A stretch of 64,000 bases of DNA from a virus (IMGVR_UViG_3300036966_000119:32001-96000); one strand, 5' to 3'; shown: positions 1 through 64,000, numbered from the stretch's first letter. Notes: a model not told the origin generated them from the letters alone. Numbers and translations are program-made.

Positions 1-215
1 AAGCGGACATTACAGCTTTGGGTATTCCAGCAGTTGAGGCATCGTCTACAAATGGAAAGATCAAGATAAATGATATTGATACAACGGTATATACACACCC
101 AGCATATACAGCAAAAACTTCAGGTTTGTATAAAGTGACTGTAGATACAACAGGACATGTTTCTGAGGCAACAGCTGTTGCTAAAGCGGACATTACAGCT
201 TTGGGTATTCCAGCA
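1..215 (+). repeat. 32-bp exact direct repeat (1-32 and 184-215), 183-bp period
   Basis: AAGCGGACATTACAGCTTTGGGTATTCCAGCA occurs twice in frame. Confidence 0.9.
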
Positions 216-389
216 CAAGACACATGGGTTGACATGACAGCGGCAACTGCATCAGCATCTGGTACTCGTGGTACTGTTCAACCACCCGCTGGAGCACAGA
301 CAAAGTATCTTCGTGGTGACAACACATGGGTTGATCCAATTGATGATATTGGTATACTCACGTTGCATTGTACAAATGGTACAGATTGA
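1..389 (+). CDS. Tail fibre/adhesin-like repeat protein, C-terminal part (gene starts before the window)
   Basis: Frame is open from base 3 (ADITALGIPAVE...). Repeat unit HPAYTAKTSGLYKVTVDTTGHV...KADITALGIPA and YLRGDNTW are typical of Thr/Gly-rich phage fibre repeats. Confidence 0.6.
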   Translation, partial: ADITALGIPAVEASSTNGKIKINDIDTTVYTHPAYTAKTSGLYKVTVDTTGHVSEATAVAKADITALGIPAQDTWVDMTAATASASGTRGTVQPPAGAQTKYLRGDNTWVDPIDDIGILTLHCTNGTD

Positions 390-401
390 TGAAATTAATA
401 T

Positions 402-422
402 ACCGGGGCATAATGCCCCGGT
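402..422. terminator. GC-rich hairpin terminator
   Basis: ACCGGGGCAT-A-ATGCCCCGGT followed by a T-rich tract. Confidence 0.75.
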
Positions 423-493
423 TTACTTTCTTTTATTATGGTATTGGACGATAATGTAAGCCTTCAACTATTGAAATGAAAGGAGATACACAA

Positions 494-1672
494 ATGTCAA
501 CAAATAGAACGTTCAATGAAGTTCAGTTAGATGTCAAATTCACACAAGCTGCGTCACGCGCTAATCTGACATCTGAAGAGAATATATCGATATCATTTGG
601 AAAGCTTTCCAAGTGGTATGAAGGATTAATTCCTACTGGTGGTTCATCTGGACAAATCTTAGGGTGGAATTCAGATGGTACGGCAAAATGGGTAGCAAAT
701 CCAAACACGAATACAACTTATACATTCGAAACCGGTGATTCTGTAGGACAGATAAAAGTTACACCTTCGGATGGAACGGCATATAATGTTAATGTAAAAA
801 ATATTTCCGCAGGAACATCGACAGGAACCATAAATTCCCTGGCATATTATGGCGATACAACGATGCTCTCTTCAGCACAAATATCTCCGGGAACGGGTCT
901 ATTCTTTAAAACTGAACTCAATGAAGCAGAAACTCCTGCAAGACTAACTACATTGTGCATGTATGGTCCAACATATGGAAATGCAGCAAAAACCCTTATT
1001 AGTGGAACCCAAGGCATACTTTCATACGGTGATGGTGGTCCTCAAATAGATTTCAACACTTCAAGAACTGGTGGACAGGCTGGTTCGTTGATATTTACAG
1101 ATCATGATAGTGTTGCCCGTGGTGCAAGTTGGACTTTTGTTTCGAACCAAGTCGATTGGAATGTCATCTCAAAACGCTTCCATGCTCGTACAAGTATAAG
1201 CATAGGTACCAATCTACCAAATACCAATTACAATTTATATGTTAATGGTACAACAAATCTTACAGGAAATACAACTATTAGTGGTACGCTGAATGTCGTT
1301 GGTGATATAACACAGAATGGTACAACTGTTTCTTTATCATCGTTAGCACATATAAAGGGTATATATGCTGTCAAGGGAACACAATCAGCATCGACTTTTG
1401 CATGGACTGGTAATATAGATGTTTCTGCGTTATATAATGGACTAACGATTGCATACTACTTACCATATTCATCGACATCACTGGCTACTCTCAATCTAAC
1501 TCTCACGAATGGATCAAAAACCGGTGCAGTTAATTGCTACGTAAATGGCACGACAAGAATATCAAATCAGTATGCAGCTGGATCAGTTATAACATTGACC
1601 TACTGGTCTGCTGGTTCAATACGTGTGAATGGAACTGCCACAACTGACAACAGATGGGTTCATTGTGGCTAA
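494..1672 (+). CDS. Tail fibre / receptor-binding-like protein
   Basis: RBS GAAAGGAG before ATG 494. Thr/Gly/Ser-rich, with fibre-type motifs FTQAASRANL..ISFGKLSKW, GGSSGQILGWNSDGTAKW and IGTNLPNTNYNLYVNGT. Confidence 0.6.
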   Translation: MSTNRTFNEVQLDVKFTQAASRANLTSEENISISFGKLSKWYEGLIPTGGSSGQILGWNSDGTAKWVANPNTNTTYTFETGDSVGQIKVTPSDGTAYNVNVKNISAGTSTGTINSLAYYGDTTMLSSAQISPGTGLFFKTELNEAETPARLTTLCMYGPTYGNAAKTLISGTQGILSYGDGGPQIDFNTSRTGGQAGSLIFTDHDSVARGASWTFVSNQVDWNVISKRFHARTSISIGTNLPNTNYNLYVNGTTNLTGNTTISGTLNVVGDITQNGTTVSLSSLAHIKGIYAVKGTQSASTFAWTGNIDVSALYNGLTIAYYLPYSSTSLATLNLTLTNGSKTGAVNCYVNGTTRISNQYAAGSVITLTYWSAGSIRVNGTATTDNRWVHCG

Positions 1673-1707
1673 CATATCAACACAAATTGGACTATAACAA
1701 AAAAATA

Positions 1708-1731
1708 TTGAGGGGGCTAATGCCCCCTCAA
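1708..1731. terminator. Bidirectional hairpin terminator between convergent genes
   Basis: TTGAGGGGGC-TAAT-GCCCCCTCAA flanked by A/T tracts. Confidence 0.8.
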
Positions 1732-1732
1732 A

Positions 1733-2119
1733 TTATTGTGTTATTATTGATACTTTGTCTTTCTTATTATGCAATGTATGCATATATTCCTCACATGCAT
1801 TCTCAAAGTAATTGAAGTATTCATACCTTGAATTCTTTTTGATTACATGTGATATCACAACGATATTCTTTCCTTCAACAGTATACAACAATCTCAGTGA
1901 TGTCGTTTTAATTCTACATTTATACAGAAAGAATCTTCGTCCGTTGCATGTATACGCATCATGAATGAGTTTATCATCCATGAATCGTTCATCAAGTGAA
2001 TGCCCGTACTTAACATAAGTATCTACTCTTTCCTTGAGTCTACTGATACCTGTGTTGATTGCATTCTGTTCTGACTTTGTCAACTTAGTAAACGAATCTA
2101 TTTTGTTTACCACTTTCAT
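1733..2119 (-). CDS. RelE/ParE (Gp49-like) toxin-fold protein
   Basis: RBS GAGGAGG before ATG 2119. C-terminal pattern LYKCRIK..SLRLLYTVEGKNIVVISHVIKKN matches the RelE/ParE beta-sheet signature. Confidence 0.55.
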   Translation of the reverse strand: MKVVNKIDSFTKLTKSEQNAINTGISRLKERVDTYVKYGHSLDERFMDDKLIHDAYTCNGRRFFLYKCRIKTTSLRLLYTVEGKNIVVISHVIKKNSRYEYFNYFENACEEYMHTLHNKKDKVSIITQ

Positions 2120-2135
2120 TATTTGAATAACCTCC

Positions 2136-2636
2136 TCATGTGGGACTGTTTCTTTCCCACCACTCATCAAGTTTTCTTTCTTTTTCTTCCTCGTGATGTT
2201 TTTCAGCTTCAAGCCGTATTTTTCTTTCTTCCTCTGTTTCGATTGGATCTCTTACCAATGGATCCCAACCGAATGGGTCTCCATACCTACCAGACTGAAT
2301 CTGCTCATAAATCATTTCTTCTTTTAACATCCCGAGATCAGCCGGACACTTAAAGTGAGCACCATTCCATACAAAGGTTGACCCTTTCTTGGTCTCGTGT
2401 TTAATCATGTCAGTTATTATTTCCTCGGCACGCGGTCCAGATATAACCTGAACATTTTCATCAAGGTTAACATCATCACCAACCTTTTCAACAGAGAACG
2501 ATTCCTTTGAATGCATGTATACTATCCTGGTGTAATCTTTACCAAATATAGTTACTTGCCTAAAGGAAGTGATTACTACTGACTTAGCTAAGCCAAGAGC
2601 TCCATCATCCTGTGTGTTCTTTACGTGTATCTGCAT
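2136..2636 (-). CDS. Hypothetical early protein
   Basis: RBS AAAGGAG before ATG 2636; first gene after the early promoter motif at 2701-2711. Confidence 0.7.
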   Translation of the reverse strand: MQIHVKNTQDDGALGLAKSVVITSFRQVTIFGKDYTRIVYMHSKESFSVEKVGDDVNLDENVQVISGPRAEEIITDMIKHETKKGSTFVWNGAHFKCPADLGMLKEEMIYEQIQSGRYGDPFGWDPLVRDPIETEEERKIRLEAEKHHEEEKERKLDEWWERNSPT

Positions 2637-2700
2637 TTTAAATACACTCCTTTCATATGACTTTTTATTAATATGACATTTGAGGCACAAATGTCAAAAT

Positions 2701-2711
2701 AATAATATATG
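2701..2711 (-). promoter_or_regulatory. Putative early (virion RNAP) promoter
   Basis: CATATATTATT followed by hairpin TGACATTTG-TGCCT-CAAATGTCA; the motif recurs at other operon heads. Confidence 0.6.
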
Positions 2712-2741
2712 TATAAAAATTATAAAAGGAGTGTATCAATT

Positions 2742-3023
2742 ATGAAAATTACATTCAAAGACGGAAACATATCTGATATTCCAGAAGAAGAAGTCCAGGA
2801 ATATGTTAAGTATGTTAAAGAAAAATATCCCAATGATATTATTGATGAAATAATACTTTCATTTGATGATGAGGGATATGTTAAAATTGAAACACATAAA
2901 CATTCGGTACCATTCGTTCGTTTAAGGAGAATTACAGGATATCTGACAACTACTCTTGACAGATGGAATGATGCCAAGCGTGCTGAAGAGCATGACAGAG
3001 TAAAACATGGAGTGACAGAATAA
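2742..3023 (+). CDS. Stand-alone class III ribonucleotide reductase (NrdD) C-terminal glycyl-radical domain protein
   Basis: RBS AAAGGAG. 93 aa ending LRRITGYLTTTLDRWNDAKRAEEHDRVKH, which is the NrdD RxxGY radical loop plus the DRVKH terminus. Confidence 0.8.
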   Translation: MKITFKDGNISDIPEEEVQEYVKYVKEKYPNDIIDEIILSFDDEGYVKIETHKHSVPFVRLRRITGYLTTTLDRWNDAKRAEEHDRVKHGVTE

Positions 3024-3310
3024 TGAAGGATTTAAAAATGACTTCAAAAGAATTTATCCGTTCTGCTAAACACTGGGTTCTTCACGCAGCAAAACAAGGA
3101 TTAGATCCAACGGATAAAGTTGAATTAAATGTAAATGATGATGTTTATGTGGTAACATATTCATTCGTATTATGGAATCACAAAGCATTATTATCAACAA
3201 CACTTCCCGATGGAAAATATTATGAAGTAACTCTCGATGCTGCTACTGGTAAAATGTATATCGATTGTTATGTAAGAATCAAACAAGACGTTGTTAAAAT
3301 CGGAATATAA
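3023..3310 (+). CDS. DUF6275-like phage protein
   Basis: DVYVV....L.NHKALLSTTLPDGKYYEVT...MYIDCY pattern; TAATG coupling to the upstream gene. Confidence 0.65.
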   Translation: MKDLKMTSKEFIRSAKHWVLHAAKQGLDPTDKVELNVNDDVYVVTYSFVLWNHKALLSTTLPDGKYYEVTLDAATGKMYIDCYVRIKQDVVKIGI

Positions 3311-3314
3311 AAAA

Positions 3315-3339
3315 ATATGGGGGCATCATGCCCCCATAT
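3315..3339. terminator. Bidirectional hairpin terminator
   Basis: ATATGGGGGCAT-C-ATGCCCCCATAT between convergent genes. Confidence 0.8.
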
Positions 3340-3341
3340 GA

Positions 3342-4388
3342 TTAAATACCGTATTTTGCTACAATATCCGGATACCAGGATTTGTTTAATACAGCATATA
3401 TCTGGTCAGAGCGGAGGTTGCCAACACTCCACTGTTTACGGACAGAACTAGCGATACGACTAATCTTTCGCTTACCAACCTTCTGAATGGTAGAAGCAAT
3501 GATGATAACCATATCCAAATCAGTCAGTCCCGAATTCATGAGGCCCCCAACAATCATTGCCTTCTTGACAACCTCATATGTTGTTAATGCGGAAGCCGTT
3601 ATGTCAGGAAAGTTTGCAACTATGGCTTCCATTTCACAGTTTACCTTTGCAAGATTGTGCATTGGTCCCTTCCACTGAACTTCATCAGTTATTCCAAACT
3701 CATTAAGAATTTTATGGAATTTATCGGGGTACTTTATATTCGATATTAATTCTTCTATGTAATCCTGTGCTTCGTCTTTTGGACGGTTTTCCACAACATG
3801 GATTACATTCTTCTTATCGAGAGTAAAGTATTCATCTGATATCTTTTTCCACGTCTGCTTCTCAATGAATCTGTATACCGATCTAAATGGTAATCCAGGG
3901 AGCCTTTCTACTAACTGGGCTCTTGCTGTCTTCACATCAACTCCATCGAAGTTATCAGCGATGAATCCGGCGATAAATCTGTAATTCTTTTCCGAAAGTT
4001 TGTTATACTTTCTCTTTGATGTTTCTTCGACGACCTCTTCTTTTACAGATTCTTCCTTTGTAGGTTCTTCTTCAACGAGTCCTTCTTCCGTAGGTGCTTC
4101 TTCAGGTTCCTCGTTTTCGACCACTTCTTCCTCGATCAACTCATTAAGTTCTTCGAATCCGGGAAGAGAGTTCTGTTGTTCGACAATAATATCGTATTCT
4201 TCGATTACTTTGACTTCTTCTCTTGATGACGTCAGCCAGTCCCGAATGGTCTTTAAAGTAACAAGTATCTCAGGCTTGAAGAATCCTATGTCATTTATAT
4301 CGTCGACTGTTACTTTATATCGATTGATTTCATCGACAAACTCATCTATTGCGTTTGCCATGTCTACTGCTTTTCTAACATAACACAT
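3342..4388 (-). CDS. Putative DNA-binding early protein with HNH-endonuclease-type C-terminal helical repeats
   Basis: KLSEKNYRFI...WKKISDEYF module is like those in the HNH at 7688-8785. Acidic linker; N-terminus paralogous to 4388-5503. Confidence 0.55.
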   Translation of the reverse strand: MCYVRKAVDMANAIDEFVDEINRYKVTVDDINDIGFFKPEILVTLKTIRDWLTSSREEVKVIEEYDIIVEQQNSLPGFEELNELIEEEVVENEEPEEAPTEEGLVEEEPTKEESVKEEVVEETSKRKYNKLSEKNYRFIAGFIADNFDGVDVKTARAQLVERLPGLPFRSVYRFIEKQTWKKISDEYFTLDKKNVIHVVENRPKDEAQDYIEELISNIKYPDKFHKILNEFGITDEVQWKGPMHNLAKVNCEMEAIVANFPDITASALTTYEVVKKAMIVGGLMNSGLTDLDMVIIIASTIQKVGKRKISRIASSVRKQWSVGNLRSDQIYAVLNKSWYPDIVAKYGI

Positions 4389-5503
4389 TATCTCTCCCCC
4401 TCTCTAAACATTCCTGCTATGTCGGATGTGTAGTCATTGACTATCTGTGATATGAAATCGTATCCGATATCACATCCGAAAGTATTCTTTACGACATTGG
4501 ATATCTTCTTGACATCATTAGCCTTGTTGATGCCAATAACATCCATTGCCATAAATACTGTTATGACCTTCTCATCCAAAGATAAAGCATCACCACGCTT
4601 TATCTTATCACGGATAAGTTCCCCAGTGAGTTTCTTATCACCGGACATTCTGAAGAAACCACCTACATCCATTCCCTGGTTTGCATCAGTATCCACAGCC
4701 ATTGCGTCTGTTCGTGGATATATCTTACCAGAGAGATTCACGAAGAACATATCCGATATTTCCGTGAATAACTTCTTATCTCTAATCTGTTCAACCGATG
4801 CTTTTGATACGGAAGGATATGCATCTTCATACAGTGGCATGATCTTTTCGATGTCGCCATCGTACTGTAAGATTCTGCGACATATGTCTTCGATCATGTA
4901 ACGTCGTGTCTCCACGTATTCTCCTGTCGGCTTCTTCCAGTAGATATTGTCTACCTTCAGATTGCGACGATCTCCATCTTTGAACTCAATGATGAAGTCC
5001 GAAGACCTATCGGGTGATCTAATTTGGAAAGCCTTTGCGACAAGAACAGCCACTCTTCTGGTGTCTCTGGATACATCTGATCCAAGAGAAATCCTCATGT
5101 CACCATCACGAAGATGCTGTTTCATGAGTTTCTTGGAATCAATGTTCCAGACATGACCATAGTTTGAGACCATGAGATTCATGTCTCTTACTTTACGCCA
5201 ATCGGCGTCTGGAGCCACAGCTAACCATGGCTCTTTATCTGAGACAGTCTTAATTACTTCAGTTGTCTCAGTTGTCTCAGTTGTCTCAGTTGTCTCAGTT
5301 GTCTCAGTTGTAGCAGTAGTAGGAATATCAACTTCAAATGTTACGTCGTTATTTATCCAACGATTCAGGAAGTCAATATTGTCTGCTAAATGAGGATTTA
5401 ATTCTCCGAGGATTATTAAATCACTCATGGGAACAGTCATGTCAATTTTACTCGTAAAGTCTTCAAGTACTTTACAAACTTTTATTGCTTGTTTTAGTTC
5501 CAT
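4388..5503 (-). CDS. Degenerate NUMOD4-HNH protein (catalytic His absent), putative regulator
   Basis: WRKV...VSNYGHVWN (NUMOD4), VAVLVAKAF, IEFKDGDRRNLKVDNIYW (HNH-like with F in place of H), FTEISDMFF module; RBS GGAGG. Confidence 0.65.
   Translation of the reverse strand: MELKQAIKVCKVLEDFTSKIDMTVPMSDLIILGELNPHLADNIDFLNRWINNDVTFEVDIPTTATTETTETTETTETTETTEVIKTVSDKEPWLAVAPDADWRKVRDMNLMVSNYGHVWNIDSKKLMKQHLRDGDMRISLGSDVSRDTRRVAVLVAKAFQIRSPDRSSDFIIEFKDGDRRNLKVDNIYWKKPTGEYVETRRYMIEDICRRILQYDGDIEKIMPLYEDAYPSVSKASVEQIRDKKLFTEISDMFFVNLSGKIYPRTDAMAVDTDANQGMDVGGFFRMSGDKKLTGELIRDKIKRGDALSLDEKVITVFMAMDVIGINKANDVKKISNVVKNTFGCDIGYDFISQIVNDYTSDIAGMFREGER
5259..5311. repeat. 9-bp tandem repeat, about 6 copies, encoding (TTE)n
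   Basis: TCAGTTGTC x5 plus a partial copy. Confidence 0.95.
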
Positions 5504-5521
5504 AAAATTCCTCCTTTGCTT

Positions 5522-5611
5522 TTACATTGTGGAACCCAGTGCTTCTGACAGGTCACCGAGATCCCAATCATCTTCATCGTCTGTATGGCATACTACGAAT
5601 TTATCCAGCAT
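5522..5611 (-). CDS. 29-aa acidic early peptide (not in ORF track)
   Basis: RBS GGAGGTG, ATG 5611, MLDKFVVCHTDDEDDWDLGDLSEALGSTM, stop immediately before the next RBS. Confidence 0.6.
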   Translation of the reverse strand: MLDKFVVCHTDDEDDWDLGDLSEALGSTM

Positions 5612-5706
5612 TGTCTTGTTCACCTCCCTGTAACAAACGCTGGACAAGAGTTGAAATGATATTGAGAATAATGCTTCAATTCATGTGATTCTGTTCTTGC
5701 CATATA

Positions 5707-5717
5707 AATAATATGTA
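5707..5717 (-). promoter_or_regulatory. Putative early promoter (variant)
   Basis: TACATATTATTTATATG; the downstream TTATATG is shared with the copy at 15068-15078. Confidence 0.5.
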
Positions 5718-5758
5718 TATGAATCATTAAAATAATAAAACGAAAGGTTGTGTAATAT

Positions 5759-7660
5759 ATGGCTTCTCTTGCAAAAGAAAAGATTCTTAATACCGATATA
5801 AGTGGTATAACAAAAACATTTCTTGAAGAGATGTTTGCATCATATCATGATAAAGAAACAAATCAATTTCGGCAGTCTACCTTTGTCCCAACAGAAGTGA
5901 TTGATTTATCATCAAACGAATATAAGTGGGTAAAAGGTACTGTTACTACTACGACAGGAATGCTATTGTTTAATAGATACATTCTTGAAAGAACCGGTAT
6001 CATTGAACATCTCGGATATTGGAATACCCCTATTGACACAAAGGGTCTTAATACACTCACGGCAGAAGTTAATAACCTCGCTATCCTTGATAAGATAACA
6101 ATACAACAGCTTGGTGATTATATTGATTCTCGAGATCGTTTGGGCTTCTGGTGTGCATCTTTCTTATCAGTATCAATAACGCCATCACTTATTCGTCCAA
6201 TGGATAATGTAAACAAACGTAAAGCAGAATTATTTAAGCAATATGAAGCAGATATTAAATCAAACAATCCTGTTGTACAGACAATGGCTGTTAATAAGAT
6301 TGAAAAAGAATTGATGGGTATCGTTCGTGAGAATCTTAAACAGGATTCTGGTTATGATTTATACCGTTCTGGTGATGGTAATCTTGATAACAACTATAAG
6401 ACTATAAATGTTATGAGAGGTTCCGTATTCAATAACTCAACGAACAGGTATGATGTTGTTGAGAATTCATTGATGAATGGTGTACAAAAGAAAGATATTC
6501 CTGCGTTCGCAAACTCAGTGCTTGCTGGTGCATATCCTTCGGCCGTAGGTACTGCTGATGCTGGTTACATGGCAAAGATAATACTCGCACTTCTCCAGTC
6601 AGAACACATAGATCCAAATCCTAATTCGGATTGTGGTACTTCATCAACAATTCCACTCACAATAACAAAAAAGAATACAAAGTATGCTCTCTTCAGATAT
6701 ATCAATGATAATGGTAAGAAGGTTTTAACTGACCTGTATAATATCAATAACTATATCGGCAAGACTGTACAACTATATTCTCCACAATGTTGCGAACGTG
6801 ATGCAATATGTGGTAAGTGTGCTGGTAGAGTATTCCATAACCTGGGTGTTACAAACGTTGGTCTTCTTGTTACCCAAGTAACACAGAAAATGCTTAACAT
6901 CAAACTTAAATCAAAACACGACTTGTCACAGAATGCAGGTATCATTCCACAGGAATATTTATTCTTAGATAAGAATAACTTCTGTACCGTAGAGAATGGT
7001 ATAATGATAAATAAAACAAAGGTTAAGTTCTTTATTCCTCGTTTATTAGAAGAACTTGATGAATTCTCTCGTGAACCAACTGTTATTTCTTGTATGGGTA
7101 TATTCCCTGTTAAGTTCTATGATAAGGACGATAATGAGATTCTTTCCACAATGATGATTGTACCAGCATCATTGAATTTCAATTTATACAACGACGTACA
7201 GGAAGACATAGACAACTATATCATTACATATGATCCGGGTTCTGAGATATGTTCTCTTGGTATTCAGAAGAGTGTTGCTAATGTTGAATTTTTCATTAAC
7301 CAAATCTATCTGTATTCAAAGTCTCCTCAGGTGCCATATAATCTTATGACAGAGATGATGTTCCGTTGTCTCGATATCAATGGTATCGATCTCACTAGTC
7401 CATCAATAACATATGAACTTCTCGCAAGACGTGTATGTCGTTCAGGAGATCATTCATTTGCAACAACATTTGGACGTAATCCAGGTGTTGATCAAATGAG
7501 TTATACCAAACTCCCATTCCGTTCAGCAGTTCAACAGGCTGGTGTTCTCCAAGCAGTTCTCTTTCAGGATATAAGTTCTGGTCTCGTAAAAGGATTATCA
7601 GCAACATTAAATGGTAGAGAACCGGTTCCAACTCCATTAGAAATGATAATAAAAAGTTAA
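5759..7660 (+). CDS. rpoC: Multisubunit RNA polymerase beta-prime subunit, C-terminal half (split phage RNAP)
   Basis: Bridge helix GTADAGYMAKIILALLQ, DCGT, Zn site SPQCC...ICGKCAG, trigger-loop region NVGLL...KLKSKH and C-terminal AVLFQD. No NADFDGD, so the N-terminal half is encoded elsewhere. Confidence 0.9.
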   Translation: MASLAKEKILNTDISGITKTFLEEMFASYHDKETNQFRQSTFVPTEVIDLSSNEYKWVKGTVTTTTGMLLFNRYILERTGIIEHLGYWNTPIDTKGLNTLTAEVNNLAILDKITIQQLGDYIDSRDRLGFWCASFLSVSITPSLIRPMDNVNKRKAELFKQYEADIKSNNPVVQTMAVNKIEKELMGIVRENLKQDSGYDLYRSGDGNLDNNYKTINVMRGSVFNNSTNRYDVVENSLMNGVQKKDIPAFANSVLAGAYPSAVGTADAGYMAKIILALLQSEHIDPNPNSDCGTSSTIPLTITKKNTKYALFRYINDNGKKVLTDLYNINNYIGKTVQLYSPQCCERDAICGKCAGRVFHNLGVTNVGLLVTQVTQKMLNIKLKSKHDLSQNAGIIPQEYLFLDKNNFCTVENGIMINKTKVKFFIPRLLEELDEFSREPTVISCMGIFPVKFYDKDDNEILSTMMIVPASLNFNLYNDVQEDIDNYIITYDPGSEICSLGIQKSVANVEFFINQIYLYSKSPQVPYNLMTEMMFRCLDINGIDLTSPSITYELLARRVCRSGDHSFATTFGRNPGVDQMSYTKLPFRSAVQQAGVLQAVLFQDISSGLVKGLSATLNGREPVPTPLEMIIKS

Positions 7661-7667
7661 TTATTAG

Positions 7668-7692
7668 AATAGCCCCCAATATGGGGGCTATT
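7668..7692. terminator. Bidirectional hairpin terminator
   Basis: AATAGCCCCCA-ATA-TGGGGGCTATT between convergent genes. Confidence 0.8.
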
Positions 7693-8785
7693 TGTTAATA
7701 ATAAATACATTATCTTTACATAAGAAATATCTATCGGATATTTCTTTCCATACAAGCTTATGCTTTATTTTGTTAATATGATTGATTGTTATATGAGACA
7801 TATTCATCTCTTTTAATTTGTATAAAACATTCTTTATGGATCCATTCATTTCTACAAGCAATTCACATATTAGGATTACTTCTTCATTACTCAAATATTG
7901 TCTGCGAATATGATGAAAATCCTCATAATTAAAATATTTGTCTGATATGTTTTTCCAACATTTTTTGCATTTTATGACGCTTATTATCCATCTATTTAAA
8001 AAAGGTATTTCATTTTTAAGAGCATTGTATACTTTTATTACGGAGCCATTATGTTGTTTAAGTAATATACATATCTTTTCAACTTGATCATTTGATAGTT
8101 TAGAAAAACATAAATCTTCTCCTGATTTACGAAGATTAACTAATATTGCATGATGTGTGTTACCAATAATATCAGTCCATTCAAGATTTTTCCAATAATT
8201 GTTACCAACATTTCCATTTATATGATTCACTATTGTAAAATCTTTTATAGTATTATTCACAAATGTAATGGCTGCTATCCTGTGTACAGCAACGTGTTGT
8301 TGTCTCTTGTCAACAGTCGTTAATTGCACACGTTTATATCCGTCTTTATCTATGAATGGTTTTATTAATCTATCACCCGATCTTATATTACCCCAAGAAG
8401 AAACGAAGTATCTGTTTGGAATAATATTTTTAAAAACTATCTCTCTCCATTCTTCAATATCTTCAATCCATTCTAAATTGGATAAATCAACATTACGTGT
8501 ATCACCATTGATATGTTTAATTGTGATTGGTTTATTCTCTAATTCTTTTGGAATGGGAATAAATGCTATTCCCAATAATTCATCTATTGGGAATAACATA
8601 AACAATGAATTGTTGATTCTATATTTTTCTTTCACAATTAACATTATAAAATCATATCCATTCGATGAATGATAATCCGCTGTTAAACAATCTACATCAT
8701 CACAATCTTTATTACGAACATAACCTTTGTTTGATATTAAATAACCATCAACAATCATTGGATGTTTTAATGGTTTCCATATCAT
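7688..8785 (-). CDS. Free-standing HNH homing endonuclease with tandem NUMOD4-HNH units
   Basis: YLISNKG..KHINGDTRNVDLSNLEW, then YFVSSWG..VHRIAA..VNHINGNVGNNYWKNLEW..NTHHA; two C-terminal W..ISD.YF repeats. Visibly more AT-rich than its neighbours. Confidence 0.9.
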   Translation of the reverse strand: MIWKPLKHPMIVDGYLISNKGYVRNKDCDDVDCLTADYHSSNGYDFIMLIVKEKYRINNSLFMLFPIDELLGIAFIPIPKELENKPITIKHINGDTRNVDLSNLEWIEDIEEWREIVFKNIIPNRYFVSSWGNIRSGDRLIKPFIDKDGYKRVQLTTVDKRQQHVAVHRIAAITFVNNTIKDFTIVNHINGNVGNNYWKNLEWTDIIGNTHHAILVNLRKSGEDLCFSKLSNDQVEKICILLKQHNGSVIKVYNALKNEIPFLNRWIISVIKCKKCWKNISDKYFNYEDFHHIRRQYLSNEEVILICELLVEMNGSIKNVLYKLKEMNMSHITINHINKIKHKLVWKEISDRYFLCKDNVFIINK

Positions 8786-8817
8786 ATTTATTTCACCTTC
8801 TTATTTAATATTAAAAA

Positions 8818-8842
8818 ATATGGGGGCTTCACGCCCCCATAT
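8818..8842. terminator. Hairpin terminator
   Basis: ATATGGGGGC-TTCAC-GCCCCCATAT; T-tract on the minus strand. Confidence 0.75.
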
Positions 8843-8844
8843 AA

Positions 8845-10104
8845 TTAAAAGTCATATTCAAAGTCATCTTCTTCAAGATCAGCTTCACGTGCTTCAATCT
8901 TTGCACGTATTGCTGCAAGCTTTTCCTGTTGGGCTTGGATTCTACGCTGTTCTTCATCGATACGACGCTGTTCTGCTGCAACTTCTTTATCGATGCGAAT
9001 CTGTTTACGCTTATCCAAGAATTCCTGTTTGAATATTGGTAAATGATCAAATACATTCTTCTTGAATGTTGCCCCTGCTGCATGAATATGTCCACCATGT
9101 GACAGAGCACCACATGTATCACCATATTCACGTGATAACCATTCAACAATATCAGCACAGTTAGCACCACCATTATCTTTCGAGTAAAATGTGTACCACC
9201 ATTTTTCGCCATCAAATGCGAATTTACATACTGCAGGTGATGCATCGTACATGTCCTGGAAGATCATTGAATTGCCATCTATACTATTTACACAAGCAAC
9301 ATAGTTGCCATTGATAACAACATAAAATCCAGAAGCAAGATTTCTTGCATTGACAGCAGTACAGTAGTTGAGTATAACTGTGCCATTGTTGATGATGTTG
9401 TTTATGAACTGGGCCTGACTGCGTGCATCAGACTCATCAAATAATTCAACCCATATCTGCGAGAGCGGGTGCTTGTTCTCAGTGAGTTTGAATCCCCATA
9501 CAAATGGTTTTGTTTCAACGATCTTTTGTTTCCAGATATCGTTATCATCAATGAATCTTAGTACCGTCGGTACAGGAGTTATATTTCTTTCAACAACGAT
9601 GGAGTTTCCTTCCTTGTCTATAGGATTACCCTTCTCATCAACAAGGCAACATCTGTTGCGGAGATTATCATCATCGAAATCGAATTTGACTTCATTAGGA
9701 TTCTTACGTCCCTCATCATTGAATATGTCAGCATATATCCATGTAAGCATTGCACCGGATATACCTGCCTTCATGAAAGGTGTATAATGATTATGATCGA
9801 TTTCGTCCTTATGGTCATTATAATATGCAATACCTGTTGCATGATGGTCAATATGTATAACATTACCACCAGAAGCAATTACATGCTGAACAAAATCTAA
9901 CACAGCTTCACACATAGAGATGTCAACAATGTAGACTGTCTCATTCTCTACTAATTCGGGATATCTCTTTGTGAGATCACTGTTATAATTGTATTCAATG
10001 AAATCCTTGGGAGAAATTACCTCCATTGGATTAATAAGATATGCTTTAACAATGTATGCAGCACATCTGCCGTCGTCATCGTTATGATGCAGAATCTTCG
10101 ACAT
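8845..10104 (-). CDS. DHH/DHHA1 family phosphoesterase (NrnA/NrnB-like)
   Basis: HHNDDDG, IVDIS, IDHH and GGHIHAAG motifs. Confidence 0.9.
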   Translation of the reverse strand: MSKILHHNDDDGRCAAYIVKAYLINPMEVISPKDFIEYNYNSDLTKRYPELVENETVYIVDISMCEAVLDFVQHVIASGGNVIHIDHHATGIAYYNDHKDEIDHNHYTPFMKAGISGAMLTWIYADIFNDEGRKNPNEVKFDFDDDNLRNRCCLVDEKGNPIDKEGNSIVVERNITPVPTVLRFIDDNDIWKQKIVETKPFVWGFKLTENKHPLSQIWVELFDESDARSQAQFINNIINNGTVILNYCTAVNARNLASGFYVVINGNYVACVNSIDGNSMIFQDMYDASPAVCKFAFDGEKWWYTFYSKDNGGANCADIVEWLSREYGDTCGALSHGGHIHAAGATFKKNVFDHLPIFKQEFLDKRKQIRIDKEVAAEQRRIDEEQRRIQAQQEKLAAIRAKIEAREADLEEDDFEYDF

Positions 10105-10858
10105 TTAAATCTTTCTCCTTTTCAATATTTTTCAATGCAAATCGGTTTCGAGCACCTTCTATGATCTCTTCCCATTCTCCATCAGCAATGTCTTCGGTGA
10201 TATATGATTCCCATCTATTATCTGAGAGATACTGATTATAGAAGTCTTCATCAAAAGTAATATCATCAAAGATATAAGGAATCTCTTGCTGGAGATATAA
10301 TAACATTGGGATGAATATCTCTTTTATATGTGCATGAGCACCCTTTGCACATCTTAAAGTCAAGAGATTACGGAGAGATCTGATGTTGATCGAAAAACGC
10401 ATTTCACATGCTACTGATAAGTTCAACACGCTTCTTGCTTCCTGGGGCTGGCAGCCAATCGATAACATATCCTGGTAATATCCTTCGGATGCATTACAAG
10501 CCCTTCTCCACATGATCCATGCTTCAGAGTCCTTCTTGAATTCAATGGGTTCAATAAACTTAACACCCTTATCATACTTACAGTATCTGGTAGATTCTAC
10601 TGAGTATGAAGCATGACGGTGACGGGTGAGTTCTCTGAGAACACCCTGGTCAAGACGGAGTATAAATGAAAGTTGAACGTGCTCAAGAATGGATGTGTGT
10701 CCATTCTTGATGCAGCTCTTAACGACATTACCGAGATTCTCAACGGTCATCTTTCCCTCTGACTTATAACATGTTCTTGCAGCAGTATCTAACTCTGCAA
10801 GTATCTTTACTCCGTCGATTTTATGTACTAACTGTACAGCTGGTTTATATAAAATCAT
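10082..10858 (-). CDS. thyX: FAD-dependent thymidylate synthase
   Basis: AARTCY, GHTSILEH, ThyX motif RHRHASYSVESTRY, EARSVL, LRC..AH..I. Confidence 0.93.
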   Translation of the reverse strand: MILYKPAVQLVHKIDGVKILAELDTAARTCYKSEGKMTVENLGNVVKSCIKNGHTSILEHVQLSFILRLDQGVLRELTRHRHASYSVESTRYCKYDKGVKFIEPIEFKKDSEAWIMWRRACNASEGYYQDMLSIGCQPQEARSVLNLSVACEMRFSINIRSLRNLLTLRCAKGAHAHIKEIFIPMLLYLQQEIPYIFDDITFDEDFYNQYLSDNRWESYITEDIADGEWEEIIEGARNRFALKNIEKEKDLNVEDSAS

Positions 10859-11739
10859 TCTGCAATCTCCTCCATTGTTTCATTATGAAGTGCACTGTAG
10901 ATAGATTCATCTTCAAGAAGACCACTTGAAATTGCATCATCATCATACTCATATGCCGTAGGTCTCATTCCGAGAAGTTCCATAGCCTTGTTACGTGTAT
11001 CAGTAACATCCTTTGCGGATACATATACTGTGTAACCGCCGTTACCAGAATCATTTACTACATCAACTGAGTCAACGGGATAGTCTGCTGTAGCAACAAT
11101 ATTATCTATGGCGAGACCACCCTCTCCTGCAGAAGCTTCTACGAGATAAATGGCATCGTCTTCAGCAAGACCTCCACCAACTTTTACACTTGTTTCAGCA
11201 GATTCATCAGGATTTGATGCGAGATCAACACCCGTCATGACAGGACCAGAAGAAGCAGAAGCAGAAATGAATCTTATTGCATCATACATTGTTATGTGAT
11301 GCAGTAAAGTCTTAGTGATGTTGTTAGCATCAAACAACAGAACCTGTGCAAGCTGATGATCTGTGAGACCTGCACAAACGGTTCTGTAGTCAATGTGTAC
11401 ATCATAACTCTCAAGATATGCTGAAAGCTGTTTGATACTGTCAGCAATGAATGCTTTAGCAATATCAGAATCATCAGTAGCTGCATTTATAAGGCCTGTC
11501 TGAAGCTTTACGAACTCATTCTCATTAGCCATCATCTGAGGAATATGAGCTGTAGCTCCACTCCAATCAAATGTTGTTGCATCAAGTTTAAACTCTGCAC
11601 CAACAGCAAGATTGATCTTGATACAGTTGTCGTTAGTTTCAAGAGCATCATCTGCATCAATGGTCTTTGTTTCCTCGACTGCTTCTTCCTTTGCTGCCAT
11701 GCCTGTGATGACAGAGTCCAGTAAATCTTTGTGATTCAT
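10855..11739 (-). CDS. Hypothetical acidic protein
   Basis: 294-aa ORF with RBS AAAGGAG; ATGA overlap with thyX. Confidence 0.75.
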   Translation of the reverse strand: MNHKDLLDSVITGMAAKEEAVEETKTIDADDALETNDNCIKINLAVGAEFKLDATTFDWSGATAHIPQMMANENEFVKLQTGLINAATDDSDIAKAFIADSIKQLSAYLESYDVHIDYRTVCAGLTDHQLAQVLLFDANNITKTLLHHITMYDAIRFISASASSGPVMTGVDLASNPDESAETSVKVGGGLAEDDAIYLVEASAGEGGLAIDNIVATADYPVDSVDVVNDSGNGGYTVYVSAKDVTDTRNKAMELLGMRPTAYEYDDDAISSGLLEDESIYSALHNETMEEIAE

Positions 11740-11741
11740 AA

Positions 11742-11864
11742 TTATTTACTCCTTTTCTTATTTGGTTTATTCTTCTTTTTGCGAGTATCAGATACACGCT
11801 TAAGCACGTCTTCGAGTCTCAATGACTCAGTCGGGTTTTTCTTACCCTTATTCTCTTCCTTCAT
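11742..11864 (-). CDS. 40-aa basic peptide (not in ORF track)
   Basis: RBS GGAGG; MKEENKGKKNPTESLRLEDVLKRVSDTRKKKNKPNKKRSK; fills the operon gap exactly. Confidence 0.55.
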   Translation of the reverse strand: MKEENKGKKNPTESLRLEDVLKRVSDTRKKKNKPNKKRSK

Positions 11865-12033
11865 GTTTACCTCCATATTTTACCTCAGGTATAAGTTTAG
11901 GATGGTCTTTCGGATTATCCAACGGATCATAGATAGGTTCTTCTATAAGGGTAGAATCAATGGGTTCATCGTCAGTAGTAGGATCTAACCCAAGATGTTT
12001 ATCCCAATCAGTTGGTTTAAACCGTTTCTTCAT
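11848..12033 (-). CDS. Hypothetical small protein
   Basis: RBS GAAGGAG, 61 aa, head of the thyX operon. Confidence 0.6.
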   Translation of the reverse strand: MKKRFKPTDWDKHLGLDPTTDDEPIDSTLIEEPIYDPLDNPKDHPKLIPEVKYGGKHEGRE

Positions 12034-12060
12034 GTTGTATCACTCCTTCACACAGAAATG

Positions 12061-12072
12061 TAATGAACTGTT
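12061..12072 (-). promoter_or_regulatory. Candidate late/middle promoter AACA-N6-TA
   Basis: AACAGTTCATTA just upstream of the operon; matches the AR9 late consensus. Confidence 0.4.
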
Positions 12073-12122
12073 ATCAACGTTCATTCAATATAAAAATATA
12101 TGTTCAGAAAGAAGGAATTATC

Positions 12123-12551
12123 ATGTTAGAATTCTCAATCATCACAATCTCTTCATTCGTAACAATGCTTGATGAATTTGTGAAAACATTCACTAAGCTT
12201 GTTTTCAAGAAAGACATCTCCAAATATATTCCGATATTCTCGGTTGTATTTGGTGTTATTCTTGGTATCGTGGGATATTATATCCCTGATGTTGCTATGG
12301 GTAACAACATTGTTGAGGCAATATTCATTGGTATCTCTGCGGGTTCTGCTGCTACAGGTGTTAACCAGATAGGAAAACAGCTTAACAAAACAGACACACC
12401 TTCATTCGACCTTGGTCAGTTTATAGAAGACCAAACAGAAGTTATTGATGGAGTTGATGAAGACGAAGTCGAAGAAGAAGTAGACATCGACGGAACTGAA
12501 GAAGAACATACCGAAGAAGCATGTGATTCTTCAGAAGACGAAGATGAATAA
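12123..12551 (+). CDS. Holin with long acidic C-terminal tail
   Basis: KYIPIFSVVFGVILG...GISAGSAATGVNQIGKQL (A118/Hol5-like pattern) and hydrophobic segments. Confidence 0.8.
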   Translation: MLEFSIITISSFVTMLDEFVKTFTKLVFKKDISKYIPIFSVVFGVILGIVGYYIPDVAMGNNIVEAIFIGISAGSAATGVNQIGKQLNKTDTPSFDLGQFIEDQTEVIDGVDEDEVEEEVDIDGTEEEHTEEACDSSEDEDE

Positions 12552-12566
12552 AAAAAATAACAGAAA

Positions 12567-12591
12567 TGGTGGGGGCATATAGCCCCCACCA
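12567..12591. terminator. Bidirectional hairpin terminator
   Basis: TGGTGGGGGC-ATATA-GCCCCCACCA between convergent genes. Confidence 0.8.
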
Positions 12592-12596
12592 AACTG

Positions 12597-12857
12597 TCAT
12601 TCATATGTTTTTGTTTTTGTAGTGTATGTAAATTTAATTACACCATCTTTGTAGACGGTGAATTCGGATGATAAGACATCTTGGTTTCCACCAAATGCCT
12701 TGATGATATTTTCAACGTAATGTTTTCTGTTCTTGTAATCAGATAAAGCATTTCTTTCGGAACGGGAAAGCTTTATCTCGGAATCAGATTCATCTTTTGC
12801 TGAAAGATATCCATTATTTGAGATCTCTACTGTTTTTATTTTGCTTCCTTTTTTCAT
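12597..12857 (-). CDS. Hypothetical protein
   Basis: 86-aa ORF with RBS GGAAGGA. Confidence 0.65.
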   Translation of the reverse strand: MKKGSKIKTVEISNNGYLSAKDESDSEIKLSRSERNALSDYKNRKHYVENIIKAFGGNQDVLSSEFTVYKDGVIKFTYTTKTKTYE

Positions 12858-12894
12858 AATCCTAAATTCCTTCCCCTGAATAAATACTTAAATA

Positions 12895-13887
12895 TTATGA
12901 GAAATGATTAGATCTGCCATCTCCCCAGAAACTTGTATAATGAGGGAACTCAGACTGATGTGCGAAATAGTAATCTACCGCATCCTTGCAAGACTGTGTG
13001 ACACATGACTGATAGTAGTTAGTGCAGTATGAAGGATTGAACTGACATGGTGCTGTAATTACATTATAGATTGTTGAAGGATTACCATTTGACCATCCTC
13101 CATCACGTACTCTATTCATTACAACAGCTACGACACAAGCTTTATCGTATATAGAAACCCAGTCGCTACCGTATTCTCTTGCGACTGTATTACACAGATA
13201 AATGTATTCAGTTTCAGTTATACAATCCAGAGCAGAACCACTTGCTGCAGGTTGTGGCTGTGGTGGATTATAAGGAGTGATAATTTCAATATCCGGATTA
13301 CATTCCGAACATTTTCTACACTCTATTCCTTCAGTTGATGTTATTTCTTGACAATCTGAATTGAACCATCTACATGTATTCTTATGAACATAATGAGTTG
13401 ATGGCTTGTATACTATGTATTCAGAAGTTGGTTCAGTTGTATCATTATTAGATTCAACTGCATTGTCAACAGCTGCTTCTACCTCTTCAACTATTGTTTC
13501 TTCAACTTCAGTAACTCCAGTTGTTTCTGATTGAGAAGCAACAGTTGTTTTCCCGTCAGTAGATGTTGTTGACTTACTTGTAGATTTATTCGATGTTGTT
13601 GATGTCAATGAGGAGGATGTTGTTGATGACATCTTAATTGTCGATGTAGTAATAGTTGTAACCGATGATGAATAATCTATACTATTGGTATTAAGTTGTG
13701 ATCTATCATCAGCTGCATCAGATGCAGGACCAAAAGTATTTGATGATGTCAAGAATGTTAACATCATTACCAGCATCACTCCAGTTATGACACCGGCTAC
13801 TGATTTCTTATGATCACTGATCTTTTCTATTATTCTCTTACGGACAACGCCGTTATTTTTTTCCTCATTGAATTTGTTATTGTTCAT
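12895..13887 (-). CDS. Membrane-anchored SleB/Hydrolase_2-like cell wall hydrolase
   Basis: RBS GAAAGGAAG before ATG 13887. TM helix, Ser/Thr linker, H..C..CxxCxxC module, then LCNTVAREYG...VVAVVMNRV...TIYNVITAPCQF. Confidence 0.8.
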   Translation of the reverse strand: MNNNKFNEEKNNGVVRKRIIEKISDHKKSVAGVITGVMLVMMLTFLTSSNTFGPASDAADDRSQLNTNSIDYSSSVTTITTSTIKMSSTTSSSLTSTTSNKSTSKSTTSTDGKTTVASQSETTGVTEVEETIVEEVEAAVDNAVESNNDTTEPTSEYIVYKPSTHYVHKNTCRWFNSDCQEITSTEGIECRKCSECNPDIEIITPYNPPQPQPAASGSALDCITETEYIYLCNTVAREYGSDWVSIYDKACVVAVVMNRVRDGGWSNGNPSTIYNVITAPCQFNPSYCTNYYQSCVTQSCKDAVDYYFAHQSEFPHYTSFWGDGRSNHFS

Positions 13888-14067
13888 ATAAAACTTCCTT
13901 TCGTTAATTGGGGTTTGCTTGTTTACATGTTGGACCTTGTATATATATATATACCCAACACTTGGACCATCTGGACCTTTCTTGTCACGATTGTTTGTTT
14001 TATATTTACATACACATTTCGAAAATAGGATTATGTGGTGTACAACGGCTTTCGCCAATTTCCACCA

Positions 14068-14112
14068 TATCTTATTGTTAAAAGTTAAATAAAATTATCA
14101 AACTCAATTGTA
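14068..14112. promoter_or_regulatory. Divergent pair of candidate late promoters (AAC-N7-TA)
   Basis: AACAATAAGATA on minus (14068-14079) and AACTCAATTGTA on plus (14101-14112). Confidence 0.35.
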
Positions 14113-14175
14113 AAGAAATTTATCGTGTATCCGAGAACACGGCTATCTTTTTCTATTAAGAAAGGGGAAAATGTT

Positions 14176-14649
14176 ATGAGTCATACAGAGTTAATTCTTG
14201 CAATAGTTTCTACTGTTGTGGGTTCCGGCGGCATAGCATCAGCTATTGTGGCGTTGCTTAGTGTCCGAAAGTATAAGGCAGAAGCACGAATACTTGAACA
14301 GCAAGTGGACACTAACAGACAGGAAACCGAACAGAAGGTGAATGAATACATACGTACTCAATTAAAAGAATTATCAGATACACACAGAGCAGAGTCTGAT
14401 GAGCTCCGTAAACAAAACAGAGAACTTGGAGACAAGATTACTGTTTTGAATAATAAGATAAATCAACTCATGAATTGGATTATTGTTGATAATAATGCAT
14501 ATCGTTCTTGGTTAGAGAACGAGCTTCTGAAATTAAAACCAGATATTGAGTTTCCTAAGTGTAAACCAACACCTGGATTTATGGATGATTCGGAATCAGA
14601 TGAGAGTATAACAAATATTACAAATGTGGGGACAGCACCTGTCGAATGA
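14176..14649 (+). CDS. N-terminal TM plus coiled-coil protein (possibly lysis-associated)
   Basis: LILAIVSTVVGSGGIASAIVALL followed by a heptad-rich region; RBS AAAGGGG. Confidence 0.65.
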   Translation: MSHTELILAIVSTVVGSGGIASAIVALLSVRKYKAEARILEQQVDTNRQETEQKVNEYIRTQLKELSDTHRAESDELRKQNRELGDKITVLNNKINQLMNWIIVDNNAYRSWLENELLKLKPDIEFPKCKPTPGFMDDSESDESITNITNVGTAPVE

Positions 14650-14660
14650 TTTATTATTTA

Positions 14661-14686
14661 TATTGGGCGGCATATGCCGCCCAATA
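14661..14686. terminator. Perfect palindrome, bidirectional terminator
   Basis: TATTGGGCGGCATATGCCGCCCAATA between convergent genes. Confidence 0.8.
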
Positions 14687-14691
14687 ATGAT

Positions 14692-15009
14692 TCATTTTAA
14701 TATACCAGGATCCATGAAATCTTTTATCTCATTAAATTCATCATCAAGATCGAATTCAGTAGGTGAAGACTCTTTTGTTGCTTCATCTATTACTTTTCGC
14801 CGATAAGCTTCATACAGTTTGTCATTTAACCATGTGATGAATAATATATCACATGTCATTGCAACAATACCAACAATGACGAAACTAAGCCATATGTTAT
14901 CAAAGAATCCTCTTAATAGATAACCGATGTGTACAGTTGCCATTATAGACAATAGGTTTGTTAATAGTGTAACCATGCCGTATGTCTTTATAAATTTCCT
15001 GAAATTCAT
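14692..15009 (-). CDS. Early membrane protein (2 TM)
   Basis: RBS AAGGAGG, ATG 15009; two hydrophobic segments. Confidence 0.7.
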   Translation of the reverse strand: MNFRKFIKTYGMVTLLTNLLSIMATVHIGYLLRGFFDNIWLSFVIVGIVAMTCDILFITWLNDKLYEAYRRKVIDEATKESSPTEFDLDDEFNEIKDFMDPGILK

Positions 15010-15067
15010 ATTGGAACCTCCTTTTGTTGTATTTGATGAATTGCTGTTCAAAGATTCATCGCATATA

Positions 15068-15078
15068 AATAATATATA
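15068..15078 (-). promoter_or_regulatory. Putative early promoter
   Basis: TATATATTATT followed by a GATGAAT...ATTCATC hairpin. Confidence 0.6.
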
Positions 15079-15162
15079 TATATCAAAAGTTCGAATAATC
15101 CATGCAATTTATCTATGCTACCGAGTTTTGTATGCTACCGAAGGATTATTTGGAATCTTCAT

Positions 15163-15232
15163 ATATATATTATTAATGTGAGAAAAGAAAGAATAGGTCT
15201 TTCAAATCTCTTTCCAAATTTAAAGGAGGAAT
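15163..15232 (+). repeat. 70-bp promoter-hairpin-RBS cassette, identical to 33080-33149
   Basis: ATATATATTATTAATGTGAGAAAAGAAAGAATAGGTCTTTCAAATCTCTTTCCAAATTTAAAGGAGGAAT. Confidence 0.92.
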
Positions 15233-15236
15233 AACT

Positions 15237-15539
15237 ATGACTAAATATATCGATTTAAGTAAGAAAAAAGAATTTTCCGGAAGAGAAATAACAGACGCCA
15301 AGATTGGCAAATTCATCCGCATAATCAGAAATTCCAAGAAAGTCCTGGTTCCTGTTAGCCAGGTAAAAATCAATAACCACTCCATCTACAGGCTTGCTGA
15401 CGCTGAGAATGTCATAAAGATCTATCCCGGTAATGGGGTAGCAATGACAAAAGAGGAATATGACGGTATTATGAATCATGGAAAGAAAATAATCGATGAT
15501 ATGTTCGGTGATTTACTCAAGAAAACCGAAAACATATGA
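15237..15539 (+). CDS. Hypothetical early protein
   Basis: 100 aa, directly after the cassette RBS. Confidence 0.75.
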   Translation: MTKYIDLSKKKEFSGREITDAKIGKFIRIIRNSKKVLVPVSQVKINNHSIYRLADAENVIKIYPGNGVAMTKEEYDGIMNHGKKIIDDMFGDLLKKTENI

Positions 15540-15618
15540 GATAAACAAAAAAAAAAGGATAAAAGAAAGTTAAGGGTCTGATCGACACAGATAGGCAATA
15601 CGGTCAGACGATAGAAAG

Positions 15619-15665
15619 AGAATCGCGTAACGGGGGCAAAAGCCCCCGCGAAGATTCTTTTTTAT
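15619..15665. terminator. Extended hairpin terminator
   Basis: CGGGGGC-AAAA-GCCCCCG inside AGAATC...GATTCT, followed by a T-tract. Confidence 0.75.
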
Positions 15666-16801
15666 TTTGTTTCGTTATCAATAACTACGTCGGGTTCCCA
15701 GTTCATGTGAAACGTATTCAATGCAAGATGTTTTAATTTTTTACTTCTACCTTTCCACCAGAATACATCCAACTGAACAGATCTATCGTATATATCATAA
15801 TACTGACAGACCTTTCCACAATAACGAATACGACCAAACACTTGTTCTGCAGTAATACCACTGACATATGGTGAACATGATATGATTCCAGTAATACCAG
15901 GAATATCAGTACCGGTACCACATGATGCAATCGTGGTTACTATTACATCAGCACGTTTAGCATTCTCATTATCGCGTTTTGAATTCTTTGAGTTGATTGT
16001 CCTTATATCAAGATCATATTGGAATTGATCATCCTTGCCAAGATTCATTTTCAAGAAGTATGCACATTCTTCACACAAATCTATCAGTGGCATGAATAAC
16101 AATATCTTTGCATGTGGGTCTCTTTCATATATGACCTTTATAATGTCTTTGCAACAATTGAAATGTGTTTTCTTTTTATCATATGCAATGACCCATTTTC
16201 CATATGTTGCATTACTCATTCCTCTACCACCAGCAACTCTGTATCTGTATATATTAGGATTGCAATAAGAATTGATTGCTACCGCAACATATTCAACCCA
16301 TTTCTTTGGTAGGTTATCCGTCAATAATGAAGACGGTTTATAGAATAATGCATTAGAGAATACATGTCTGAATATAGCATTCTCATCCTTAGATGATCTA
16401 CCATCAGTAGCCGTTAGATATAGATTTCTTTTTACATTGAAAACCATGTCCATTAATATGGTATCCCTAAATTCAAGATGTGCTTCATCGATTATCTTCA
16501 TACCAATACCAAGGTTCTTTGTTATACGCATGGCATATTCCATCTTTGGTATTCTTTTCATTCCTGCACGGAACGTAGCATGTGTCATCAGATAGACATC
16601 ATAATCATATTCATGTTCATTCTTTGCAATACGACATAACTCTTCTGACGTTGCTATTTCATGAACATATTTTGATGACAATCCAGACATGTTATACAAT
16701 GAATTCAACCATTGTTTTCTCAAAGAATCTCGGTGCATGATTATCAATGTCTTAGCTTTATACTTACACAATCCAACACCGGAGCAATACGTCTTACCCA
16801 A
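15662..16801 (-). CDS. uvsW: UvsW-like SF2 helicase, C-terminal part (frameshifted from 16794-17198)
   Basis: Begins GKT; IIDEAH, LTAT, GTDIPGI and QVFGR motifs. Confidence 0.85.
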   Translation of the reverse strand: MGKTYCSGVGLCKYKAKTLIIMHRDSLRKQWLNSLYNMSGLSSKYVHEIATSEELCRIAKNEHEYDYDVYLMTHATFRAGMKRIPKMEYAMRITKNLGIGMKIIDEAHLEFRDTILMDMVFNVKRNLYLTATDGRSSKDENAIFRHVFSNALFYKPSSLLTDNLPKKWVEYVAVAINSYCNPNIYRYRVAGGRGMSNATYGKWVIAYDKKKTHFNCCKDIIKVIYERDPHAKILLFMPLIDLCEECAYFLKMNLGKDDQFQYDLDIRTINSKNSKRDNENAKRADVIVTTIASCGTGTDIPGITGIISCSPYVSGITAEQVFGRIRYCGKVCQYYDIYDRSVQLDVFWWKGRSKKLKHLALNTFHMNWEPDVVIDNETK

Positions 16802-17198
16802 AGCCCGGTTTCTTTACCAGAAACAATTGAGATTGATCTACATTGTTTGAATGATGATTCAAACCAGCAATGAAGTTTATAACGTCAACCTGATCTTCAT
16901 CACGAGGAGCAATGATTTCTTCGTATTCAAAATTCATTTCTCTATAAGGATGATATAGGTCACTTACAACTTCTATGTTTATTAATAATCTCTTAAGATA
17001 ATTAATATCTACTCCTTTGTGCAGATATAATATATCCGTATCAGAGTCATATAAGAAACCCAGAGTTTTCTCTGTTTCAGCAAATTCATCTTCATATGTT
17101 AACATGTTCAATAGTGGCTCCAACATATATGATGCTTTCTCACCAGGATAAACAGTTATCGATGTTGCCTTGATTGTTACTAAGAAACTTTCGGACAT
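16794..17198 (-). CDS. uvsW: UvsW-like SF2 helicase, N-terminal part
   Basis: RBS GGAGGTG; Q-motif-like PRDEDQ; ends KKPGFG, the first half of Walker A. Confidence 0.8.
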   Translation of the reverse strand: MSESFLVTIKATSITVYPGEKASYMLEPLLNMLTYEDEFAETEKTLGFLYDSDTDILYLHKGVDINYLKRLLINIEVVSDLYHPYREMNFEYEEIIAPRDEDQVDVINFIAGLNHHSNNVDQSQLFLVKKPGFG

Positions 17199-17243
17199 TG
17201 GTAATCACCTCCTCTCAAATACAGTGTTTTATTTGAACTGTAC

Positions 17244-18059
17244 TTATGAGTTTTCTCGATTCTGACGCTCTTTGTATTCTTTATACACTCTCTTGAATTC
17301 TTTGTCATCGAAACTCAGGCTTCTGATTTCGACACGACCTTTCTGAGGCATATTACTGTATATGGTATTCAACTCTTTCTCACGATCAATACCACCAAGT
17401 ATATCAGCACGTGCTTCCACAGGACACTGATAATACTTTTGTGCCATTAACTTACGACCCTCTACGTCTATACGGTCTTTTTCATCAAGAGTTTCCTCGA
17501 ATTCTTTTCTCCATTTATAATATTCATCATATGCGTCGTTGTCTGGTTTATTTATATTCTTCTCATATTCCTCATAGTTAGCTCCTTCCATGAGCTGAAT
17601 ATGATCAATTACATGACCTGCTTCATGACACGGAGTTACATTTAATAATTCATTTATGATAACAGGAAGCTCACCCATGTGAGAAATAATTTGAGCTCGT
17701 ATTGAATCGAGTTTTATCAATACATCGATTCTGTCTATATGGATGATACCCTTCTTGTCAACATGCCATTCTGTACATGTTACCGCACTCCTTCGTGTCC
17801 ATTTCTCCTGGAACTTCGTAACATGATCTATTAACTCATCACGTCTGATGGCTGCATCTTTTGATGCGGTACGAGTCCACTGAGATATGCAGTGTGTTAA
17901 ATCTGAAATGATATGAACGTTTATTTTCTTTCTGATTCTGGGCGGAATGATATCTTTGTATTCATCCAATTTCTTGTTGAAATTTTTGGCAAACTCGTCT
18001 GCCAAAGCATATACGAAATCCGCCGTATCAGTAATAAGAAAATCATTTTCGTTAGGCAT
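17244..18059 (-). CDS. Soluble zincin-like metallopeptidase
   Basis: HEAGH with downstream PVEARAD third-ligand motif. Confidence 0.6.
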   Translation of the reverse strand: MPNENDFLITDTADFVYALADEFAKNFNKKLDEYKDIIPPRIRKKINVHIISDLTHCISQWTRTASKDAAIRRDELIDHVTKFQEKWTRRSAVTCTEWHVDKKGIIHIDRIDVLIKLDSIRAQIISHMGELPVIINELLNVTPCHEAGHVIDHIQLMEGANYEEYEKNINKPDNDAYDEYYKWRKEFEETLDEKDRIDVEGRKLMAQKYYQCPVEARADILGGIDREKELNTIYSNMPQKGRVEIRSLSFDDKEFKRVYKEYKERQNRENS

Positions 18060-18087
18060 TTAAAATCTCTCCTTATAAATAATTTAA

Positions 18088-18116
18088 TATATCCCGGGGT
18101 TGTCCCCCGGGATATA
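18088..18116. terminator. Hairpin terminator
   Basis: TATATCCCGGGG-TTGTC-CCCCGGGATATA. Confidence 0.75.
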
Positions 18117-18121
18117 AATTA

Positions 18122-20404
18122 TCATGATAATGTCGCTCTGATTACCTTGATGGCAGGAACGTGCTTAGGTCTCTCAGGGGGTATTGACATTGTTGATATA
18201 GGTAATGTATCAACATGAATTGTTGATGTTCTTGTGTCTGCATGATTCAGTACAATAGTCTGTTCCTTATCGACACAGAATACTGCTATAAGATCATCCT
18301 GAGGTGATAATGTTATTATCGGTTTAGGATCTGCAAACTTCTTTCCTGTTATAAGGAACTTGGAATGATTAAGTCTAATACGACCGAGTCTGGTAACATA
18401 GACTAAATACGGCTTCTTAGAATTAATACAGAACATACCAGATACCTCATAACCAGAGAGAATGAACTGACCAACAGAATCAACTGAGGTAACCTTATTG
18501 AGGTCCTTAGTCTGGATTCGTTTACCAAGTCCGTCGTTTGTGTATATGAGTATATCAGATGTTGTTTTATCAGGTACCTCTAATACAGTCACAATATATT
18601 CATCTGATCCTAATGGAATCAATGGTTTTCTTGTTGCATTAGAAGGTATTCTGGATATTGGCATATACTTTATACGTCCCTTGTTGGTGAGCATGATAAT
18701 GTTATTGCTCTGGTTAGATACAGCAGCAACACATTTGCCCATAACATTCTTACCGATTGATGTAAGTGTCATCGGTTTATCATGAGGAACCTTATGTGTA
18801 TTAACCTTAAGAAATCCACCGAATTCATCTATAAGACAAACCTCGTCTCCTGTCACAGGAGTTACATCAGATGCCAGATGCTCAGGGTTTTCTGTTTCAG
18901 CAAATACGATTCCACCATCGAGAAGTATCTGTACAATACCAATATTGACATTGTCAGATTTACCAAGATTAAGTATCTTGGATTTACGAGGACAACCGTA
19001 TTTATCTTTGATTTCCTTAATTTCTCCTATTATGACATCTTTTATCTTATTAGGATCATTAACGATTTCTCTTATGTAAACTATCTCTTCGTTGATCTGG
19101 TCCATTTCCTCCTGGACTTTCTTGTGTGTTGATGAATTGAGTTCCCATAATCTCTTCTCAGCAACATAGTTTGCTTGAGATGTGGTTACTTCTCCATCGT
19201 ATAATTTCACAAGTGCCGGGATGATATCTTCTTTTGATTTACATGCTCTAACGGTTTTGATTGTCTTATCAAGATTCTTTGGAGACAACATAAACAGTAC
19301 ACCTTTAAGCATATCGAATCTATGAGTCTTCTCAACAAGTTCTCTCAGGAACCATCCTCGTTTATATTCCAAACGGAACTGAATCCATGATGATAATATC
19401 TGTCGTGTATTAAACTTCTTTGTCATGAAGTCTGTATCTACAACAACCATGTTTCTTGTTGATATACCATCGCGGAATCCTGGAACTCGTTTGAACAATG
19501 TATCGAGTATCTTATACAGATTACATGGAGAACAACGAATGACATATCTGAAATCATTTTCCAATAATTCAGATTCATCTTCAGCAGATAATATCTCGGG
19601 TATCTTGTTTGGACTTTCCTGGAGAGCACGTAAATCATTATCAATCTTTTCCAGATACTTAAGATATGGAGTATTCTTAATAGTGATTACATAGTTTGCC
19701 ATATCAAGTTCAAATGAAGACTGCATAACAAATGTGTCATCATTTACTACAATGATATCACATCCCGTAGGCAAATCCGGTACAAGCTTTATCTTAGCAT
19801 CAGGATTCTTCAATAACTTAATAGTTGCATCAGCAACCTCGGACAGATTGAATGGTGGAACCTCTGATGATAATGTATATCCAATACCCGCAGTACCATT
19901 GACAAGAATCAATGGGAACTTTGCAGGAAGACAGAAAGGTTCTGTTGATGTATCATCATACGATGGTTTCATGGATACCTTTCCATCAAATTCATCAAAT
20001 AATGCATCCAATGTAAACTTAGGTAAATAGATATCCAGATATCTTGGTGCGGCAGCATCATCACCAGATGTTACGTTACCTGCATTACCTGTTGCTTCCA
20101 CCAGTGGGATGTTATTTGTAAATGGTTGACACATTCTTGCGATTGTGTCACCAAGACCCTGGTCACCGTGAGGATGTAACTTCATGAGATCACCCATGAT
20201 TACATTTACACGAACCTTTGATGTTCTGTGGAACATGTACATCTGATACAGGAATCTTCTTTGTACAGGTTTAAGTCCATCCTGTACCATAGGAATAGCT
20301 CTCTGGAGATTGATATTAACACCGAACAGACACATGTACCTCATGGCCAGAGGTCCAAGATCGACGTCCGGAATATTCTCATCTCCATATTTGTTCTTTG
20401 CCAT
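18122..20404 (-). CDS. gyrA: Type IIA topoisomerase subunit A (GyrA/ParC)
   Basis: RAIP..QDGLKPVQRR, HPHGD, AAAPRY (catalytic Tyr), LVNGTAGI; beta-pinwheel-like C-terminal repeats. Confidence 0.93.
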   Translation of the reverse strand: MAKNKYGDENIPDVDLGPLAMRYMCLFGVNINLQRAIPMVQDGLKPVQRRFLYQMYMFHRTSKVRVNVIMGDLMKLHPHGDQGLGDTIARMCQPFTNNIPLVEATGNAGNVTSGDDAAAPRYLDIYLPKFTLDALFDEFDGKVSMKPSYDDTSTEPFCLPAKFPLILVNGTAGIGYTLSSEVPPFNLSEVADATIKLLKNPDAKIKLVPDLPTGCDIIVVNDDTFVMQSSFELDMANYVITIKNTPYLKYLEKIDNDLRALQESPNKIPEILSAEDESELLENDFRYVIRCSPCNLYKILDTLFKRVPGFRDGISTRNMVVVDTDFMTKKFNTRQILSSWIQFRLEYKRGWFLRELVEKTHRFDMLKGVLFMLSPKNLDKTIKTVRACKSKEDIIPALVKLYDGEVTTSQANYVAEKRLWELNSSTHKKVQEEMDQINEEIVYIREIVNDPNKIKDVIIGEIKEIKDKYGCPRKSKILNLGKSDNVNIGIVQILLDGGIVFAETENPEHLASDVTPVTGDEVCLIDEFGGFLKVNTHKVPHDKPMTLTSIGKNVMGKCVAAVSNQSNNIIMLTNKGRIKYMPISRIPSNATRKPLIPLGSDEYIVTVLEVPDKTTSDILIYTNDGLGKRIQTKDLNKVTSVDSVGQFILSGYEVSGMFCINSKKPYLVYVTRLGRIRLNHSKFLITGKKFADPKPIITLSPQDDLIAVFCVDKEQTIVLNHADTRTSTIHVDTLPISTMSIPPERPKHVPAIKVIRATLS

Positions 20405-20417
20405 TTATATTCCTCCT

Positions 20418-22223
20418 TTAATTTGAAATGGTTGACAATCTTGCATCCAATTCTTCAAATATCTCTGAGATTGTTGGTTCACCAAACCAGTTAGACATTA
20501 AGGACAACTCATTTCCATTCTTATATGAGTTTACTATAGGACCTGTCATATCTTCATCATGTGGTTTGTTCTTAGAATCATACCACAGGTATTCTTGATT
20601 GAATGAGTGATTAACACATTGGTTGCTTGTGAATACTTGGTTGTTTATTTTACACTTAAACAACAATGACATTGGATCCATATTCATACCCATCTTTGTT
20701 GATGGATAATATGAAGCAGCGTCAGCATCAAGTACACCAAACATTATGTTGTTTATCTTCTTACCATTCAATATTTGTCCGGTTGGCGCATTATGAATAG
20801 TAGGAGCAACAAACGCACCCTTGAATGATGTGTCAAGATTGGGGTCAATTATAAGTTTACATGCCTGAACATAACCTTCATCTTCAAAGATAAATTCACG
20901 AATGTTACGTACGATATGTGTTTCCTGGAAACACTTTGAATATTGGGTTGCGAACATATAAGAACGACCAACCAGTGACTGGAAATCAGCAGCCGCCAAC
21001 TCAATAGCGAACTGCACAACAACGTCTCTGACGTTATATAATATGAACTTCAAAAAGTCTGTGTAAGCAAACTGTCTGAAGGATCCAGATTTAGTTTGTG
21101 TCAACTTATCTATTCCTGCAAGATCTTTACCAACTGATGACAATCCATAACTTCTACGTTCTGCTTGTGATTTTCTTATCATAGCAAACAGTCTCATTTG
21201 ACAAATATAAACTGTGTAAGTTGATGTATGGAACCAATCACGAGAGTTCTTCAATGAGAAGTTATTCGACTTATCCTCAGAATAATATAAATGATCTGTT
21301 TTGAATTCTTTTGGAATCATGAAGTCTCTTGGGTCATAACCAAGATATGAGATACGATTCATCAAATAGTTATCATCAAACTTGGCATTCCAAGATGTCA
21401 TAAACATAGGACGATATTTGTTGATATAATCAAATACTGTCTTAATCAATTTAATCTCATCATTGAAGTCGAAGATATGTAATCGGATATCAAATCCTTC
21501 AAGATACTTTTTATTATCTTCATCTTCTTCAACTATCATCCGTTTGAATTCTTCTTGATGATCAACCATCCAATCAAATTCCACTTTCTGTTTATCCAAT
21601 AACATATGGAACTTAGGATGTATCTTGTGTTTTGGTCTTGGTCCTAATACTAAGACTGCACAGATTTTCTTATGCGGTAATATGATTGTGACCGCATTAA
21701 CTGGTTGAGTTACATCAGTGATATCCTTTGGATCAACAGTCTTATCGATTACATCAATCTCTATATCAAGGAAACCATATGTGACCTGGGATACATCAAT
21801 TTGGTCACCATACTTCTGTAACCACCGGAGTCTAAAATAGACATCCAGTACAAAGTCTGCTTTAAATACCCAAGGACACCTACACATATATTCTGCTAAA
21901 TCATGTGTAGACTTAGTCTTTGAATTTTCATCAAAGTATTTCTTCCATTCACCTCCTATGTTTTGAGCTATTGCTAAAGGTATTTGAGATACTTTGCAAT
22001 AGACTGGATAACACTTATCCATTTCAGCTTGAGAGATTTGATATGTGTTAGTACGATATTCTTCTTTGAGAAACCAGATATCTACTATAGCTTCTTCATA
22101 TTTAACCTCAAGCTGATGTGTTATTGGATCAAGATAGACAACTTCAAAACACTCAGGTTTACGATAATACCTGACATCGAAAAGTATACTACCTTCAGGA
22201 TAATCCAAATCTCTTGGTTTCAT
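20418..22223 (-). CDS. polB: Family B DNA polymerase, N-terminal subunit (exonuclease plus motif A) of a split enzyme
   Basis: ExoI FLDIEID, ExoII WNAKFD, ExoIII YNVRD, FKGAFV, motif A DAASYYPS. Motifs B and C are absent. Confidence 0.88.
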   Translation of the reverse strand: MKPRDLDYPEGSILFDVRYYRKPECFEVVYLDPITHQLEVKYEEAIVDIWFLKEEYRTNTYQISQAEMDKCYPVYCKVSQIPLAIAQNIGGEWKKYFDENSKTKSTHDLAEYMCRCPWVFKADFVLDVYFRLRWLQKYGDQIDVSQVTYGFLDIEIDVIDKTVDPKDITDVTQPVNAVTIILPHKKICAVLVLGPRPKHKIHPKFHMLLDKQKVEFDWMVDHQEEFKRMIVEEDEDNKKYLEGFDIRLHIFDFNDEIKLIKTVFDYINKYRPMFMTSWNAKFDDNYLMNRISYLGYDPRDFMIPKEFKTDHLYYSEDKSNNFSLKNSRDWFHTSTYTVYICQMRLFAMIRKSQAERRSYGLSSVGKDLAGIDKLTQTKSGSFRQFAYTDFLKFILYNVRDVVVQFAIELAAADFQSLVGRSYMFATQYSKCFQETHIVRNIREFIFEDEGYVQACKLIIDPNLDTSFKGAFVAPTIHNAPTGQILNGKKINNIMFGVLDADAASYYPSTKMGMNMDPMSLLFKCKINNQVFTSNQCVNHSFNQEYLWYDSKNKPHDEDMTGPIVNSYKNGNELSLMSNWFGEPTISEIFEELDARLSTISN

Positions 22224-22288
22224 TTATGATATTCCTCCTTTGGTTAATTTGAGAAATGATTTTGTTTACAGTACCTCCTTTTCGAAAG

Positions 22289-22299
22289 AATAATATATC
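22289..22299 (-). promoter_or_regulatory. Putative early promoter for the pol-topoisomerase operon
   Basis: GATATATTATT upstream of polB. Confidence 0.55.
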
Positions 22300-22310
22300 T
22301 ATTTAGAGAA

Positions 22311-22513
22311 TGAATAAATTGTGATCGAACGAAGTGAGATCTTAATTTATTCAATTCGACTCTGGAGGGAGTTTGAGGGAACCAAATTTATGAGGTTCCC
22401 TCAATATTACTGTTTTGATTTTATCTTTTTTAATATAAAAATATAATTCCGGAGAAACTCCGCGATAATTTTTGTTCTCTGGAACAGAGATACAGAAAGA
22501 GAAACCCAGAGAA
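22311..22513. other. Cluster of four non-coding inverted repeats
   Basis: Hairpins at 22311-22353, 22373-22404, 22450-22462 and 22475-22513. Confidence 0.7.
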
Positions 22514-22540
22514 TGATGGCTAAAATAACACACCTCTAAA

Positions 22541-22611
22541 TATATATTATTAATATGAGAAAAGAATAAGAATACGCTTATTCATCTCTCTTACTTTAAA
22601 GGAGGAATTAT
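22541..22611 (+). promoter_or_regulatory. Diverged third copy of the promoter-hairpin-RBS cassette
   Basis: TATATATTATTAATATGAGAAAA-GAATAAG..CTTATTC..TCTC..TTTAAAGGAGGAAT. Confidence 0.75.
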
Positions 22612-22815
22612 ATGTTAACAAACATGCTTATTTGTTTAATGATTCTTGTGATGTTTATCGTCCTTGGAGCAATCTTCACCAATTCTCCGTTAGGAGATAA
22701 TCTTGCAGGAATCATCACGGTCATTTATATGATTCCAATGTTTATGGTATTATTAACGTTAGCACTCATGGCAACACCGATTCATTGGATTAGCAGGAAG
22801 TTAAGTAACAAGTAA
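22612..22815 (+). CDS. Small early membrane protein (2 TM)
   Basis: 67 aa, almost wholly hydrophobic, basic C-terminus. Confidence 0.7.
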   Translation: MLTNMLICLMILVMFIVLGAIFTNSPLGDNLAGIITVIYMIPMFMVLLTLALMATPIHWISRKLSNK

Positions 22816-22818
22816 GTC

Positions 22819-22835
22819 GGGGGCCTTGAGCCCCC
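22819..22835. terminator. Hairpin terminator
   Basis: GGGGGC-CTTGA-GCCCCC. Confidence 0.6.
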
Positions 22836-22868
22836 AATATAATAATTTTTGTAGAAAGAAGGATTGAT

Positions 22869-23111
22869 ATGAAATATAAAGATTTCGATATATCCAAGAT
22901 TCCTTGGGATCAACAAGATGATGATCTCATCTTTGATGATGACGATGAAATCATTGAAGACGAACTGGAAGATGTTCCCATTGGTGAAGAAACCGATGAG
23001 AATACCGAGTCGTATCAATATAATCAAGATACGGCGGACATAACAGACTTGATACCCGAAGAGTATCTTGTCGATGAAGAAAATAAAAAGAAGGATACAC
23101 AGGGCAATTAA
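22869..23111 (+). CDS. Small highly acidic protein
   Basis: RBS GAAGGA; D/E-rich, 80 aa. Confidence 0.65.
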   Translation: MKYKDFDISKIPWDQQDDDLIFDDDDEIIEDELEDVPIGEETDENTESYQYNQDTADITDLIPEEYLVDEENKKKDTQGN

Positions 23112-23123
23112 GCCCTGTGTATT
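23094..23123. terminator. Bidirectional hairpin terminator
   Basis: ATACACAGGGC-AATTAA-GCCCTGTGTAT between convergent genes. Confidence 0.75.
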
Positions 23124-23125
23124 TT

Positions 23126-24130
23126 TTAACATAAACCGAATTGTTTTCCCAATGCAGTTATTTGGGGTTTATTATTACCTTCATCAGCGTCAAAATCATT
23201 TGATTGATTTGCTTTTGTGTTTACATAGTCTATTGCCTTTGCAACATCAGCATCCACATCTTTTATCTTATTAAGATGGAATGCGAAATTATAGTCAACA
23301 AGAACTTTATCTTGTTCTTTTGATGTAAAACATGTTTCATTGAGTATGTTGTTTACTTCTGTATCATTTTTTGTATTGAAACCGTATGGTGCATTTTCAT
23401 GCATCTTAGCTATCTCTTCTGCTAAAGAAAGAAAACGTTCATCCTTCGTTCCATTTGTTTTTCGGATCTCATTCTGCTCTTTCTTTAATGCCTTGATTTT
23501 TTTGATATATTTACATATCTCATATTCCTGCTTTGTTAAAACTCGTTTTGGCAATTTCATGCTAAATTCCGCATGTATGAAATTATTACCAGTATCACCG
23601 GTTGCTTTCTGTGCTACATTATAACCGGCTATACGATTTATTCTAACAAAGCAAGATTTACTGCTATTATATTTATCGATTATTTTACATAAACGAGCAA
23701 TAGCAATACTCTTTCCATCATATAATCTATTGATAATCTGTTGGATCATATTTGTCCTATGTTTCAATAGATCATTCAATGGATTACACGGTTCACCTTT
23801 TGCTTCCTTTGCTTTTTGAGATGCTTCGAATGCACCGATTATGAGTTCAGTAATTCTGAGGTTGTTATCAGCACCGGATTGTTTATGATTAAGAAAATCG
23901 AATCTGTATGTTCTATATTCATTTTCAACAGGAGCATTATCTGTTGCTGCTTCAGTAAATATAGATTGAGTAGATTCAATCAATTCATTGAAGAATGATT
24001 CTGTTATCATTCTATCATCATGAACATCTTGAATGAATTGCTGCTTATTCTCATAATTATTGATTGTTTCAAATACATCAAGCGATGCTTCGGTGATAAC
24101 ATCGTATATATTGTTTATTGTGTCATTCAC
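23126..24130 (-). CDS. Putative internal head protein with cleavable propeptide
   Basis: N-terminal VITEA, MITES and IFTEA motifs; propeptide resembles the family described below. Confidence 0.55.
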   Translation of the reverse strand: MNDTINNIYDVITEASLDVFETINNYENKQQFIQDVHDDRMITESFFNELIESTQSIFTEAATDNAPVENEYRTYRFDFLNHKQSGADNNLRITELIIGAFEASQKAKEAKGEPCNPLNDLLKHRTNMIQQIINRLYDGKSIAIARLCKIIDKYNSSKSCFVRINRIAGYNVAQKATGDTGNNFIHAEFSMKLPKRVLTKQEYEICKYIKKIKALKKEQNEIRKTNGTKDERFLSLAEEIAKMHENAPYGFNTKNDTEVNNILNETCFTSKEQDKVLVDYNFAFHLNKIKDVDADVAKAIDYVNTKANQSNDFDADEGNNKPQITALGKQFGLC

Positions 24131-24153
24131 AAAATCACCTACTTATTTAAATA

Positions 24154-24177
24154 TTTGGGGAGCATATGCTCCCCAAA
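24154..24177. terminator. Palindromic hairpin terminator
   Basis: TTTGGGGAGCATATGCTCCCCAAA. Confidence 0.75.
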
Positions 24178-24181
24178 ATAA

Positions 24182-25516
24182 TCATACTTTTCTGATATTT
24201 GATTTGGCAATTGCTGTTGTCACATTCTTACCATCTGAAGATATAACAACCCTGTCACCGTTTACTTCAAGAACCCAGTATGTTGATACAAACTGAGTGA
24301 ACTTCTTGCTTGTTCCGTATACTATAGGATTGATAATCTTTACCTTATCACCCTTCTTGACATCAGGTGTCTTATTAACAACCCAACCAAGACCACTCTT
24401 GAGTTTGCCGTATGTAACACCGTTGATCACTTTGTCTTCCACTATTGTGAATACACCTGTTGAACCAACAGTACCATTTGTAGCACCACCGGCAGTGATA
24501 AACACAAGATCAGTTGACTTCAAAGATACTCTATATTCTTTGAATGGTTCTGGCTTATTAGACTTCTCTTCAACAGCAGTGACCAGTGTCAAATACTTGG
24601 TGTTTATTGGAGACTGGATATTTCTGTTCTTGGCTTCATTAAGACCAACAACTGCTCTGTCGTTTGATATCGTAGAAATATACCAGTTTTCACGTTTTAC
24701 CCATTCAGGTATTCCGCCTCCGTTGTAATATACTGCATCAGAATTGATCTTAACCAAATCACCAACTTTGAATGTTGTGTTGGTTTTTGGTTTGGTTATT
24801 TCGAGTATAACCCATCCTGCACCACTCTTGAGTTTACCATACTTGGTATCACCAACAGTCTTTTCCTCAACGATTGTAAACTTGTTTGATACAGATATAT
24901 CACCAACACGTTTACCACCGGGAGCATCATAGATGTTTGTTCCGGCTGAAAGTGTAACAATTTTTCCTTCAACCTTTGGTGTGTCTTGTTCTGTTGATGA
25001 ATTCAGTAAAGCATTTACCTTATCACACAGATCCTGGGTATGTGCTTTCATCCAAGGTCCTGGACAACATGTTTCATTGAACATGTAATGATATGTGAGA
25101 GAACCGTCTGAGTTTCCTGTGAAGTATAACTTCTTGATGCCGTTTCTCTTGCATATATCAGCACAAAGCTTTATGAGTGAATTGTATGCGGCTGTTCCAA
25201 TAGGCCAACCTGAAGCATCACCATATGCGGAGTTTGATACTTCAATGGTGATAGCACGGTTATCGTTCCATGGTGATGAAGAACACCATGATCTATCCTG
25301 TTCTGGACAGAATAAACCTATACGACCATCGTTACCAATCGCATAGTTTGAAGACATCTGTCTACCAGGATTAGCAACGAGAGCACCAAACTGCTCAACC
25401 GACATTATACCTGCCATGTGATGAACAGTTATTTTTGTTATAGGCTGATTACGAGGTGAATTTCTATTGGGTGAAATTCTTGTGTAAGTAGCCAATGGAG
25501 AATTAGTATATGCCAT
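24182..25516 (-). CDS. Endolysin: N-acetylmuramoyl-L-alanine amidase (Amidase_2) with SH3-like wall-binding repeats
   Basis: ITVHHMA, SSNYAIG, AITIEV, H....TCCPG. Repeats FTIVE..YGKLKSG.GWV x2 and KVGDLVKI/KKGDKVKI x2. Confidence 0.92.
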   Translation of the reverse strand: MAYTNSPLATYTRISPNRNSPRNQPITKITVHHMAGIMSVEQFGALVANPGRQMSSNYAIGNDGRIGLFCPEQDRSWCSSSPWNDNRAITIEVSNSAYGDASGWPIGTAAYNSLIKLCADICKRNGIKKLYFTGNSDGSLTYHYMFNETCCPGPWMKAHTQDLCDKVNALLNSSTEQDTPKVEGKIVTLSAGTNIYDAPGGKRVGDISVSNKFTIVEEKTVGDTKYGKLKSGAGWVILEITKPKTNTTFKVGDLVKINSDAVYYNGGGIPEWVKRENWYISTISNDRAVVGLNEAKNRNIQSPINTKYLTLVTAVEEKSNKPEPFKEYRVSLKSTDLVFITAGGATNGTVGSTGVFTIVEDKVINGVTYGKLKSGLGWVVNKTPDVKKGDKVKIINPIVYGTSKKFTQFVSTYWVLEVNGDRVVISSDGKNVTTAIAKSNIRKV

Positions 25517-25535
25517 AACAATACCTCTCAATGAA

Positions 25536-25616
25536 TTATTCGTCCTCTCCTTTACCGTTGGAGAGTTCCTTGTTTGTTTCTTCTTCTAATGTGATCTCTT
25601 TCTCCTTGTCGTCCAT
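25536..25616 (-). CDS. 26-aa acidic micro-ORF upstream of the endolysin (not in ORF track)
   Basis: TAATG coupling to the upstream gene; MDDKEKEITLEEETNKELSNGKGEDE. Confidence 0.5.
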   Translation of the reverse strand: MDDKEKEITLEEETNKELSNGKGEDE

Positions 25617-26809
25617 TATTCATCATCCTCCTTACTATCGTTGTCAGAGCCGCCCTTACGAGCTTCCTCTTTCTTACGTTTATATTCAGCCTTAGCATCC
25701 TCTTTATGTTTCTTCTTGATATCCTTCATCTTACCGCGGATTTCTTTATCAGAAACATTCTTGATAGCTTCACGTCTGAGACGCTGTAGATAATCTTCAT
25801 CAGATTCACCATTCTTCTGAGGATTGTTCTTTCTAACTTCGTCTGTGATATATGTGTCAACTGCTTCAAGAGTATCTTCTTCAGATTGTTTCGCTGCTTC
25901 TTTTGCAGCACCACCGAGATTGAAGATGTTCTTTGCAAAATCAACGAACACTGAAACTGAACCAACAGCTCCTGTGATAATTGCATTAAGCTTTGTCATC
26001 TTTCCGGTGAGTTCTGTTGTATTCTTAAGAGCTTCTTGTACCTTTGGATTTTCTTTATCCTTGGCCATATCACGCATCCTAAGCTTTTCAGCCATTTTCT
26101 CAACACCACCAGAGATGAGTGTGAGTTCTCCTGTAAGAGACGTAATATGTTTCAAAGCATCACCCAATGCTTCAAAACCTCCCTCGAATATGTCACTTGT
26201 TGTGACATCTTTGTTGCCGTGTATAAGTTTATCGATATCGTCGATAAATGAACGAATCTTTGAAGGATTCTCATAATCAAATTCTTTCTCAATTCTGTGA
26301 TATAAATTCAGGGTAGAATTTGTGAGGACCATGAGGTATGTTGTTGTTGCAATGACACTCTTTGAATCCTTCTTAAACTTTATCTTGCCGGTCTTTTCAT
26401 CAATATAACATTCAGCCTTGCCATCGAATTCCTTATTGATTTCTTTGACCTTGGCCTCTTTGTCTTTTTCTTTGTTAAGTTTCTTACCAGCTTCCTTGAT
26501 CTTGTCACCAATGTCGGCATCTTTAAACTTTTTCTTGAGGACGTCAACAAGAGCTTTGATAAGACGAGGTATAAACATTAAAACAGTAACAAGTTTGTTA
26601 CTGTCTTTCTTACCCTCTTTCTTTACCTTATCAAGGACCTGTCCTTCCTGGAATATTGAATCATATTGATCGACATCACCGTCATAGTTTTCCATGATCA
26701 TTGAATATTTTTCAAAGTCAGCTATCATAGCTTCCATAACGGCTATCTCTGAATCCATACAAGATTCATCTATAGAGTCGATAGACTTTAAAACTTCATC
26801 ACGAATCAA
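25616..26809 (-). CDS. Internal head protein, paralog family
   Basis: RBS GGAGGT, TTG start. Propeptide IRDEVL...IFQEG, then the LMFIPRL amphipathic helix. Confidence 0.7.
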   Translation of the reverse strand: MIRDEVLKSIDSIDESCMDSEIAVMEAMIADFEKYSMIMENYDGDVDQYDSIFQEGQVLDKVKKEGKKDSNKLVTVLMFIPRLIKALVDVLKKKFKDADIGDKIKEAGKKLNKEKDKEAKVKEINKEFDGKAECYIDEKTGKIKFKKDSKSVIATTTYLMVLTNSTLNLYHRIEKEFDYENPSKIRSFIDDIDKLIHGNKDVTTSDIFEGGFEALGDALKHITSLTGELTLISGGVEKMAEKLRMRDMAKDKENPKVQEALKNTTELTGKMTKLNAIITGAVGSVSVFVDFAKNIFNLGGAAKEAAKQSEEDTLEAVDTYITDEVRKNNPQKNGESDEDYLQRLRREAIKNVSDKEIRGKMKDIKKKHKEDAKAEYKRKKEEARKGGSDNDSKEDDE

Positions 26810-26837
26810 AATAAAAACCTCCAATCTTAAATAATAT

Positions 26838-26863
26838 TGGGTGGATATATTTCAATCCACCCA
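26838..26863. terminator. Hairpin
   Basis: TGGGTGGAT-N8-ATCCACCCA. Confidence 0.65.
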
Positions 26864-26879
26864 TTTGTGTTATTGAATA

Positions 26880-28160
26880 TCATGCTTTCTTTTTCTTCGG
26901 AACAGCCTTATTCATTTCTTTCTTCTCTTTTCTGCTGAGATCAGATCTTGTCTCTTTATCTCCTCCGAAAAGACCCTTATCTGCAAGAGCATGTCTCTTC
27001 TTACCCGAGCTATCTTTCTGGTTCCAAAGAACGTCGCCGCGTTCATCAGAATTCTTGGCAACATCGACATTGATATCCATCTCATCGATTCTTTGTTGCA
27101 TATACTTGATTTTTTCTTCAAGATCAAGAATCTCTTCACGCTTCTTATCAGCATTCTTCTTGTCAGCCTTTGCAGTCTTATACTGCTGCTTGAGAGATTT
27201 AAGCTTGTTCTTCATCTCTCGAGTTTCCTGGCTGTCGTTCTGAAGCTCGATATCTTCCTCAGTGATTTCACCCTTCTTGAACTTACGATACAAAGGACCA
27301 CCGAAGACATATAATGCTTTTGAAATGATATTAAGACCAAAGGTCACACTCATGATATGTTTTGAACTGTTGGATATTTTGTCAAGGAGTTTCTTTGCAG
27401 AAGCCTGTTTTTCAACATTCTTACCATTCTCGAAATCTTCTCTCATCTTCTTTTCAAGAAGCATTGAGAGTTCAGATGTGAGACCACGAACACCCATTGA
27501 TGCTTTGTAGCCATCTGTGTAGAGTTCATAAAGTGTATCGACAGAGCAGTAGAATGTTTCTGAGTCAAGATCTTTCTTTCCCCTGAGGACGTCTGCAAGC
27601 TCTTTTACCATAGCATCATATTGTGTTTCACCACCCTTAAGTCTTGTTATAAATTTACTGAATAAAGATGGGAATGATGATATGATATATATTGAATTTC
27701 TTATGTGCTTCAGACCACGTTTAAGGACGAACTCTTTCTTGTTTGGATCAAAACCAAGATTGTCTTCTGTTGCTTTCTCAACCATTCCAGAAGCTGATGT
27801 CAGCTGTTGTGCATTTGCCGAAGCAATAACGTTCTTTGCAAGTTCGGAATTTTTAGCAATATCAGCCTCGTTGTTCTTTTTGAACAAGGAAGTTATTGCA
27901 TTAAAGATTCCCTGGAAGAGACGTGGTATGAATGCGATTAATTTCATTAATCCATTTTCAATTTTACCTTTACCGGTAGCTGTATCCCATACCTGTCCTT
28001 CCTGATAGATGTAATAATCATCTTCTGCATTATCCATCATCACAGAAATCTTTTCATATTCCTGAATGACAGAACAGAACACAGCCAGAATGGATTGATC
28101 AACACTTTCGTTTATGAGGTCTAAAGAACTTAAAACCTCATCACGAATTTCTTCATTCAT
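26880..28160 (-). CDS. Internal head protein, paralog family
   Basis: IRDEVL...IYQEG, then LIAFIPRL. Confidence 0.7.
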   Translation of the reverse strand: MNEEIRDEVLSSLDLINESVDQSILAVFCSVIQEYEKISVMMDNAEDDYYIYQEGQVWDTATGKGKIENGLMKLIAFIPRLFQGIFNAITSLFKKNNEADIAKNSELAKNVIASANAQQLTSASGMVEKATEDNLGFDPNKKEFVLKRGLKHIRNSIYIISSFPSLFSKFITRLKGGETQYDAMVKELADVLRGKKDLDSETFYCSVDTLYELYTDGYKASMGVRGLTSELSMLLEKKMREDFENGKNVEKQASAKKLLDKISNSSKHIMSVTFGLNIISKALYVFGGPLYRKFKKGEITEEDIELQNDSQETREMKNKLKSLKQQYKTAKADKKNADKKREEILDLEEKIKYMQQRIDEMDINVDVAKNSDERGDVLWNQKDSSGKKRHALADKGLFGGDKETRSDLSRKEKKEMNKAVPKKKKA

Positions 28161-28176
28161 TTACAGCACCTCCTCA

Positions 28177-30447
28177 TTAGAATATTTCTTCATTATCATT
28201 GACCCACTGCTGGAATGACTCAGTAAGAGTTACATTGTTATCCTTGATTATATCCTCAAGGTGTTTATCAAGATTCTCTGCTTCCTTGGGATCAAATGTA
28301 GTTTTGTTGTAAATTGTGTCAATGTTTGCATGGTTAACATTTGAGAAGTTATCCACAATCCACTGACAATATTTCTTGACCTGTGGTTCAAGATTCTTCT
28401 GCTCAAGAAGCTGTTTAGCAACCTTAACACCTGCATGTGTTCTCTCAAGATCTGTTGGATATTTTGAATAGATTGCCTTGGCGAAATCTCCTTCAAGTTT
28501 TGCCAGTTCTGTCAGCTTATCAGTTGAGAAGTCATTAGCAACATACTTATTCTTTGAAGGGCCTACGAAGAAGAACTTAGGAAGCTTATACATTGCTGCA
28601 AAGAGATCACAGTAATACTCTTCATAGAGTTTTGCACTACCATATTTCTTCATCATCTCTATTTCATCGAGGTCTACCGTGAGCATGCCGATACCCATTA
28701 TAGCACCGGCACCAGCTGCAAGACCACCAAAGAGAGCAAGACCACTACCACCGAGACAAGCTGTAAGTACACCGGCCGCAGTTATTACTGCAGGGAATAC
28801 ATACTTAGCCTTTGATGGTGTTGCTTTACTAATAGCTTTCTTGTAAGCCTTGATCATCTGGTCAGCATACTTGTCTGCATCTCCTACAGATCTCATTGCC
28901 TTTGGATTACCATCAACTGCAGCAAGAGTTGTGAGCTGTTTAACCATTCTCTTCTTTGCTGCCTTATTGATCAAATTATTACCAGACAATTCGTCGATTG
29001 TGTCAACATAATTTGTTATGATAACACGCTTCTCCTCAGGAGTCTTTGCAGCTGCTGCAAGATTCAGAGTCATTGCAAGAGACATACCTGCTGTCGCATT
29101 AGCATGTCTGAGAACAGATGCGATGTTGTGGAATATTTCATGACATAATGTAGAAACCATGTTCTGACCGAAAAGCTCTATATCATTAGGAGCAGAGCTT
29201 TCGAGATAATGGTTGTATATGAATATATCTACAGGAAGACCTCCAAGCTGGAATCCCTTAGATTTTGATATAGTCATCTTCTTCTTTATATCATTGAAAG
29301 TCTGTGTTGCCGCATTCTCATATCTACCTGGTTTTGTCTGGATGAATCTAAGATTGATTCTGCAATCAAACTGTTTGTTCAGACAGTCAATTGCTTTCTC
29401 AAAGTTAGGATCATGAACAAACTCGGTGAGGTTCATCTGCTTGGCATTCTCCTGGTTTTCACGAGCAGCGTTGAAGTAATCAACTGCTTTGAGAATTGCC
29501 TTGTTATCAAACTTCATATATTTGATATCAGATGTACGAACCTTTTTCTTCTTGTCATCATCTTCTGTCTTAGATTCCATTACAACAGAATCTATTGGCT
29601 TAACAAAGTCAAAGCCGTGTTTACGAAGAAGATCATAACCGAGGTGAGTTGTATTACCCATCTTTGAACACATATTGACATGATATGCAGATTCCTGGAT
29701 ATTCTCGGCGATATCATTTACCTCAGCATTTGAAGTAACATCTCCGGCAATATCATCAGCAGATGCATTCATATCAATTGCTTCTTCATCTTCATCGTTG
29801 AAGTATTCTTGTGGAGCATTACTACCTCCTGGGACATATGTGGGAATTGTATTAGAAGCACGGAGTTCTTCTACCTTTGCTATTGCAGCAGGTGTATTGG
29901 GCATATCAACTAAACCAGTATCATATGCCAGAATCTCTCCACCTTCCTCATCCTCATATCTACCAATGCACTTACCCTTTGCAGGATTGGCATTCTTTAT
30001 AGCAGTATCAATACGACCCTGTTCAATGTTTCCCATCTGGTAATCATTGAGCTTATCATCGATTCTCTGAGAGATGTAATCAAGAACACCTCCAACAGCC
30101 TGAATGATTGGCTTAGTCTGATTCTTAGCTTCTATAGGAGGAGCAATGATATTATCGTTCTGGACTCTTATTCCTGTAGCATTGGGATCTGCGATAATGT
30201 TTGTTGATGGAATACCATACATTGCACCAACACATTCAAGTGCAGTTATAAGATCTGCAGATTCGGACACAGCTTTCGCAACCTTCTGCTGTACCGCATT
30301 TGCTTTTGCCTTAACAGCAGCATCATTTGATGGTGTTGAAGGTGTTGAAGGTGTTGGCTGATTTGTCTGGATGGTTTTTGCTGCAGTAGATGGCTGACTT
30401 GTACCAGGTGTTGAATCTATTCCCAAAGCTTCCTGTATAGTTTTCAT
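28177..30447 (-). CDS. Virion membrane-type zinc metalloprotease (HExxH), paralog 1
   Basis: HEIFH, Gly/Ala-rich hydrophobic hairpin, EEYYCDLFAAMY, YPTDLER; domain flanked by VVMES and LTES. Confidence 0.7.
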   Translation of the reverse strand: MKTIQEALGIDSTPGTSQPSTAAKTIQTNQPTPSTPSTPSNDAAVKAKANAVQQKVAKAVSESADLITALECVGAMYGIPSTNIIADPNATGIRVQNDNIIAPPIEAKNQTKPIIQAVGGVLDYISQRIDDKLNDYQMGNIEQGRIDTAIKNANPAKGKCIGRYEDEEGGEILAYDTGLVDMPNTPAAIAKVEELRASNTIPTYVPGGSNAPQEYFNDEDEEAIDMNASADDIAGDVTSNAEVNDIAENIQESAYHVNMCSKMGNTTHLGYDLLRKHGFDFVKPIDSVVMESKTEDDDKKKKVRTSDIKYMKFDNKAILKAVDYFNAARENQENAKQMNLTEFVHDPNFEKAIDCLNKQFDCRINLRFIQTKPGRYENAATQTFNDIKKKMTISKSKGFQLGGLPVDIFIYNHYLESSAPNDIELFGQNMVSTLCHEIFHNIASVLRHANATAGMSLAMTLNLAAAAKTPEEKRVIITNYVDTIDELSGNNLINKAAKKRMVKQLTTLAAVDGNPKAMRSVGDADKYADQMIKAYKKAISKATPSKAKYVFPAVITAAGVLTACLGGSGLALFGGLAAGAGAIMGIGMLTVDLDEIEMMKKYGSAKLYEEYYCDLFAAMYKLPKFFFVGPSKNKYVANDFSTDKLTELAKLEGDFAKAIYSKYPTDLERTHAGVKVAKQLLEQKNLEPQVKKYCQWIVDNFSNVNHANIDTIYNKTTFDPKEAENLDKHLEDIIKDNNVTLTESFQQWVNDNEEIF

Positions 30448-30466
30448 ATAATATGACCTCCTTTCA

Positions 30467-32935
30467 TCATGCATTTATAGGCGCAGGTCCACCGTTGTTT
30501 GCGGGAGCCTGTGCCTGTTCAGCATTTGTATTAGTTGTATTATTTGCAGCAGGCTGTTGTTGTGTATTATTCTGCTGCTTGTAGCCTATAATGATATCTC
30601 TGTAGAGAGAATATCTGCTTGCGAAAAATTTAGAACCGATAGACACAAGTATCTGTCTGTCGTAAATGCTTGAAACTGTTTCAACCATCTTTGATACTTC
30701 GTCACAACGTTTCTTCAGAGCATCGTTGTTTGACTGCTGTGCTTCAGCCATCTTTTCCTTGACAGCCTGACCGGCTTCTTCAGCAGTCTTTGCGAGACCT
30801 TCTGAAGCTTTCTTAACAAATTCTGTGCAATTCTTAAGATCGTTTACAAGCTTATCCCATTCCTTCTGCTCCATCTTTCCTGAGAAGTTCTTAATAGGTT
30901 CAGCTGTTCCTGTAAGGAAGTAATTAACGATTGCATCAGTTAACTGTGATGCATTTTTCTTAGGATCGTTTGTTGTAGTAGCATTAGCGTTCTTCTGGAT
31001 TGCAGCGGCTGTGTTATTATCGATACCAAGAAGTCTAAAGGACTCGTTTGTTGCATTGAATTCGTTTGAAGGATTCAGAAGATTAAGTACATCATTCTTT
31101 GACATACCCTTAGTGAAACGAGATGCATCTTTAGTATCAATACCATACATTGGAATATTTGTCAAGTTAGGAACGAATGTTCCATCGGCTATTGCCTTGC
31201 TGACACCCTGGTTGATCTGATCATTCTTATTAACCTCATCGATGTACTGTTTGTACTTCTTTTCGAAGTTACCTGAGAATTTAGCAAGCTGATTTTTAAT
31301 CCAGTCAAGAAGTTTGCTTATTGTATTAGAAACAACTCCCTGTTGTTTGTTATTATTATTACCATTCAGCTGCTGACCCTGAGCATTTGTAAATGTAACA
31401 CCAGACTTATTATTCGGATTATTATTGTTTGCAGGAGCATCAGCTTCCATGATGAATGATTCCATGCATACAAATCCTGGTGCAGCGGCATCGGGCATGT
31501 TGTCATCGTATGTGAATACTCGTGTATTATTGTAATACAGTCTGAGCATGTTTCTTGTCATGATCTCACCGAGTAATACGAGTATGTCTTTTGTGATATC
31601 ATAATTCTCGATTGGATTTCCATCCCTGTAATTATTGATAATACTCTTCATTGCTCCAGCAACACGAATGAGGTTGTTTGCAAGATCTTTGTTTGTCTTG
31701 AGGTCACATCCGCCGTATACACGATACAACATATCCAATGCATTTGTTATTGGATGAACCTTGTTGTTACCCATTGCATCACGACGATAGTTTCCATCAA
31801 GATAATTATTACCGAATGCGATTGTATCAAGCCAATCTACATTTGTTTTGAAGCAGTCATTCTCACGAGGAGTTGCATCTGCTCTGTCGGAATTTCTCTT
31901 GTAATACTCATCATGATCGAAATCATGATTCATACCAACAAACATCTTTGCGATGAAAGAGGCGTCGTACGGAGACACATTATCGTCAGCATACTTACCA
32001 ACGAGGAATCCGATTGGTGAACGAGGATCCTTCATGATGAAATGCATTGCATCATGTGTATCCTTGAAGTCAGGTGTAACATCCTGAAGAGCTATGTCTC
32101 TCATATTACAATTGAAAGGCAATCTGTTACGAACCATGTATGTTGTCGTATTTACGAGACAGCATTCAGTAACAAGATCTTCTGAGTTTTCATCCTTCTT
32201 CTTAACGGTGTAATCAACTGATGGCTTTATGTAACCAATCAGCTGAAGAGCAGCAATTGTATTGAGTGTACATACAAACAGAAGGAATTCCTCGAGGAAT
32301 GTTCCAAATGTAAGTCTGTAGGAACTATTCTCGATTATCATGGTTCTGCTCTTCTGGAGGACATCAGGAAGAGCCTTAACGATTTTCTTCATGTTTGCTG
32401 CAAAATGTATATCATTCAGCTTCTTGATATCATCCTTTGCATACTCGATTCTCTTAACCATCTCTCCGTGTGAGTAGAGAGCAACTTCTCCGATATCATT
32501 TTCACAAATATGTGCAAGATCCTGGAGAGTGCATTCCTTTGGGTTTACGTAATTATGTGCATCATCCAATACAGCAGAGGTTTCAAATGCAGGGCACTTA
32601 TTATCCTCAATGAAACGCTTTACTGATGCAACTGTAAACAATTCAACATCAGCAATTCTGTCATGGAAGATTCCTTTCTCAAGTCCTTTAATAAGATTTG
32701 ATACGTATGTTGACACATCATTCGGAGTAACGTATCTAAGCTTATAAGTACAGCTACAAACACCGTACTCGGATTTGAGAGCTTTACCAGTTGCAGCCTT
32801 ATTAAGAGCTGTCAATGAATCCGCATATACGTCGATCAGTGCATCAAATGATTTATTGAAAGAATCACTGAAAGAAAACTTCTTTGATGATCCAGACGGC
32901 GAATCCACTACTACAAGAGCTTTTTTAGTAGCCAT
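30467..32935 (-). CDS. Large virion/head protein with internal maturation sites
   Basis: RBS AAGGAG; internal LVTEC and CMESFIMEA motifs followed by an N/Q-rich linker and an amphipathic helix. Confidence 0.6.
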   Translation of the reverse strand: MATKKALVVVDSPSGSSKKFSFSDSFNKSFDALIDVYADSLTALNKAATGKALKSEYGVCSCTYKLRYVTPNDVSTYVSNLIKGLEKGIFHDRIADVELFTVASVKRFIEDNKCPAFETSAVLDDAHNYVNPKECTLQDLAHICENDIGEVALYSHGEMVKRIEYAKDDIKKLNDIHFAANMKKIVKALPDVLQKSRTMIIENSSYRLTFGTFLEEFLLFVCTLNTIAALQLIGYIKPSVDYTVKKKDENSEDLVTECCLVNTTTYMVRNRLPFNCNMRDIALQDVTPDFKDTHDAMHFIMKDPRSPIGFLVGKYADDNVSPYDASFIAKMFVGMNHDFDHDEYYKRNSDRADATPRENDCFKTNVDWLDTIAFGNNYLDGNYRRDAMGNNKVHPITNALDMLYRVYGGCDLKTNKDLANNLIRVAGAMKSIINNYRDGNPIENYDITKDILVLLGEIMTRNMLRLYYNNTRVFTYDDNMPDAAAPGFVCMESFIMEADAPANNNNPNNKSGVTFTNAQGQQLNGNNNNKQQGVVSNTISKLLDWIKNQLAKFSGNFEKKYKQYIDEVNKNDQINQGVSKAIADGTFVPNLTNIPMYGIDTKDASRFTKGMSKNDVLNLLNPSNEFNATNESFRLLGIDNNTAAAIQKNANATTTNDPKKNASQLTDAIVNYFLTGTAEPIKNFSGKMEQKEWDKLVNDLKNCTEFVKKASEGLAKTAEEAGQAVKEKMAEAQQSNNDALKKRCDEVSKMVETVSSIYDRQILVSIGSKFFASRYSLYRDIIIGYKQQNNTQQQPAANNTTNTNAEQAQAPANNGGPAPINA

Positions 32936-32986
32936 GTCAAATCTCCTTTTCATTAAAATATTTTAACCCCTTTATTCTCAGGGAAT

Positions 32987-32998
32987 TATCATTCCGTT
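32987..32998 (-). promoter_or_regulatory. Candidate late promoter
   Basis: AACGGAATGATA at the head of the leftward virion operon. Confidence 0.35.
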
Positions 32999-33079
32999 TA
33001 CGAACATTTTATATATTGCGATAATTTTCTATGCTACCGGATTTAATGATATATAATTCCTATTATTTCACTTTTTCAC

Positions 33080-33149
33080 ATATATATTATTAATGTGAGA
33101 AAAGAAAGAATAGGTCTTTCAAATCTCTTTCCAAATTTAAAGGAGGAAT
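33080..33149 (+). repeat. 70-bp promoter-hairpin-RBS cassette, identical to 15163-15232
   Basis: Exact sequence match. Confidence 0.92.
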
Positions 33150-33153
33150 TAGT

Positions 33154-33348
33154 ATGACAAATAAGAAATTAACTAAGAAGGTTGTAAGATGGGAGAAGAA
33201 GCACCCTAACCTCACAGCTGCATGCGTTTATGTAACAGCCGGATCTTTTGTTCTCAGAGTAGTTAGCTCAATCATAGGTGGCGCGGTAGCGGCTAAGACG
33301 ATAAAGGAAGTTCGCAATGGTGTTAACGAGTCATTGATGACCTCGTAA
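33154..33348 (+). CDS. Small early membrane protein (likely extends to 33392 via a 1-nt indel)
   Basis: One hydrophobic segment; the -1 frame gives VIDDLVNDDEDVVDVKVEEN up to the terminator. Confidence 0.65.
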   Translation: MTNKKLTKKVVRWEKKHPNLTAACVYVTAGSFVLRVVSSIIGGAVAAKTIKEVRNGVNESLMTS

Positions 33349-33400
33349 ATGACGACGAAGATGTCGTTGACGTAAAAGTCGAGGAGAATTAAATAAAGAG

Positions 33401-33435
33401 AAATAACCCGCATAAGCGGGTTATTTTTTTTTTTT
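33401..33435 (+). terminator. Rho-independent terminator
   Basis: AAATAACCCGC-ATAA-GCGGGTTATTT plus a long T run. Confidence 0.85.
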
Positions 33436-33451
33436 GATTTTTCCATACTGG

Positions 33452-33463
33452 AACCGAAATCTA
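33452..33463 (+). promoter_or_regulatory. Candidate late promoter
   Basis: AACCGAAATCTA at the head of the rightward virion operon. Confidence 0.35.
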
Positions 33464-33498
33464 AAATACTTATAATAAGTATAATATAAAAGAAAGGA

Positions 33499-34251
33499 GT
33501 GTTGGTATTGAGAAATACACGTTGTCCTTTTTGTCCGAAGATATTTAATGACAAACATAGATTCTGTAGACACATACAACGAATGCACAATGATCAGGTA
33601 CCAGATGATTGTGAAGCATTAGAGTGGGCCTACTCATTACTCGTTGGAAAACCGACAGGTCGTTTATGTGTTCAATGTCATAAGAATCCGGTTCATTTCA
33701 ATAAAGAGACTCTCAAATATGAACGTTATTGTTCTGATGCTTGTAAGACAGCATATGCAAATGATTTCCATAATAAAAGAATGGTTGATAAGTATGGAGT
33801 ACCTCATTTGTTAAATAATGCGGATATGCAACGTAAGATGATTTTTAACCATGCTCAAGCAAGAGATTTTGTTTGGGATGATAAACATACATTCAGAATC
33901 ATTGGTTCATATGAAGAAGATTTCTTGAATCATTTAAAATCATTGGACTGGTCCCCAAATGATGTCATATGCCCATCACCAAATAATTATTGGTACAAAT
34001 GGAAGGATGGATCAACCCATCTCTATATACCAGACTTCTACATTCCATCTTTGTCATTGGAAGTAGAAATCAAAGAATCTGACAATACACATCCTCGAAT
34101 GGAACATTCTCGTGAAATCGAATATTTAAAGGATGCTCGTCTTAAGTACGAAACTCAGAAGACAGGTATTCATTATATAAAAATAGTCGATAAGAATTAT
34201 GAGGAATTCGATCGAGTATATGTTATGTCCGATAATAATAAACCTGAATAA
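33499..34251 (+). CDS. Zn-finger plus TnsA-like PD-(D/E)xK nuclease (T4 gp4 head-completion-like)
   Basis: CPFC..H...H, CVQC...YCSDAC, GSYE, YIPDFYIPSLSLEVEIK. Confidence 0.7.
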   Translation: MLVLRNTRCPFCPKIFNDKHRFCRHIQRMHNDQVPDDCEALEWAYSLLVGKPTGRLCVQCHKNPVHFNKETLKYERYCSDACKTAYANDFHNKRMVDKYGVPHLLNNADMQRKMIFNHAQARDFVWDDKHTFRIIGSYEEDFLNHLKSLDWSPNDVICPSPNNYWYKWKDGSTHLYIPDFYIPSLSLEVEIKESDNTHPRMEHSREIEYLKDARLKYETQKTGIHYIKIVDKNYEEFDRVYVMSDNNKPE

Positions 34252-34266
34252 AGGAGGTGTTTTATT

Positions 34267-35874
34267 TTGGATCTTACATTTATAAATGAATATGTTACTG
34301 AGTCAAATGAACTGGTATCGGATTCAATTGACATGATGTACGTTAAACAACAAGCAATCATGGAATTATCCGACGAACTTGATTTGTTGTCAAGGTATGA
34401 ATGTTTTCAGGAAGGTTATTCAAATCCTGCTTCTTCTCCGGAGCTTGATGTGTTTAAATTCGACAATAAGCATATCTTGAAAGCCATCAAATATTTCAAT
34501 AAAGCTTATGCAGAAATACCTTTCGACACAACAAACTTCGATGAAGTTAAAGCAAAACAAGAACGTGGCGAATTGAGTATCAAGGGTACGTTTGCTCCAG
34601 AAATAGAATACTCTCCTCAATTAATTCATCAGATAGAAACGATGTTCCGTAACCCAAATGGATATTTGGAGAAAGGTTTCCAGGAATTACAACAACAATT
34701 CGATTGTAAGTTTTCTATTTATATAAGTCAGAAGACAGGTACTGGAACAATCATTTCTAACTTTCCTACAAACCCGGGAAATCTAACGGTGTCTCGTTCT
34801 AAAGGATTCCAGCTTGGTGGTTTATCAATTACGATAAATCTCAACACGAAACAATTGTTGACAATGGTTCCTGCAAACAAAAAATTGTTTGGTCAATCAT
34901 TGACAGCTGTTTTGTTACATGAGATTTATCATAACATCGTACATATGATCGGCATTCGTAATAAAAAGCTTCATGATGAAATCAATACGACTGTTGCTAA
35001 TATGAAGAATGCTATTTCATTTGATTCAATAAAAGCACATGTATCTGCATTCATAAACAAATTCAAATCGTCATTTAATATAAATGATGCTGAGATGGAT
35101 GAAGAACGTGTTGCTCGAAGAATGTATGTATTATCTCAGATTCAAGATAACCCTGGTGCTGTAAAGAAGTTTGAAAACGATATAAAGAATAACGTTGATC
35201 AAACAAATACTGATGAAGAGATCGATAGATATATCAAAGGAATGAAACTTGTCAAGGATATGGTTATTATCAAAAGAGGAATGCGTGTTGTATCTGCAGC
35301 ATGTTGTATTCTTCTTGCTGGTCTGGGATTTGCATTTGGATCAACGGCTGCCATGGTTGGTGGTGTAGTTGGTATCGCAATCATGTCGTTATCGATGTTG
35401 AAGAAAAAGGTTCTTTCTTTGTTCGGTGTTTCTGTTCGTATTCAAGAAGAATACTTCTGTGATTTGTTCGCAAGTATGTACAAGCTACCAGTACATCTTT
35501 CATCATTCAATCGTCAGATAAAACTGAATCAGAAGAATGCAGAAAAGATGAGTGAAGTGAGACGCCTCGATCAAAAGATAAACAAGGGTCTCAAAGATCC
35601 ACATCCTTTGGATTTTGATCGTGAACTCACATCATACAAGGTAGCAAAACAAATTCTCAATTCAGGACAAAAACTCAAGAAAGCAGAAAGAGAATATCTA
35701 CAATACATTGTCAATCTGCATGAAGGTATTGAAGATATTAACAATCCTTATTCAAAGACTCAGTCAAAGAAACTTGATCCAGAAGCTGCACGTGATTTAC
35801 AACAGACACTCCGTGATTTTGTAAATAAGACCGGTGTAGCTGTTACGGAAAGTGGTGATGGATATGGCTCTTGA
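34267..35874 (+). CDS. Virion membrane-type zinc metalloprotease (HExxH), paralog 2
   Basis: HEIYH, TM hairpin, EEYFCDLFASMY, HPLDFDR. Shares KFDNK.ILKA..YFN and SKGFQLGGL with 28177-30447. Confidence 0.72.
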   Translation: MDLTFINEYVTESNELVSDSIDMMYVKQQAIMELSDELDLLSRYECFQEGYSNPASSPELDVFKFDNKHILKAIKYFNKAYAEIPFDTTNFDEVKAKQERGELSIKGTFAPEIEYSPQLIHQIETMFRNPNGYLEKGFQELQQQFDCKFSIYISQKTGTGTIISNFPTNPGNLTVSRSKGFQLGGLSITINLNTKQLLTMVPANKKLFGQSLTAVLLHEIYHNIVHMIGIRNKKLHDEINTTVANMKNAISFDSIKAHVSAFINKFKSSFNINDAEMDEERVARRMYVLSQIQDNPGAVKKFENDIKNNVDQTNTDEEIDRYIKGMKLVKDMVIIKRGMRVVSAACCILLAGLGFAFGSTAAMVGGVVGIAIMSLSMLKKKVLSLFGVSVRIQEEYFCDLFASMYKLPVHLSSFNRQIKLNQKNAEKMSEVRRLDQKINKGLKDPHPLDFDRELTSYKVAKQILNSGQKLKKAEREYLQYIVNLHEGIEDINNPYSKTQSKKLDPEAARDLQQTLRDFVNKTGVAVTESGDGYGS

Positions 35875-36343
35875 TACAAAAGGTATTACACTGGATGAGA
35901 TAAGAGGTAAATTCCCTCCATCATTCCAGACATTAAACTACGATGTCGTACTTGATTCAGATTCAATGTACAAACCAAGAGTTCTCTCTACGTTTGAATT
36001 GGGTGTGAACTCAATCTTGACATTGTTATTTATGAAACCAGGTCAGTATCCATCCATTCCTGATCTCGGTATAGACATAGAGTCTTATCTGTATGAATAT
36101 TCCGATGATCCAAAAATACCTGGTGAGATACGTAATAAGTTAATTGATCAATGTAACATCATCGATGTCATTGGTATCGACATTGATATTCGTTTTGATA
36201 AAACCGCAGAAGGATATGATGCATTGATAGTTGAATTAACTGGTACGGAGAGACTGGGTTATGGTAATGACTCGTCTCATATTATAATTGGTATATCGTA
36301 TGATAAACTCAATCGTTTATACGTACGAAAAGTTTCAATATAA
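35864..36343 (+). CDS. Baseplate wedge protein, gp25/GPW-like
   Basis: LLFMKPGQYPSIPDLGIDIESYLYE. Confidence 0.65.
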   Translation: MALDTKGITLDEIRGKFPPSFQTLNYDVVLDSDSMYKPRVLSTFELGVNSILTLLFMKPGQYPSIPDLGIDIESYLYEYSDDPKIPGEIRNKLIDQCNIIDVIGIDIDIRFDKTAEGYDALIVELTGTERLGYGNDSSHIIIGISYDKLNRLYVRKVSI

Positions 36344-36359
36344 AGGTAGGTGAAATGGA

Positions 36360-37106
36360 ATGGCTACTGTACCAGAAAAACGAAAACGTATTGAAGAAAC
36401 AATCTACAAGACACTTCTTCTTATGGATCCTACCGGTATAAATGCAAACAAATATCGGAAGATGTTTCAAACAATGAATGATCTCAAATTCTCACAATGG
36501 ATAGATGCTTTTCTTAATGATGAGAAAAGTAACTTCCGTCTTGACATAGAAGAATTTGGCGATGGTTCAAGAACACTTAAATTCGAAAATGTTGAGAAAG
36601 CTGCAGACTTCCTCAAGATAAAACTTTTCGAGTATGTATATCTTCCACATGTGTCTTCAAATCCGAACCGACCCATAAGGACCAAACAGCCGGTTTTGGT
36701 AGGATGGCTTAATATTAAACGAACTCAACAGCTCGCTTCAAAGAAAACAGGTCTGGCTTTAAGCGATGATAATCGTGACGATATGACAGGTGCTGCTAAG
36801 GGTGAATCCAAAGGTGGTACAACAACAGGTATCGAAAACGAAGTTCTTGCTGGTGTTGGTGGAGATATTATTCTATCTGAGATATCCGGTGCTCGTGGCG
36901 ATAATGTGAAAGAATATGATAATATGCTTTCAGCCATCGCGGAGAATGGTTCTGTTAAATTGTCTGATATAAAGACAAATACATACGATAAACCTACATT
37001 ACTCGCTGCTAATATGTATTTCATGGCTATGGGCATTAAAACAGATCTCATATCTGAATCGTATTACAGTGTCGAAAAGGTTAAGCGTATCGTCGATGGA
37101 ACCTAA
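36360..37106 (+). CDS. rpoB: RNA polymerase beta subunit, C-terminal piece (probably virion RNAP)
   Basis: PVLVGWLNIKRTQQ..KK, TG..KG.SKGG...IE..VL, EISGARGD and AMGIKT align with the RpoB C-terminus; located in the virion operon. Confidence 0.8.
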   Translation: MATVPEKRKRIEETIYKTLLLMDPTGINANKYRKMFQTMNDLKFSQWIDAFLNDEKSNFRLDIEEFGDGSRTLKFENVEKAADFLKIKLFEYVYLPHVSSNPNRPIRTKQPVLVGWLNIKRTQQLASKKTGLALSDDNRDDMTGAAKGESKGGTTTGIENEVLAGVGGDIILSEISGARGDNVKEYDNMLSAIAENGSVKLSDIKTNTYDKPTLLAANMYFMAMGIKTDLISESYYSVEKVKRIVDGT

Positions 37107-37139
37107 CCCAAATAATTAACGAAAAGGAGAATTAAAATT

Positions 37140-37676
37140 ATGAAGGTAAATATTACTGGTAAGGGTGTTATACCGGGAATCAATGTATTAGCTCCTGTGT
37201 ATAACAAAGACCTTGATAAGGCACAGATTATGAGAATTCTTAATTTCAGGGAATTCAGAGTATTCGGTGTTGGTGTTGGTCTTATAACACGCGCAAACAT
37301 CGATGCTGCTTTTGATGCATCTGTTGACAATGTTAAGAAGGCTGCAGAAGCAAAGAAGAATACAACAGAGACGAAGACAACCAAGAAGACAAAGAAGGCT
37401 ACAGAAGCAAAGCCTGTTGTCGAGGAACCCAAGGTTGAGGAACCGGTTGTTGAATCAATTCCTGTTGATGTTGTTGTAACTGAAACAGATTTCTCACCAG
37501 CTCCAGAGATACCTGAGGAAGAGCCAAATGTTGAAGTTCCTGTTGCAGAGGAAGAAGTCACTGAAACAGAAGAAGTACCTGAAGAGCTTCCTGAGATTAC
37601 TGAGGAAGAAGTTTCAGAGGAGAAGACAAACGACTTCAAATCTTCTAAGAAGAACAAGAAGAAGAACCGTAACTGA
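37140..37676 (+). CDS. Hypothetical protein with E/P/V-rich low-complexity tail
   Basis: RBS AAGGAG; 178 aa. Confidence 0.7.
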   Translation: MKVNITGKGVIPGINVLAPVYNKDLDKAQIMRILNFREFRVFGVGVGLITRANIDAAFDASVDNVKKAAEAKKNTTETKTTKKTKKATEAKPVVEEPKVEEPVVESIPVDVVVTETDFSPAPEIPEEEPNVEVPVAEEEVTETEEVPEELPEITEEEVSEEKTNDFKSSKKNKKKNRN

Positions 37677-37690
37677 TAGGAGGGATATTC

Positions 37691-38884
37691 ATGTTTTTCC
37701 TCCAGGAATCTTTTACCGAGGAGGAAGCAATGGTTTTTGTGGAAGCTGCATTGCATGAACCCGAAAACACTCCTCTCCGTACAACGATAATTGATCCAAT
37801 TATCGCAGTTCTTGAACACCCCAAAAGCAGAAAGGAATATATCAAGTATGGTAATGATTTTCTTGAGGCTAATTCCGAGATGTTGTCAAAAGAATTTCCT
37901 ACCAAACCTGTGTCATTCCCTCGTGCTTATGTTGATAATGTTTTTGCCATGTTCGGTTTCGAACAGAAAGCATTCAAAGAGAATCTCAAACAGATTCTCA
38001 AGTCTGTTAATGACAAAACATCATTCCAAACGATTGTTGCTAACCCAACAAATGTTATCCATTCAATCGTTTTAACATATGCTGATATGATTCAGCATCG
38101 CGAACTGAGAGATTCAGCCAGACAGCAAATGGGTCTTTCAGTGTACAACAATGTCTTCAATCATTTTTTCCATCCACCACATCCAATTGAATCTACCATG
38201 GCTTATGTTTATCTTAACCTTGATAATTCATGGAACCTGGTAAAATCTGAAAATGTTATAAACTGGATAGGCGGTACAATAGAAACAGCTTATGGTTTCT
38301 GGCGTACCAAAATGGATCTCAATATGTCGGCAACGGTTCTCGTCCAGTTCTTGAACCGTGTCAGAACGTCATTCCAACAGAACCTACGCTTGCTGGCGAA
38401 TCAGTATTATGATAACATGGATAAGGGTAACTTGATTGGTGATGACGTTAATTCATCAGATGAGTATCTTGAAACGAATAACACTATTAAGATTCGACAG
38501 AATCTCATAAGGAGAATCAATAGTGGAGACCAGTTGTACAAAGATAAGGGTAATCTGTATATCGGCATTGCACGTCTGAAGAACGTTAAGGTTGATTCGT
38601 TGTACAATTTTGCACAGCAAATTCAATCTGATGATATCGGTGTTATAATTGACACGATATTCTACGTATTCATTGTCAAGGAGAATAATACAATAGAAGA
38701 TGTGAATTCATCTAAGTTCATATCGAGAATTACAAATCTCCCAACGGCAATTGATCGTGCGATTGCCGGTAAACCGATTATCTCTACACTGTCTACCAAA
38801 TACAAGGTCGATCAGAGTATCGTTAAAGCATACATATGTCTGATCGCAACATATATCATGTATCGTATCAACGATGTTAAATAA
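37691..38884 (+). CDS. Conserved-looking virion protein
   Basis: 397 aa, helical; N-terminal FLQES maturation-type motif. Confidence 0.6.
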   Translation: MFFLQESFTEEEAMVFVEAALHEPENTPLRTTIIDPIIAVLEHPKSRKEYIKYGNDFLEANSEMLSKEFPTKPVSFPRAYVDNVFAMFGFEQKAFKENLKQILKSVNDKTSFQTIVANPTNVIHSIVLTYADMIQHRELRDSARQQMGLSVYNNVFNHFFHPPHPIESTMAYVYLNLDNSWNLVKSENVINWIGGTIETAYGFWRTKMDLNMSATVLVQFLNRVRTSFQQNLRLLANQYYDNMDKGNLIGDDVNSSDEYLETNNTIKIRQNLIRRINSGDQLYKDKGNLYIGIARLKNVKVDSLYNFAQQIQSDDIGVIIDTIFYVFIVKENNTIEDVNSSKFISRITNLPTAIDRAIAGKPIISTLSTKYKVDQSIVKAYICLIATYIMYRINDVK

Positions 38885-38910
38885 AATCGGAAGAAGGTGC
38901 GGTTATACGA

Positions 38911-40422
38911 ATGAATATTTCACAGTTAGATGAGGTTATTCTTGAATCAGAATATGAAGTCTTGAATAATTTATTGGATGCCTATGATAAGGCATACACC
39001 ATTATTGAAAATTATCAGGGTGACGATCTCAACGCATTTTCAATATTCCAAGAATCATCAATAGTTCAAGAAGCATCTTGGAAAGAGACAGAAAAACAGA
39101 AACTCGATAAGCCAGAATTTAAATTCCGTCAAAATAATGAAAAGACTGGAAAAAAGGAAAATATCCTCAAGAGTTTTATGAAGTTGATTCCAAGATTAAT
39201 TGAGCATGTCCAGGATCTTCATAGAAGAAAAATGGAGATGAAGAAACTTAAGCTTGTAACAGAACAAGCTAAGAAAATTGGTGTAGATGTTTCGAAAATG
39301 TCGCCAGGTGAAACTGAGTTATTTTATACCCTTATAAATCAGAATGTCCCAGCATCCGAGTTAAAGGAGATTCTCAGAAAAGAAAACTTTAAACACGATG
39401 TCCGAATGTGGCTTACCAAACAAGGTCTCAAAGTTGGTGGTGGTGCGATTGTTATTGGTGGAACAGCGTATGCCCTCAACAATAAAAAAGAACTTATCGA
39501 ATCAAAGATCTCTGACTTTAAAGGAGAGATAATGAAAAAGTTTGATGAGACAGTTCTTAGTGAGATAAGAGAGGCTGGTTCTAAAGCAGCTGATACTATA
39601 TCAAAGGCAGCCGATAAAGCTGCCGAAAAGATAGCCGATGCGGCAAAACGTGTTCAAGAAGTAATGAGAAAAGCTATTGAATTCATAAAGAAATTATATG
39701 ATGGAATTCGTAAGTTTTTCAATATTAACTTATTGAAATATGACCAAGTAACAGATGATGGAATATTATGTAAGATCGATGTCAAAGCAGGTACATTGTA
39801 TGTCACAATAGATCTCGATATGTGGAGTAGTTGGATTGATTTTGCACGAGATTTCATTGTTCAAGCAGCTGCTCTTATTGGACGCAAATTCACTGATGGA
39901 AAATTGGAGAAGAATACCAATGCAGAAGGAAGAGCAGTTAGATCTGGTGCAATATATGATTTCCAAAAAGAACATGATAAATCAAATGTTGTTACTAAAT
40001 ATACAATACATCCCGACGCCGAATCAGCAATAAACAAGTTTACTGATAATATGAGAAAACTGGCTGATGACAAAACCAAGAAGAAAAACGCGTATTCACC
40101 AATTTCTTCATTCTCTGAGAAAGCTGAAGCTCTCTCTGAGAAATTGACGAAAATGTGTCAAGCAGCAAAATCTTTGTCGGCTGTATATGAATCCAGGTTA
40201 AAGGACGATACCCGTGATGATAGATGGGTCGATACGGAGAAGCTTGTATCTGAAAAAATAAGAGGTATTTTAGACACCCAGGTTACACTCACAAATGGCA
40301 TATCTGCAGTTAACGAATACATTACAACGGTCGCAGAAATGTCTGATAGTTTGAGTATTGTTGCATCTGGTAGTGAACCTCCTTCAGACACAAGTATCAC
40401 TGACAAAAAAGAAGACGAATAA
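38911..40422 (+). CDS. Internal head protein, paralog family
   Basis: VILESEYEV...IFQES/IVQEA, then KLIPRL; Gly-rich hydrophobic segment. Confidence 0.7.
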   Translation: MNISQLDEVILESEYEVLNNLLDAYDKAYTIIENYQGDDLNAFSIFQESSIVQEASWKETEKQKLDKPEFKFRQNNEKTGKKENILKSFMKLIPRLIEHVQDLHRRKMEMKKLKLVTEQAKKIGVDVSKMSPGETELFYTLINQNVPASELKEILRKENFKHDVRMWLTKQGLKVGGGAIVIGGTAYALNNKKELIESKISDFKGEIMKKFDETVLSEIREAGSKAADTISKAADKAAEKIADAAKRVQEVMRKAIEFIKKLYDGIRKFFNINLLKYDQVTDDGILCKIDVKAGTLYVTIDLDMWSSWIDFARDFIVQAAALIGRKFTDGKLEKNTNAEGRAVRSGAIYDFQKEHDKSNVVTKYTIHPDAESAINKFTDNMRKLADDKTKKKNAYSPISSFSEKAEALSEKLTKMCQAAKSLSAVYESRLKDDTRDDRWVDTEKLVSEKIRGILDTQVTLTNGISAVNEYITTVAEMSDSLSIVASGSEPPSDTSITDKKEDE

Positions 40423-40469
40423 ATAAACATCCGTTTTGTTTATTTATATATGAAAGGAAAGTGAATCTA

Positions 40470-41993
40470 ATGAACACAACTATACGTAATGAAGTCATTG
40501 CTTCTATTGACGCTATGAACGGAGTAGTTCAGGAATCAGAAATGGAAGTTCTCTGTTCTCTCGTGGATCAGATGGATAAAGCATCTGTAATTCTTGAGAG
40601 TTATAATGGTAATGAACTTGAAATGTTCGCTATATACCAAGAGGCTGATGGTGCCGTACAGTCAGGTGATCCTTCAGGTGAGGTAGATTCTGGTGCAAAG
40701 AAAGACAGTATCCTTATGAAGATACTGATGTTCATTCCAAATCTGCTCAAGAAGATCTGGGTATTTGTAAAACAAGCATGGAATGGTGAAATCGTTTCTG
40801 CTGCACAAGCAGCAGTTGACAAGGCTGAGGCTTTCCCAGATAAAGCAAAGTCTTTATTTGATAAGATAATGGGTAAGGATGAGTCATGGATCAAGGAACA
40901 CGCAGCAGAACTCGGTATTGCTGGAGGTACTACACTTGCAGCTGTTCTCAGCTTTGTTGGATTTATGAATAAAGATAAACTCACTGATATTGTCAAGGGT
41001 TGGCTTAAGTCAATTAAGTCATTCTTCTCAAAATTGTCTGATGATATTATCGACACAAGGATTATCTTCGAACTGACCGTTGGTAATAAGATCAAGACCA
41101 ATGTTGGTATTAAGAAGATATCCGAGGCATTTAAATCAGTACCTGAGTTTATCAAGAAAACTCGTGAATTCAACATATATAAGAAGACAGGCATCAATGT
41201 ATCTGTTATTGAGACAGAAGCAGCTGCTCTTGAAAATGATGTGAATAAATTCACAACCGCTGATATTATTTTACCAGAACCGATAGAGCTTGACGCTAAA
41301 GAAGTAATCAATGAGCTCAATGAATTCGGACAGGTGTTTGATAGCGTTAAGAATGATGGTACCGATATATCAGGCATAACATTGTCTGATGAAGCAAAAC
41401 AAAAACTTCTTGAAGCAGAGAAGAATGATGCTCTTCGTAGCAAACTGAATTCCGTGATCACTAAGTTCAACGGTGTTATGAAGAAAATAAGCGAATTCTT
41501 CGTAGGAACATATAATGCAGTCAAGAAGCTTCTTGGTAAAATCGCAGGCATATTCAAGAAAGAGGATGAGATTTCTGCTCAACTCAAGAGTGAATATAGT
41601 ACTTCTGATACAGAAGAAACTGGTGAAGCCAGCGGCGACGAACCTTCAACAGAAGATTTTGTATCACCAGATAAGGAATCATCTGAATCCACAGAATCTG
41701 AGCCGAAGAATGCATCAGGTGAAACTGGTCAGACCAATGTTGGTGAACCTTCTAAGGGTATGAGCTACACAGCTAATCAGGTTAAGACTTTCCTGAATAA
41801 CGTTGGTAAGAACGACGTTGAGGTTCCTGAGAAGCCAGAAGGAAATAAAATGATCCGTTACAAAGACGGCGATCCTCTTACTTTCGTTTACCATCCTGAT
41901 GATGGTCAGTATTACTATGAATCAGCTGAGGAAGATGTTAGCGACGACGATGACGTTGTAGTTGAATCTCATACAGGTTACTATTTCAAGTAA
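40470..41993 (+). CDS. Internal head protein, paralog family
   Basis: IRNEVI...VQESEMEV...IYQEA, then LMFIPNL; hydrophobic segment LGIAGGTTLAAVLSFVGF. Confidence 0.7.
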   Translation: MNTTIRNEVIASIDAMNGVVQESEMEVLCSLVDQMDKASVILESYNGNELEMFAIYQEADGAVQSGDPSGEVDSGAKKDSILMKILMFIPNLLKKIWVFVKQAWNGEIVSAAQAAVDKAEAFPDKAKSLFDKIMGKDESWIKEHAAELGIAGGTTLAAVLSFVGFMNKDKLTDIVKGWLKSIKSFFSKLSDDIIDTRIIFELTVGNKIKTNVGIKKISEAFKSVPEFIKKTREFNIYKKTGINVSVIETEAAALENDVNKFTTADIILPEPIELDAKEVINELNEFGQVFDSVKNDGTDISGITLSDEAKQKLLEAEKNDALRSKLNSVITKFNGVMKKISEFFVGTYNAVKKLLGKIAGIFKKEDEISAQLKSEYSTSDTEETGEASGDEPSTEDFVSPDKESSESTESEPKNASGETGQTNVGEPSKGMSYTANQVKTFLNNVGKNDVEVPEKPEGNKMIRYKDGDPLTFVYHPDDGQYYYESAEEDVSDDDDVVVESHTGYYFK

Positions 41994-42005
41994 TTAACGC
42001 AACTA

Positions 42006-42038
42006 TGGGGCGGCCCACAATGGGCCTGCCCTATTTTT
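42006..42038 (+). terminator. Hairpin terminator
   Basis: GGGCGGCCCA-CAA-TGGGCCTGCCC plus TATTTTT. Confidence 0.65.
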
Positions 42039-42057
42039 AATGAAAGGATTGAGATTA

Positions 42058-43143
42058 ATGAATACAAACATCAATGAGTTATTGACAAACATAGATGAAG
42101 CTACCGCTGATTCAGAGGCGTGCGTACTTGAGTCAATGCTTATGTCATATCTTAAAACATATGATATGCTGACAAATGAGGAAGGTCCCACTATTGTTCA
42201 GGAAGCCGTTGAAGCTGATGCTAAGTCTAAAAAGAAAGACAATGTTTTTGTGAAGATCCTTGATTCCATTATTGCTTTCTTTAAGAAAATGGCAAAAGCT
42301 GTTTCTTCTTTCTTCTCAAAAGCAAAGGAGACAATCGTTGAGCGTCTCAGAAAGTTTTCTAAACCAAATAATGCTCCAGAAGAAGTAACAAAAGAAGCTC
42401 AGGAAAAGGCAGATAAGATTTCTGATAAGAAATCTGAATCTTTGGATAAGTTTGTGAAACCTGAATTCGTTGAAGATGCCAAGGAATCTAAAGCTGAATC
42501 CAAGGAAGAGAAGAAGTCCAAGAAGACAGGTGTTGATGTTAAGGAAAGAAAGATCAAGACACGTATCAAATTCCAGAATTGGATACGTTGGATGACAGGT
42601 ATTAACACCGATCTTGATAACCTCATAAACAGTAAGATCAGAGTCGAGAAACTCAAATTCAAAGACAAGAACATCAGTCTTTATTATTTTTTCTCACACA
42701 AATACCCTGCATCGGATGTTGCTGATTATATCGAAGAAATAGTTAAACTTCTCAAGGAATTAAATCTCAAGTTTGACAAAGCCAGCACTAAGCTTGATGA
42801 GATTAGAAAATATTATTCTAATACTACAAAAGCAATCAATAATGCAAAGGATGTTTCGTGGGGATTCAAGAAAGACCCCGAAAGAATTAACATGGAACGT
42901 TCTATAAATGACGCAGCTAAAAACATCGGTACAGCGTTCGTTATTGTTCAGAATATGACAGCAGAGCTTGTTGAGGAGCTCGGCATCTATGGAATAATTC
43001 TTGATACAGTCGAGCCTGTTCTTTCTAAATACAAGGCTGAATCTGAAGCTAAGGCTGCTGCTGAAGAAGCAAAGAAAAAGGCTGATGCAAGAGAAGAAAG
43101 AACACAGCACGTCGAGGTTCATGTAAAGAAAGACGATGAATAA
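42058..43143 (+). CDS. Internal head protein, paralog family
   Basis: DSEACVLES...IVQEA, then amphipathic FVKILDSIIAFFKK. Confidence 0.68.
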   Translation: MNTNINELLTNIDEATADSEACVLESMLMSYLKTYDMLTNEEGPTIVQEAVEADAKSKKKDNVFVKILDSIIAFFKKMAKAVSSFFSKAKETIVERLRKFSKPNNAPEEVTKEAQEKADKISDKKSESLDKFVKPEFVEDAKESKAESKEEKKSKKTGVDVKERKIKTRIKFQNWIRWMTGINTDLDNLINSKIRVEKLKFKDKNISLYYFFSHKYPASDVADYIEEIVKLLKELNLKFDKASTKLDEIRKYYSNTTKAINNAKDVSWGFKKDPERINMERSINDAAKNIGTAFVIVQNMTAELVEELGIYGIILDTVEPVLSKYKAESEAKAAAEEAKKKADAREERTQHVEVHVKKDDE

Positions 43144-43168
43144 AATATAATGAAAGGAAGATTTGTAT

Positions 43169-44017
43169 ATGCTTATACGTAAAAGCAATCAGACAAACAA
43201 GTACGAAACCGCTTGTTTTGTTCAGGAAGCTGCAGTTTCCTCTGAACTCGGTGCGAATGGTTATGAAATCAAGCGTTCGACTGAGGGTCTTCCGTATTGT
43301 GAATTCGAATCAACACTCATGACTTTCAATGAGTATAATCGTATGAGACGTCGTTATGATGCTCATAATATTGATACTGTCATTGCAACAGATGAACGTA
43401 TCAATGATTTACTCAGACGCCACCAGTGGCGTGGTGAATGGAATCATCCAAACCCGGACATCAAAGGCCAGCAGTATTCTGATATCAGAATGACAATACC
43501 AGAGCCTACAAGAACTTCACACTTCATCACACGTCCTCGTCTTGAGGGTGATAAGTATCGTGGTCACATCATAACACATCCTCGTACAGAGTGTGGTAGA
43601 GATGTTGCTTCTGAGATTATTGATATTGGTGCAGTTCCATGTTTCTCTGTTCGTCTGCTGGGAAATATGATTCCTAATGCACCAATTAATCAGCCTAATA
43701 TGAGAGTATCAAAAGTAATTACTTTCGACATGGTTGACTTCCCTTCACATGCAGGTGCTCAAGCAGATATCACTCCTTCTATACACCAGGAGTCTGCTAA
43801 TGTTGTATTCCTTAAGGAACTTGCAAACTACTGCTGTGAACAGGATGAAACAATGAAGGTTGTTTGTGAATCATTCCAGTTCTCTACGGATGAGATCATG
43901 GGTATTCAGAATGGTTCAATCGTTGTTGAACAGGCTGACTCATCCAGAGTACATATTCCTCTGAGAGGTGATATCCGTAAGGAGGCTCTTTCTATAATAA
44001 TGGAAGGTGGTTTCTGA
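43169..44017 (+). CDS. Prohead maturation protease (T4 gp21 / phiKZ gp175-like)
   Basis: GEWNHP (His), FSVRLLG (Ser), ITFDMVDFPSH; self-cleavage-type motifs FVQEA and IHQES. Confidence 0.85.
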   Translation: MLIRKSNQTNKYETACFVQEAAVSSELGANGYEIKRSTEGLPYCEFESTLMTFNEYNRMRRRYDAHNIDTVIATDERINDLLRRHQWRGEWNHPNPDIKGQQYSDIRMTIPEPTRTSHFITRPRLEGDKYRGHIITHPRTECGRDVASEIIDIGAVPCFSVRLLGNMIPNAPINQPNMRVSKVITFDMVDFPSHAGAQADITPSIHQESANVVFLKELANYCCEQDETMKVVCESFQFSTDEIMGIQNGSIVVEQADSSRVHIPLRGDIRKEALSIIMEGGF

Positions 44018-44018
44018 T

Positions 44019-47000
44019 ATGGATGGAAATAATATCGTAATCAAACAATCATACTTTACAAACATTCAGACTGCCATAAACAGTCTGAATGAATTCTGTT
44101 CATCGGGTTTCAGGGTTAAGAACTTTCCTGTGTTAGATGGTGATTTCCAACTTGATCCAATGTTGGAAAGAATACTTTCTCGTCTTGATTCTGTTGATCC
44201 AACATGGCTTGAAGATGAAGGTAAGTTAAATGGTATCATTGAAATGATCAATGAGAACATTGCTAACATCGATCCTGTTGATGGAGTATATGAAACCATC
44301 GTCAGCTCAAATAATGAGATGATGATAAAAGCAATCGATGCTTATATCGGTTTCAAACTCCTTCAGGTTATTGCCGATAACTTCCAGGACTTCATAAGAT
44401 TTGTAAATGGTATCTATACATTTGAAATCTTCACAAAGCCCGATCAGTATTCTGACGTACTTGACAAGTTCGGTCAGTTCATACCACTCAATGAGATTCC
44501 TGAACTGGATCTTGAAGAAAAGATATTCGATGAAGGATTCTATGTTGATGGTGTATTCAAGAATGAACAGATCGAACTCCCTGAGTCTATGGATGTGGGA
44601 ACTGAAACAGAGCGTATCATCAATAGAGCTCCTCTTCAGGGTGTCGAGGTTTTTGTTGACGATTCCGTTCAGGAAGCTGCTGAAGTAAATTACTTCACAG
44701 AAACAAAACCAAAGCACATGAAGTACTCTACCAAGATGAAGAAATGGCTGGTATCCAATCAGTTTGAAAAAACTGTAAACGACCTGGTTGCGGGACTGCG
44801 TAAATGTGATTCGACGGATGATCTTACTGCTTTCTTCAAGAGTGATTTCTGGAGAAACATGCGAGACCTTAGTGATACAATCATACCGTACATTCTTGTC
44901 AAAGTATTTGACAATCCGAAAAAGTTTAATGGTAAATTCAATACCGAAAACTATTCAAAGTCATATGCTTCTATTATTAAACAGAATAATGGAGCAAAGC
45001 GTTTCCAGAACTACGATATCTTTACAACATTCAAATCAGACAAGGAAGGAACAATCAAATTCATTGAAGACTTCCTTAAGTTGAATCTTGTAAATGATCC
45101 TGATGCTTCTATTTCCAATAATACATTACTGACCCTCTTCAATATATTCGACTCAAGAATCTATCTTGATATCGTTTATAACTACGCTCCTGATTCTGTC
45201 AAGAAGGAAAAAACCGAGGATCAGTTTGTCAAGGAAGTTAGAGGTAAGATAAATAAGAATTCTCGTACGGCTAAAACATACACCAATGACCAGGGTGCTC
45301 AAGACCCATCTCCTGATGATAAGGTTGATGACTCAAAGACTGTTTCTGAGTATGTTGTAAATGAATTAAACAAGCTTGGTGATATGTCTATATCTGATAT
45401 GATGGCATGTGAACAGTTCTCTCACATTGTTGAATGTGATATTGATACTCTTGGTGACAAGATGTATAATGCTGGACTGTCACCATTCCTTGTTGAAGAA
45501 TACATCGGTGAATCATTCTATGATATCGATTCTCAAGTATATGATGTATTCGAAGAAGCAAGCATGAAGGTAAAGCGTGATGCCTTCCAACAGGGTGTAT
45601 GCTCTTTGATGGCTAACATGGAAGAAATTGTCAAGATGGATAAAGAACATCGTTGGAATGCAAATACTCTTGGCTCTCGTTACAAGACAACATTCAATCC
45701 GGTTGCAATTTTCTTGTTACCAATATTCACAAGTGTAACTGCTTCATCTGAAGAGCATACGAATATCAAACAGGTCTATCATTCAACCAACAAGGCTCTC
45801 AAGGGCAAACGCGGTTCTTTCACATCAGAACAATTACAAACACTCCAGAGACTCCATGATCTTACAGGTGATCTTTGGGGAACTGTTAAAATGTTCTGGA
45901 CAAATCCTCGTAACTGGTTCAAAATGTTGAATGTCATGAAGAATGATAAGACCCAGAAGCGCACAAAGGAAATGGCTGATATTGCTCGTGAGATTGTTGC
46001 TCTGAAACCAAAGCTCAGTTTCATCATTGACAATGATGACTTTGTTAATGAATACTGGTATGACGGTTCTGCTGAATACGTATTTCAGGAAGCAACAACT
46101 GAGAAGAATCGTGAACGTCTCCGTACTGCTGTAAATCTCGTGATGAGAGACATGCAAAAGATTTCTGATCTTGCTAAAAAGAAACAGTGGACAAACAACG
46201 CTTGTATCTCTATCTTTAAAGATGAGACTAAGGGCAATGTTAAAGAAGCACTTAAGTATGCCAACAGAGGTGCAACTGGTTCATGTGGTAAGTTCCAGGA
46301 TCAGGAGGTAAACGTTCTTAAGAGTTTTGGAGAAAAACTCTCTGAACTCTTGAAGACTGTAAAGTCTATTAACATCAATCCTCTTATTGGAAAGAATGTT
46401 AAAGAAGCCGGTAATGTTCACAAGGTTGCAACTCTTGCAAATGACATTCTCGGAATGAAGGGTGAACTTGATTTCATCAATTCAGAAGTAGTAAGAGATT
46501 CAGATGGTCCTGCTGTACCAACAGAGCATGATATCAAGTCTGAATCATTCGAATATAATATCGATACATTTAAAATGATCATGGAACAGGAGACCGGTGG
46601 TATTCCTGAGTACATGAAAACTCGTTTTAAGATGACCGATAAGGTTGGCGCTACTGTTACTCCTACTGCATTGCCTGAAGGAGTTCCACAGAATCCAGTT
46701 CCTGAGATTACTGATTCTATCGATGCTAAGCTTGATGCTGGCGGTGATAGTCTTGGTGATATGATTGGTGCAGGTTTTGAGAATAATCCTAACAAGGATA
46801 AGGCTGAAGGAAAGATCGTTGTAAATGTTACAAACAACTACACGAACTCTTTCAACCGTGACTCAAATAATACCACAACCAATACAACAACCAACGATGA
46901 TCATTCAACTGGTAAGACAACCAACACAACAAATTCAAATTCAAACAATAAGTCCAATTCAGACAATGATAATTCTCACGACAATCAGACCGATTCTTCA

Positions 47001-47792
47001 TCCAATAAGTCTGTTAAAAAGACGGATGTAAAGAAGTCAAAAACTGATAATAGTGACCGCAGTCATTCCACTTCGACCAAGGGCTCTAACAATAATAATA
47101 ATAGCAACGATTCTGCTGATCTTAAGGATTCACCAACTTTCAAAGATGGTGAACAGAAACTGTCTTCTGGCAAAACAGTTCAGGAGATGTTTATGTTCTT
47201 AGAATCCGAAGAGCCCCAATCAACAGGAAACACTGCTACACGTCCTAAAGAGGACTTATTAACAAAAGCAATGGACCATGACCGTAAGACGCTTGCTACT
47301 CAACAGAAAGCGAAACACGGTGTACAGAAAATTGCAAATACCGGTAAAGCTGTCCTGAAACCCGTTACCAGAACAAAGCAATGGCTGACTAAGGTAGTCG
47401 ATTCTCTTATTAAGAGAGATGAAGACAAGGTTAAAGCGGCACTTATCGAGAACAGAAGCTACCGTTCAGCAGTATACAAAGCATCAAGACTTGCTATCAA
47501 GTTAGGCTTGATCAGTGTGGCTTTCTCAATTCAACCATATCTCGGATTAACCGTTGCTGGAATAGAAGGTCTTAAGCTTGCAGATCGCAATAGACTTAAG
47601 AAGGAAGTTCAACAGGAAATGGAATCTGAACTTGAGGTTATTGATGAAAAGATCAAAGATCTTAATTCAATGAACACACCTGAAGCAAGGAAAGAAAAAT
47701 ACGAGCTTATGCGTATGAAGAAGAAGATAGAAGAGCAAATGCTTTCTACTCCGAAGAGGAAAGTTGCATCATCATACTGGGACGCTTATTAA
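44019..47792 (+). CDS. Very large internal head (poly)protein
   Basis: 1257 aa; many hydrophobic-x-E motifs, a duplicated internal module, an N/T/S-rich tract, C-terminal hydrophobic hairpin and coiled coil. Confidence 0.65.
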   Translation: MDGNNIVIKQSYFTNIQTAINSLNEFCSSGFRVKNFPVLDGDFQLDPMLERILSRLDSVDPTWLEDEGKLNGIIEMINENIANIDPVDGVYETIVSSNNEMMIKAIDAYIGFKLLQVIADNFQDFIRFVNGIYTFEIFTKPDQYSDVLDKFGQFIPLNEIPELDLEEKIFDEGFYVDGVFKNEQIELPESMDVGTETERIINRAPLQGVEVFVDDSVQEAAEVNYFTETKPKHMKYSTKMKKWLVSNQFEKTVNDLVAGLRKCDSTDDLTAFFKSDFWRNMRDLSDTIIPYILVKVFDNPKKFNGKFNTENYSKSYASIIKQNNGAKRFQNYDIFTTFKSDKEGTIKFIEDFLKLNLVNDPDASISNNTLLTLFNIFDSRIYLDIVYNYAPDSVKKEKTEDQFVKEVRGKINKNSRTAKTYTNDQGAQDPSPDDKVDDSKTVSEYVVNELNKLGDMSISDMMACEQFSHIVECDIDTLGDKMYNAGLSPFLVEEYIGESFYDIDSQVYDVFEEASMKVKRDAFQQGVCSLMANMEEIVKMDKEHRWNANTLGSRYKTTFNPVAIFLLPIFTSVTASSEEHTNIKQVYHSTNKALKGKRGSFTSEQLQTLQRLHDLTGDLWGTVKMFWTNPRNWFKMLNVMKNDKTQKRTKEMADIAREIVALKPKLSFIIDNDDFVNEYWYDGSAEYVFQEATTEKNRERLRTAVNLVMRDMQKISDLAKKKQWTNNACISIFKDETKGNVKEALKYANRGATGSCGKFQDQEVNVLKSFGEKLSELLKTVKSININPLIGKNVKEAGNVHKVATLANDILGMKGELDFINSEVVRDSDGPAVPTEHDIKSESFEYNIDTFKMIMEQETGGIPEYMKTRFKMTDKVGATVTPTALPEGVPQNPVPEITDSIDAKLDAGGDSLGDMIGAGFENNPNKDKAEGKIVVNVTNNYTNSFNRDSNNTTTNTTTNDDHSTGKTTNTTNSNSNNKSNSDNDNSHDNQTDSSSNKSVKKTDVKKSKTDNSDRSHSTSTKGSNNNNNSNDSADLKDSPTFKDGEQKLSSGKTVQEMFMFLESEEPQSTGNTATRPKEDLLTKAMDHDRKTLATQQKAKHGVQKIANTGKAVLKPVTRTKQWLTKVVDSLIKRDEDKVKAALIENRSYRSAVYKASRLAIKLGLISVAFSIQPYLGLTVAGIEGLKLADRNRLKKEVQQEMESELEVIDEKIKDLNSMNTPEARKEKYELMRMKKKIEEQMLSTPKRKVASSYWDAY

Positions 47793-47811
47793 TTAGGAAG
47801 GAGGGATAACA

Positions 47812-48444
47812 ATGTCAACTAATGACATGATGAGAGATAACTCTAAAAGTTTATTTTTTACAGTCATGGAGGCTGAAGGAGATGAACTTCAACCATTTGA
47901 TGGTGGAAATGCTCAAGTAGCGGATACACCAGCAGAAGACATTGCCCCTCCTGCTACTGATACAAGTGGCGGTGGTGATGATCTCGGAGATCCCCCTCCG
48001 TTAAATGAAGACGATGGTGGTATGGATATGCCAGCATTCGGCGAAGAAGACGCTGGTGGAGATGACATAGGTGGTGGCGATTCAAGCAGCAACGAAGATG
48101 AAGAAGCTGATAAACAAGATACAAAGCTTTCTGATAAAGCGAATAACATTCTCAATGAGCAGCTATACAAAAAGATGGTTGCACGCAATAGCGAAATTGA
48201 GGAGATACTTGCAAGTCTGAAAGATCTCGTTCCTTTGCTTCCATATGACGTTGTCAAAAGCAATGATGAATCAGTTAACCATCTGAAGAATGCTCTTACC
48301 AAAGGGCAAAAATATGTTATCAATGATTTCGTAGATTCTGGTTACGGAGAGAATCAACTCTTCTATCAGAAGCTGGATAGCTTATACACCCTTCTACTGA
48401 ATCGAATTGATACAAATCTTAAAAAGATTAAGGATAAGCAATGA
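47812..48444 (+). CDS. Acidic prohead core/scaffold-like protein
   Basis: TVMEA motif, D/G-rich region, C-terminal helices; immediately upstream of the capsid gene. Confidence 0.55.
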   Translation: MSTNDMMRDNSKSLFFTVMEAEGDELQPFDGGNAQVADTPAEDIAPPATDTSGGGDDLGDPPPLNEDDGGMDMPAFGEEDAGGDDIGGGDSSSNEDEEADKQDTKLSDKANNILNEQLYKKMVARNSEIEEILASLKDLVPLLPYDVVKSNDESVNHLKNALTKGQKYVINDFVDSGYGENQLFYQKLDSLYTLLLNRIDTNLKKIKDKQ

Positions 48445-48508
48445 TTGCAAAGTGTTCCACTAATGTGATTCACTTTCAAAATTTAAAACTAAAAGGAGTG
48501 TTTTATTC

Positions 48509-50719
48509 ATGGCTTACAGCAGATCAATGACAGTCGGTCATCACGACAGTTGGTTCCAAGAGCAGATGAACATGATTAACAACTCATCTGAGCAGGAACT
48601 TGACACTCTTCGTGATACGTTCGACAATAACTTCAAAGACACAGTAAATCAGCTTGCTCATACATACAACGGCACCAACGTAATGAAGGATGCTAAGAAG
48701 ATGATGGACAGCCCTGAGATCATGACAGAGTACAAAACTCTTATGCTTGATCCTATCACAACAGAACTTCGTGAGGCTGCAGAGCAGACAAATGATCCTG
48801 GTGAAAAGGTTCATCTTGAGTCAGTTGCAGAGCAGCTTGAGAACGCTTGGGATTCTTCAGTACAGAGCTTCCTGGTACAGGAGTCTTATAATACTTCTAC
48901 ATACCTTCCTCTGTCAACACTTGACTTCCCTGCACTCATAAAGCAGTATATCAGATTCCTTGGTAAAGACATTATACCTGTACAGACTGCTTCTTCTACA
49001 AACATTGAGCAGCGTATCTTCATCAAGTATCTCGTTAACAACCAGACAGGTGAAGAGTACGAAGTACCTAAGGTATACTGGCAGAAAGAACCCGACGGCA
49101 CACCTACATGGAAGAAGTTGTGGAATGCTGGTAAGGGTATCCGCATAAACGATAAGAAACCTATTTTACTTTCTGAAATAGCTACTGCTACAAATAAGAA
49201 ATACGATATGTTCAATCACCTGCTTCAAGATGATGGTACACCGTATCCTGCTCCTGGTAATCCTGGCGCATTCGAGAAGACACTGAGAACACGTCTCTCA
49301 TATGACTTCAACATCCAATATGTATGTATCGATGATTCAGCTGACAAGTGGACTCAGGTAAACATCACTGGTTCTGGTACTACAGAAGATCCTTATGTAC
49401 CTGCATTCGCAGCTAATACATATTATGCTGCAAAGGGCGACACAACTCATATCGCTGATAATACAGGCTGGGGTATAACAGTTAAGTCTGTATGGACTAA
49501 GACTCCTGGCATACCTGGTGCTGTTAAGAAGATTAAGCTTCCTGGCGCTGGTATCGCAATCGAGATCCAGAACGGCGGTACATTCATCAACGGTGGTATC
49601 ACAGAGGACATCAATCTCCCTGTTGTTGATCCTGATACAAACCTTCCTACAGGCGAGACAGTTAATATCTCTGATATGCTCTCTGGTCGTGTAGACTTCG
49701 TTAAGGGTACACTTACTGCTTCTTCTTGCGGTGTTATCACAGGTCTCTATGTTTCAGGTCACATCTCAAACGAGACAAACCTCAGAACAATCGGATTCCG
49801 TGAGTATCCTGAAATAAGAAAGTTCGCTATCTCTGATGGTTGCAGATTCCAGCTTCCATTCACAGTTGAAGACTTTGCTGAGGCTAATGCTTCACTCAAC
49901 TTCAATCTCTACAGCAGACTCGTACAGGAGCTCGTTGTTAACCAAGAGATGTTCGAAGACGAGAGCATTCTTGAATACCTCGACGAAGAATTCAACAAGT
50001 ACAACGGCTACGATTCAGATGTATGGGCTCTCGAGTCATATACACATACTGAGTATGCTGATCTTGATCCTAAGGCTACAGTTCCTAACTTCGCAGGCGA
50101 TCCTTGGGAATTCAGAACCAATATGGTTCACAATGCTATCAACAGCGTTATCTACGAGCTCTGCGATCGTGGTAAGCTTGAGAATCTTGGATTCGTTATC
50201 TACGCAAATCCGAAGGCTTGCCGTCTCCTCAATAAGTTCGTAACATGGACTGTTAAGAAGTCAACAGAAATCGGTGGTGTTCAGATGAACCACTCATTCG
50301 GTATCCTTACAGATTCCGATCTCCCGATCCGTGTTGTAGCTTCTAACCGTGTTGATGCTTACACACTTATTCCTGCATACCAGAGCGGCGCTGGCGAGAA
50401 CGATCTCTCAAGAGAGTACTTCTTCAAGATTGTGGCTTACCCAATGGATAAGTTCCACATCTCTTACAAGCACCTCAGATTCGCTCGTCACCTCACAAAC
50501 TCACCTGAGAATGCTGGTTACGCTGATATCAACAATCCTGGCGGTCAGGCTGTTCTTATCACAACATCTGCTCAGTACAAGACAATCTCTATCCAGGGTA
50601 TCCAGGGTCGTGTTATCTGCAAGAACACAGTTCTTGTTCCTGATAATAAGGCTGGTCTTGTTGCTGCTTCACAGCTCGTTCAGGGCGGTGCAGGTGCTCA
50701 GGGTACAAACGGCGGCTGA
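48509..50719 (+). CDS. Major capsid protein precursor
   Basis: 736 aa with strong highly-expressed codon bias; downstream of protease and scaffold; helical propeptide ending FLVQES (E125); strong terminator follows. Confidence 0.82.
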   Translation: MAYSRSMTVGHHDSWFQEQMNMINNSSEQELDTLRDTFDNNFKDTVNQLAHTYNGTNVMKDAKKMMDSPEIMTEYKTLMLDPITTELREAAEQTNDPGEKVHLESVAEQLENAWDSSVQSFLVQESYNTSTYLPLSTLDFPALIKQYIRFLGKDIIPVQTASSTNIEQRIFIKYLVNNQTGEEYEVPKVYWQKEPDGTPTWKKLWNAGKGIRINDKKPILLSEIATATNKKYDMFNHLLQDDGTPYPAPGNPGAFEKTLRTRLSYDFNIQYVCIDDSADKWTQVNITGSGTTEDPYVPAFAANTYYAAKGDTTHIADNTGWGITVKSVWTKTPGIPGAVKKIKLPGAGIAIEIQNGGTFINGGITEDINLPVVDPDTNLPTGETVNISDMLSGRVDFVKGTLTASSCGVITGLYVSGHISNETNLRTIGFREYPEIRKFAISDGCRFQLPFTVEDFAEANASLNFNLYSRLVQELVVNQEMFEDESILEYLDEEFNKYNGYDSDVWALESYTHTEYADLDPKATVPNFAGDPWEFRTNMVHNAINSVIYELCDRGKLENLGFVIYANPKACRLLNKFVTWTVKKSTEIGGVQMNHSFGILTDSDLPIRVVASNRVDAYTLIPAYQSGAGENDLSREYFFKIVAYPMDKFHISYKHLRFARHLTNSPENAGYADINNPGGQAVLITTSAQYKTISIQGIQGRVICKNTVLVPDNKAGLVAASQLVQGGAGAQGTNGG

Positions 50720-50778
50720 TAATTAAATTAAAAGCTATAGGATGTAATAATTCCTGAGTAGAATAAAATGGTATAGTA

Positions 50779-50800
50779 GATGGGGGCAATTGCCCCCATC
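50779..50800. terminator. Palindromic bidirectional terminator
   Basis: GATGGGGGCAATTGCCCCCATC within a longer imperfect stem. Confidence 0.82.
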
Positions 50801-50816
50801 GAAATACTATTTTATT

Positions 50817-51380
50817 TTATAATTCAGATTTCTTTCCTTCCATGACATTCAACGAAAAGTTTTCAATCATTGCTAAACATAATTTGACAGTGTACTCTTG
50901 ATCGACATCAGGATATGTTCTTATCGTATTTTCGATAATATGATTTGTTGATTGTTTATTAGGTATCTTCATTCCTTGGGATAACAATACCTCAATATTT
51001 ATATTCTCGAGAATTGTTTCTCTCATCATCTTTGAGATATTTGGAGTTGGCATAACTGGATTATTTGAAACTGCTCTAAGTTCATTAAGAGCTTGCTTGG
51101 TAGAGGATGCAACCTCCTTGATATCTTGTTTGGCTTGGTCAGTACTGCTGGATAACGATCCTATGTTACCATTGATAACTGATAAAGCACGTTTAATATC
51201 ATCATGTGAGTTATCGTATTTCTCATCTTTTTTAATAAGAACGAACATCATACGAGATAATTCATTCATTCTGTTTTGCATCTTTATGAGCATTGAAAAT
51301 AGAACAAAGATGAATGTTAATACAATGAATGCTATTGTACTAAGTACAATGTAATCGAGTGTGGTTAAGTTTTCAAACAT
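50817..51380 (-). CDS. N-terminal TM plus coiled-coil protein
   Basis: RBS AGGAGG; YIVLSTIAFIVLTFIFVLFSMLI. Confidence 0.7.
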   Translation of the reverse strand: MFENLTTLDYIVLSTIAFIVLTFIFVLFSMLIKMQNRMNELSRMMFVLIKKDEKYDNSHDDIKRALSVINGNIGSLSSSTDQAKQDIKEVASSTKQALNELRAVSNNPVMPTPNISKMMRETILENINIEVLLSQGMKIPNKQSTNHIIENTIRTYPDVDQEYTVKLCLAMIENFSLNVMEGKKSEL

Positions 51381-51429
51381 AGGTAAAACCTCCTAAAATA
51401 AAATTTAATAAAGAACGGATGTGTTTATA

Positions 51430-52734
51430 ATGAATAGTACCCAGCTTGATATTGTTAAAGCTCTCATTGAGAAAAAGAAATATGACGTCATAACTGAGTA
51501 TGCTCATGTGTGTCATCCTGAAAAGGGTGTTATAGTTGTTAATGAGTATGCTGGAAATGGTGTACGTGTCTACAAAGACAACAAGGGACAGACAAGAGTG
51601 TTATGTCCGAAGGATATCTCAGTAGTACAGGAAGGTCATGTTGCTCAGGCTATTGCAAATGGTACCATCTTTGATGATGCTGATGAAGTAGATAATAATG
51701 CAACAATGATCGAAAGAACATCTATACCATATGATGCAATGGTTAATGCTGGTAAGGATACACCAAAGCAGCTTAAACCAATGATTGCAATAGTAATCGG
51801 TAAGATGGATGATAACGGCTCCTTCAGTGTATCTGATGCTGATCGCGAAAATGGTGTTAACTTCGTACGTGATCTCTGTGATAAGGAAAAGTGTCCTGAA
51901 ACAAATGATGTTGTAGATCATTATCTTGATAAGGATAAGGATTCATTCTATTCTCCTGAGATGGGTAAAAGTCTTACTGAACTTGATAACGAAGTAGACG
52001 ATATCGTATCCACAAGTCCTGAGGATGTTGTATCTGATAATGATACTGTTGATTCATATGATGATTACAACATGGAAGAAATCGAATCTGATCCGGTTCC
52101 TGAAGATGCTAACGAAGAATCCGATGAGGATGAGTGTGTTGACGGAAAGGAATGCTCTGACGATGATGAAGGGTCTGAAGAAGAAACCGAAACAGATGAT
52201 GATACTTACGATGATGAAAACGGTTATGATGCTGAACCTGAACCGGATCCCGATGATTATGATAACGATACTGTTGAAGAGTGTGGTGACACCGAAACAG
52301 TAGAAGAGAGTTGTGGTACAAAGAGTTGTACTGTTAAAGAAAATCCCGATAAACAGGAATTCACATTACCAAAAACTACAGAAACTGACAAACCTGGTAC
52401 GATCGTTCAACAGGAAGGTTTCTTAACAAAGAAACCCAAGAAGCTCAAACCCATCGGTAGAGATGTCGTAGCATACATAACCGTCGAAATGAATGATATA
52501 CATTCAGCAAATGATCAGGCTATGTTAGCTGGATATACATGTTCTAAGATAGAACTCGTAGACTTCTATATTACATGTCTTGATTCTCAGGACGCTCGTT
52601 ACATCGTACCACACAACAAACAGTATCTTGTTCAGATGAAGACTGATCTTGAAAGATTACTTGCTCAGATACTGAAGATACGTCCTATCAACAGAACTGA
52701 ACAGATATGGCGTGTTAATTATCCTACAACATAA
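51430..52734 (+). CDS. Acidic head-associated protein
   Basis: D/E-rich centre; VVQEG and VQQEG motifs before a compact C-terminal domain. Confidence 0.6.
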   Translation: MNSTQLDIVKALIEKKKYDVITEYAHVCHPEKGVIVVNEYAGNGVRVYKDNKGQTRVLCPKDISVVQEGHVAQAIANGTIFDDADEVDNNATMIERTSIPYDAMVNAGKDTPKQLKPMIAIVIGKMDDNGSFSVSDADRENGVNFVRDLCDKEKCPETNDVVDHYLDKDKDSFYSPEMGKSLTELDNEVDDIVSTSPEDVVSDNDTVDSYDDYNMEEIESDPVPEDANEESDEDECVDGKECSDDDEGSEEETETDDDTYDDENGYDAEPEPDPDDYDNDTVEECGDTETVEESCGTKSCTVKENPDKQEFTLPKTTETDKPGTIVQQEGFLTKKPKKLKPIGRDVVAYITVEMNDIHSANDQAMLAGYTCSKIELVDFYITCLDSQDARYIVPHNKQYLVQMKTDLERLLAQILKIRPINRTEQIWRVNYPTT

Positions 52735-52752
52735 TGAAGGAGGGGTGGAATA

Positions 52753-53328
52753 ATGATTTCAGCTAATGATTTAGAAACACGTAAATGTGTCGCTAATAAC
52801 AAAAACTTATTTGAAGATGTTTCAAAGAGCTATGTAAATGCAAAGGAAATATATCGTACTCAGTATAGCGTATTAAACTATGACATGATCCTCGATCAGA
52901 TGATAGAGTTCGTTGACGGTTATAAGCAGTATGCTGACTCCGATAAACATGATTATGATGGAAAGGTTCTTCGCATCTCTCAGAAGTTCTATGATAATAT
53001 GTTTACAGATAAAAAGTATCGTAAGATTATTAATCTTGAACAATACAAAGAGATGAACACATCATATCTTAAGAAGACGAAGACACTTCAAACAATCATC
53101 GAAACATATCTCAAGGACAAAACTATATCTGCTGAGATGGATTCATTGATTCGTCTTACAAATAATCAGTATAAAAAGCTGGCCAAGGTTTGCAGAGATG
53201 ACATGAAGATATATCTTTGGTTAACTACTTCCGGTTCCAAGTTCTTTGCATATCATCTTGATGAAGGAACACGCTCTCAATATGCAAATAAGAAAGCACC
53301 TGTTATGCATAAGCATGTTCCTAAATAA
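52753..53328 (+). CDS. Hypothetical protein
   Basis: RBS GGAGG, 191 aa. Confidence 0.7.
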   Translation: MISANDLETRKCVANNKNLFEDVSKSYVNAKEIYRTQYSVLNYDMILDQMIEFVDGYKQYADSDKHDYDGKVLRISQKFYDNMFTDKKYRKIINLEQYKEMNTSYLKKTKTLQTIIETYLKDKTISAEMDSLIRLTNNQYKKLAKVCRDDMKIYLWLTTSGSKFFAYHLDEGTRSQYANKKAPVMHKHVPK

Positions 53329-53349
53329 TCGATACTTGGAGGTGATGTT

Positions 53350-54111
53350 ATGAATATAACAGATGTTGTTAATGACATCAAATTCTCACAAGGTCTGAAT
53401 GAGATTGCTTTACCATATAAAACACCAGTTGAAAATGTTATCCAAGAGATATTAAAGATAACTGTACGTGAATGGTCTGAATTGAAACCATACATTCGTG
53501 AATGTGAAACTTCAAAAGAGTTATTGTACTCACCAAGTGAATTCCTCAAGAAGAATGATATCTACATTCTACCATCTGATTTGACAATAACACGTGTCAA
53601 AACTGCATGGGCTGTACCGTGTTCGTCACAGTACCAAACACAGGAAGCAATGACAAACACTTTTACAGTTGGAACACCGTTTGTTGGCTTTGGTTCTTAC
53701 TATCCACAGGATATTACTAATGCCACAATGACTGGTGCTGCAATAAACAAGTATGCCGGTGTAACTTCACAACAGCCTACTTCAAGATATTTGGGAAATA
53801 ACAGAATCAAATTCTTTAATTTCCCTGACAGGTGTGCAATAAAGATAACTGCAAAATGTTATCATGAACCATCATTGGAAACAATTCCGGACACACAATA
53901 TTTGTCATTCGTTGAGTTGGCAACGCTTGATGTACAACGTACACTGTACAACAATCTCAAGAATATGGAAAACGTTGGTTCTGCTTTTAAAGACATACAA
54001 ACCAAAATAGGTGAATGGTCTGGTGCAGAACAAGCTCAAAAAGATTGGCTTAAGAATGCCAAGGAACGTTTCCATATTGATGACGTTGCTGAGTTAGTGC
54101 AATTCTTTTAA
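53350..54111 (+). CDS. Virion structural protein, possibly neck/head-tail adaptor
   Basis: RBS GGAGGTG; 253 aa with helical ends and a beta-rich centre. Function inferred from context only. Confidence 0.4.
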   Translation: MNITDVVNDIKFSQGLNEIALPYKTPVENVIQEILKITVREWSELKPYIRECETSKELLYSPSEFLKKNDIYILPSDLTITRVKTAWAVPCSSQYQTQEAMTNTFTVGTPFVGFGSYYPQDITNATMTGAAINKYAGVTSQQPTSRYLGNNRIKFFNFPDRCAIKITAKCYHEPSLETIPDTQYLSFVELATLDVQRTLYNNLKNMENVGSAFKDIQTKIGEWSGAEQAQKDWLKNAKERFHIDDVAELVQFF

Positions 54112-54118
54112 TACGTGG

Positions 54119-54145
54119 GAATGGGCACGTAATGTGCCCATTCTT
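54119..54145 (+). terminator. Hairpin terminator
   Basis: GAATGGGCAC-GTAAT-GTGCCCATTC. Confidence 0.7.
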
Positions 54146-54190
54146 CTTAATATATAATCTATTATGATTACCAAAGGAGGTGGGTGTTGA

Positions 54191-57100
54191 ATGAATAGAT
54201 TAGTTTCACGTAGTTTGGAAATACTCGGACAGGCTACAAAAGAAATAGGTCAGGATTATACTTCTAATTTGACTTCATTTGTCAATGATGCAAAGAACGT
54301 TAAAGATTCTATAGTAAAATCTACTACTGATGCTTCTGATACTTTTGCTAAACTTAAGACTACTAATATTACTAAGAAAATATCTGACTGGTTCTATCAA
54401 GAAGAGAATTCTTCTGATGCTTCTGGCGATGAATTCGATCCTGGATTCAAAATAGATTCAAGTGAAGACGAGGCTACTTTGGATGGTGATAAGAAACCAA
54501 CCGTCTTGAGCACTGATTCTATGTCTGGCATTATAGAGAAGCAGTCTGGTATGATGGTCAAGATAGGCCGCAGACAAACTGAACAATCTATAGCCAACAC
54601 AGCCGAAGTCATTTCTGTTCTCAACAGTAGAACTTCAGAAATGATAACATCGATGAATAATATCAATAAGAGTCTTATTGGTATTAGTGACAAACTCGAT
54701 AAACTTATTAAAATTCAAACCGTTGAAATTGAAGAAAATAAGACTGAAGATAAATCCGGTATATATGACTCATCAGGAAATCTTTCATTGATGAGAATCT
54801 TTGAACAAGCTAAACAGAATATGTCAAACAATTCTGTTGTATCTACTGCTCAAATGATGGGTCAAATGATAACCGGTGGTGGTGGACCTGTAGACGTAGC
54901 CAAGTTCCTTATGGGATTTGGTTTAGGTAAACCATTAAACGCCCTTGGTGGTGAATCAATCGATTCATTGGGTAAGAAATTCAATGAAATGACTGGTGCA
55001 AGCATTCAGATTGGTTTAAATGAGGCTATAAAGTCTGGTCCATTCAAAGCATTATTCGGTAACATTGCACAGTTTGAAGGCGATAAAGACTATGGTACAA
55101 TAGCTGCTAATAATTATACCACCAAGAAAGCAATGTTTGATGGAATGACACGTATGTCCATTGTGAATATCATTCCTGAATATCTTGCTAAAATTAACCA
55201 GGCTCTTTCCGGCGAAACATGGCATGTTGATCCACGAGGCAGACTGGTAAAGAGACCTGTTGAAAATAAATTCAATGAAGTAACACGTAACGCATTTGCT
55301 TCATCTGGTATATCATCATCTGCACAGAATAAGATTCTTGCTACTGGACAAAGAAAGTTCGGTGATAAGATATCTGCAAATGATATAAATGAAGCTGGCA
55401 GAGCTTTGTGTGGTGCCATCGTAATGTTTAAACATTACAACGGTAACAGTGAAGGATCTTTCTCTGTATCTGATCTTAAGAAAGATATGTCACAGTACAT
55501 ATTCTCTGCAGTAAATACGTTGTGTAATACACCCGGTAGAAATGATCCTGAATACTGGTATTCTGTTTGTCAGATGATCGTTTCTCAACTTGCATCTGGA
55601 TTAATGGATGCGTCACAGTTCGTTCGTAATGTCAATACATCTCTTGATAATATGAAGAGGTCTGCTATTGAGGTTGCTAAGTCTGGTAAACCAGAGGCAC
55701 TCCAAGCAGGCAGACTCACCAATGACATTATGATTGAACAATGGATTGCAACACATCAAGATGCAAACAAAAACAATCAACAAACATCAACACAGACACA
55801 ACCAACTCCGACACCAACGCCAACGGATGGAAATGCAAAGGTTGAAAGAGTTGATAAATATTACATTGATGGAAAGCATACAACAGGTGATTTCATTCGT
55901 GGTATCTTCGGTATACTCAACAGAGGTATCAATGTAAAGGTTCTTGACAGGAACGATACCTCATGGAAATTCGAAGATTATGACCTTGAACGTCAGACGG
56001 TTAAACAAGAGATTATTGATAGTAAAGCAGCTGAGCTGTTTGGTCAGTGGGTTGCTGGTGGCAAAGACAATAAGATCGGTGATGTTATCCGTGATGGTAT
56101 CAAGGACAGTCTGGAATCAATGAAGAATGGCGGTACCGTTGGTCAAGCTGCTGGTGCTGCTGTACAAGGAGCACAACAAGGATTATTATCAAATATGATG
56201 AGTATGATGGATGCTGCTTCCTTGAGAGATCTGACATCTAAATTCATCAATGGTGACTATAAGGGATTCTTCAAAGAAGGTGGTAAGGGACGTGAAATGT
56301 TCAATACCGCCAAATCTAAAGTTTCAGACATATTCGGAAGAACACGTGAACAAGTAACAGGTGCTCTCGGAGCATCATCATTAACTCTTGATAGACGTGT
56401 GACTGGTGCTGCATTAAGAGCCAGGGATGCAGTCATCGGTGAAGATGGTCTTGTAGATAGAGGAAAAGGTTTACTTGGTAGAGCATCTGATGCTCTCAAT
56501 AGCAATCCTTTGTTCCAAAGAATAAAAGGTACCGCAGAGCGTGCTGCTAATAATATACAATATAACAGAGACAACATGGCTCTCAGTTCAGCCAGAGGAA
56601 GTCTCGATAATCTTGATACTGATGCTATCGAAAACTTCGAAGATAGAATGTCTGCAGAAGCAGCATTGATGTATTATAAACGCGGAGAATACGATGAAGC
56701 TCGTATAGAAGCAAATAAGATTAGCAATGAGCGTCTTATAAAATACATCGATGAACGTATCAAGAAAATAAAAGACATTACCGAAAAGCGTGAAAAGGGT
56801 CAAACTGCTCTTGAGAATGGTGAAACACCTGACATAGGTGCAACATTACAAACAGCTCCAGAGTCTGCTACTGATGGTGCGGATGCAGAAAAGAAGAATC
56901 CTGTTGTTAAGGTTCTCAAGAAAGGTTTCTCTCTCATAGGTAAATGGTTTAAGAAATCTGCTGAACTCATTCAGAATGGTTCCATAGATATAATCTTTGG
57001 TCTTAAGACTCTCGGCAGTGGACTCAAACAAACTTTCTCTATACTCGGTAATAGCTTAAAGAAAACACTCAAACCTGTAAAGGATGCTATCGCTAAAGTC

Positions 57101-60100
57101 GGTAAGACAATCAAGGGTGCTGTAACTGGGGCATTCTCTAAGATGGGTGATCTGTTCAGTAAACTTAAGCCACGTAGAGATGGTGAATCTGAATCCGGTG
57201 AAGGTAATGAAGAACAAAAGAGATCCCTTGGCGAACGTCTTGGTGATAAGATAAGAAATAGTGGTACTTTCGGTGCAAGCTTCATGACAGGTTTTGATGA
57301 GGCTCGTGCTGCAAAGAAGAAATTATCTGAAGCACAAGAAAGAGCTTCTTCATTCGTAAACCGTTCTGTTGGTGATATCATGGATGTCATCACAGGTAAG
57401 AAAGTCATGGAGAACTCTCCGTTCAATCAGTTGCTCGATGTCCTCAAAGGATTCAGAAGTGATGTCAATGGCAATCACGAAGAAGAAATGAAGGCACAGC
57501 AAGATGGCGATGAAGATGCTAAAAATAATACTGAGGGTGGTGAAGAAGGCGAAGGTGGTGTCCACAATTTACGTGGTGCTATTGATGCTGTAACCGGAGC
57601 CGATGGTGGTGCCGGTGGCATGAAGGGTCTTGTTGAAGGTATCGGTAAATCACTCGGTGGTATAACACAAATCTTGATGGGTATTGGTGAAGCTGCACTC
57701 GGTGTTATTATGGGAATGGAAGGCTTCAAGTCTCTCATGAACATAGGTACCGAACTTCTTCAGGATATTCTTGAGCCTATTGATAAGATATTCAAGACAC
57801 TCAAGAAGACAATCGATTCAATACTCAAACCTTTGAAGGACGGTTTACATGACATAATTGAAACACTGGTCAATGTTGTAACATCAATCGTTGATATATT
57901 GAAGCCAATAATCGGCATGGTTAAACAATTACTCGATGTCGTTGTTGGTGTAATACTTGAAGTAATACAGAAGGTATCTGATGTATTGAATACAGTCGTA
58001 GATCTTTTAGCATCAGTTGTTGAAAGTATCGTTGACTTACTCGTTCCATTGTTAGAAGCAATTTCTGATATAATAAACATGTTATTGGAAATCGTTGTAC
58101 CTATTCTGGATGCAGTAAGTAGTGCTGTAAATGCGGTTATATCAATACTTAATCCTATACTTGATCTCATCAGTGTTATTCTTGATGCTGTTCTTGTTCC
58201 TATACTGCTCATACTCGATATAATCCAACCAGTAATTGAAGGCATTGGATATACAATGAAGATTGTATCTGGTGTTCTCCAGCTTGGCATGGGTATCATA
58301 ATCGGTATACTCGGTTCATTGCTCAAGGGTATGGGTCTCATAGTAAGTGCTGTTGGTGCTATACCGATGGTACCTGATTCAGTAGGTGAACTCGGCGATC
58401 AAATAGAGTCTACAGCTGATGGAATGCTCGATTCTTCCAAGGACCTTATTTCTGGTGGTATTGAACAGATGAAGGAGGGCCTTAATGGCATCGTATCTCT
58501 TGCAAAGGGACTTGTCAAGACCATTACTGGAGATGAAGAGGAAGACGTTCAACAGGAAGAACCAGAAGAATCAGATACATCCGATGTTAAGCTCAATACA
58601 ACAGACTTCGGTGCTGGTGATGTAAATTCAAATACAATAAACAACTCATGGTCATATACATATGGATCTGGTAATACAAGCACAACTATGAATCAGCATT
58701 CATATGGTGGATACATGAATATGTCAGAACGTGGATGCGGTCCTGTCGTTCTGGCAGACGCATATAACCGTCGAAATGGCGGTAGAATGAATCCTGCTAC
58801 ATTGGCGGCTTCTATGATGGGTAGTGGAACATATGACCCAAGACGTGGTACATCAGTTGGATCAATGATCGATACTGGTAATGCTATAGGTATGGGTATG
58901 CGTATGGGTGGAGTTACACAACAATCACTCAAACAAGCTTCACCATCTAATCCAATAACTGTTCTTGGTTCTGGTACTGGATTCGGTACTAAGGCTGGAA
59001 ATAATCACTATGTCAACGTAATAGGCACTGACAAGAATGGTGGTGCTTATGTTGCTAATCCGATGACTGGTCGTGTTGAACGTCAGTCTGCTACAAATCT
59101 TGCTCTCAATTCTAAACTTGGACTCTATGGTTCAGGTGATAATGAATACGAGCAGTACGGTTTCTCCGATGAATTGACAGATTCATTTACTGCACTCAAG
59201 GAGCTCACTGCACAGCTTACAGGAATATTCCAAGGTCCTTCAAAGGAAGATGAAATTGCTGAACAGCGTGCAATGCAAAAGGATGCTGAAAGTGCTAAGA
59301 CAATCAGTAATAATCTTACTGAAGAAGAATACTCTGCTCTTGAACAGGAAGCTCGTACTAAGCTTGAGACAGACAATCCTAAACGTGATGGTGAATCGGA
59401 TGAAGATTATCAGAAGCGTATCGAAAAGCTCTGGACTACGAAGGGTAACTCAATCATAGTTGAACTTGGCGGTCAACAGTATGCAGATAAGGTTTCTGAA
59501 AGAACTGCTCTCACATTATCTGGTGCTGAATCAATGCAAGAAGCACATAGTAGTATGCTTGAAGGAATGCATGCTGCATCAGGCGCAAATCTTAAAGCAA
59601 CATCCGGAGACGGTGCTGTTGCTGTTATGGCACCATATGATCCAATAAGATATACAGAACCAAACATCGATACATCCACCTCTCCGGCATCGGGTGCATC
59701 ACCTGTACATGACTTCTTCTCTGCAACATCTGGTTCAGAAGCATATTCAACAAATGGATTATGGTTCGAAAAATCAGATGTACCTGTATCAAAAGAAGGT
59801 GTTGGTTCAAAGGGTAACAATCATGAAGGTATTGGTATTCGTTTCGTAAAGGATGATCCAGAAATTCATGCTATCACAAATGGTACCGTAACATATATGA
59901 GTACTGGTGGTAAGTATGGTGGACAGGATCCTAACGGTGGTCTTGGTAACCATGTTAAGTGGCGTGACGATGCTGGTATGTATCACTGGTATTTACATCT
60001 TAATGATATTGATAAGAATATCAAGGAGGGTTCGAATATCGAAGCAGGTCAGCTTATAGGACATGCTGGTTCAACTGGTGCTACAGGATATGACAACGAA

Positions 60101-62449
60101 GATATTCAGGTTCTCAGATATATACTCACTAAAAATGGACCCGCGGGTTCAACTGGTGATGAAGGTTATGTAAACCCATTGACATACTGGAAGTTTGAAG
60201 AAGGCGGTGTTAACGCAGGACCATACAAGAAGACTGACGCAATGAGTGGTAGCTTCTGGAGCGACGTCTATGCTAATAAAATCACAAATTCAGGTTACCA
60301 TAATCAGGCACAAAAGGCTGGTCTTACTGGTGCACAAGAAGCAATGGTTGCTGCAATTGCAATTCATGAGGACTCAGCACAGAAAATAACCGGTGAAAAA
60401 TCACTGACAACAGTTACTGCTGACTATAATGGTCAAACGGCTTTTGGTATCATGAACTGGATACCAGATCCTCCGAATAGATATGTTGGTGCAACTGAAA
60501 CCAAATATGGTACAACACTTGCACAACAATTACCAGAAATGCGCAAAATGTATTTCGATAAAAATCCAACACATGATAGAGCAAGAGTTGTTAACTATAA
60601 TGATTACGCAGCTGCAATGCAAACAGTACTTGGTCATGCACCAACTATCAAACAAGGTGAACCATGGGGTCCTCTTGCAGAAACAGATATAGCTGAATCA
60701 ATGGGTCACTATGTCGCAAATGCTTTGATTCCTGCTGGATGGAATACTGTCGCAGGTCTTGGCAAACATATGGGAACTGCTGTTGATGTATATAACTGGA
60801 TGGTTGATAAAGGCTGGATAAAGGTTGGTGGTGGATCTAACTCTGAAAATGAGGGTGATGAAAATAAAATCACTGGTAGATTCGTATCAACTATTTCAAA
60901 CAGAGTAGCTGGTGGTGGATCAGATGATCTTGTTAATGCCATGGCACAAGCTTTCGTTGGTTATGTAAGCAAGAATCCTTCTGGTACATACGTAAACGGT
61001 GATATCGGTTCTGTAACCGCACCCGATGGTTACGTTTGGAATAATTTCAGACCTGACTGTTCAGGATTTACTGCGGCTGCAATGAAAAAACTGGGCTACA
61101 CTTTCCATGGATCTGAAAATGATACAACCGGACCATTAACATATGATTTTAATGAACAGCGATCAAAATATGGCGTGAAAGTTATTCGTGATGCAAATGG
61201 TAATGAAACTAATGATTGGGAATTAATTCCTTATGATAAGAATTCATTGGTTCCAGGAGACATTCTGTTCACAAACGGTGTTTCTTCATCATGGCCATGT
61301 TCACATACAGACATGTTCATTGGTATGGGTAGTGATGGCGATATCCGTGCTCTCGACGGTGGTAGTACAGGAACTATTCTTGCATCAGCTAAAGCTGGTA
61401 GAAAAATAGTCGAAGACGGTGTTGTTGAACCTGATATGATGAACTATGAATGTATGAGTAGCAATGATGCTGCATCATCTGGTATAGTTCTTCACTACAA
61501 GGGTGGTACAAGTGTGGCAAACACATCTGATGTTGGTCAACATCGTGGTGGATTTACAAATGCCGGTATACAAACAAATATCTATTCTGGTGCAGGACCG
61601 TTCTTACCTGAATCAAATAAATCGAATAAAAATACTGTCATGGGTCCCGTTTCTAAGCCAACGATGAAAGTCTCAGGTGCAGGACCGTTCTTACCTGAAT
61701 CAAATAAATCGAATAAAAATACTGTCATGGGTCCCGTTTCTAAGCCAACGATGAAAGTCTCAGGTGCAGGACCGTTCTTACCTGAATCAAATAAATCGAA
61801 TAAAAATACTGTCATGGGTCCCGTTTCTAAGCCAACGATGAAAGTCTCATATGATCCACTTGATCCAAATTCCTGGACTAAAATTCCAGCAACAGAGCGT
61901 GGTCCATATTATCAACAGCTCATCGATTATAACAAGCAGGCTAATAAGAAATCCACAGGTTATGCTGGTACATGGGGTAATGCTATTGATGATAATGGAT
62001 ATACTCCTGATACATTAAACTATTGGAGGAGCTCATTCTCTGACTGGAATAAATCACACATAAGCAATGACTTCCCTGACCAGCTTTCAGAATTGAAGAA
62101 GGTTCTTGGTAAGGGTGACGTAGGCGATTTTGATCTCTCATCATACATTCCTCCAGTGGATATGTCTAAGTTTGACCAGTATGATGTAGGTGAAAATAGT
62201 CCTATTCAGCAATATTTCCAGAAGTATGAGGTCGTTGCAGACACATCAAGTAAGATGGATATGTTAGAAAAAATGAGTAAGATGACATTCAATGTACGTG
62301 CAGAACGTGTAGAAGAATTGTTAGAAGAACTCATTGAAAAGGTTTCTGGTGATAAACCAGAACCATCCTCAAACAATACAGACGGATATGATCCGAACTT
62401 ATTCAGAAATGATATACCGGAACAAGTATCCCGTTTAGCTCGAGGATAA
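54191..62449 (+). CDS. Tape-measure-like tail protein with C39-like peptidase, degenerate M23, lysozyme-like and NlpC/P60 domains
   Basis: Amphipathic I/L/V repeats (~57760-58380); GCGP...HYV..ANP; GLGNHV..YLHL..GQLIGHAGSTG; IHEDS..AFGIMNW; DCSGF..PGDILF..HT. Confidence 0.8.
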   Translation: MNRLVSRSLEILGQATKEIGQDYTSNLTSFVNDAKNVKDSIVKSTTDASDTFAKLKTTNITKKISDWFYQEENSSDASGDEFDPGFKIDSSEDEATLDGDKKPTVLSTDSMSGIIEKQSGMMVKIGRRQTEQSIANTAEVISVLNSRTSEMITSMNNINKSLIGISDKLDKLIKIQTVEIEENKTEDKSGIYDSSGNLSLMRIFEQAKQNMSNNSVVSTAQMMGQMITGGGGPVDVAKFLMGFGLGKPLNALGGESIDSLGKKFNEMTGASIQIGLNEAIKSGPFKALFGNIAQFEGDKDYGTIAANNYTTKKAMFDGMTRMSIVNIIPEYLAKINQALSGETWHVDPRGRLVKRPVENKFNEVTRNAFASSGISSSAQNKILATGQRKFGDKISANDINEAGRALCGAIVMFKHYNGNSEGSFSVSDLKKDMSQYIFSAVNTLCNTPGRNDPEYWYSVCQMIVSQLASGLMDASQFVRNVNTSLDNMKRSAIEVAKSGKPEALQAGRLTNDIMIEQWIATHQDANKNNQQTSTQTQPTPTPTPTDGNAKVERVDKYYIDGKHTTGDFIRGIFGILNRGINVKVLDRNDTSWKFEDYDLERQTVKQEIIDSKAAELFGQWVAGGKDNKIGDVIRDGIKDSLESMKNGGTVGQAAGAAVQGAQQGLLSNMMSMMDAASLRDLTSKFINGDYKGFFKEGGKGREMFNTAKSKVSDIFGRTREQVTGALGASSLTLDRRVTGAALRARDAVIGEDGLVDRGKGLLGRASDALNSNPLFQRIKGTAERAANNIQYNRDNMALSSARGSLDNLDTDAIENFEDRMSAEAALMYYKRGEYDEARIEANKISNERLIKYIDERIKKIKDITEKREKGQTALENGETPDIGATLQTAPESATDGADAEKKNPVVKVLKKGFSLIGKWFKKSAELIQNGSIDIIFGLKTLGSGLKQTFSILGNSLKKTLKPVKDAIAKVGKTIKGAVTGAFSKMGDLFSKLKPRRDGESESGEGNEEQKRSLGERLGDKIRNSGTFGASFMTGFDEARAAKKKLSEAQERASSFVNRSVGDIMDVITGKKVMENSPFNQLLDVLKGFRSDVNGNHEEEMKAQQDGDEDAKNNTEGGEEGEGGVHNLRGAIDAVTGADGGAGGMKGLVEGIGKSLGGITQILMGIGEAALGVIMGMEGFKSLMNIGTELLQDILEPIDKIFKTLKKTIDSILKPLKDGLHDIIETLVNVVTSIVDILKPIIGMVKQLLDVVVGVILEVIQKVSDVLNTVVDLLASVVESIVDLLVPLLEAISDIINMLLEIVVPILDAVSSAVNAVISILNPILDLISVILDAVLVPILLILDIIQPVIEGIGYTMKIVSGVLQLGMGIIIGILGSLLKGMGLIVSAVGAIPMVPDSVGELGDQIESTADGMLDSSKDLISGGIEQMKEGLNGIVSLAKGLVKTITGDEEEDVQQEEPEESDTSDVKLNTTDFGAGDVNSNTINNSWSYTYGSGNTSTTMNQHSYGGYMNMSERGCGPVVLADAYNRRNGGRMNPATLAASMMGSGTYDPRRGTSVGSMIDTGNAIGMGMRMGGVTQQSLKQASPSNPITVLGSGTGFGTKAGNNHYVNVIGTDKNGGAYVANPMTGRVERQSATNLALNSKLGLYGSGDNEYEQYGFSDELTDSFTALKELTAQLTGIFQGPSKEDEIAEQRAMQKDAESAKTISNNLTEEEYSALEQEARTKLETDNPKRDGESDEDYQKRIEKLWTTKGNSIIVELGGQQYADKVSERTALTLSGAESMQEAHSSMLEGMHAASGANLKATSGDGAVAVMAPYDPIRYTEPNIDTSTSPASGASPVHDFFSATSGSEAYSTNGLWFEKSDVPVSKEGVGSKGNNHEGIGIRFVKDDPEIHAITNGTVTYMSTGGKYGGQDPNGGLGNHVKWRDDAGMYHWYLHLNDIDKNIKEGSNIEAGQLIGHAGSTGATGYDNEDIQVLRYILTKNGPAGSTGDEGYVNPLTYWKFEEGGVNAGPYKKTDAMSGSFWSDVYANKITNSGYHNQAQKAGLTGAQEAMVAAIAIHEDSAQKITGEKSLTTVTADYNGQTAFGIMNWIPDPPNRYVGATETKYGTTLAQQLPEMRKMYFDKNPTHDRARVVNYNDYAAAMQTVLGHAPTIKQGEPWGPLAETDIAESMGHYVANALIPAGWNTVAGLGKHMGTAVDVYNWMVDKGWIKVGGGSNSENEGDENKITGRFVSTISNRVAGGGSDDLVNAMAQAFVGYVSKNPSGTYVNGDIGSVTAPDGYVWNNFRPDCSGFTAAAMKKLGYTFHGSENDTTGPLTYDFNEQRSKYGVKVIRDANGNETNDWELIPYDKNSLVPGDILFTNGVSSSWPCSHTDMFIGMGSDGDIRALDGGSTGTILASAKAGRKIVEDGVVEPDMMNYECMSSNDAASSGIVLHYKGGTSVANTSDVGQHRGGFTNAGIQTNIYSGAGPFLPESNKSNKNTVMGPVSKPTMKVSGAGPFLPESNKSNKNTVMGPVSKPTMKVSGAGPFLPESNKSNKNTVMGPVSKPTMKVSYDPLDPNSWTKIPATERGPYYQQLIDYNKQANKKSTGYAGTWGNAIDDNGYTPDTLNYWRSSFSDWNKSHISNDFPDQLSELKKVLGKGDVGDFDLSSYIPPVDMSKFDQYDVGENSPIQQYFQKYEVVADTSSKMDMLEKMSKMTFNVRAERVEELLEELIEKVSGDKPEPSSNNTDGYDPNLFRNDIPEQVSRLARG
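61589..61849 (+). repeat. Three perfect 87-bp tandem repeats (29 aa)
   Basis: Units start at 61589, 61676 and 61763; GAGPFLPESNKSNKNTVMGPVSKPTMKVS. Confidence 0.97.
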
Positions 62450-62465
62450 AAAATAATTTGATATT

Positions 62466-62492
62466 ATATTGGGGGCATTGCGCCCCCAATAT
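62466..62492. terminator. Bidirectional hairpin terminator
   Basis: ATATTGGGGGC-ATTGC-GCCCCCAATAT between convergent genes. Confidence 0.82.
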
Positions 62493-62494
62493 AT

Positions 62495-62894
62495 TTATTT
62501 TGTTTCTTTATCATTTTCATCATCAAAAATATGGTAATCAATAAGCTTCTGAATTGCAGAAACATACTTGAGAATCCTTTCTTTTGATAAAAGTCTGTTT
62601 GTGTTCTGAAGGATCTCATACTCTTCAACAGTAAGGAGTGCCTTCATTGCCTTGAGCTGGTCATCATCTTCCAGAGGTCTGATGAAACCATTGATACCAG
62701 GAATATATAAATCCTTGGCAGTAACAAGTTTTGGTGGTCTAACAACATTTGTTGCTGCTTTGATTTCCTCAACCTTTTCCTTAAGCTTTTTCAGAGAACT
62801 CTTCCTTTTTGAGTTCTTCAACCTTTGTTGTTGGTGTTGTATCCTTTGTTTCAACACCGGTTGTCTTACCAAAGTATTCTGATAATTTAGACAT
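62495..62894 (-). CDS. Hypothetical protein interrupted by a +1 frameshift near 62785
   Basis: RBS AAGGAGG and ATG 62894 give MSKLSEY...EEFSEKA-stop (62781); the +1 frame continues LKEKVEEIKAATN... Confidence 0.6.
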
Positions 62895-62936
62895 ATTAAT
62901 TTTCCTCCTTGTTTCAATAAATGTGCCATGTGTATC

Positions 62937-62957
62937 AGCCGGGGACGAACCCCGGCT
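62937..62957. terminator. Hairpin
   Basis: AGCCGGGG-ACGAA-CCCCGGCT. Confidence 0.6.
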
Positions 62958-62999
62958 AACACATGGGTGTGAATGTTGGATATCAAAAGTGTTTGTAGA

Positions 63000-63428
63000 T
63001 TACTTCTTGAACATGTCTCTTCTGATCTTGAGCTTGGGTTCCTCATGAGCCTTGATAGTGCTCTTCCACTTCTGACCAGCGTTAGGACCGATTGTCTGAA
63101 CACCCTCAGAAGTTTTCTCAGGTACCTGAACAACCTTGATTGTAGCAGGTGCTGTGTTGTTGTCGGGTGCAGGAAGATCGAAAGCTCTCTGCTCATCATG
63201 CATGAAGCCTGAGATGAGTTCAGGAATCTGTGTAACTGTATTAGTTACATCAACCTCTGCGATCTTTTCGTCCATTATACCGATCTCGTCCTTTGAAGGG
63301 TAGCCACACTTTGCTACGAACTTCTTACAGTCAGTAACGAAAGCCTTCTGGAAGTTTGTAGCTGGTGCTGCTGTGCTGTTGCTGTAATTAGCAAGAGCAG
63401 CGAATGCAAACTGTTTGTTGGTTGCCAT
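63000..63428 (-). CDS. Highly expressed protein, possibly a divergent HU/IHF-fold DNA-binding protein
   Basis: RBS AAGGAGG; C-terminal FDLP..ATIKVVQVPEK...GPNAGQKWKSTIKAHEEPKLK resembles HU beta-arms. Confidence 0.4.
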   Translation of the reverse strand: MATNKQFAFAALANYSNSTAAPATNFQKAFVTDCKKFVAKCGYPSKDEIGIMDEKIAEVDVTNTVTQIPELISGFMHDEQRAFDLPAPDNNTAPATIKVVQVPEKTSEGVQTIGPNAGQKWKSTIKAHEEPKLKIRRDMFKK

Positions 63429-63529
63429 TGTAAATTCCTCCTTGAATATGTATGTTGGTTTTGTTTAACACAAGAGACTTTCTATCTCTTGTAACCTACG
63501 TAATTATATGTGTATCTGAAATATAAAAA

Positions 63530-63724
63530 TTAGCCGATATTTATCAATCCATCAGATACCCCGATTGTTGCTGTTAATGATGCTTCTGAAAGAAATTGTC
63601 CTGTCTGTCTGTCTTTGACCATGAAACCTTTGTTGATATATTGTAATATCTGGGATTCAGTTGCTGTTGGTAATTCACCTATTTTCTTTCCATCATTACT
63701 AAATATTTCAATCGAATAAGTCAT
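63530..63724 (-). CDS. Hypothetical small protein
   Basis: RBS GGGAGTG, 64 aa. Confidence 0.6.
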   Translation of the reverse strand: MTYSIEIFSNDGKKIGELPTATESQILQYINKGFMVKDRQTGQFLSEASLTATIGVSDGLINIG

Positions 63725-63782
63725 CTAAACTTCACTCCCTTCGTTTTAATGCCTTCTCTTCTGTTTACATATTTCTCTTTCT

Positions 63783-64000
63783 TTAATATCTGTATATGTC
63801 TATAGCTTGTTTAATCCATTCATGTGTAAAACAGTAGTAGTTTTCAATGGGGTGATCACTTACAGACACAACATTTATTGGTGGTAACGTATCATAATAA
63901 ATATAGCGATGTTCTTCGATATATCTATCGATACATTCCATCATTTCAACCGCATCCAAATAGTCATCATTTAAAATATATTGTTTGTCATATGGGTATG
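63783..64000 (-). CDS. Hypothetical protein, C-terminal part (starts beyond the window)
   Basis: Open frame YPYDKQYILND...IDIYRY-stop. Confidence 0.55.
   Translation of the reverse strand, partial: YPYDKQYILNDDYLDAVEMMECIDRYIEEHRYIYYDTLPPINVVSVSDHPIENYYCFTHEWIKQAIDIYRY

Follow-up and report, generated by a model that had tools for sequence, protein, structure and literature searches.

Two genes in a 64,000-nucleotide stretch of DNA from an uncultivated giant phage (IMGVR_UViG_3300036966_000119:32001-96000; hereafter the window) form a branch, both divergent and duplicated, of a head zincin family already known from jumbo phages that encode RNA polymerases. The family has been recorded previously, in the annotation of AR9 g051, as phiKZ gp84 and SPN3US gp45 and, putatively, by Iyer et al. 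2021. Both gene products are, with high confidence, M48-like zincins, and head packaging with propeptide removal is likely. The best explanation overall, that they are divergent head-associated zincins which are packaged and processed, is considered reasonably probable. The genome record (172.6 kb, 64% estimated completeness) also encodes a split multisubunit RNA polymerase (RNAP beta pieces; phrog_2962, E 6.6e-61, and phrog_3233, E 1.2e-42). Coordinates are collected in Table 1.

Table 1. Zincin paralogs, their predicted elements and head-module genes, numbered from the first nucleotide of the window (a slash marks the predicted cleavage position).
Feature	Position	Strand	Remark
Long paralog, 765 aa	28177..30474	-	~300-residue N-terminal extension and shared zincin domain
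HEIFH, residues 445-449, long paralog	29128..29142	-	Putative zinc-binding/catalytic
E619-x3-D623 (EYYCD), long paralog	28606..28620	-	
YPTDLER, residues 672-678, long paralog	28441..28461	-	
Hydrophobic hairpin, residues 558-600, long paralog	28675..28803	-	Kyte-Doolittle
I-Q-E-S, residues 259-262, long paralog	29689..29700	-	Canonical phi-Q-E site; E261 in 11/12 long paralogs
V-M-E-S, residues 298-301, long paralog	29572..29583	-	Just upstream of shared domain
L-T-E-S, residues 750-753, long paralog	28216..28227	-	Candidate C-terminal site
Short paralog, 535 aa, TTG start	34267..35874	+	M48-like zincin domain between a propeptide and a short C-terminal tail
N-terminal ~50-residue propeptide, short paralog	34267..34416	+	Ends C-F-Q-E/G; propeptide homology
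C-F-Q-E/G propeptide end, residues 47-50, short paralog	34405..34416	+	E49 at least 90% conserved (32-member alignment)
HEIYH, residues 218-222, short paralog	34918..34932	+	Putative zinc-binding/catalytic; invariant in n=32 and n=67
Gly-rich hydrophobic helical hairpin, residues ~332-384, short paralog	35260..35418	+	KD19 maximum 2.07
E395-x3-D399 (EYFCD), short paralog	35449..35463	+	Putative third zinc ligand helix; invariant
HPLDFDR, residues 446-452, short paralog	35602..35622	+	HPx4R motif; P447, R452 invariant
V-T-E-S, residues 526-529, short paralog	35842..35853	+	Possible C-terminal processing site; T527, E528 at least 90% conserved (32-member alignment)
Head-module protein	25616..26824	-	Shared propeptide ..SIFQE/G at residue 58
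Head-module protein	26880..28160	-	Shared propeptide ..YIYQE/G at residue 52
Head-module protein	38911..40422	+	Shared propeptide ..SIFQE/S at residue 46
Head-module protein	40461..41993	+	Shared propeptide ..AIYQE/A at residue 59
Head-module protein	42040..43143	+	Shared propeptide ..TIVQE/A at residue 53
Prohead protease, Peptidase S80 / phiKZ gp175 type	43163..44017	+	Presumed processing enzyme
Major capsid protein	48509..50719	+	LVQE/S, residues 123-126 (predicted propeptide end); phrog_20655, E 9.8e-9

The two paralogs align over residues 316-753 (long) and 59-529 (short) with 141/491 identities (29%, E 2e-47; BLASTP) and are the only two copies in the whole record. The TTG start of the short paralog was accepted because homologs start MDL.. 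at the same position. KFDNK.ILKA..YFN and SKGFQLGGL are found in both proteins, which also contain the corresponding motifs EEYYCDLFAAMY / EEYFCDLFASMY. Open reading frames, BLASTP and motif inspection thereby confirmed the original prediction of two paralogs with all of its quoted motifs. Two unrelated genes (30467-32953, minus strand; 33499-34251, plus strand) and one intergenic stretch also lie within 28177-35874. Searches with the N-terminal extension of the long paralog yielded no lead.

The family profile reaches 140 representatives among 1.84 billion and, as judged by sequence comparison, the pattern shared by these ~140 cluster representatives is conserved homology and not chance. Residues H218, E219, H222, E395, D399, F401, A402, Y405, P408, P447 and R452 are invariant in the 32-member alignment, and all 32 members keep the order HExxH, hydrophobic peak, ExxxDxFA, [HY]Px4R. 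In the wider set of 67, the H, E, H, E, D, Y, P and R of these motifs are invariant throughout, and the first five are also invariant in the gp84 family. As in an M48-like gluzincin, HExxH would provide the catalytic Glu together with two of the zinc ligands, the third coming from the Glu of ExxxD; both paralogs are presumably active peptidases. Among 39 related loci, both paralogs share one contig in three cases, and an S80 protease is present in 17.

Neither paralog matches PF01435 (Pfam M48) at E <=1, and scanning all six frames of the record with PF01435 gave no match at E <=10 (the control was detected in 13/14 genomes). Pfam, PHROGs and PDB sequences gave no direct match to either protein. 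The connection to M48 runs through a bridging family, comprising seven tail matches examined from the family profile search (417-500 aa). PF01435 is matched by 7/7 of these at E <=0.1, and three exceed its gathering cut-off (21.6, 22.5 and 22.2 vs 20.3 bits). The window family aligns with the seven bridging proteins over 331 columns (hhalign; prob 98.6%, E 9.6e-16), pairing HExxH, ExxxD and HPx4R. The top PDB sequence match of the bridge profile is Ste24p (4il3_A, E 0.0028), with HEIGH placed on HEIGH and EkfaDsFa on EYQADAYA, and the same profile matches the short paralog within its own genome (E 0.0076).

The predicted structure of the domain (pLDDT 89.1, pTM 0.85) was compared with 48,161 chains, among which ZMPSTE24 ranks first (6bh8_A; Z 7.7, 154 aligned, rmsd 6.9), with BepA (6sar_A; Z 6.7, 125 aligned, rmsd 4.2), Ste24p (4il3_B; Z 6.7) and 3c37_B (Z 5.7) also matched, although all VIA Z values are below 8, a range that the tool calls common for unrelated models. 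All matches that start at residue 1 and cover nearly the full model are zinc-dependent hydrolases of the zincin type. The HExxH helix is followed by a helical insert of ~115 residues, on which nuclear-receptor domains score equally high. The best full-length matches are M48 enzymes, but none exceeds the ambiguous range, and Foldseek returned nothing against PDB at E <=0.001. The M48/HtpX-type zinc-ligand layout proposed earlier is supported by the transitive profile links together with these moderate fold matches. Cellular M48 enzymes (Ste24/ZMPSTE24, HtpX, BepA) share HExxH, an E-x3-D helix further along the chain and a motif resembling HPx4R. Unlike them, the window proteins fall below Pfam M48 detection, carry the insert after the HExxH helix, have no candidate transmembrane segments besides the hairpin, are phage-encoded and are preceded by a propeptide of the capsid-targeting type.

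The bridge also leads to named phage proteins. Its member P0215 matches the 'zincin protease' g051 of Bacillus phage AR9 (E 2e-11) and the 'phage structural protein' g204 of Yersinia phage phiR1-37 (E 9e-4), and the bridge profile matches phiKZ gp84 (E 3.3e-7 and 1.1e-4), SPN3US gp45 (E 9.4e-6 and 8.7e-5) and the gp84 family as a whole (prob 99.65%, E 3.8e-25, 347 columns). In BFVD, the domain model has the AR9 'Zincin protease' (g051) as its top match (E 1.1e-3, prob 1.00), followed by a virion structural protein of Klebsiella phage Miami. Direct profile comparison of the window and gp84 families is not significant (prob 16%, E 0.0015); as single sequences against the window family, phiKZ gp84 and SPN3US gp45 give prob 1-2%, and AR9 g051 and phiR1-37 g204 prob 28-33%. 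On this profile evidence, the window family is homologous to gp84, gp45, g051 and g204 over the whole domain, by a link that is transitive only via the bridge.

SPN3US and phiKZ, too, are jumbo phages that encode multisubunit RNA polymerases together with a prohead protease of the S80 type. Their gp45 and gp84 also have HExxH followed by ExxxDxFA, a hydrophobic stretch and an N-terminal propeptide ending x-x-E, which is measured for ASE-20 of gp45 and predicted for the window paralogs. They are 410-450 aa long, compared with a ~480-aa domain in the window family, and have propeptides of 10-20 residues, compared with ~50 in the short paralog. Furthermore, the gene is duplicated here, with one copy extended by ~300 residues, and no pairwise similarity was found between the neighbouring genes of the window and those of SPN3US and phiKZ. 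The phiKZ gp84 record carries the note 'structural head protein', and E10 of the S-x-E10 site is conserved in at least 90% of the gp84 family. Table 2 of PMC10052503 gives SPN3US gp45 as 'Head, unknown function', and cleavage of gp45 at ASE-20 in virions and purified heads is reported from mass spectrometry (PMC10052503, PMC5694885). AR9 g051 and phiR1-37 g204, which belong to the bridging and not the window subfamily, show the corresponding motifs GF.[FY].K, LHEIGHxF, EKF[AC]DxFA and DPHPx4R; AR9 also has two zincin copies, and the g051 record already notes pfam01435 M48 and SprT-like.

Processing of these proteins can be placed in the context of the surrounding head module. The S80-type protease matches PF20034 (E 4.6e-6, 26.4 bits vs a cut-off of 23.4) and phrog_3014, head maturation protease (E 5.8e-13), and the major capsid protein resembles major head precursors of Staphylococcus jumbo phages (21-22% identity; tblastn). 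Across 133 ORFs (53,879 aa), phi-Q-E-[SGA] occurs at 30 sites, compared with 6.0 +/- 2.3 in 200 shuffles (maximum 13), a roughly five-fold enrichment, and 17 of the 30 fall in 12 adjacent genes (25616-52734) that include those of the capsid protein and the protease. This motif is the putative recognition motif of the prohead protease. Aligned with the five head-module propeptides, 20 short-paralog N-termini match over 49 columns with their QE ends superposed (hhalign; prob 95.5%, E 1.4e-8), and an HMM of the five scores the short paralog marginally within its own genome (domain E 0.013). The short-paralog model drops below pLDDT 50 at residues 48-58. The N-terminus of the long paralog has no significant similarity to the propeptides (E 0.39); at its VMES position (298-301), relatives have IQES, VQES or VMES.

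Maturation sites had been predicted on both sides of the shared domain, and the two sides fared differently. An N-side phi-x-E-[SGA] site is present in 50/67 members, 37 of them with Q, and the N-terminal boundary is very likely a prohead-protease site because of the propeptide homology, the phi-Q-E enrichment and the cleavage of the distant homolog SPN3US gp45. The case for the C-terminal site is weaker: a phi-T-E-S-type site is conserved in 57/67 members and the short-paralog model has pLDDT <50 from residue 529 on, but P2 is T and not Q, unlike in the enriched phi-Q-E type, and some members have Y or F at P1'. N-terminal propeptides are likewise common to head-internal proteins in T4 (internal proteins, Alt) and SPN3US (the ejection proteins gp53 and gp54), where the prohead protease is described as cleaving them off behind a Glu (PMC7411985, PMC10052503). 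The cargo of those systems does not consist of metalloproteases, and the SPN3US cleavage motif is given as A-x-E (PMC10052503), compared with phi-Q-E here.

The claim of a hydrophobic hairpin also held, since hydropathy (Kyte-Doolittle, 19-residue windows, >=1.6) identifies the segment in both paralogs, with the short one reaching the threshold at residues 332-379 and modelled as two helices (337-352 and 367-384). All 32/32 window-family members have such a peak in the interval from HExxH to ExxxD, with values of 1.66-2.53 compared with 1.16 and 1.62 in AR9 g051 and phiR1-37 g204, respectively. In the membrane M48 enzymes HtpX and Ste24, a helical hairpin sits between the two metal-binding motifs. 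A hydrophobic stretch is also found in 24/28 gp84-type proteins examined, where it follows ExxxD, whereas it precedes ExxxD in the window family; thus, the two may not be one conserved element. By hydropathy the hairpin is the sole hydrophobic segment, and neither paralog therefore has an N-terminal signal or anchor.

In the favoured explanation of packaged and processed zincins, the short paralog would be synthesised late and enter the prohead through its ~50-residue targeting propeptide, common to five neighbouring internal head proteins. The S80-type protease would cut it after C-F-Q-E49, possibly also removing the short C-terminal tail after V-T-E528, and a mature enzyme of ~54 kDa would remain in the filled head. 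For the long paralog, cleavage may occur at I-Q-E261, V-M-E300 or both, and possibly at L-T-E752 as well. To our knowledge, no lipid is present inside the capsids of such phages. Both proteins might exit the capsid with the DNA and, with the hairpin as anchor, act at the cytoplasmic membrane of the host, although such action after ejection is doubtful.

It is unlikely that the proteins are instead a second maturation peptidase, acting only inside the prohead to trim or degrade propeptides and scaffold leftovers of the serine protease, with no role after ejection and with the hairpin serving protein-protein packing in the core. For group 1 jumbo phages, this very role was proposed for a 'conserved, uncharacterized zincin-like metallopeptidase', putatively the same family (Iyer et al. 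2021; PMC7824862), many long propeptides are to be cleared in such heads (PMC10052503), and the genes neighbour that of the S80 protease within the head module. However, homologs remain in mature virions and purified heads according to annotation and mass spectrometry, where a purely morphogenetic enzyme need not remain, and a strongly hydrophobic 45-residue hairpin kept in 32/32 members is left without explanation.

Cellular M48 enzymes with such a motif layout are membrane proteases, which counts for late-expressed, non-virion inner-membrane proteases that process phage or host membrane proteins (e.g., lysis or assembly factors), with the phi-x-E sites being incidental. The long paralog also lies ~2.6 kb from an Amidase_2 endolysin on the same strand (24182-25531), and AR9 g051 is without the 'virion protein' label that neighbouring AR9 genes have. 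This reading is nevertheless highly unlikely, given the homology of the short-paralog propeptide to those of the head module, the conserved boundary Glu, the homologs annotated or measured as head proteins and the lack of any hydrophobic segment other than the hairpin. Catalytically dead structural head proteins with a retained zincin fold would suit the SPN3US gp45 listing cited above, but are scarcely credible: H, E, H, E and D are invariant in 67/67 diverse members after an old duplication, as well as in the gp84 family, as active sites maintained by selection typically are.

A broader proposition is that the capsids of all RNA-polymerase-carrying jumbo phages (phiKZ, SPN3US, AR9 and this uncultivated clade) release a latent membrane protease of the M48 type, which is armed, ejected and membrane-anchored; this is quite improbable. 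The propeptide would keep the enzyme inactive in the prohead until the serine prohead protease arms it. A Cys occupies P4 of the cleavage site in 17/20 short-paralog members and in 0/5 sister propeptides (counted by eye), which would fit a cysteine-switch. After ejection with the DNA, the hairpin would anchor the enzyme in the cytoplasmic membrane at the entry site. If this proposition is true, the protease would cut membrane-bound host proteins, such as defence sensors or quality-control factors, or help to shape an entry compartment.

The long and short open reading frames put forward in the original prediction as paralogous zinc proteases are indeed related, with 29% identity over 491 columns (E 2e-47), and every motif quoted for them was found in the two sequences. 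No third copy was found in the 172.6-kb record. In an alignment of 32 members out of 89 metagenomic homologs (the window family; numbering of the short paralog), H218, E219, H222, E395, D399, F401, A402, Y405, P408, P447 and R452 are invariant, and conservation is 90% or higher at E49, T527 and E528. In 67 members there is still no variation in the H, E, H, E, D, Y, P and R columns, and the order HExxH, hydrophobic peak, ExxxDxFA, [HY]Px4R is kept in 32/32. The TTG start of the short paralog is backed by homologs; its ESM Atlas entry begins at residue 24, read as M (leaving out 34267-34338), so some gene callers miss this start. Residues ~55-300 of the long paralog form an extension conserved among long paralogs (e.g., SES.DLITALE.VGAMYGIP and GKV.GRY.D..G.EILVYDTG), for which no family or fold match was found and the ESM Atlas gave no lead (scores ≤0.78, TM ≤0.29). 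P0086, a long paralog from another contig, carries a Cys-rich C-terminal extension after its L-T-E-S site, with a precomputed match to PF03119 (zinc-finger type).

Features of the window discussed in the text
Feature	Coordinates	Strand	Remarks
RNA-polymerase beta gene (split, multisubunit type)	5759-7660
RNA-polymerase beta gene (split, multisubunit type)	36360-37106
Head-module protein	25616-26824	-	common ~55-residue N-terminal propeptide
Head-module protein	26880-28160	-	common ~55-residue N-terminal propeptide
Long paralog	28177-30474	-	765 aa
Short paralog	34267-35874	+	535 aa, TTG start
Head-module protein	38911-40422	+	common ~55-residue N-terminal propeptide
Head-module protein	40461-41993	+	common ~55-residue N-terminal propeptide
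Head-module protein	42040-43143	+	common ~55-residue N-terminal propeptide
S80-type prohead protease	43163-44017
Major capsid protein	48509-50719		736 aa
Tape-measure-like protein	54191-62449	+	2752 aa; M23 peptidase domain at residues 1877-1965

Both paralogs are predicted to be M48-like gluzincins, an assignment that comes through intermediates. Searches of both proteins against Pfam and PHROGs gave nothing above threshold (best SprT-like, E 0.046, at the HExxH helix), and the 172.6-kb record gave no PF01435 signal in a search that was positive in 13/14 control genomes. Neither tblastn with the long paralog (E ≤ 1e-5) nor megablast of 28000-36000 matched any of 50,697 phage records, and the family profile found nothing meaningful among PDB sequences, the sole hit (E 0.0046) pairing the hydrophobic part with an odorant receptor. 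The same profile retrieved 140 proteins at E ≤ 0.001 from 1.84 billion representatives, and seven proteins of 417-500 aa from the tail of this list were taken as a bridging group, with the common motifs GFK[FY]DK, LHEIGHNF, DEKFADxFATMYGYGP and DEHPx4R. All seven match Pfam M48 at E ≤ 0.1 (three above the cut-off); seven closer family members gave no match in the same scan. The window family aligns with the bridging group over 331 columns (probability 98.6%, E 9.6e-16) with three motifs paired, and among PDB sequences the bridging profile best matches Ste24p (E 0.0028), with the two metal-binding motifs lined up. In the ESM Atlas, the short paralog falls in a viral cluster with PF01435 in 11% of members (score 0.88), which is a lead only. 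In HtpX and Ste24, a transmembrane hairpin separates HExxH from the Glu ligand, with an HPx4R-like motif further downstream; the layout is the same here, except that a helical insert of ~115 residues follows the HExxH helix. The M48/HtpX-like ligand layout of the original prediction is sustained by the bridging-group link; the paralogs are too divergent for the curated model and are therefore not filed as Pfam M48 members.

Comparison of an AlphaFold model of residues 131-475 (pLDDT 89.1, pTM 0.85) with 48,161 chains ranks ZMPSTE24 first (Z 7.7 over 154 aligned residues, rmsd 6.9), with BepA (Z 6.7, 125 aligned, rmsd 4.2), Ste24p (Z 6.7) and the M48-type peptidase 3c37 (Z 5.7) also matched. 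All other rows that start at residue 1 of the model and run nearly to its end are zinc-dependent zincin-type hydrolases (YbeY and its homolog AQ_1354, selecase, jannalysin, M13 enzymes, SprT and MATCAP). When the model of all 535 residues is compared by VIA-align, the M48 and M13 rows (Z 5.3-5.8) stand under nuclear-receptor rows on the helical insert; kinship with nuclear receptors was rejected, as these rows are read as a common helical arrangement. The top model-spanning rows are M48 (Z 5.7-7.7), but this is not decisive, because the Z values are moderate, nuclear-receptor domains equal them on the helical insert and a Foldseek search of the PDB with the full model returned none at E ≤ 0.001. 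The predicted fold appears to back the M48-like assignment without carrying it.

The bridging group also leads to cultured phages. Tblastn with P0215, one of its members, matched AR9 g051 ('zincin protease'; the record note names pfam01435 and SprT-like), PBS1 gene 241 and phiR1-37 g204 ('phage structural protein'); g204 as the query matched itself alone. Run over five named genomes, the bridging profile also recovers g051 and g204, together with a second AR9 copy, phiKZ gp84 (E 3.3e-7 and 1.1e-4 for two pieces in order; its note reads 'structural head protein') and SPN3US gp45 ('putative virion structural protein 1'; E 9.4e-6 and 8.7e-5); the match in Staphylococcus phage S6 is weak (E 0.008), with three stop codons in its second piece. 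The second zincin copy of AR9 (KU878088, positions 92927-93424) is shorter (ORF of 344 aa; 'Zincin protease', 323 aa, in BFVD), and the duplication is therefore not confined to the clade of the window. A gp84 family alignment (32 of 167 gp84 relatives) matches the bridging group with a probability of 99.65% (E 3.8e-25, 347 columns). Among predicted viral structures, Foldseek ranked the AR9 'Zincin protease' first against the domain model (E 1.1e-3, probability 1.00) and a virion structural protein of Klebsiella phage Miami second, with M48- and BepA-labelled phage proteins at lower ranks. Direct comparison of the window family was not significant with the gp84 family (probability 16%) or with the single gp84, gp45, g051 and g204 sequences (probability 1-33%), so its probable kinship with gp84 and gp45 rests on transitivity.

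Hydropathy gives each paralog a single long hydrophobic stretch (558-600 in the long, 332-379 in the short). All 32/32 members of the window family have the peak between HExxH and ExxxD and never after ExxxD, whereas in gp84-type proteins it follows ExxxD in 24/28 and lies between the motifs in 1/28; in the bridging group its position is mixed. These counts cover alignment rows in which a pattern search found both motifs (eight rows dropped). A hydrophobic stretch is thus a persistent superfamily feature of variable position and, because that position differs between families, it may have arisen more than once.

The 172.6-kb record has an estimated completeness of 64%. Besides split RNA-polymerase genes, the window encodes a family B DNA polymerase, a gyrase A homolog, ThyX and an Amidase_2 endolysin, and the named relatives of its capsid protein are solely Staphylococcus jumbo phages (21-22% identity). 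This gene content and capsid identity place the uncultivated source phage, as judged from sequence, as a deep relative of AR9/PBS1/S6 and phiKZ-type jumbo phages. The tape-measure-like protein is hydrophobic over a very long region, about residues 1226-1395. Around the paralogs, the genes at 30467-32953, 33499-34251 and 35852-36343 are retained in 30/39, 34/39 and 34/39 related loci and the S80 protease in 17/39; both paralogs occur together on a single related contig in three cases. A divergent intergenic region (32954-33498) separates the two paralog-bearing gene blocks. The gene at 33499-34251 (+), directly 5' of the short paralog, is endonuclease-like (phrog_15137, E 2.3e-38; DUF7487; N-terminal C2H2 finger), and its retention is unusually stable for a homing-type endonuclease. 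Pairwise BLAST found no similarity of 35852-36343 and 30467-32953 to phiKZ gp85 and gp83, so the resemblance in gene order to phiKZ is unsupported by homology.

The original prediction also held that maturation sites bound the shared domain on both sides. The motif first guessed, [LIVM][TS]E[SGA], was discarded, with 0.37 sites per 1000 residues (about 20), scattered and unclustered in head-module genes. The motif phi-Q-E-[SGA] (phi, hydrophobic) occurs 30 times in 133 ORFs (53,879 aa) against 6.0 ± 2.3 in 200 shuffles (maximum 13), a five-fold enrichment in the whole record, and 17 of the 30 sites fall in 12 adjacent genes (25616-52734) holding 12% of residues, mostly 45-70 residues from the N-terminus. 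They include, with a slash at the predicted cut, LVQE/S in the capsid protein (residue 123) and FVQE/A in the S80 protease (residue 20); SIHQE/S near residue 208 of the latter is a possible self-cleavage site. The motif likely marks prohead-protease sites. In SPN3US, gp245 cleaves after A-x-E, often A-Q-E (PMC10052503), and a phi-Q-E specificity for the S80 enzyme of this clade is a reasonable inference.

In five head-module proteins, the common N-terminal segment terminates at phi-Q-E and is followed by an amphipathic ..MFIPRL..-type helix. Outside the window, ORF 154524-156242 (-) also matches the propeptide HMM (E 6.5e-5) and has IIQE/G at residue 44. By their sequences, the proteins of this propeptide family look like internal or ejection proteins of the clade. 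The N-terminus of the short paralog aligns in register with the propeptide; its HMM match is marginal (domain E 0.013; second-best non-training match among the 133 ORFs of this genome), but the profile-profile match is clear (probability 95.5%, E 1.4e-8, 49 columns). In the model, its N-terminal site falls within a linker of low confidence (pLDDT <50, residues 48-58). A Cys at P4 of this site in 17/20 members (counted by eye), absent from the five sister propeptides, fits possible latency of the short paralog. The similarity of the long paralog to the propeptide is not significant (E 0.39); its own sites are I-Q-E261-S, which 11/12 long paralogs conserve, and V-M-E300-S, which lies at the domain boundary. 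On the N-side, 50/67 members have phi-x-E-[SGA] no more than 45 residues upstream of the domain (Q at P2 in 37 of these). The C-terminal phi-T-E-S site, conserved in 57/67, is not of the enriched type and has Y or F at P1' in some members. Model confidence drops directly after it, and cleavage there is taken as possible rather than predicted. Head protein 40461-41993 ends ..VVVE/SHTGYYFK and relatives of the short paralog end ..VTE/SF......GGEYYGS; this head protein and the short paralog may have a common C-terminal tail of phi-x-E-S and an aromatic-rich end.

SPN3US gp45 provides a strong experimental parallel. It is present in virions and purified heads, is cut by the prohead protease at ASE-20 and is listed as 'Head, unknown function', with a mature mass of 48.2 kDa (PMC10052503). 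Its 20-residue propeptide is likened to T4 capsid-targeting sequences (PMC5694885), and the authors report that related giant phages conserve most SPN3US prohead-protease substrates. Conservation in the gp84 family is 90% or higher for E10, which stands in an S-x-E context.

The best-supported reading is that the paralogs are predicted M48-like zinc peptidases, that a cleavable propeptide would target them to the prohead, and that the S80 protease would trim them, with the trimmed proteins staying in the head. It is proposed with low confidence that they then act after ejection at the host membrane. This is favoured because homologs persist in mature heads, because such heads eject many proteins, and because the hydrophobic segment has no evident use inside the capsid, where no lipid is known to occur.

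The main rival is a second maturation peptidase acting within the prohead; this was suggested by Iyer et al. (2021; PMC7824862) for a jumbo-phage zincin that is possibly of the same family. It leaves the hydrophobic segment unexplained. A non-virion membrane protease is less likely beside the head location of gp45 and the propeptide of the short paralog. Also less likely is a dead structural protein, which would agree with the 'Head, unknown function' listing of gp45 but sits poorly with the invariant catalytic residues.

Several elements were already known: the enzymatic nature of the family (AR9 annotation; Iyer et al., possibly on the same family), its head location (phiKZ and phiR1-37 notes; SPN3US mass spectrometry) and its processing (SPN3US). 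New are the family's reach into a deep clade, uncultivated and marked by an old duplication, a hairpin placed as in M48 enzymes, the common ~50-residue propeptide with its phi-Q-E motif, and the explicit, sequence-derived link from SPN3US gp45 and phiKZ gp84 to a putative M48-like zincin. This link was not found in the literature searched or in two SPN3US proteomics papers (PMC10052503, PMC5694885), from which the word 'metallo' is absent; 'PHIKZ084' was likewise not found in the literature searched. The predicted phi-Q-E specificity and the ~50-residue targeting propeptide would be useful for annotating the head proteome of the clade. Tying gp45 and gp84 to an M48-like zincin whose catalytic residues are invariant and whose hydrophobic segment is retained gives one conserved, processed head protein a concrete and testable function as a putative zinc peptidase, which may serve as a second maturation enzyme or as an injected membrane protease.
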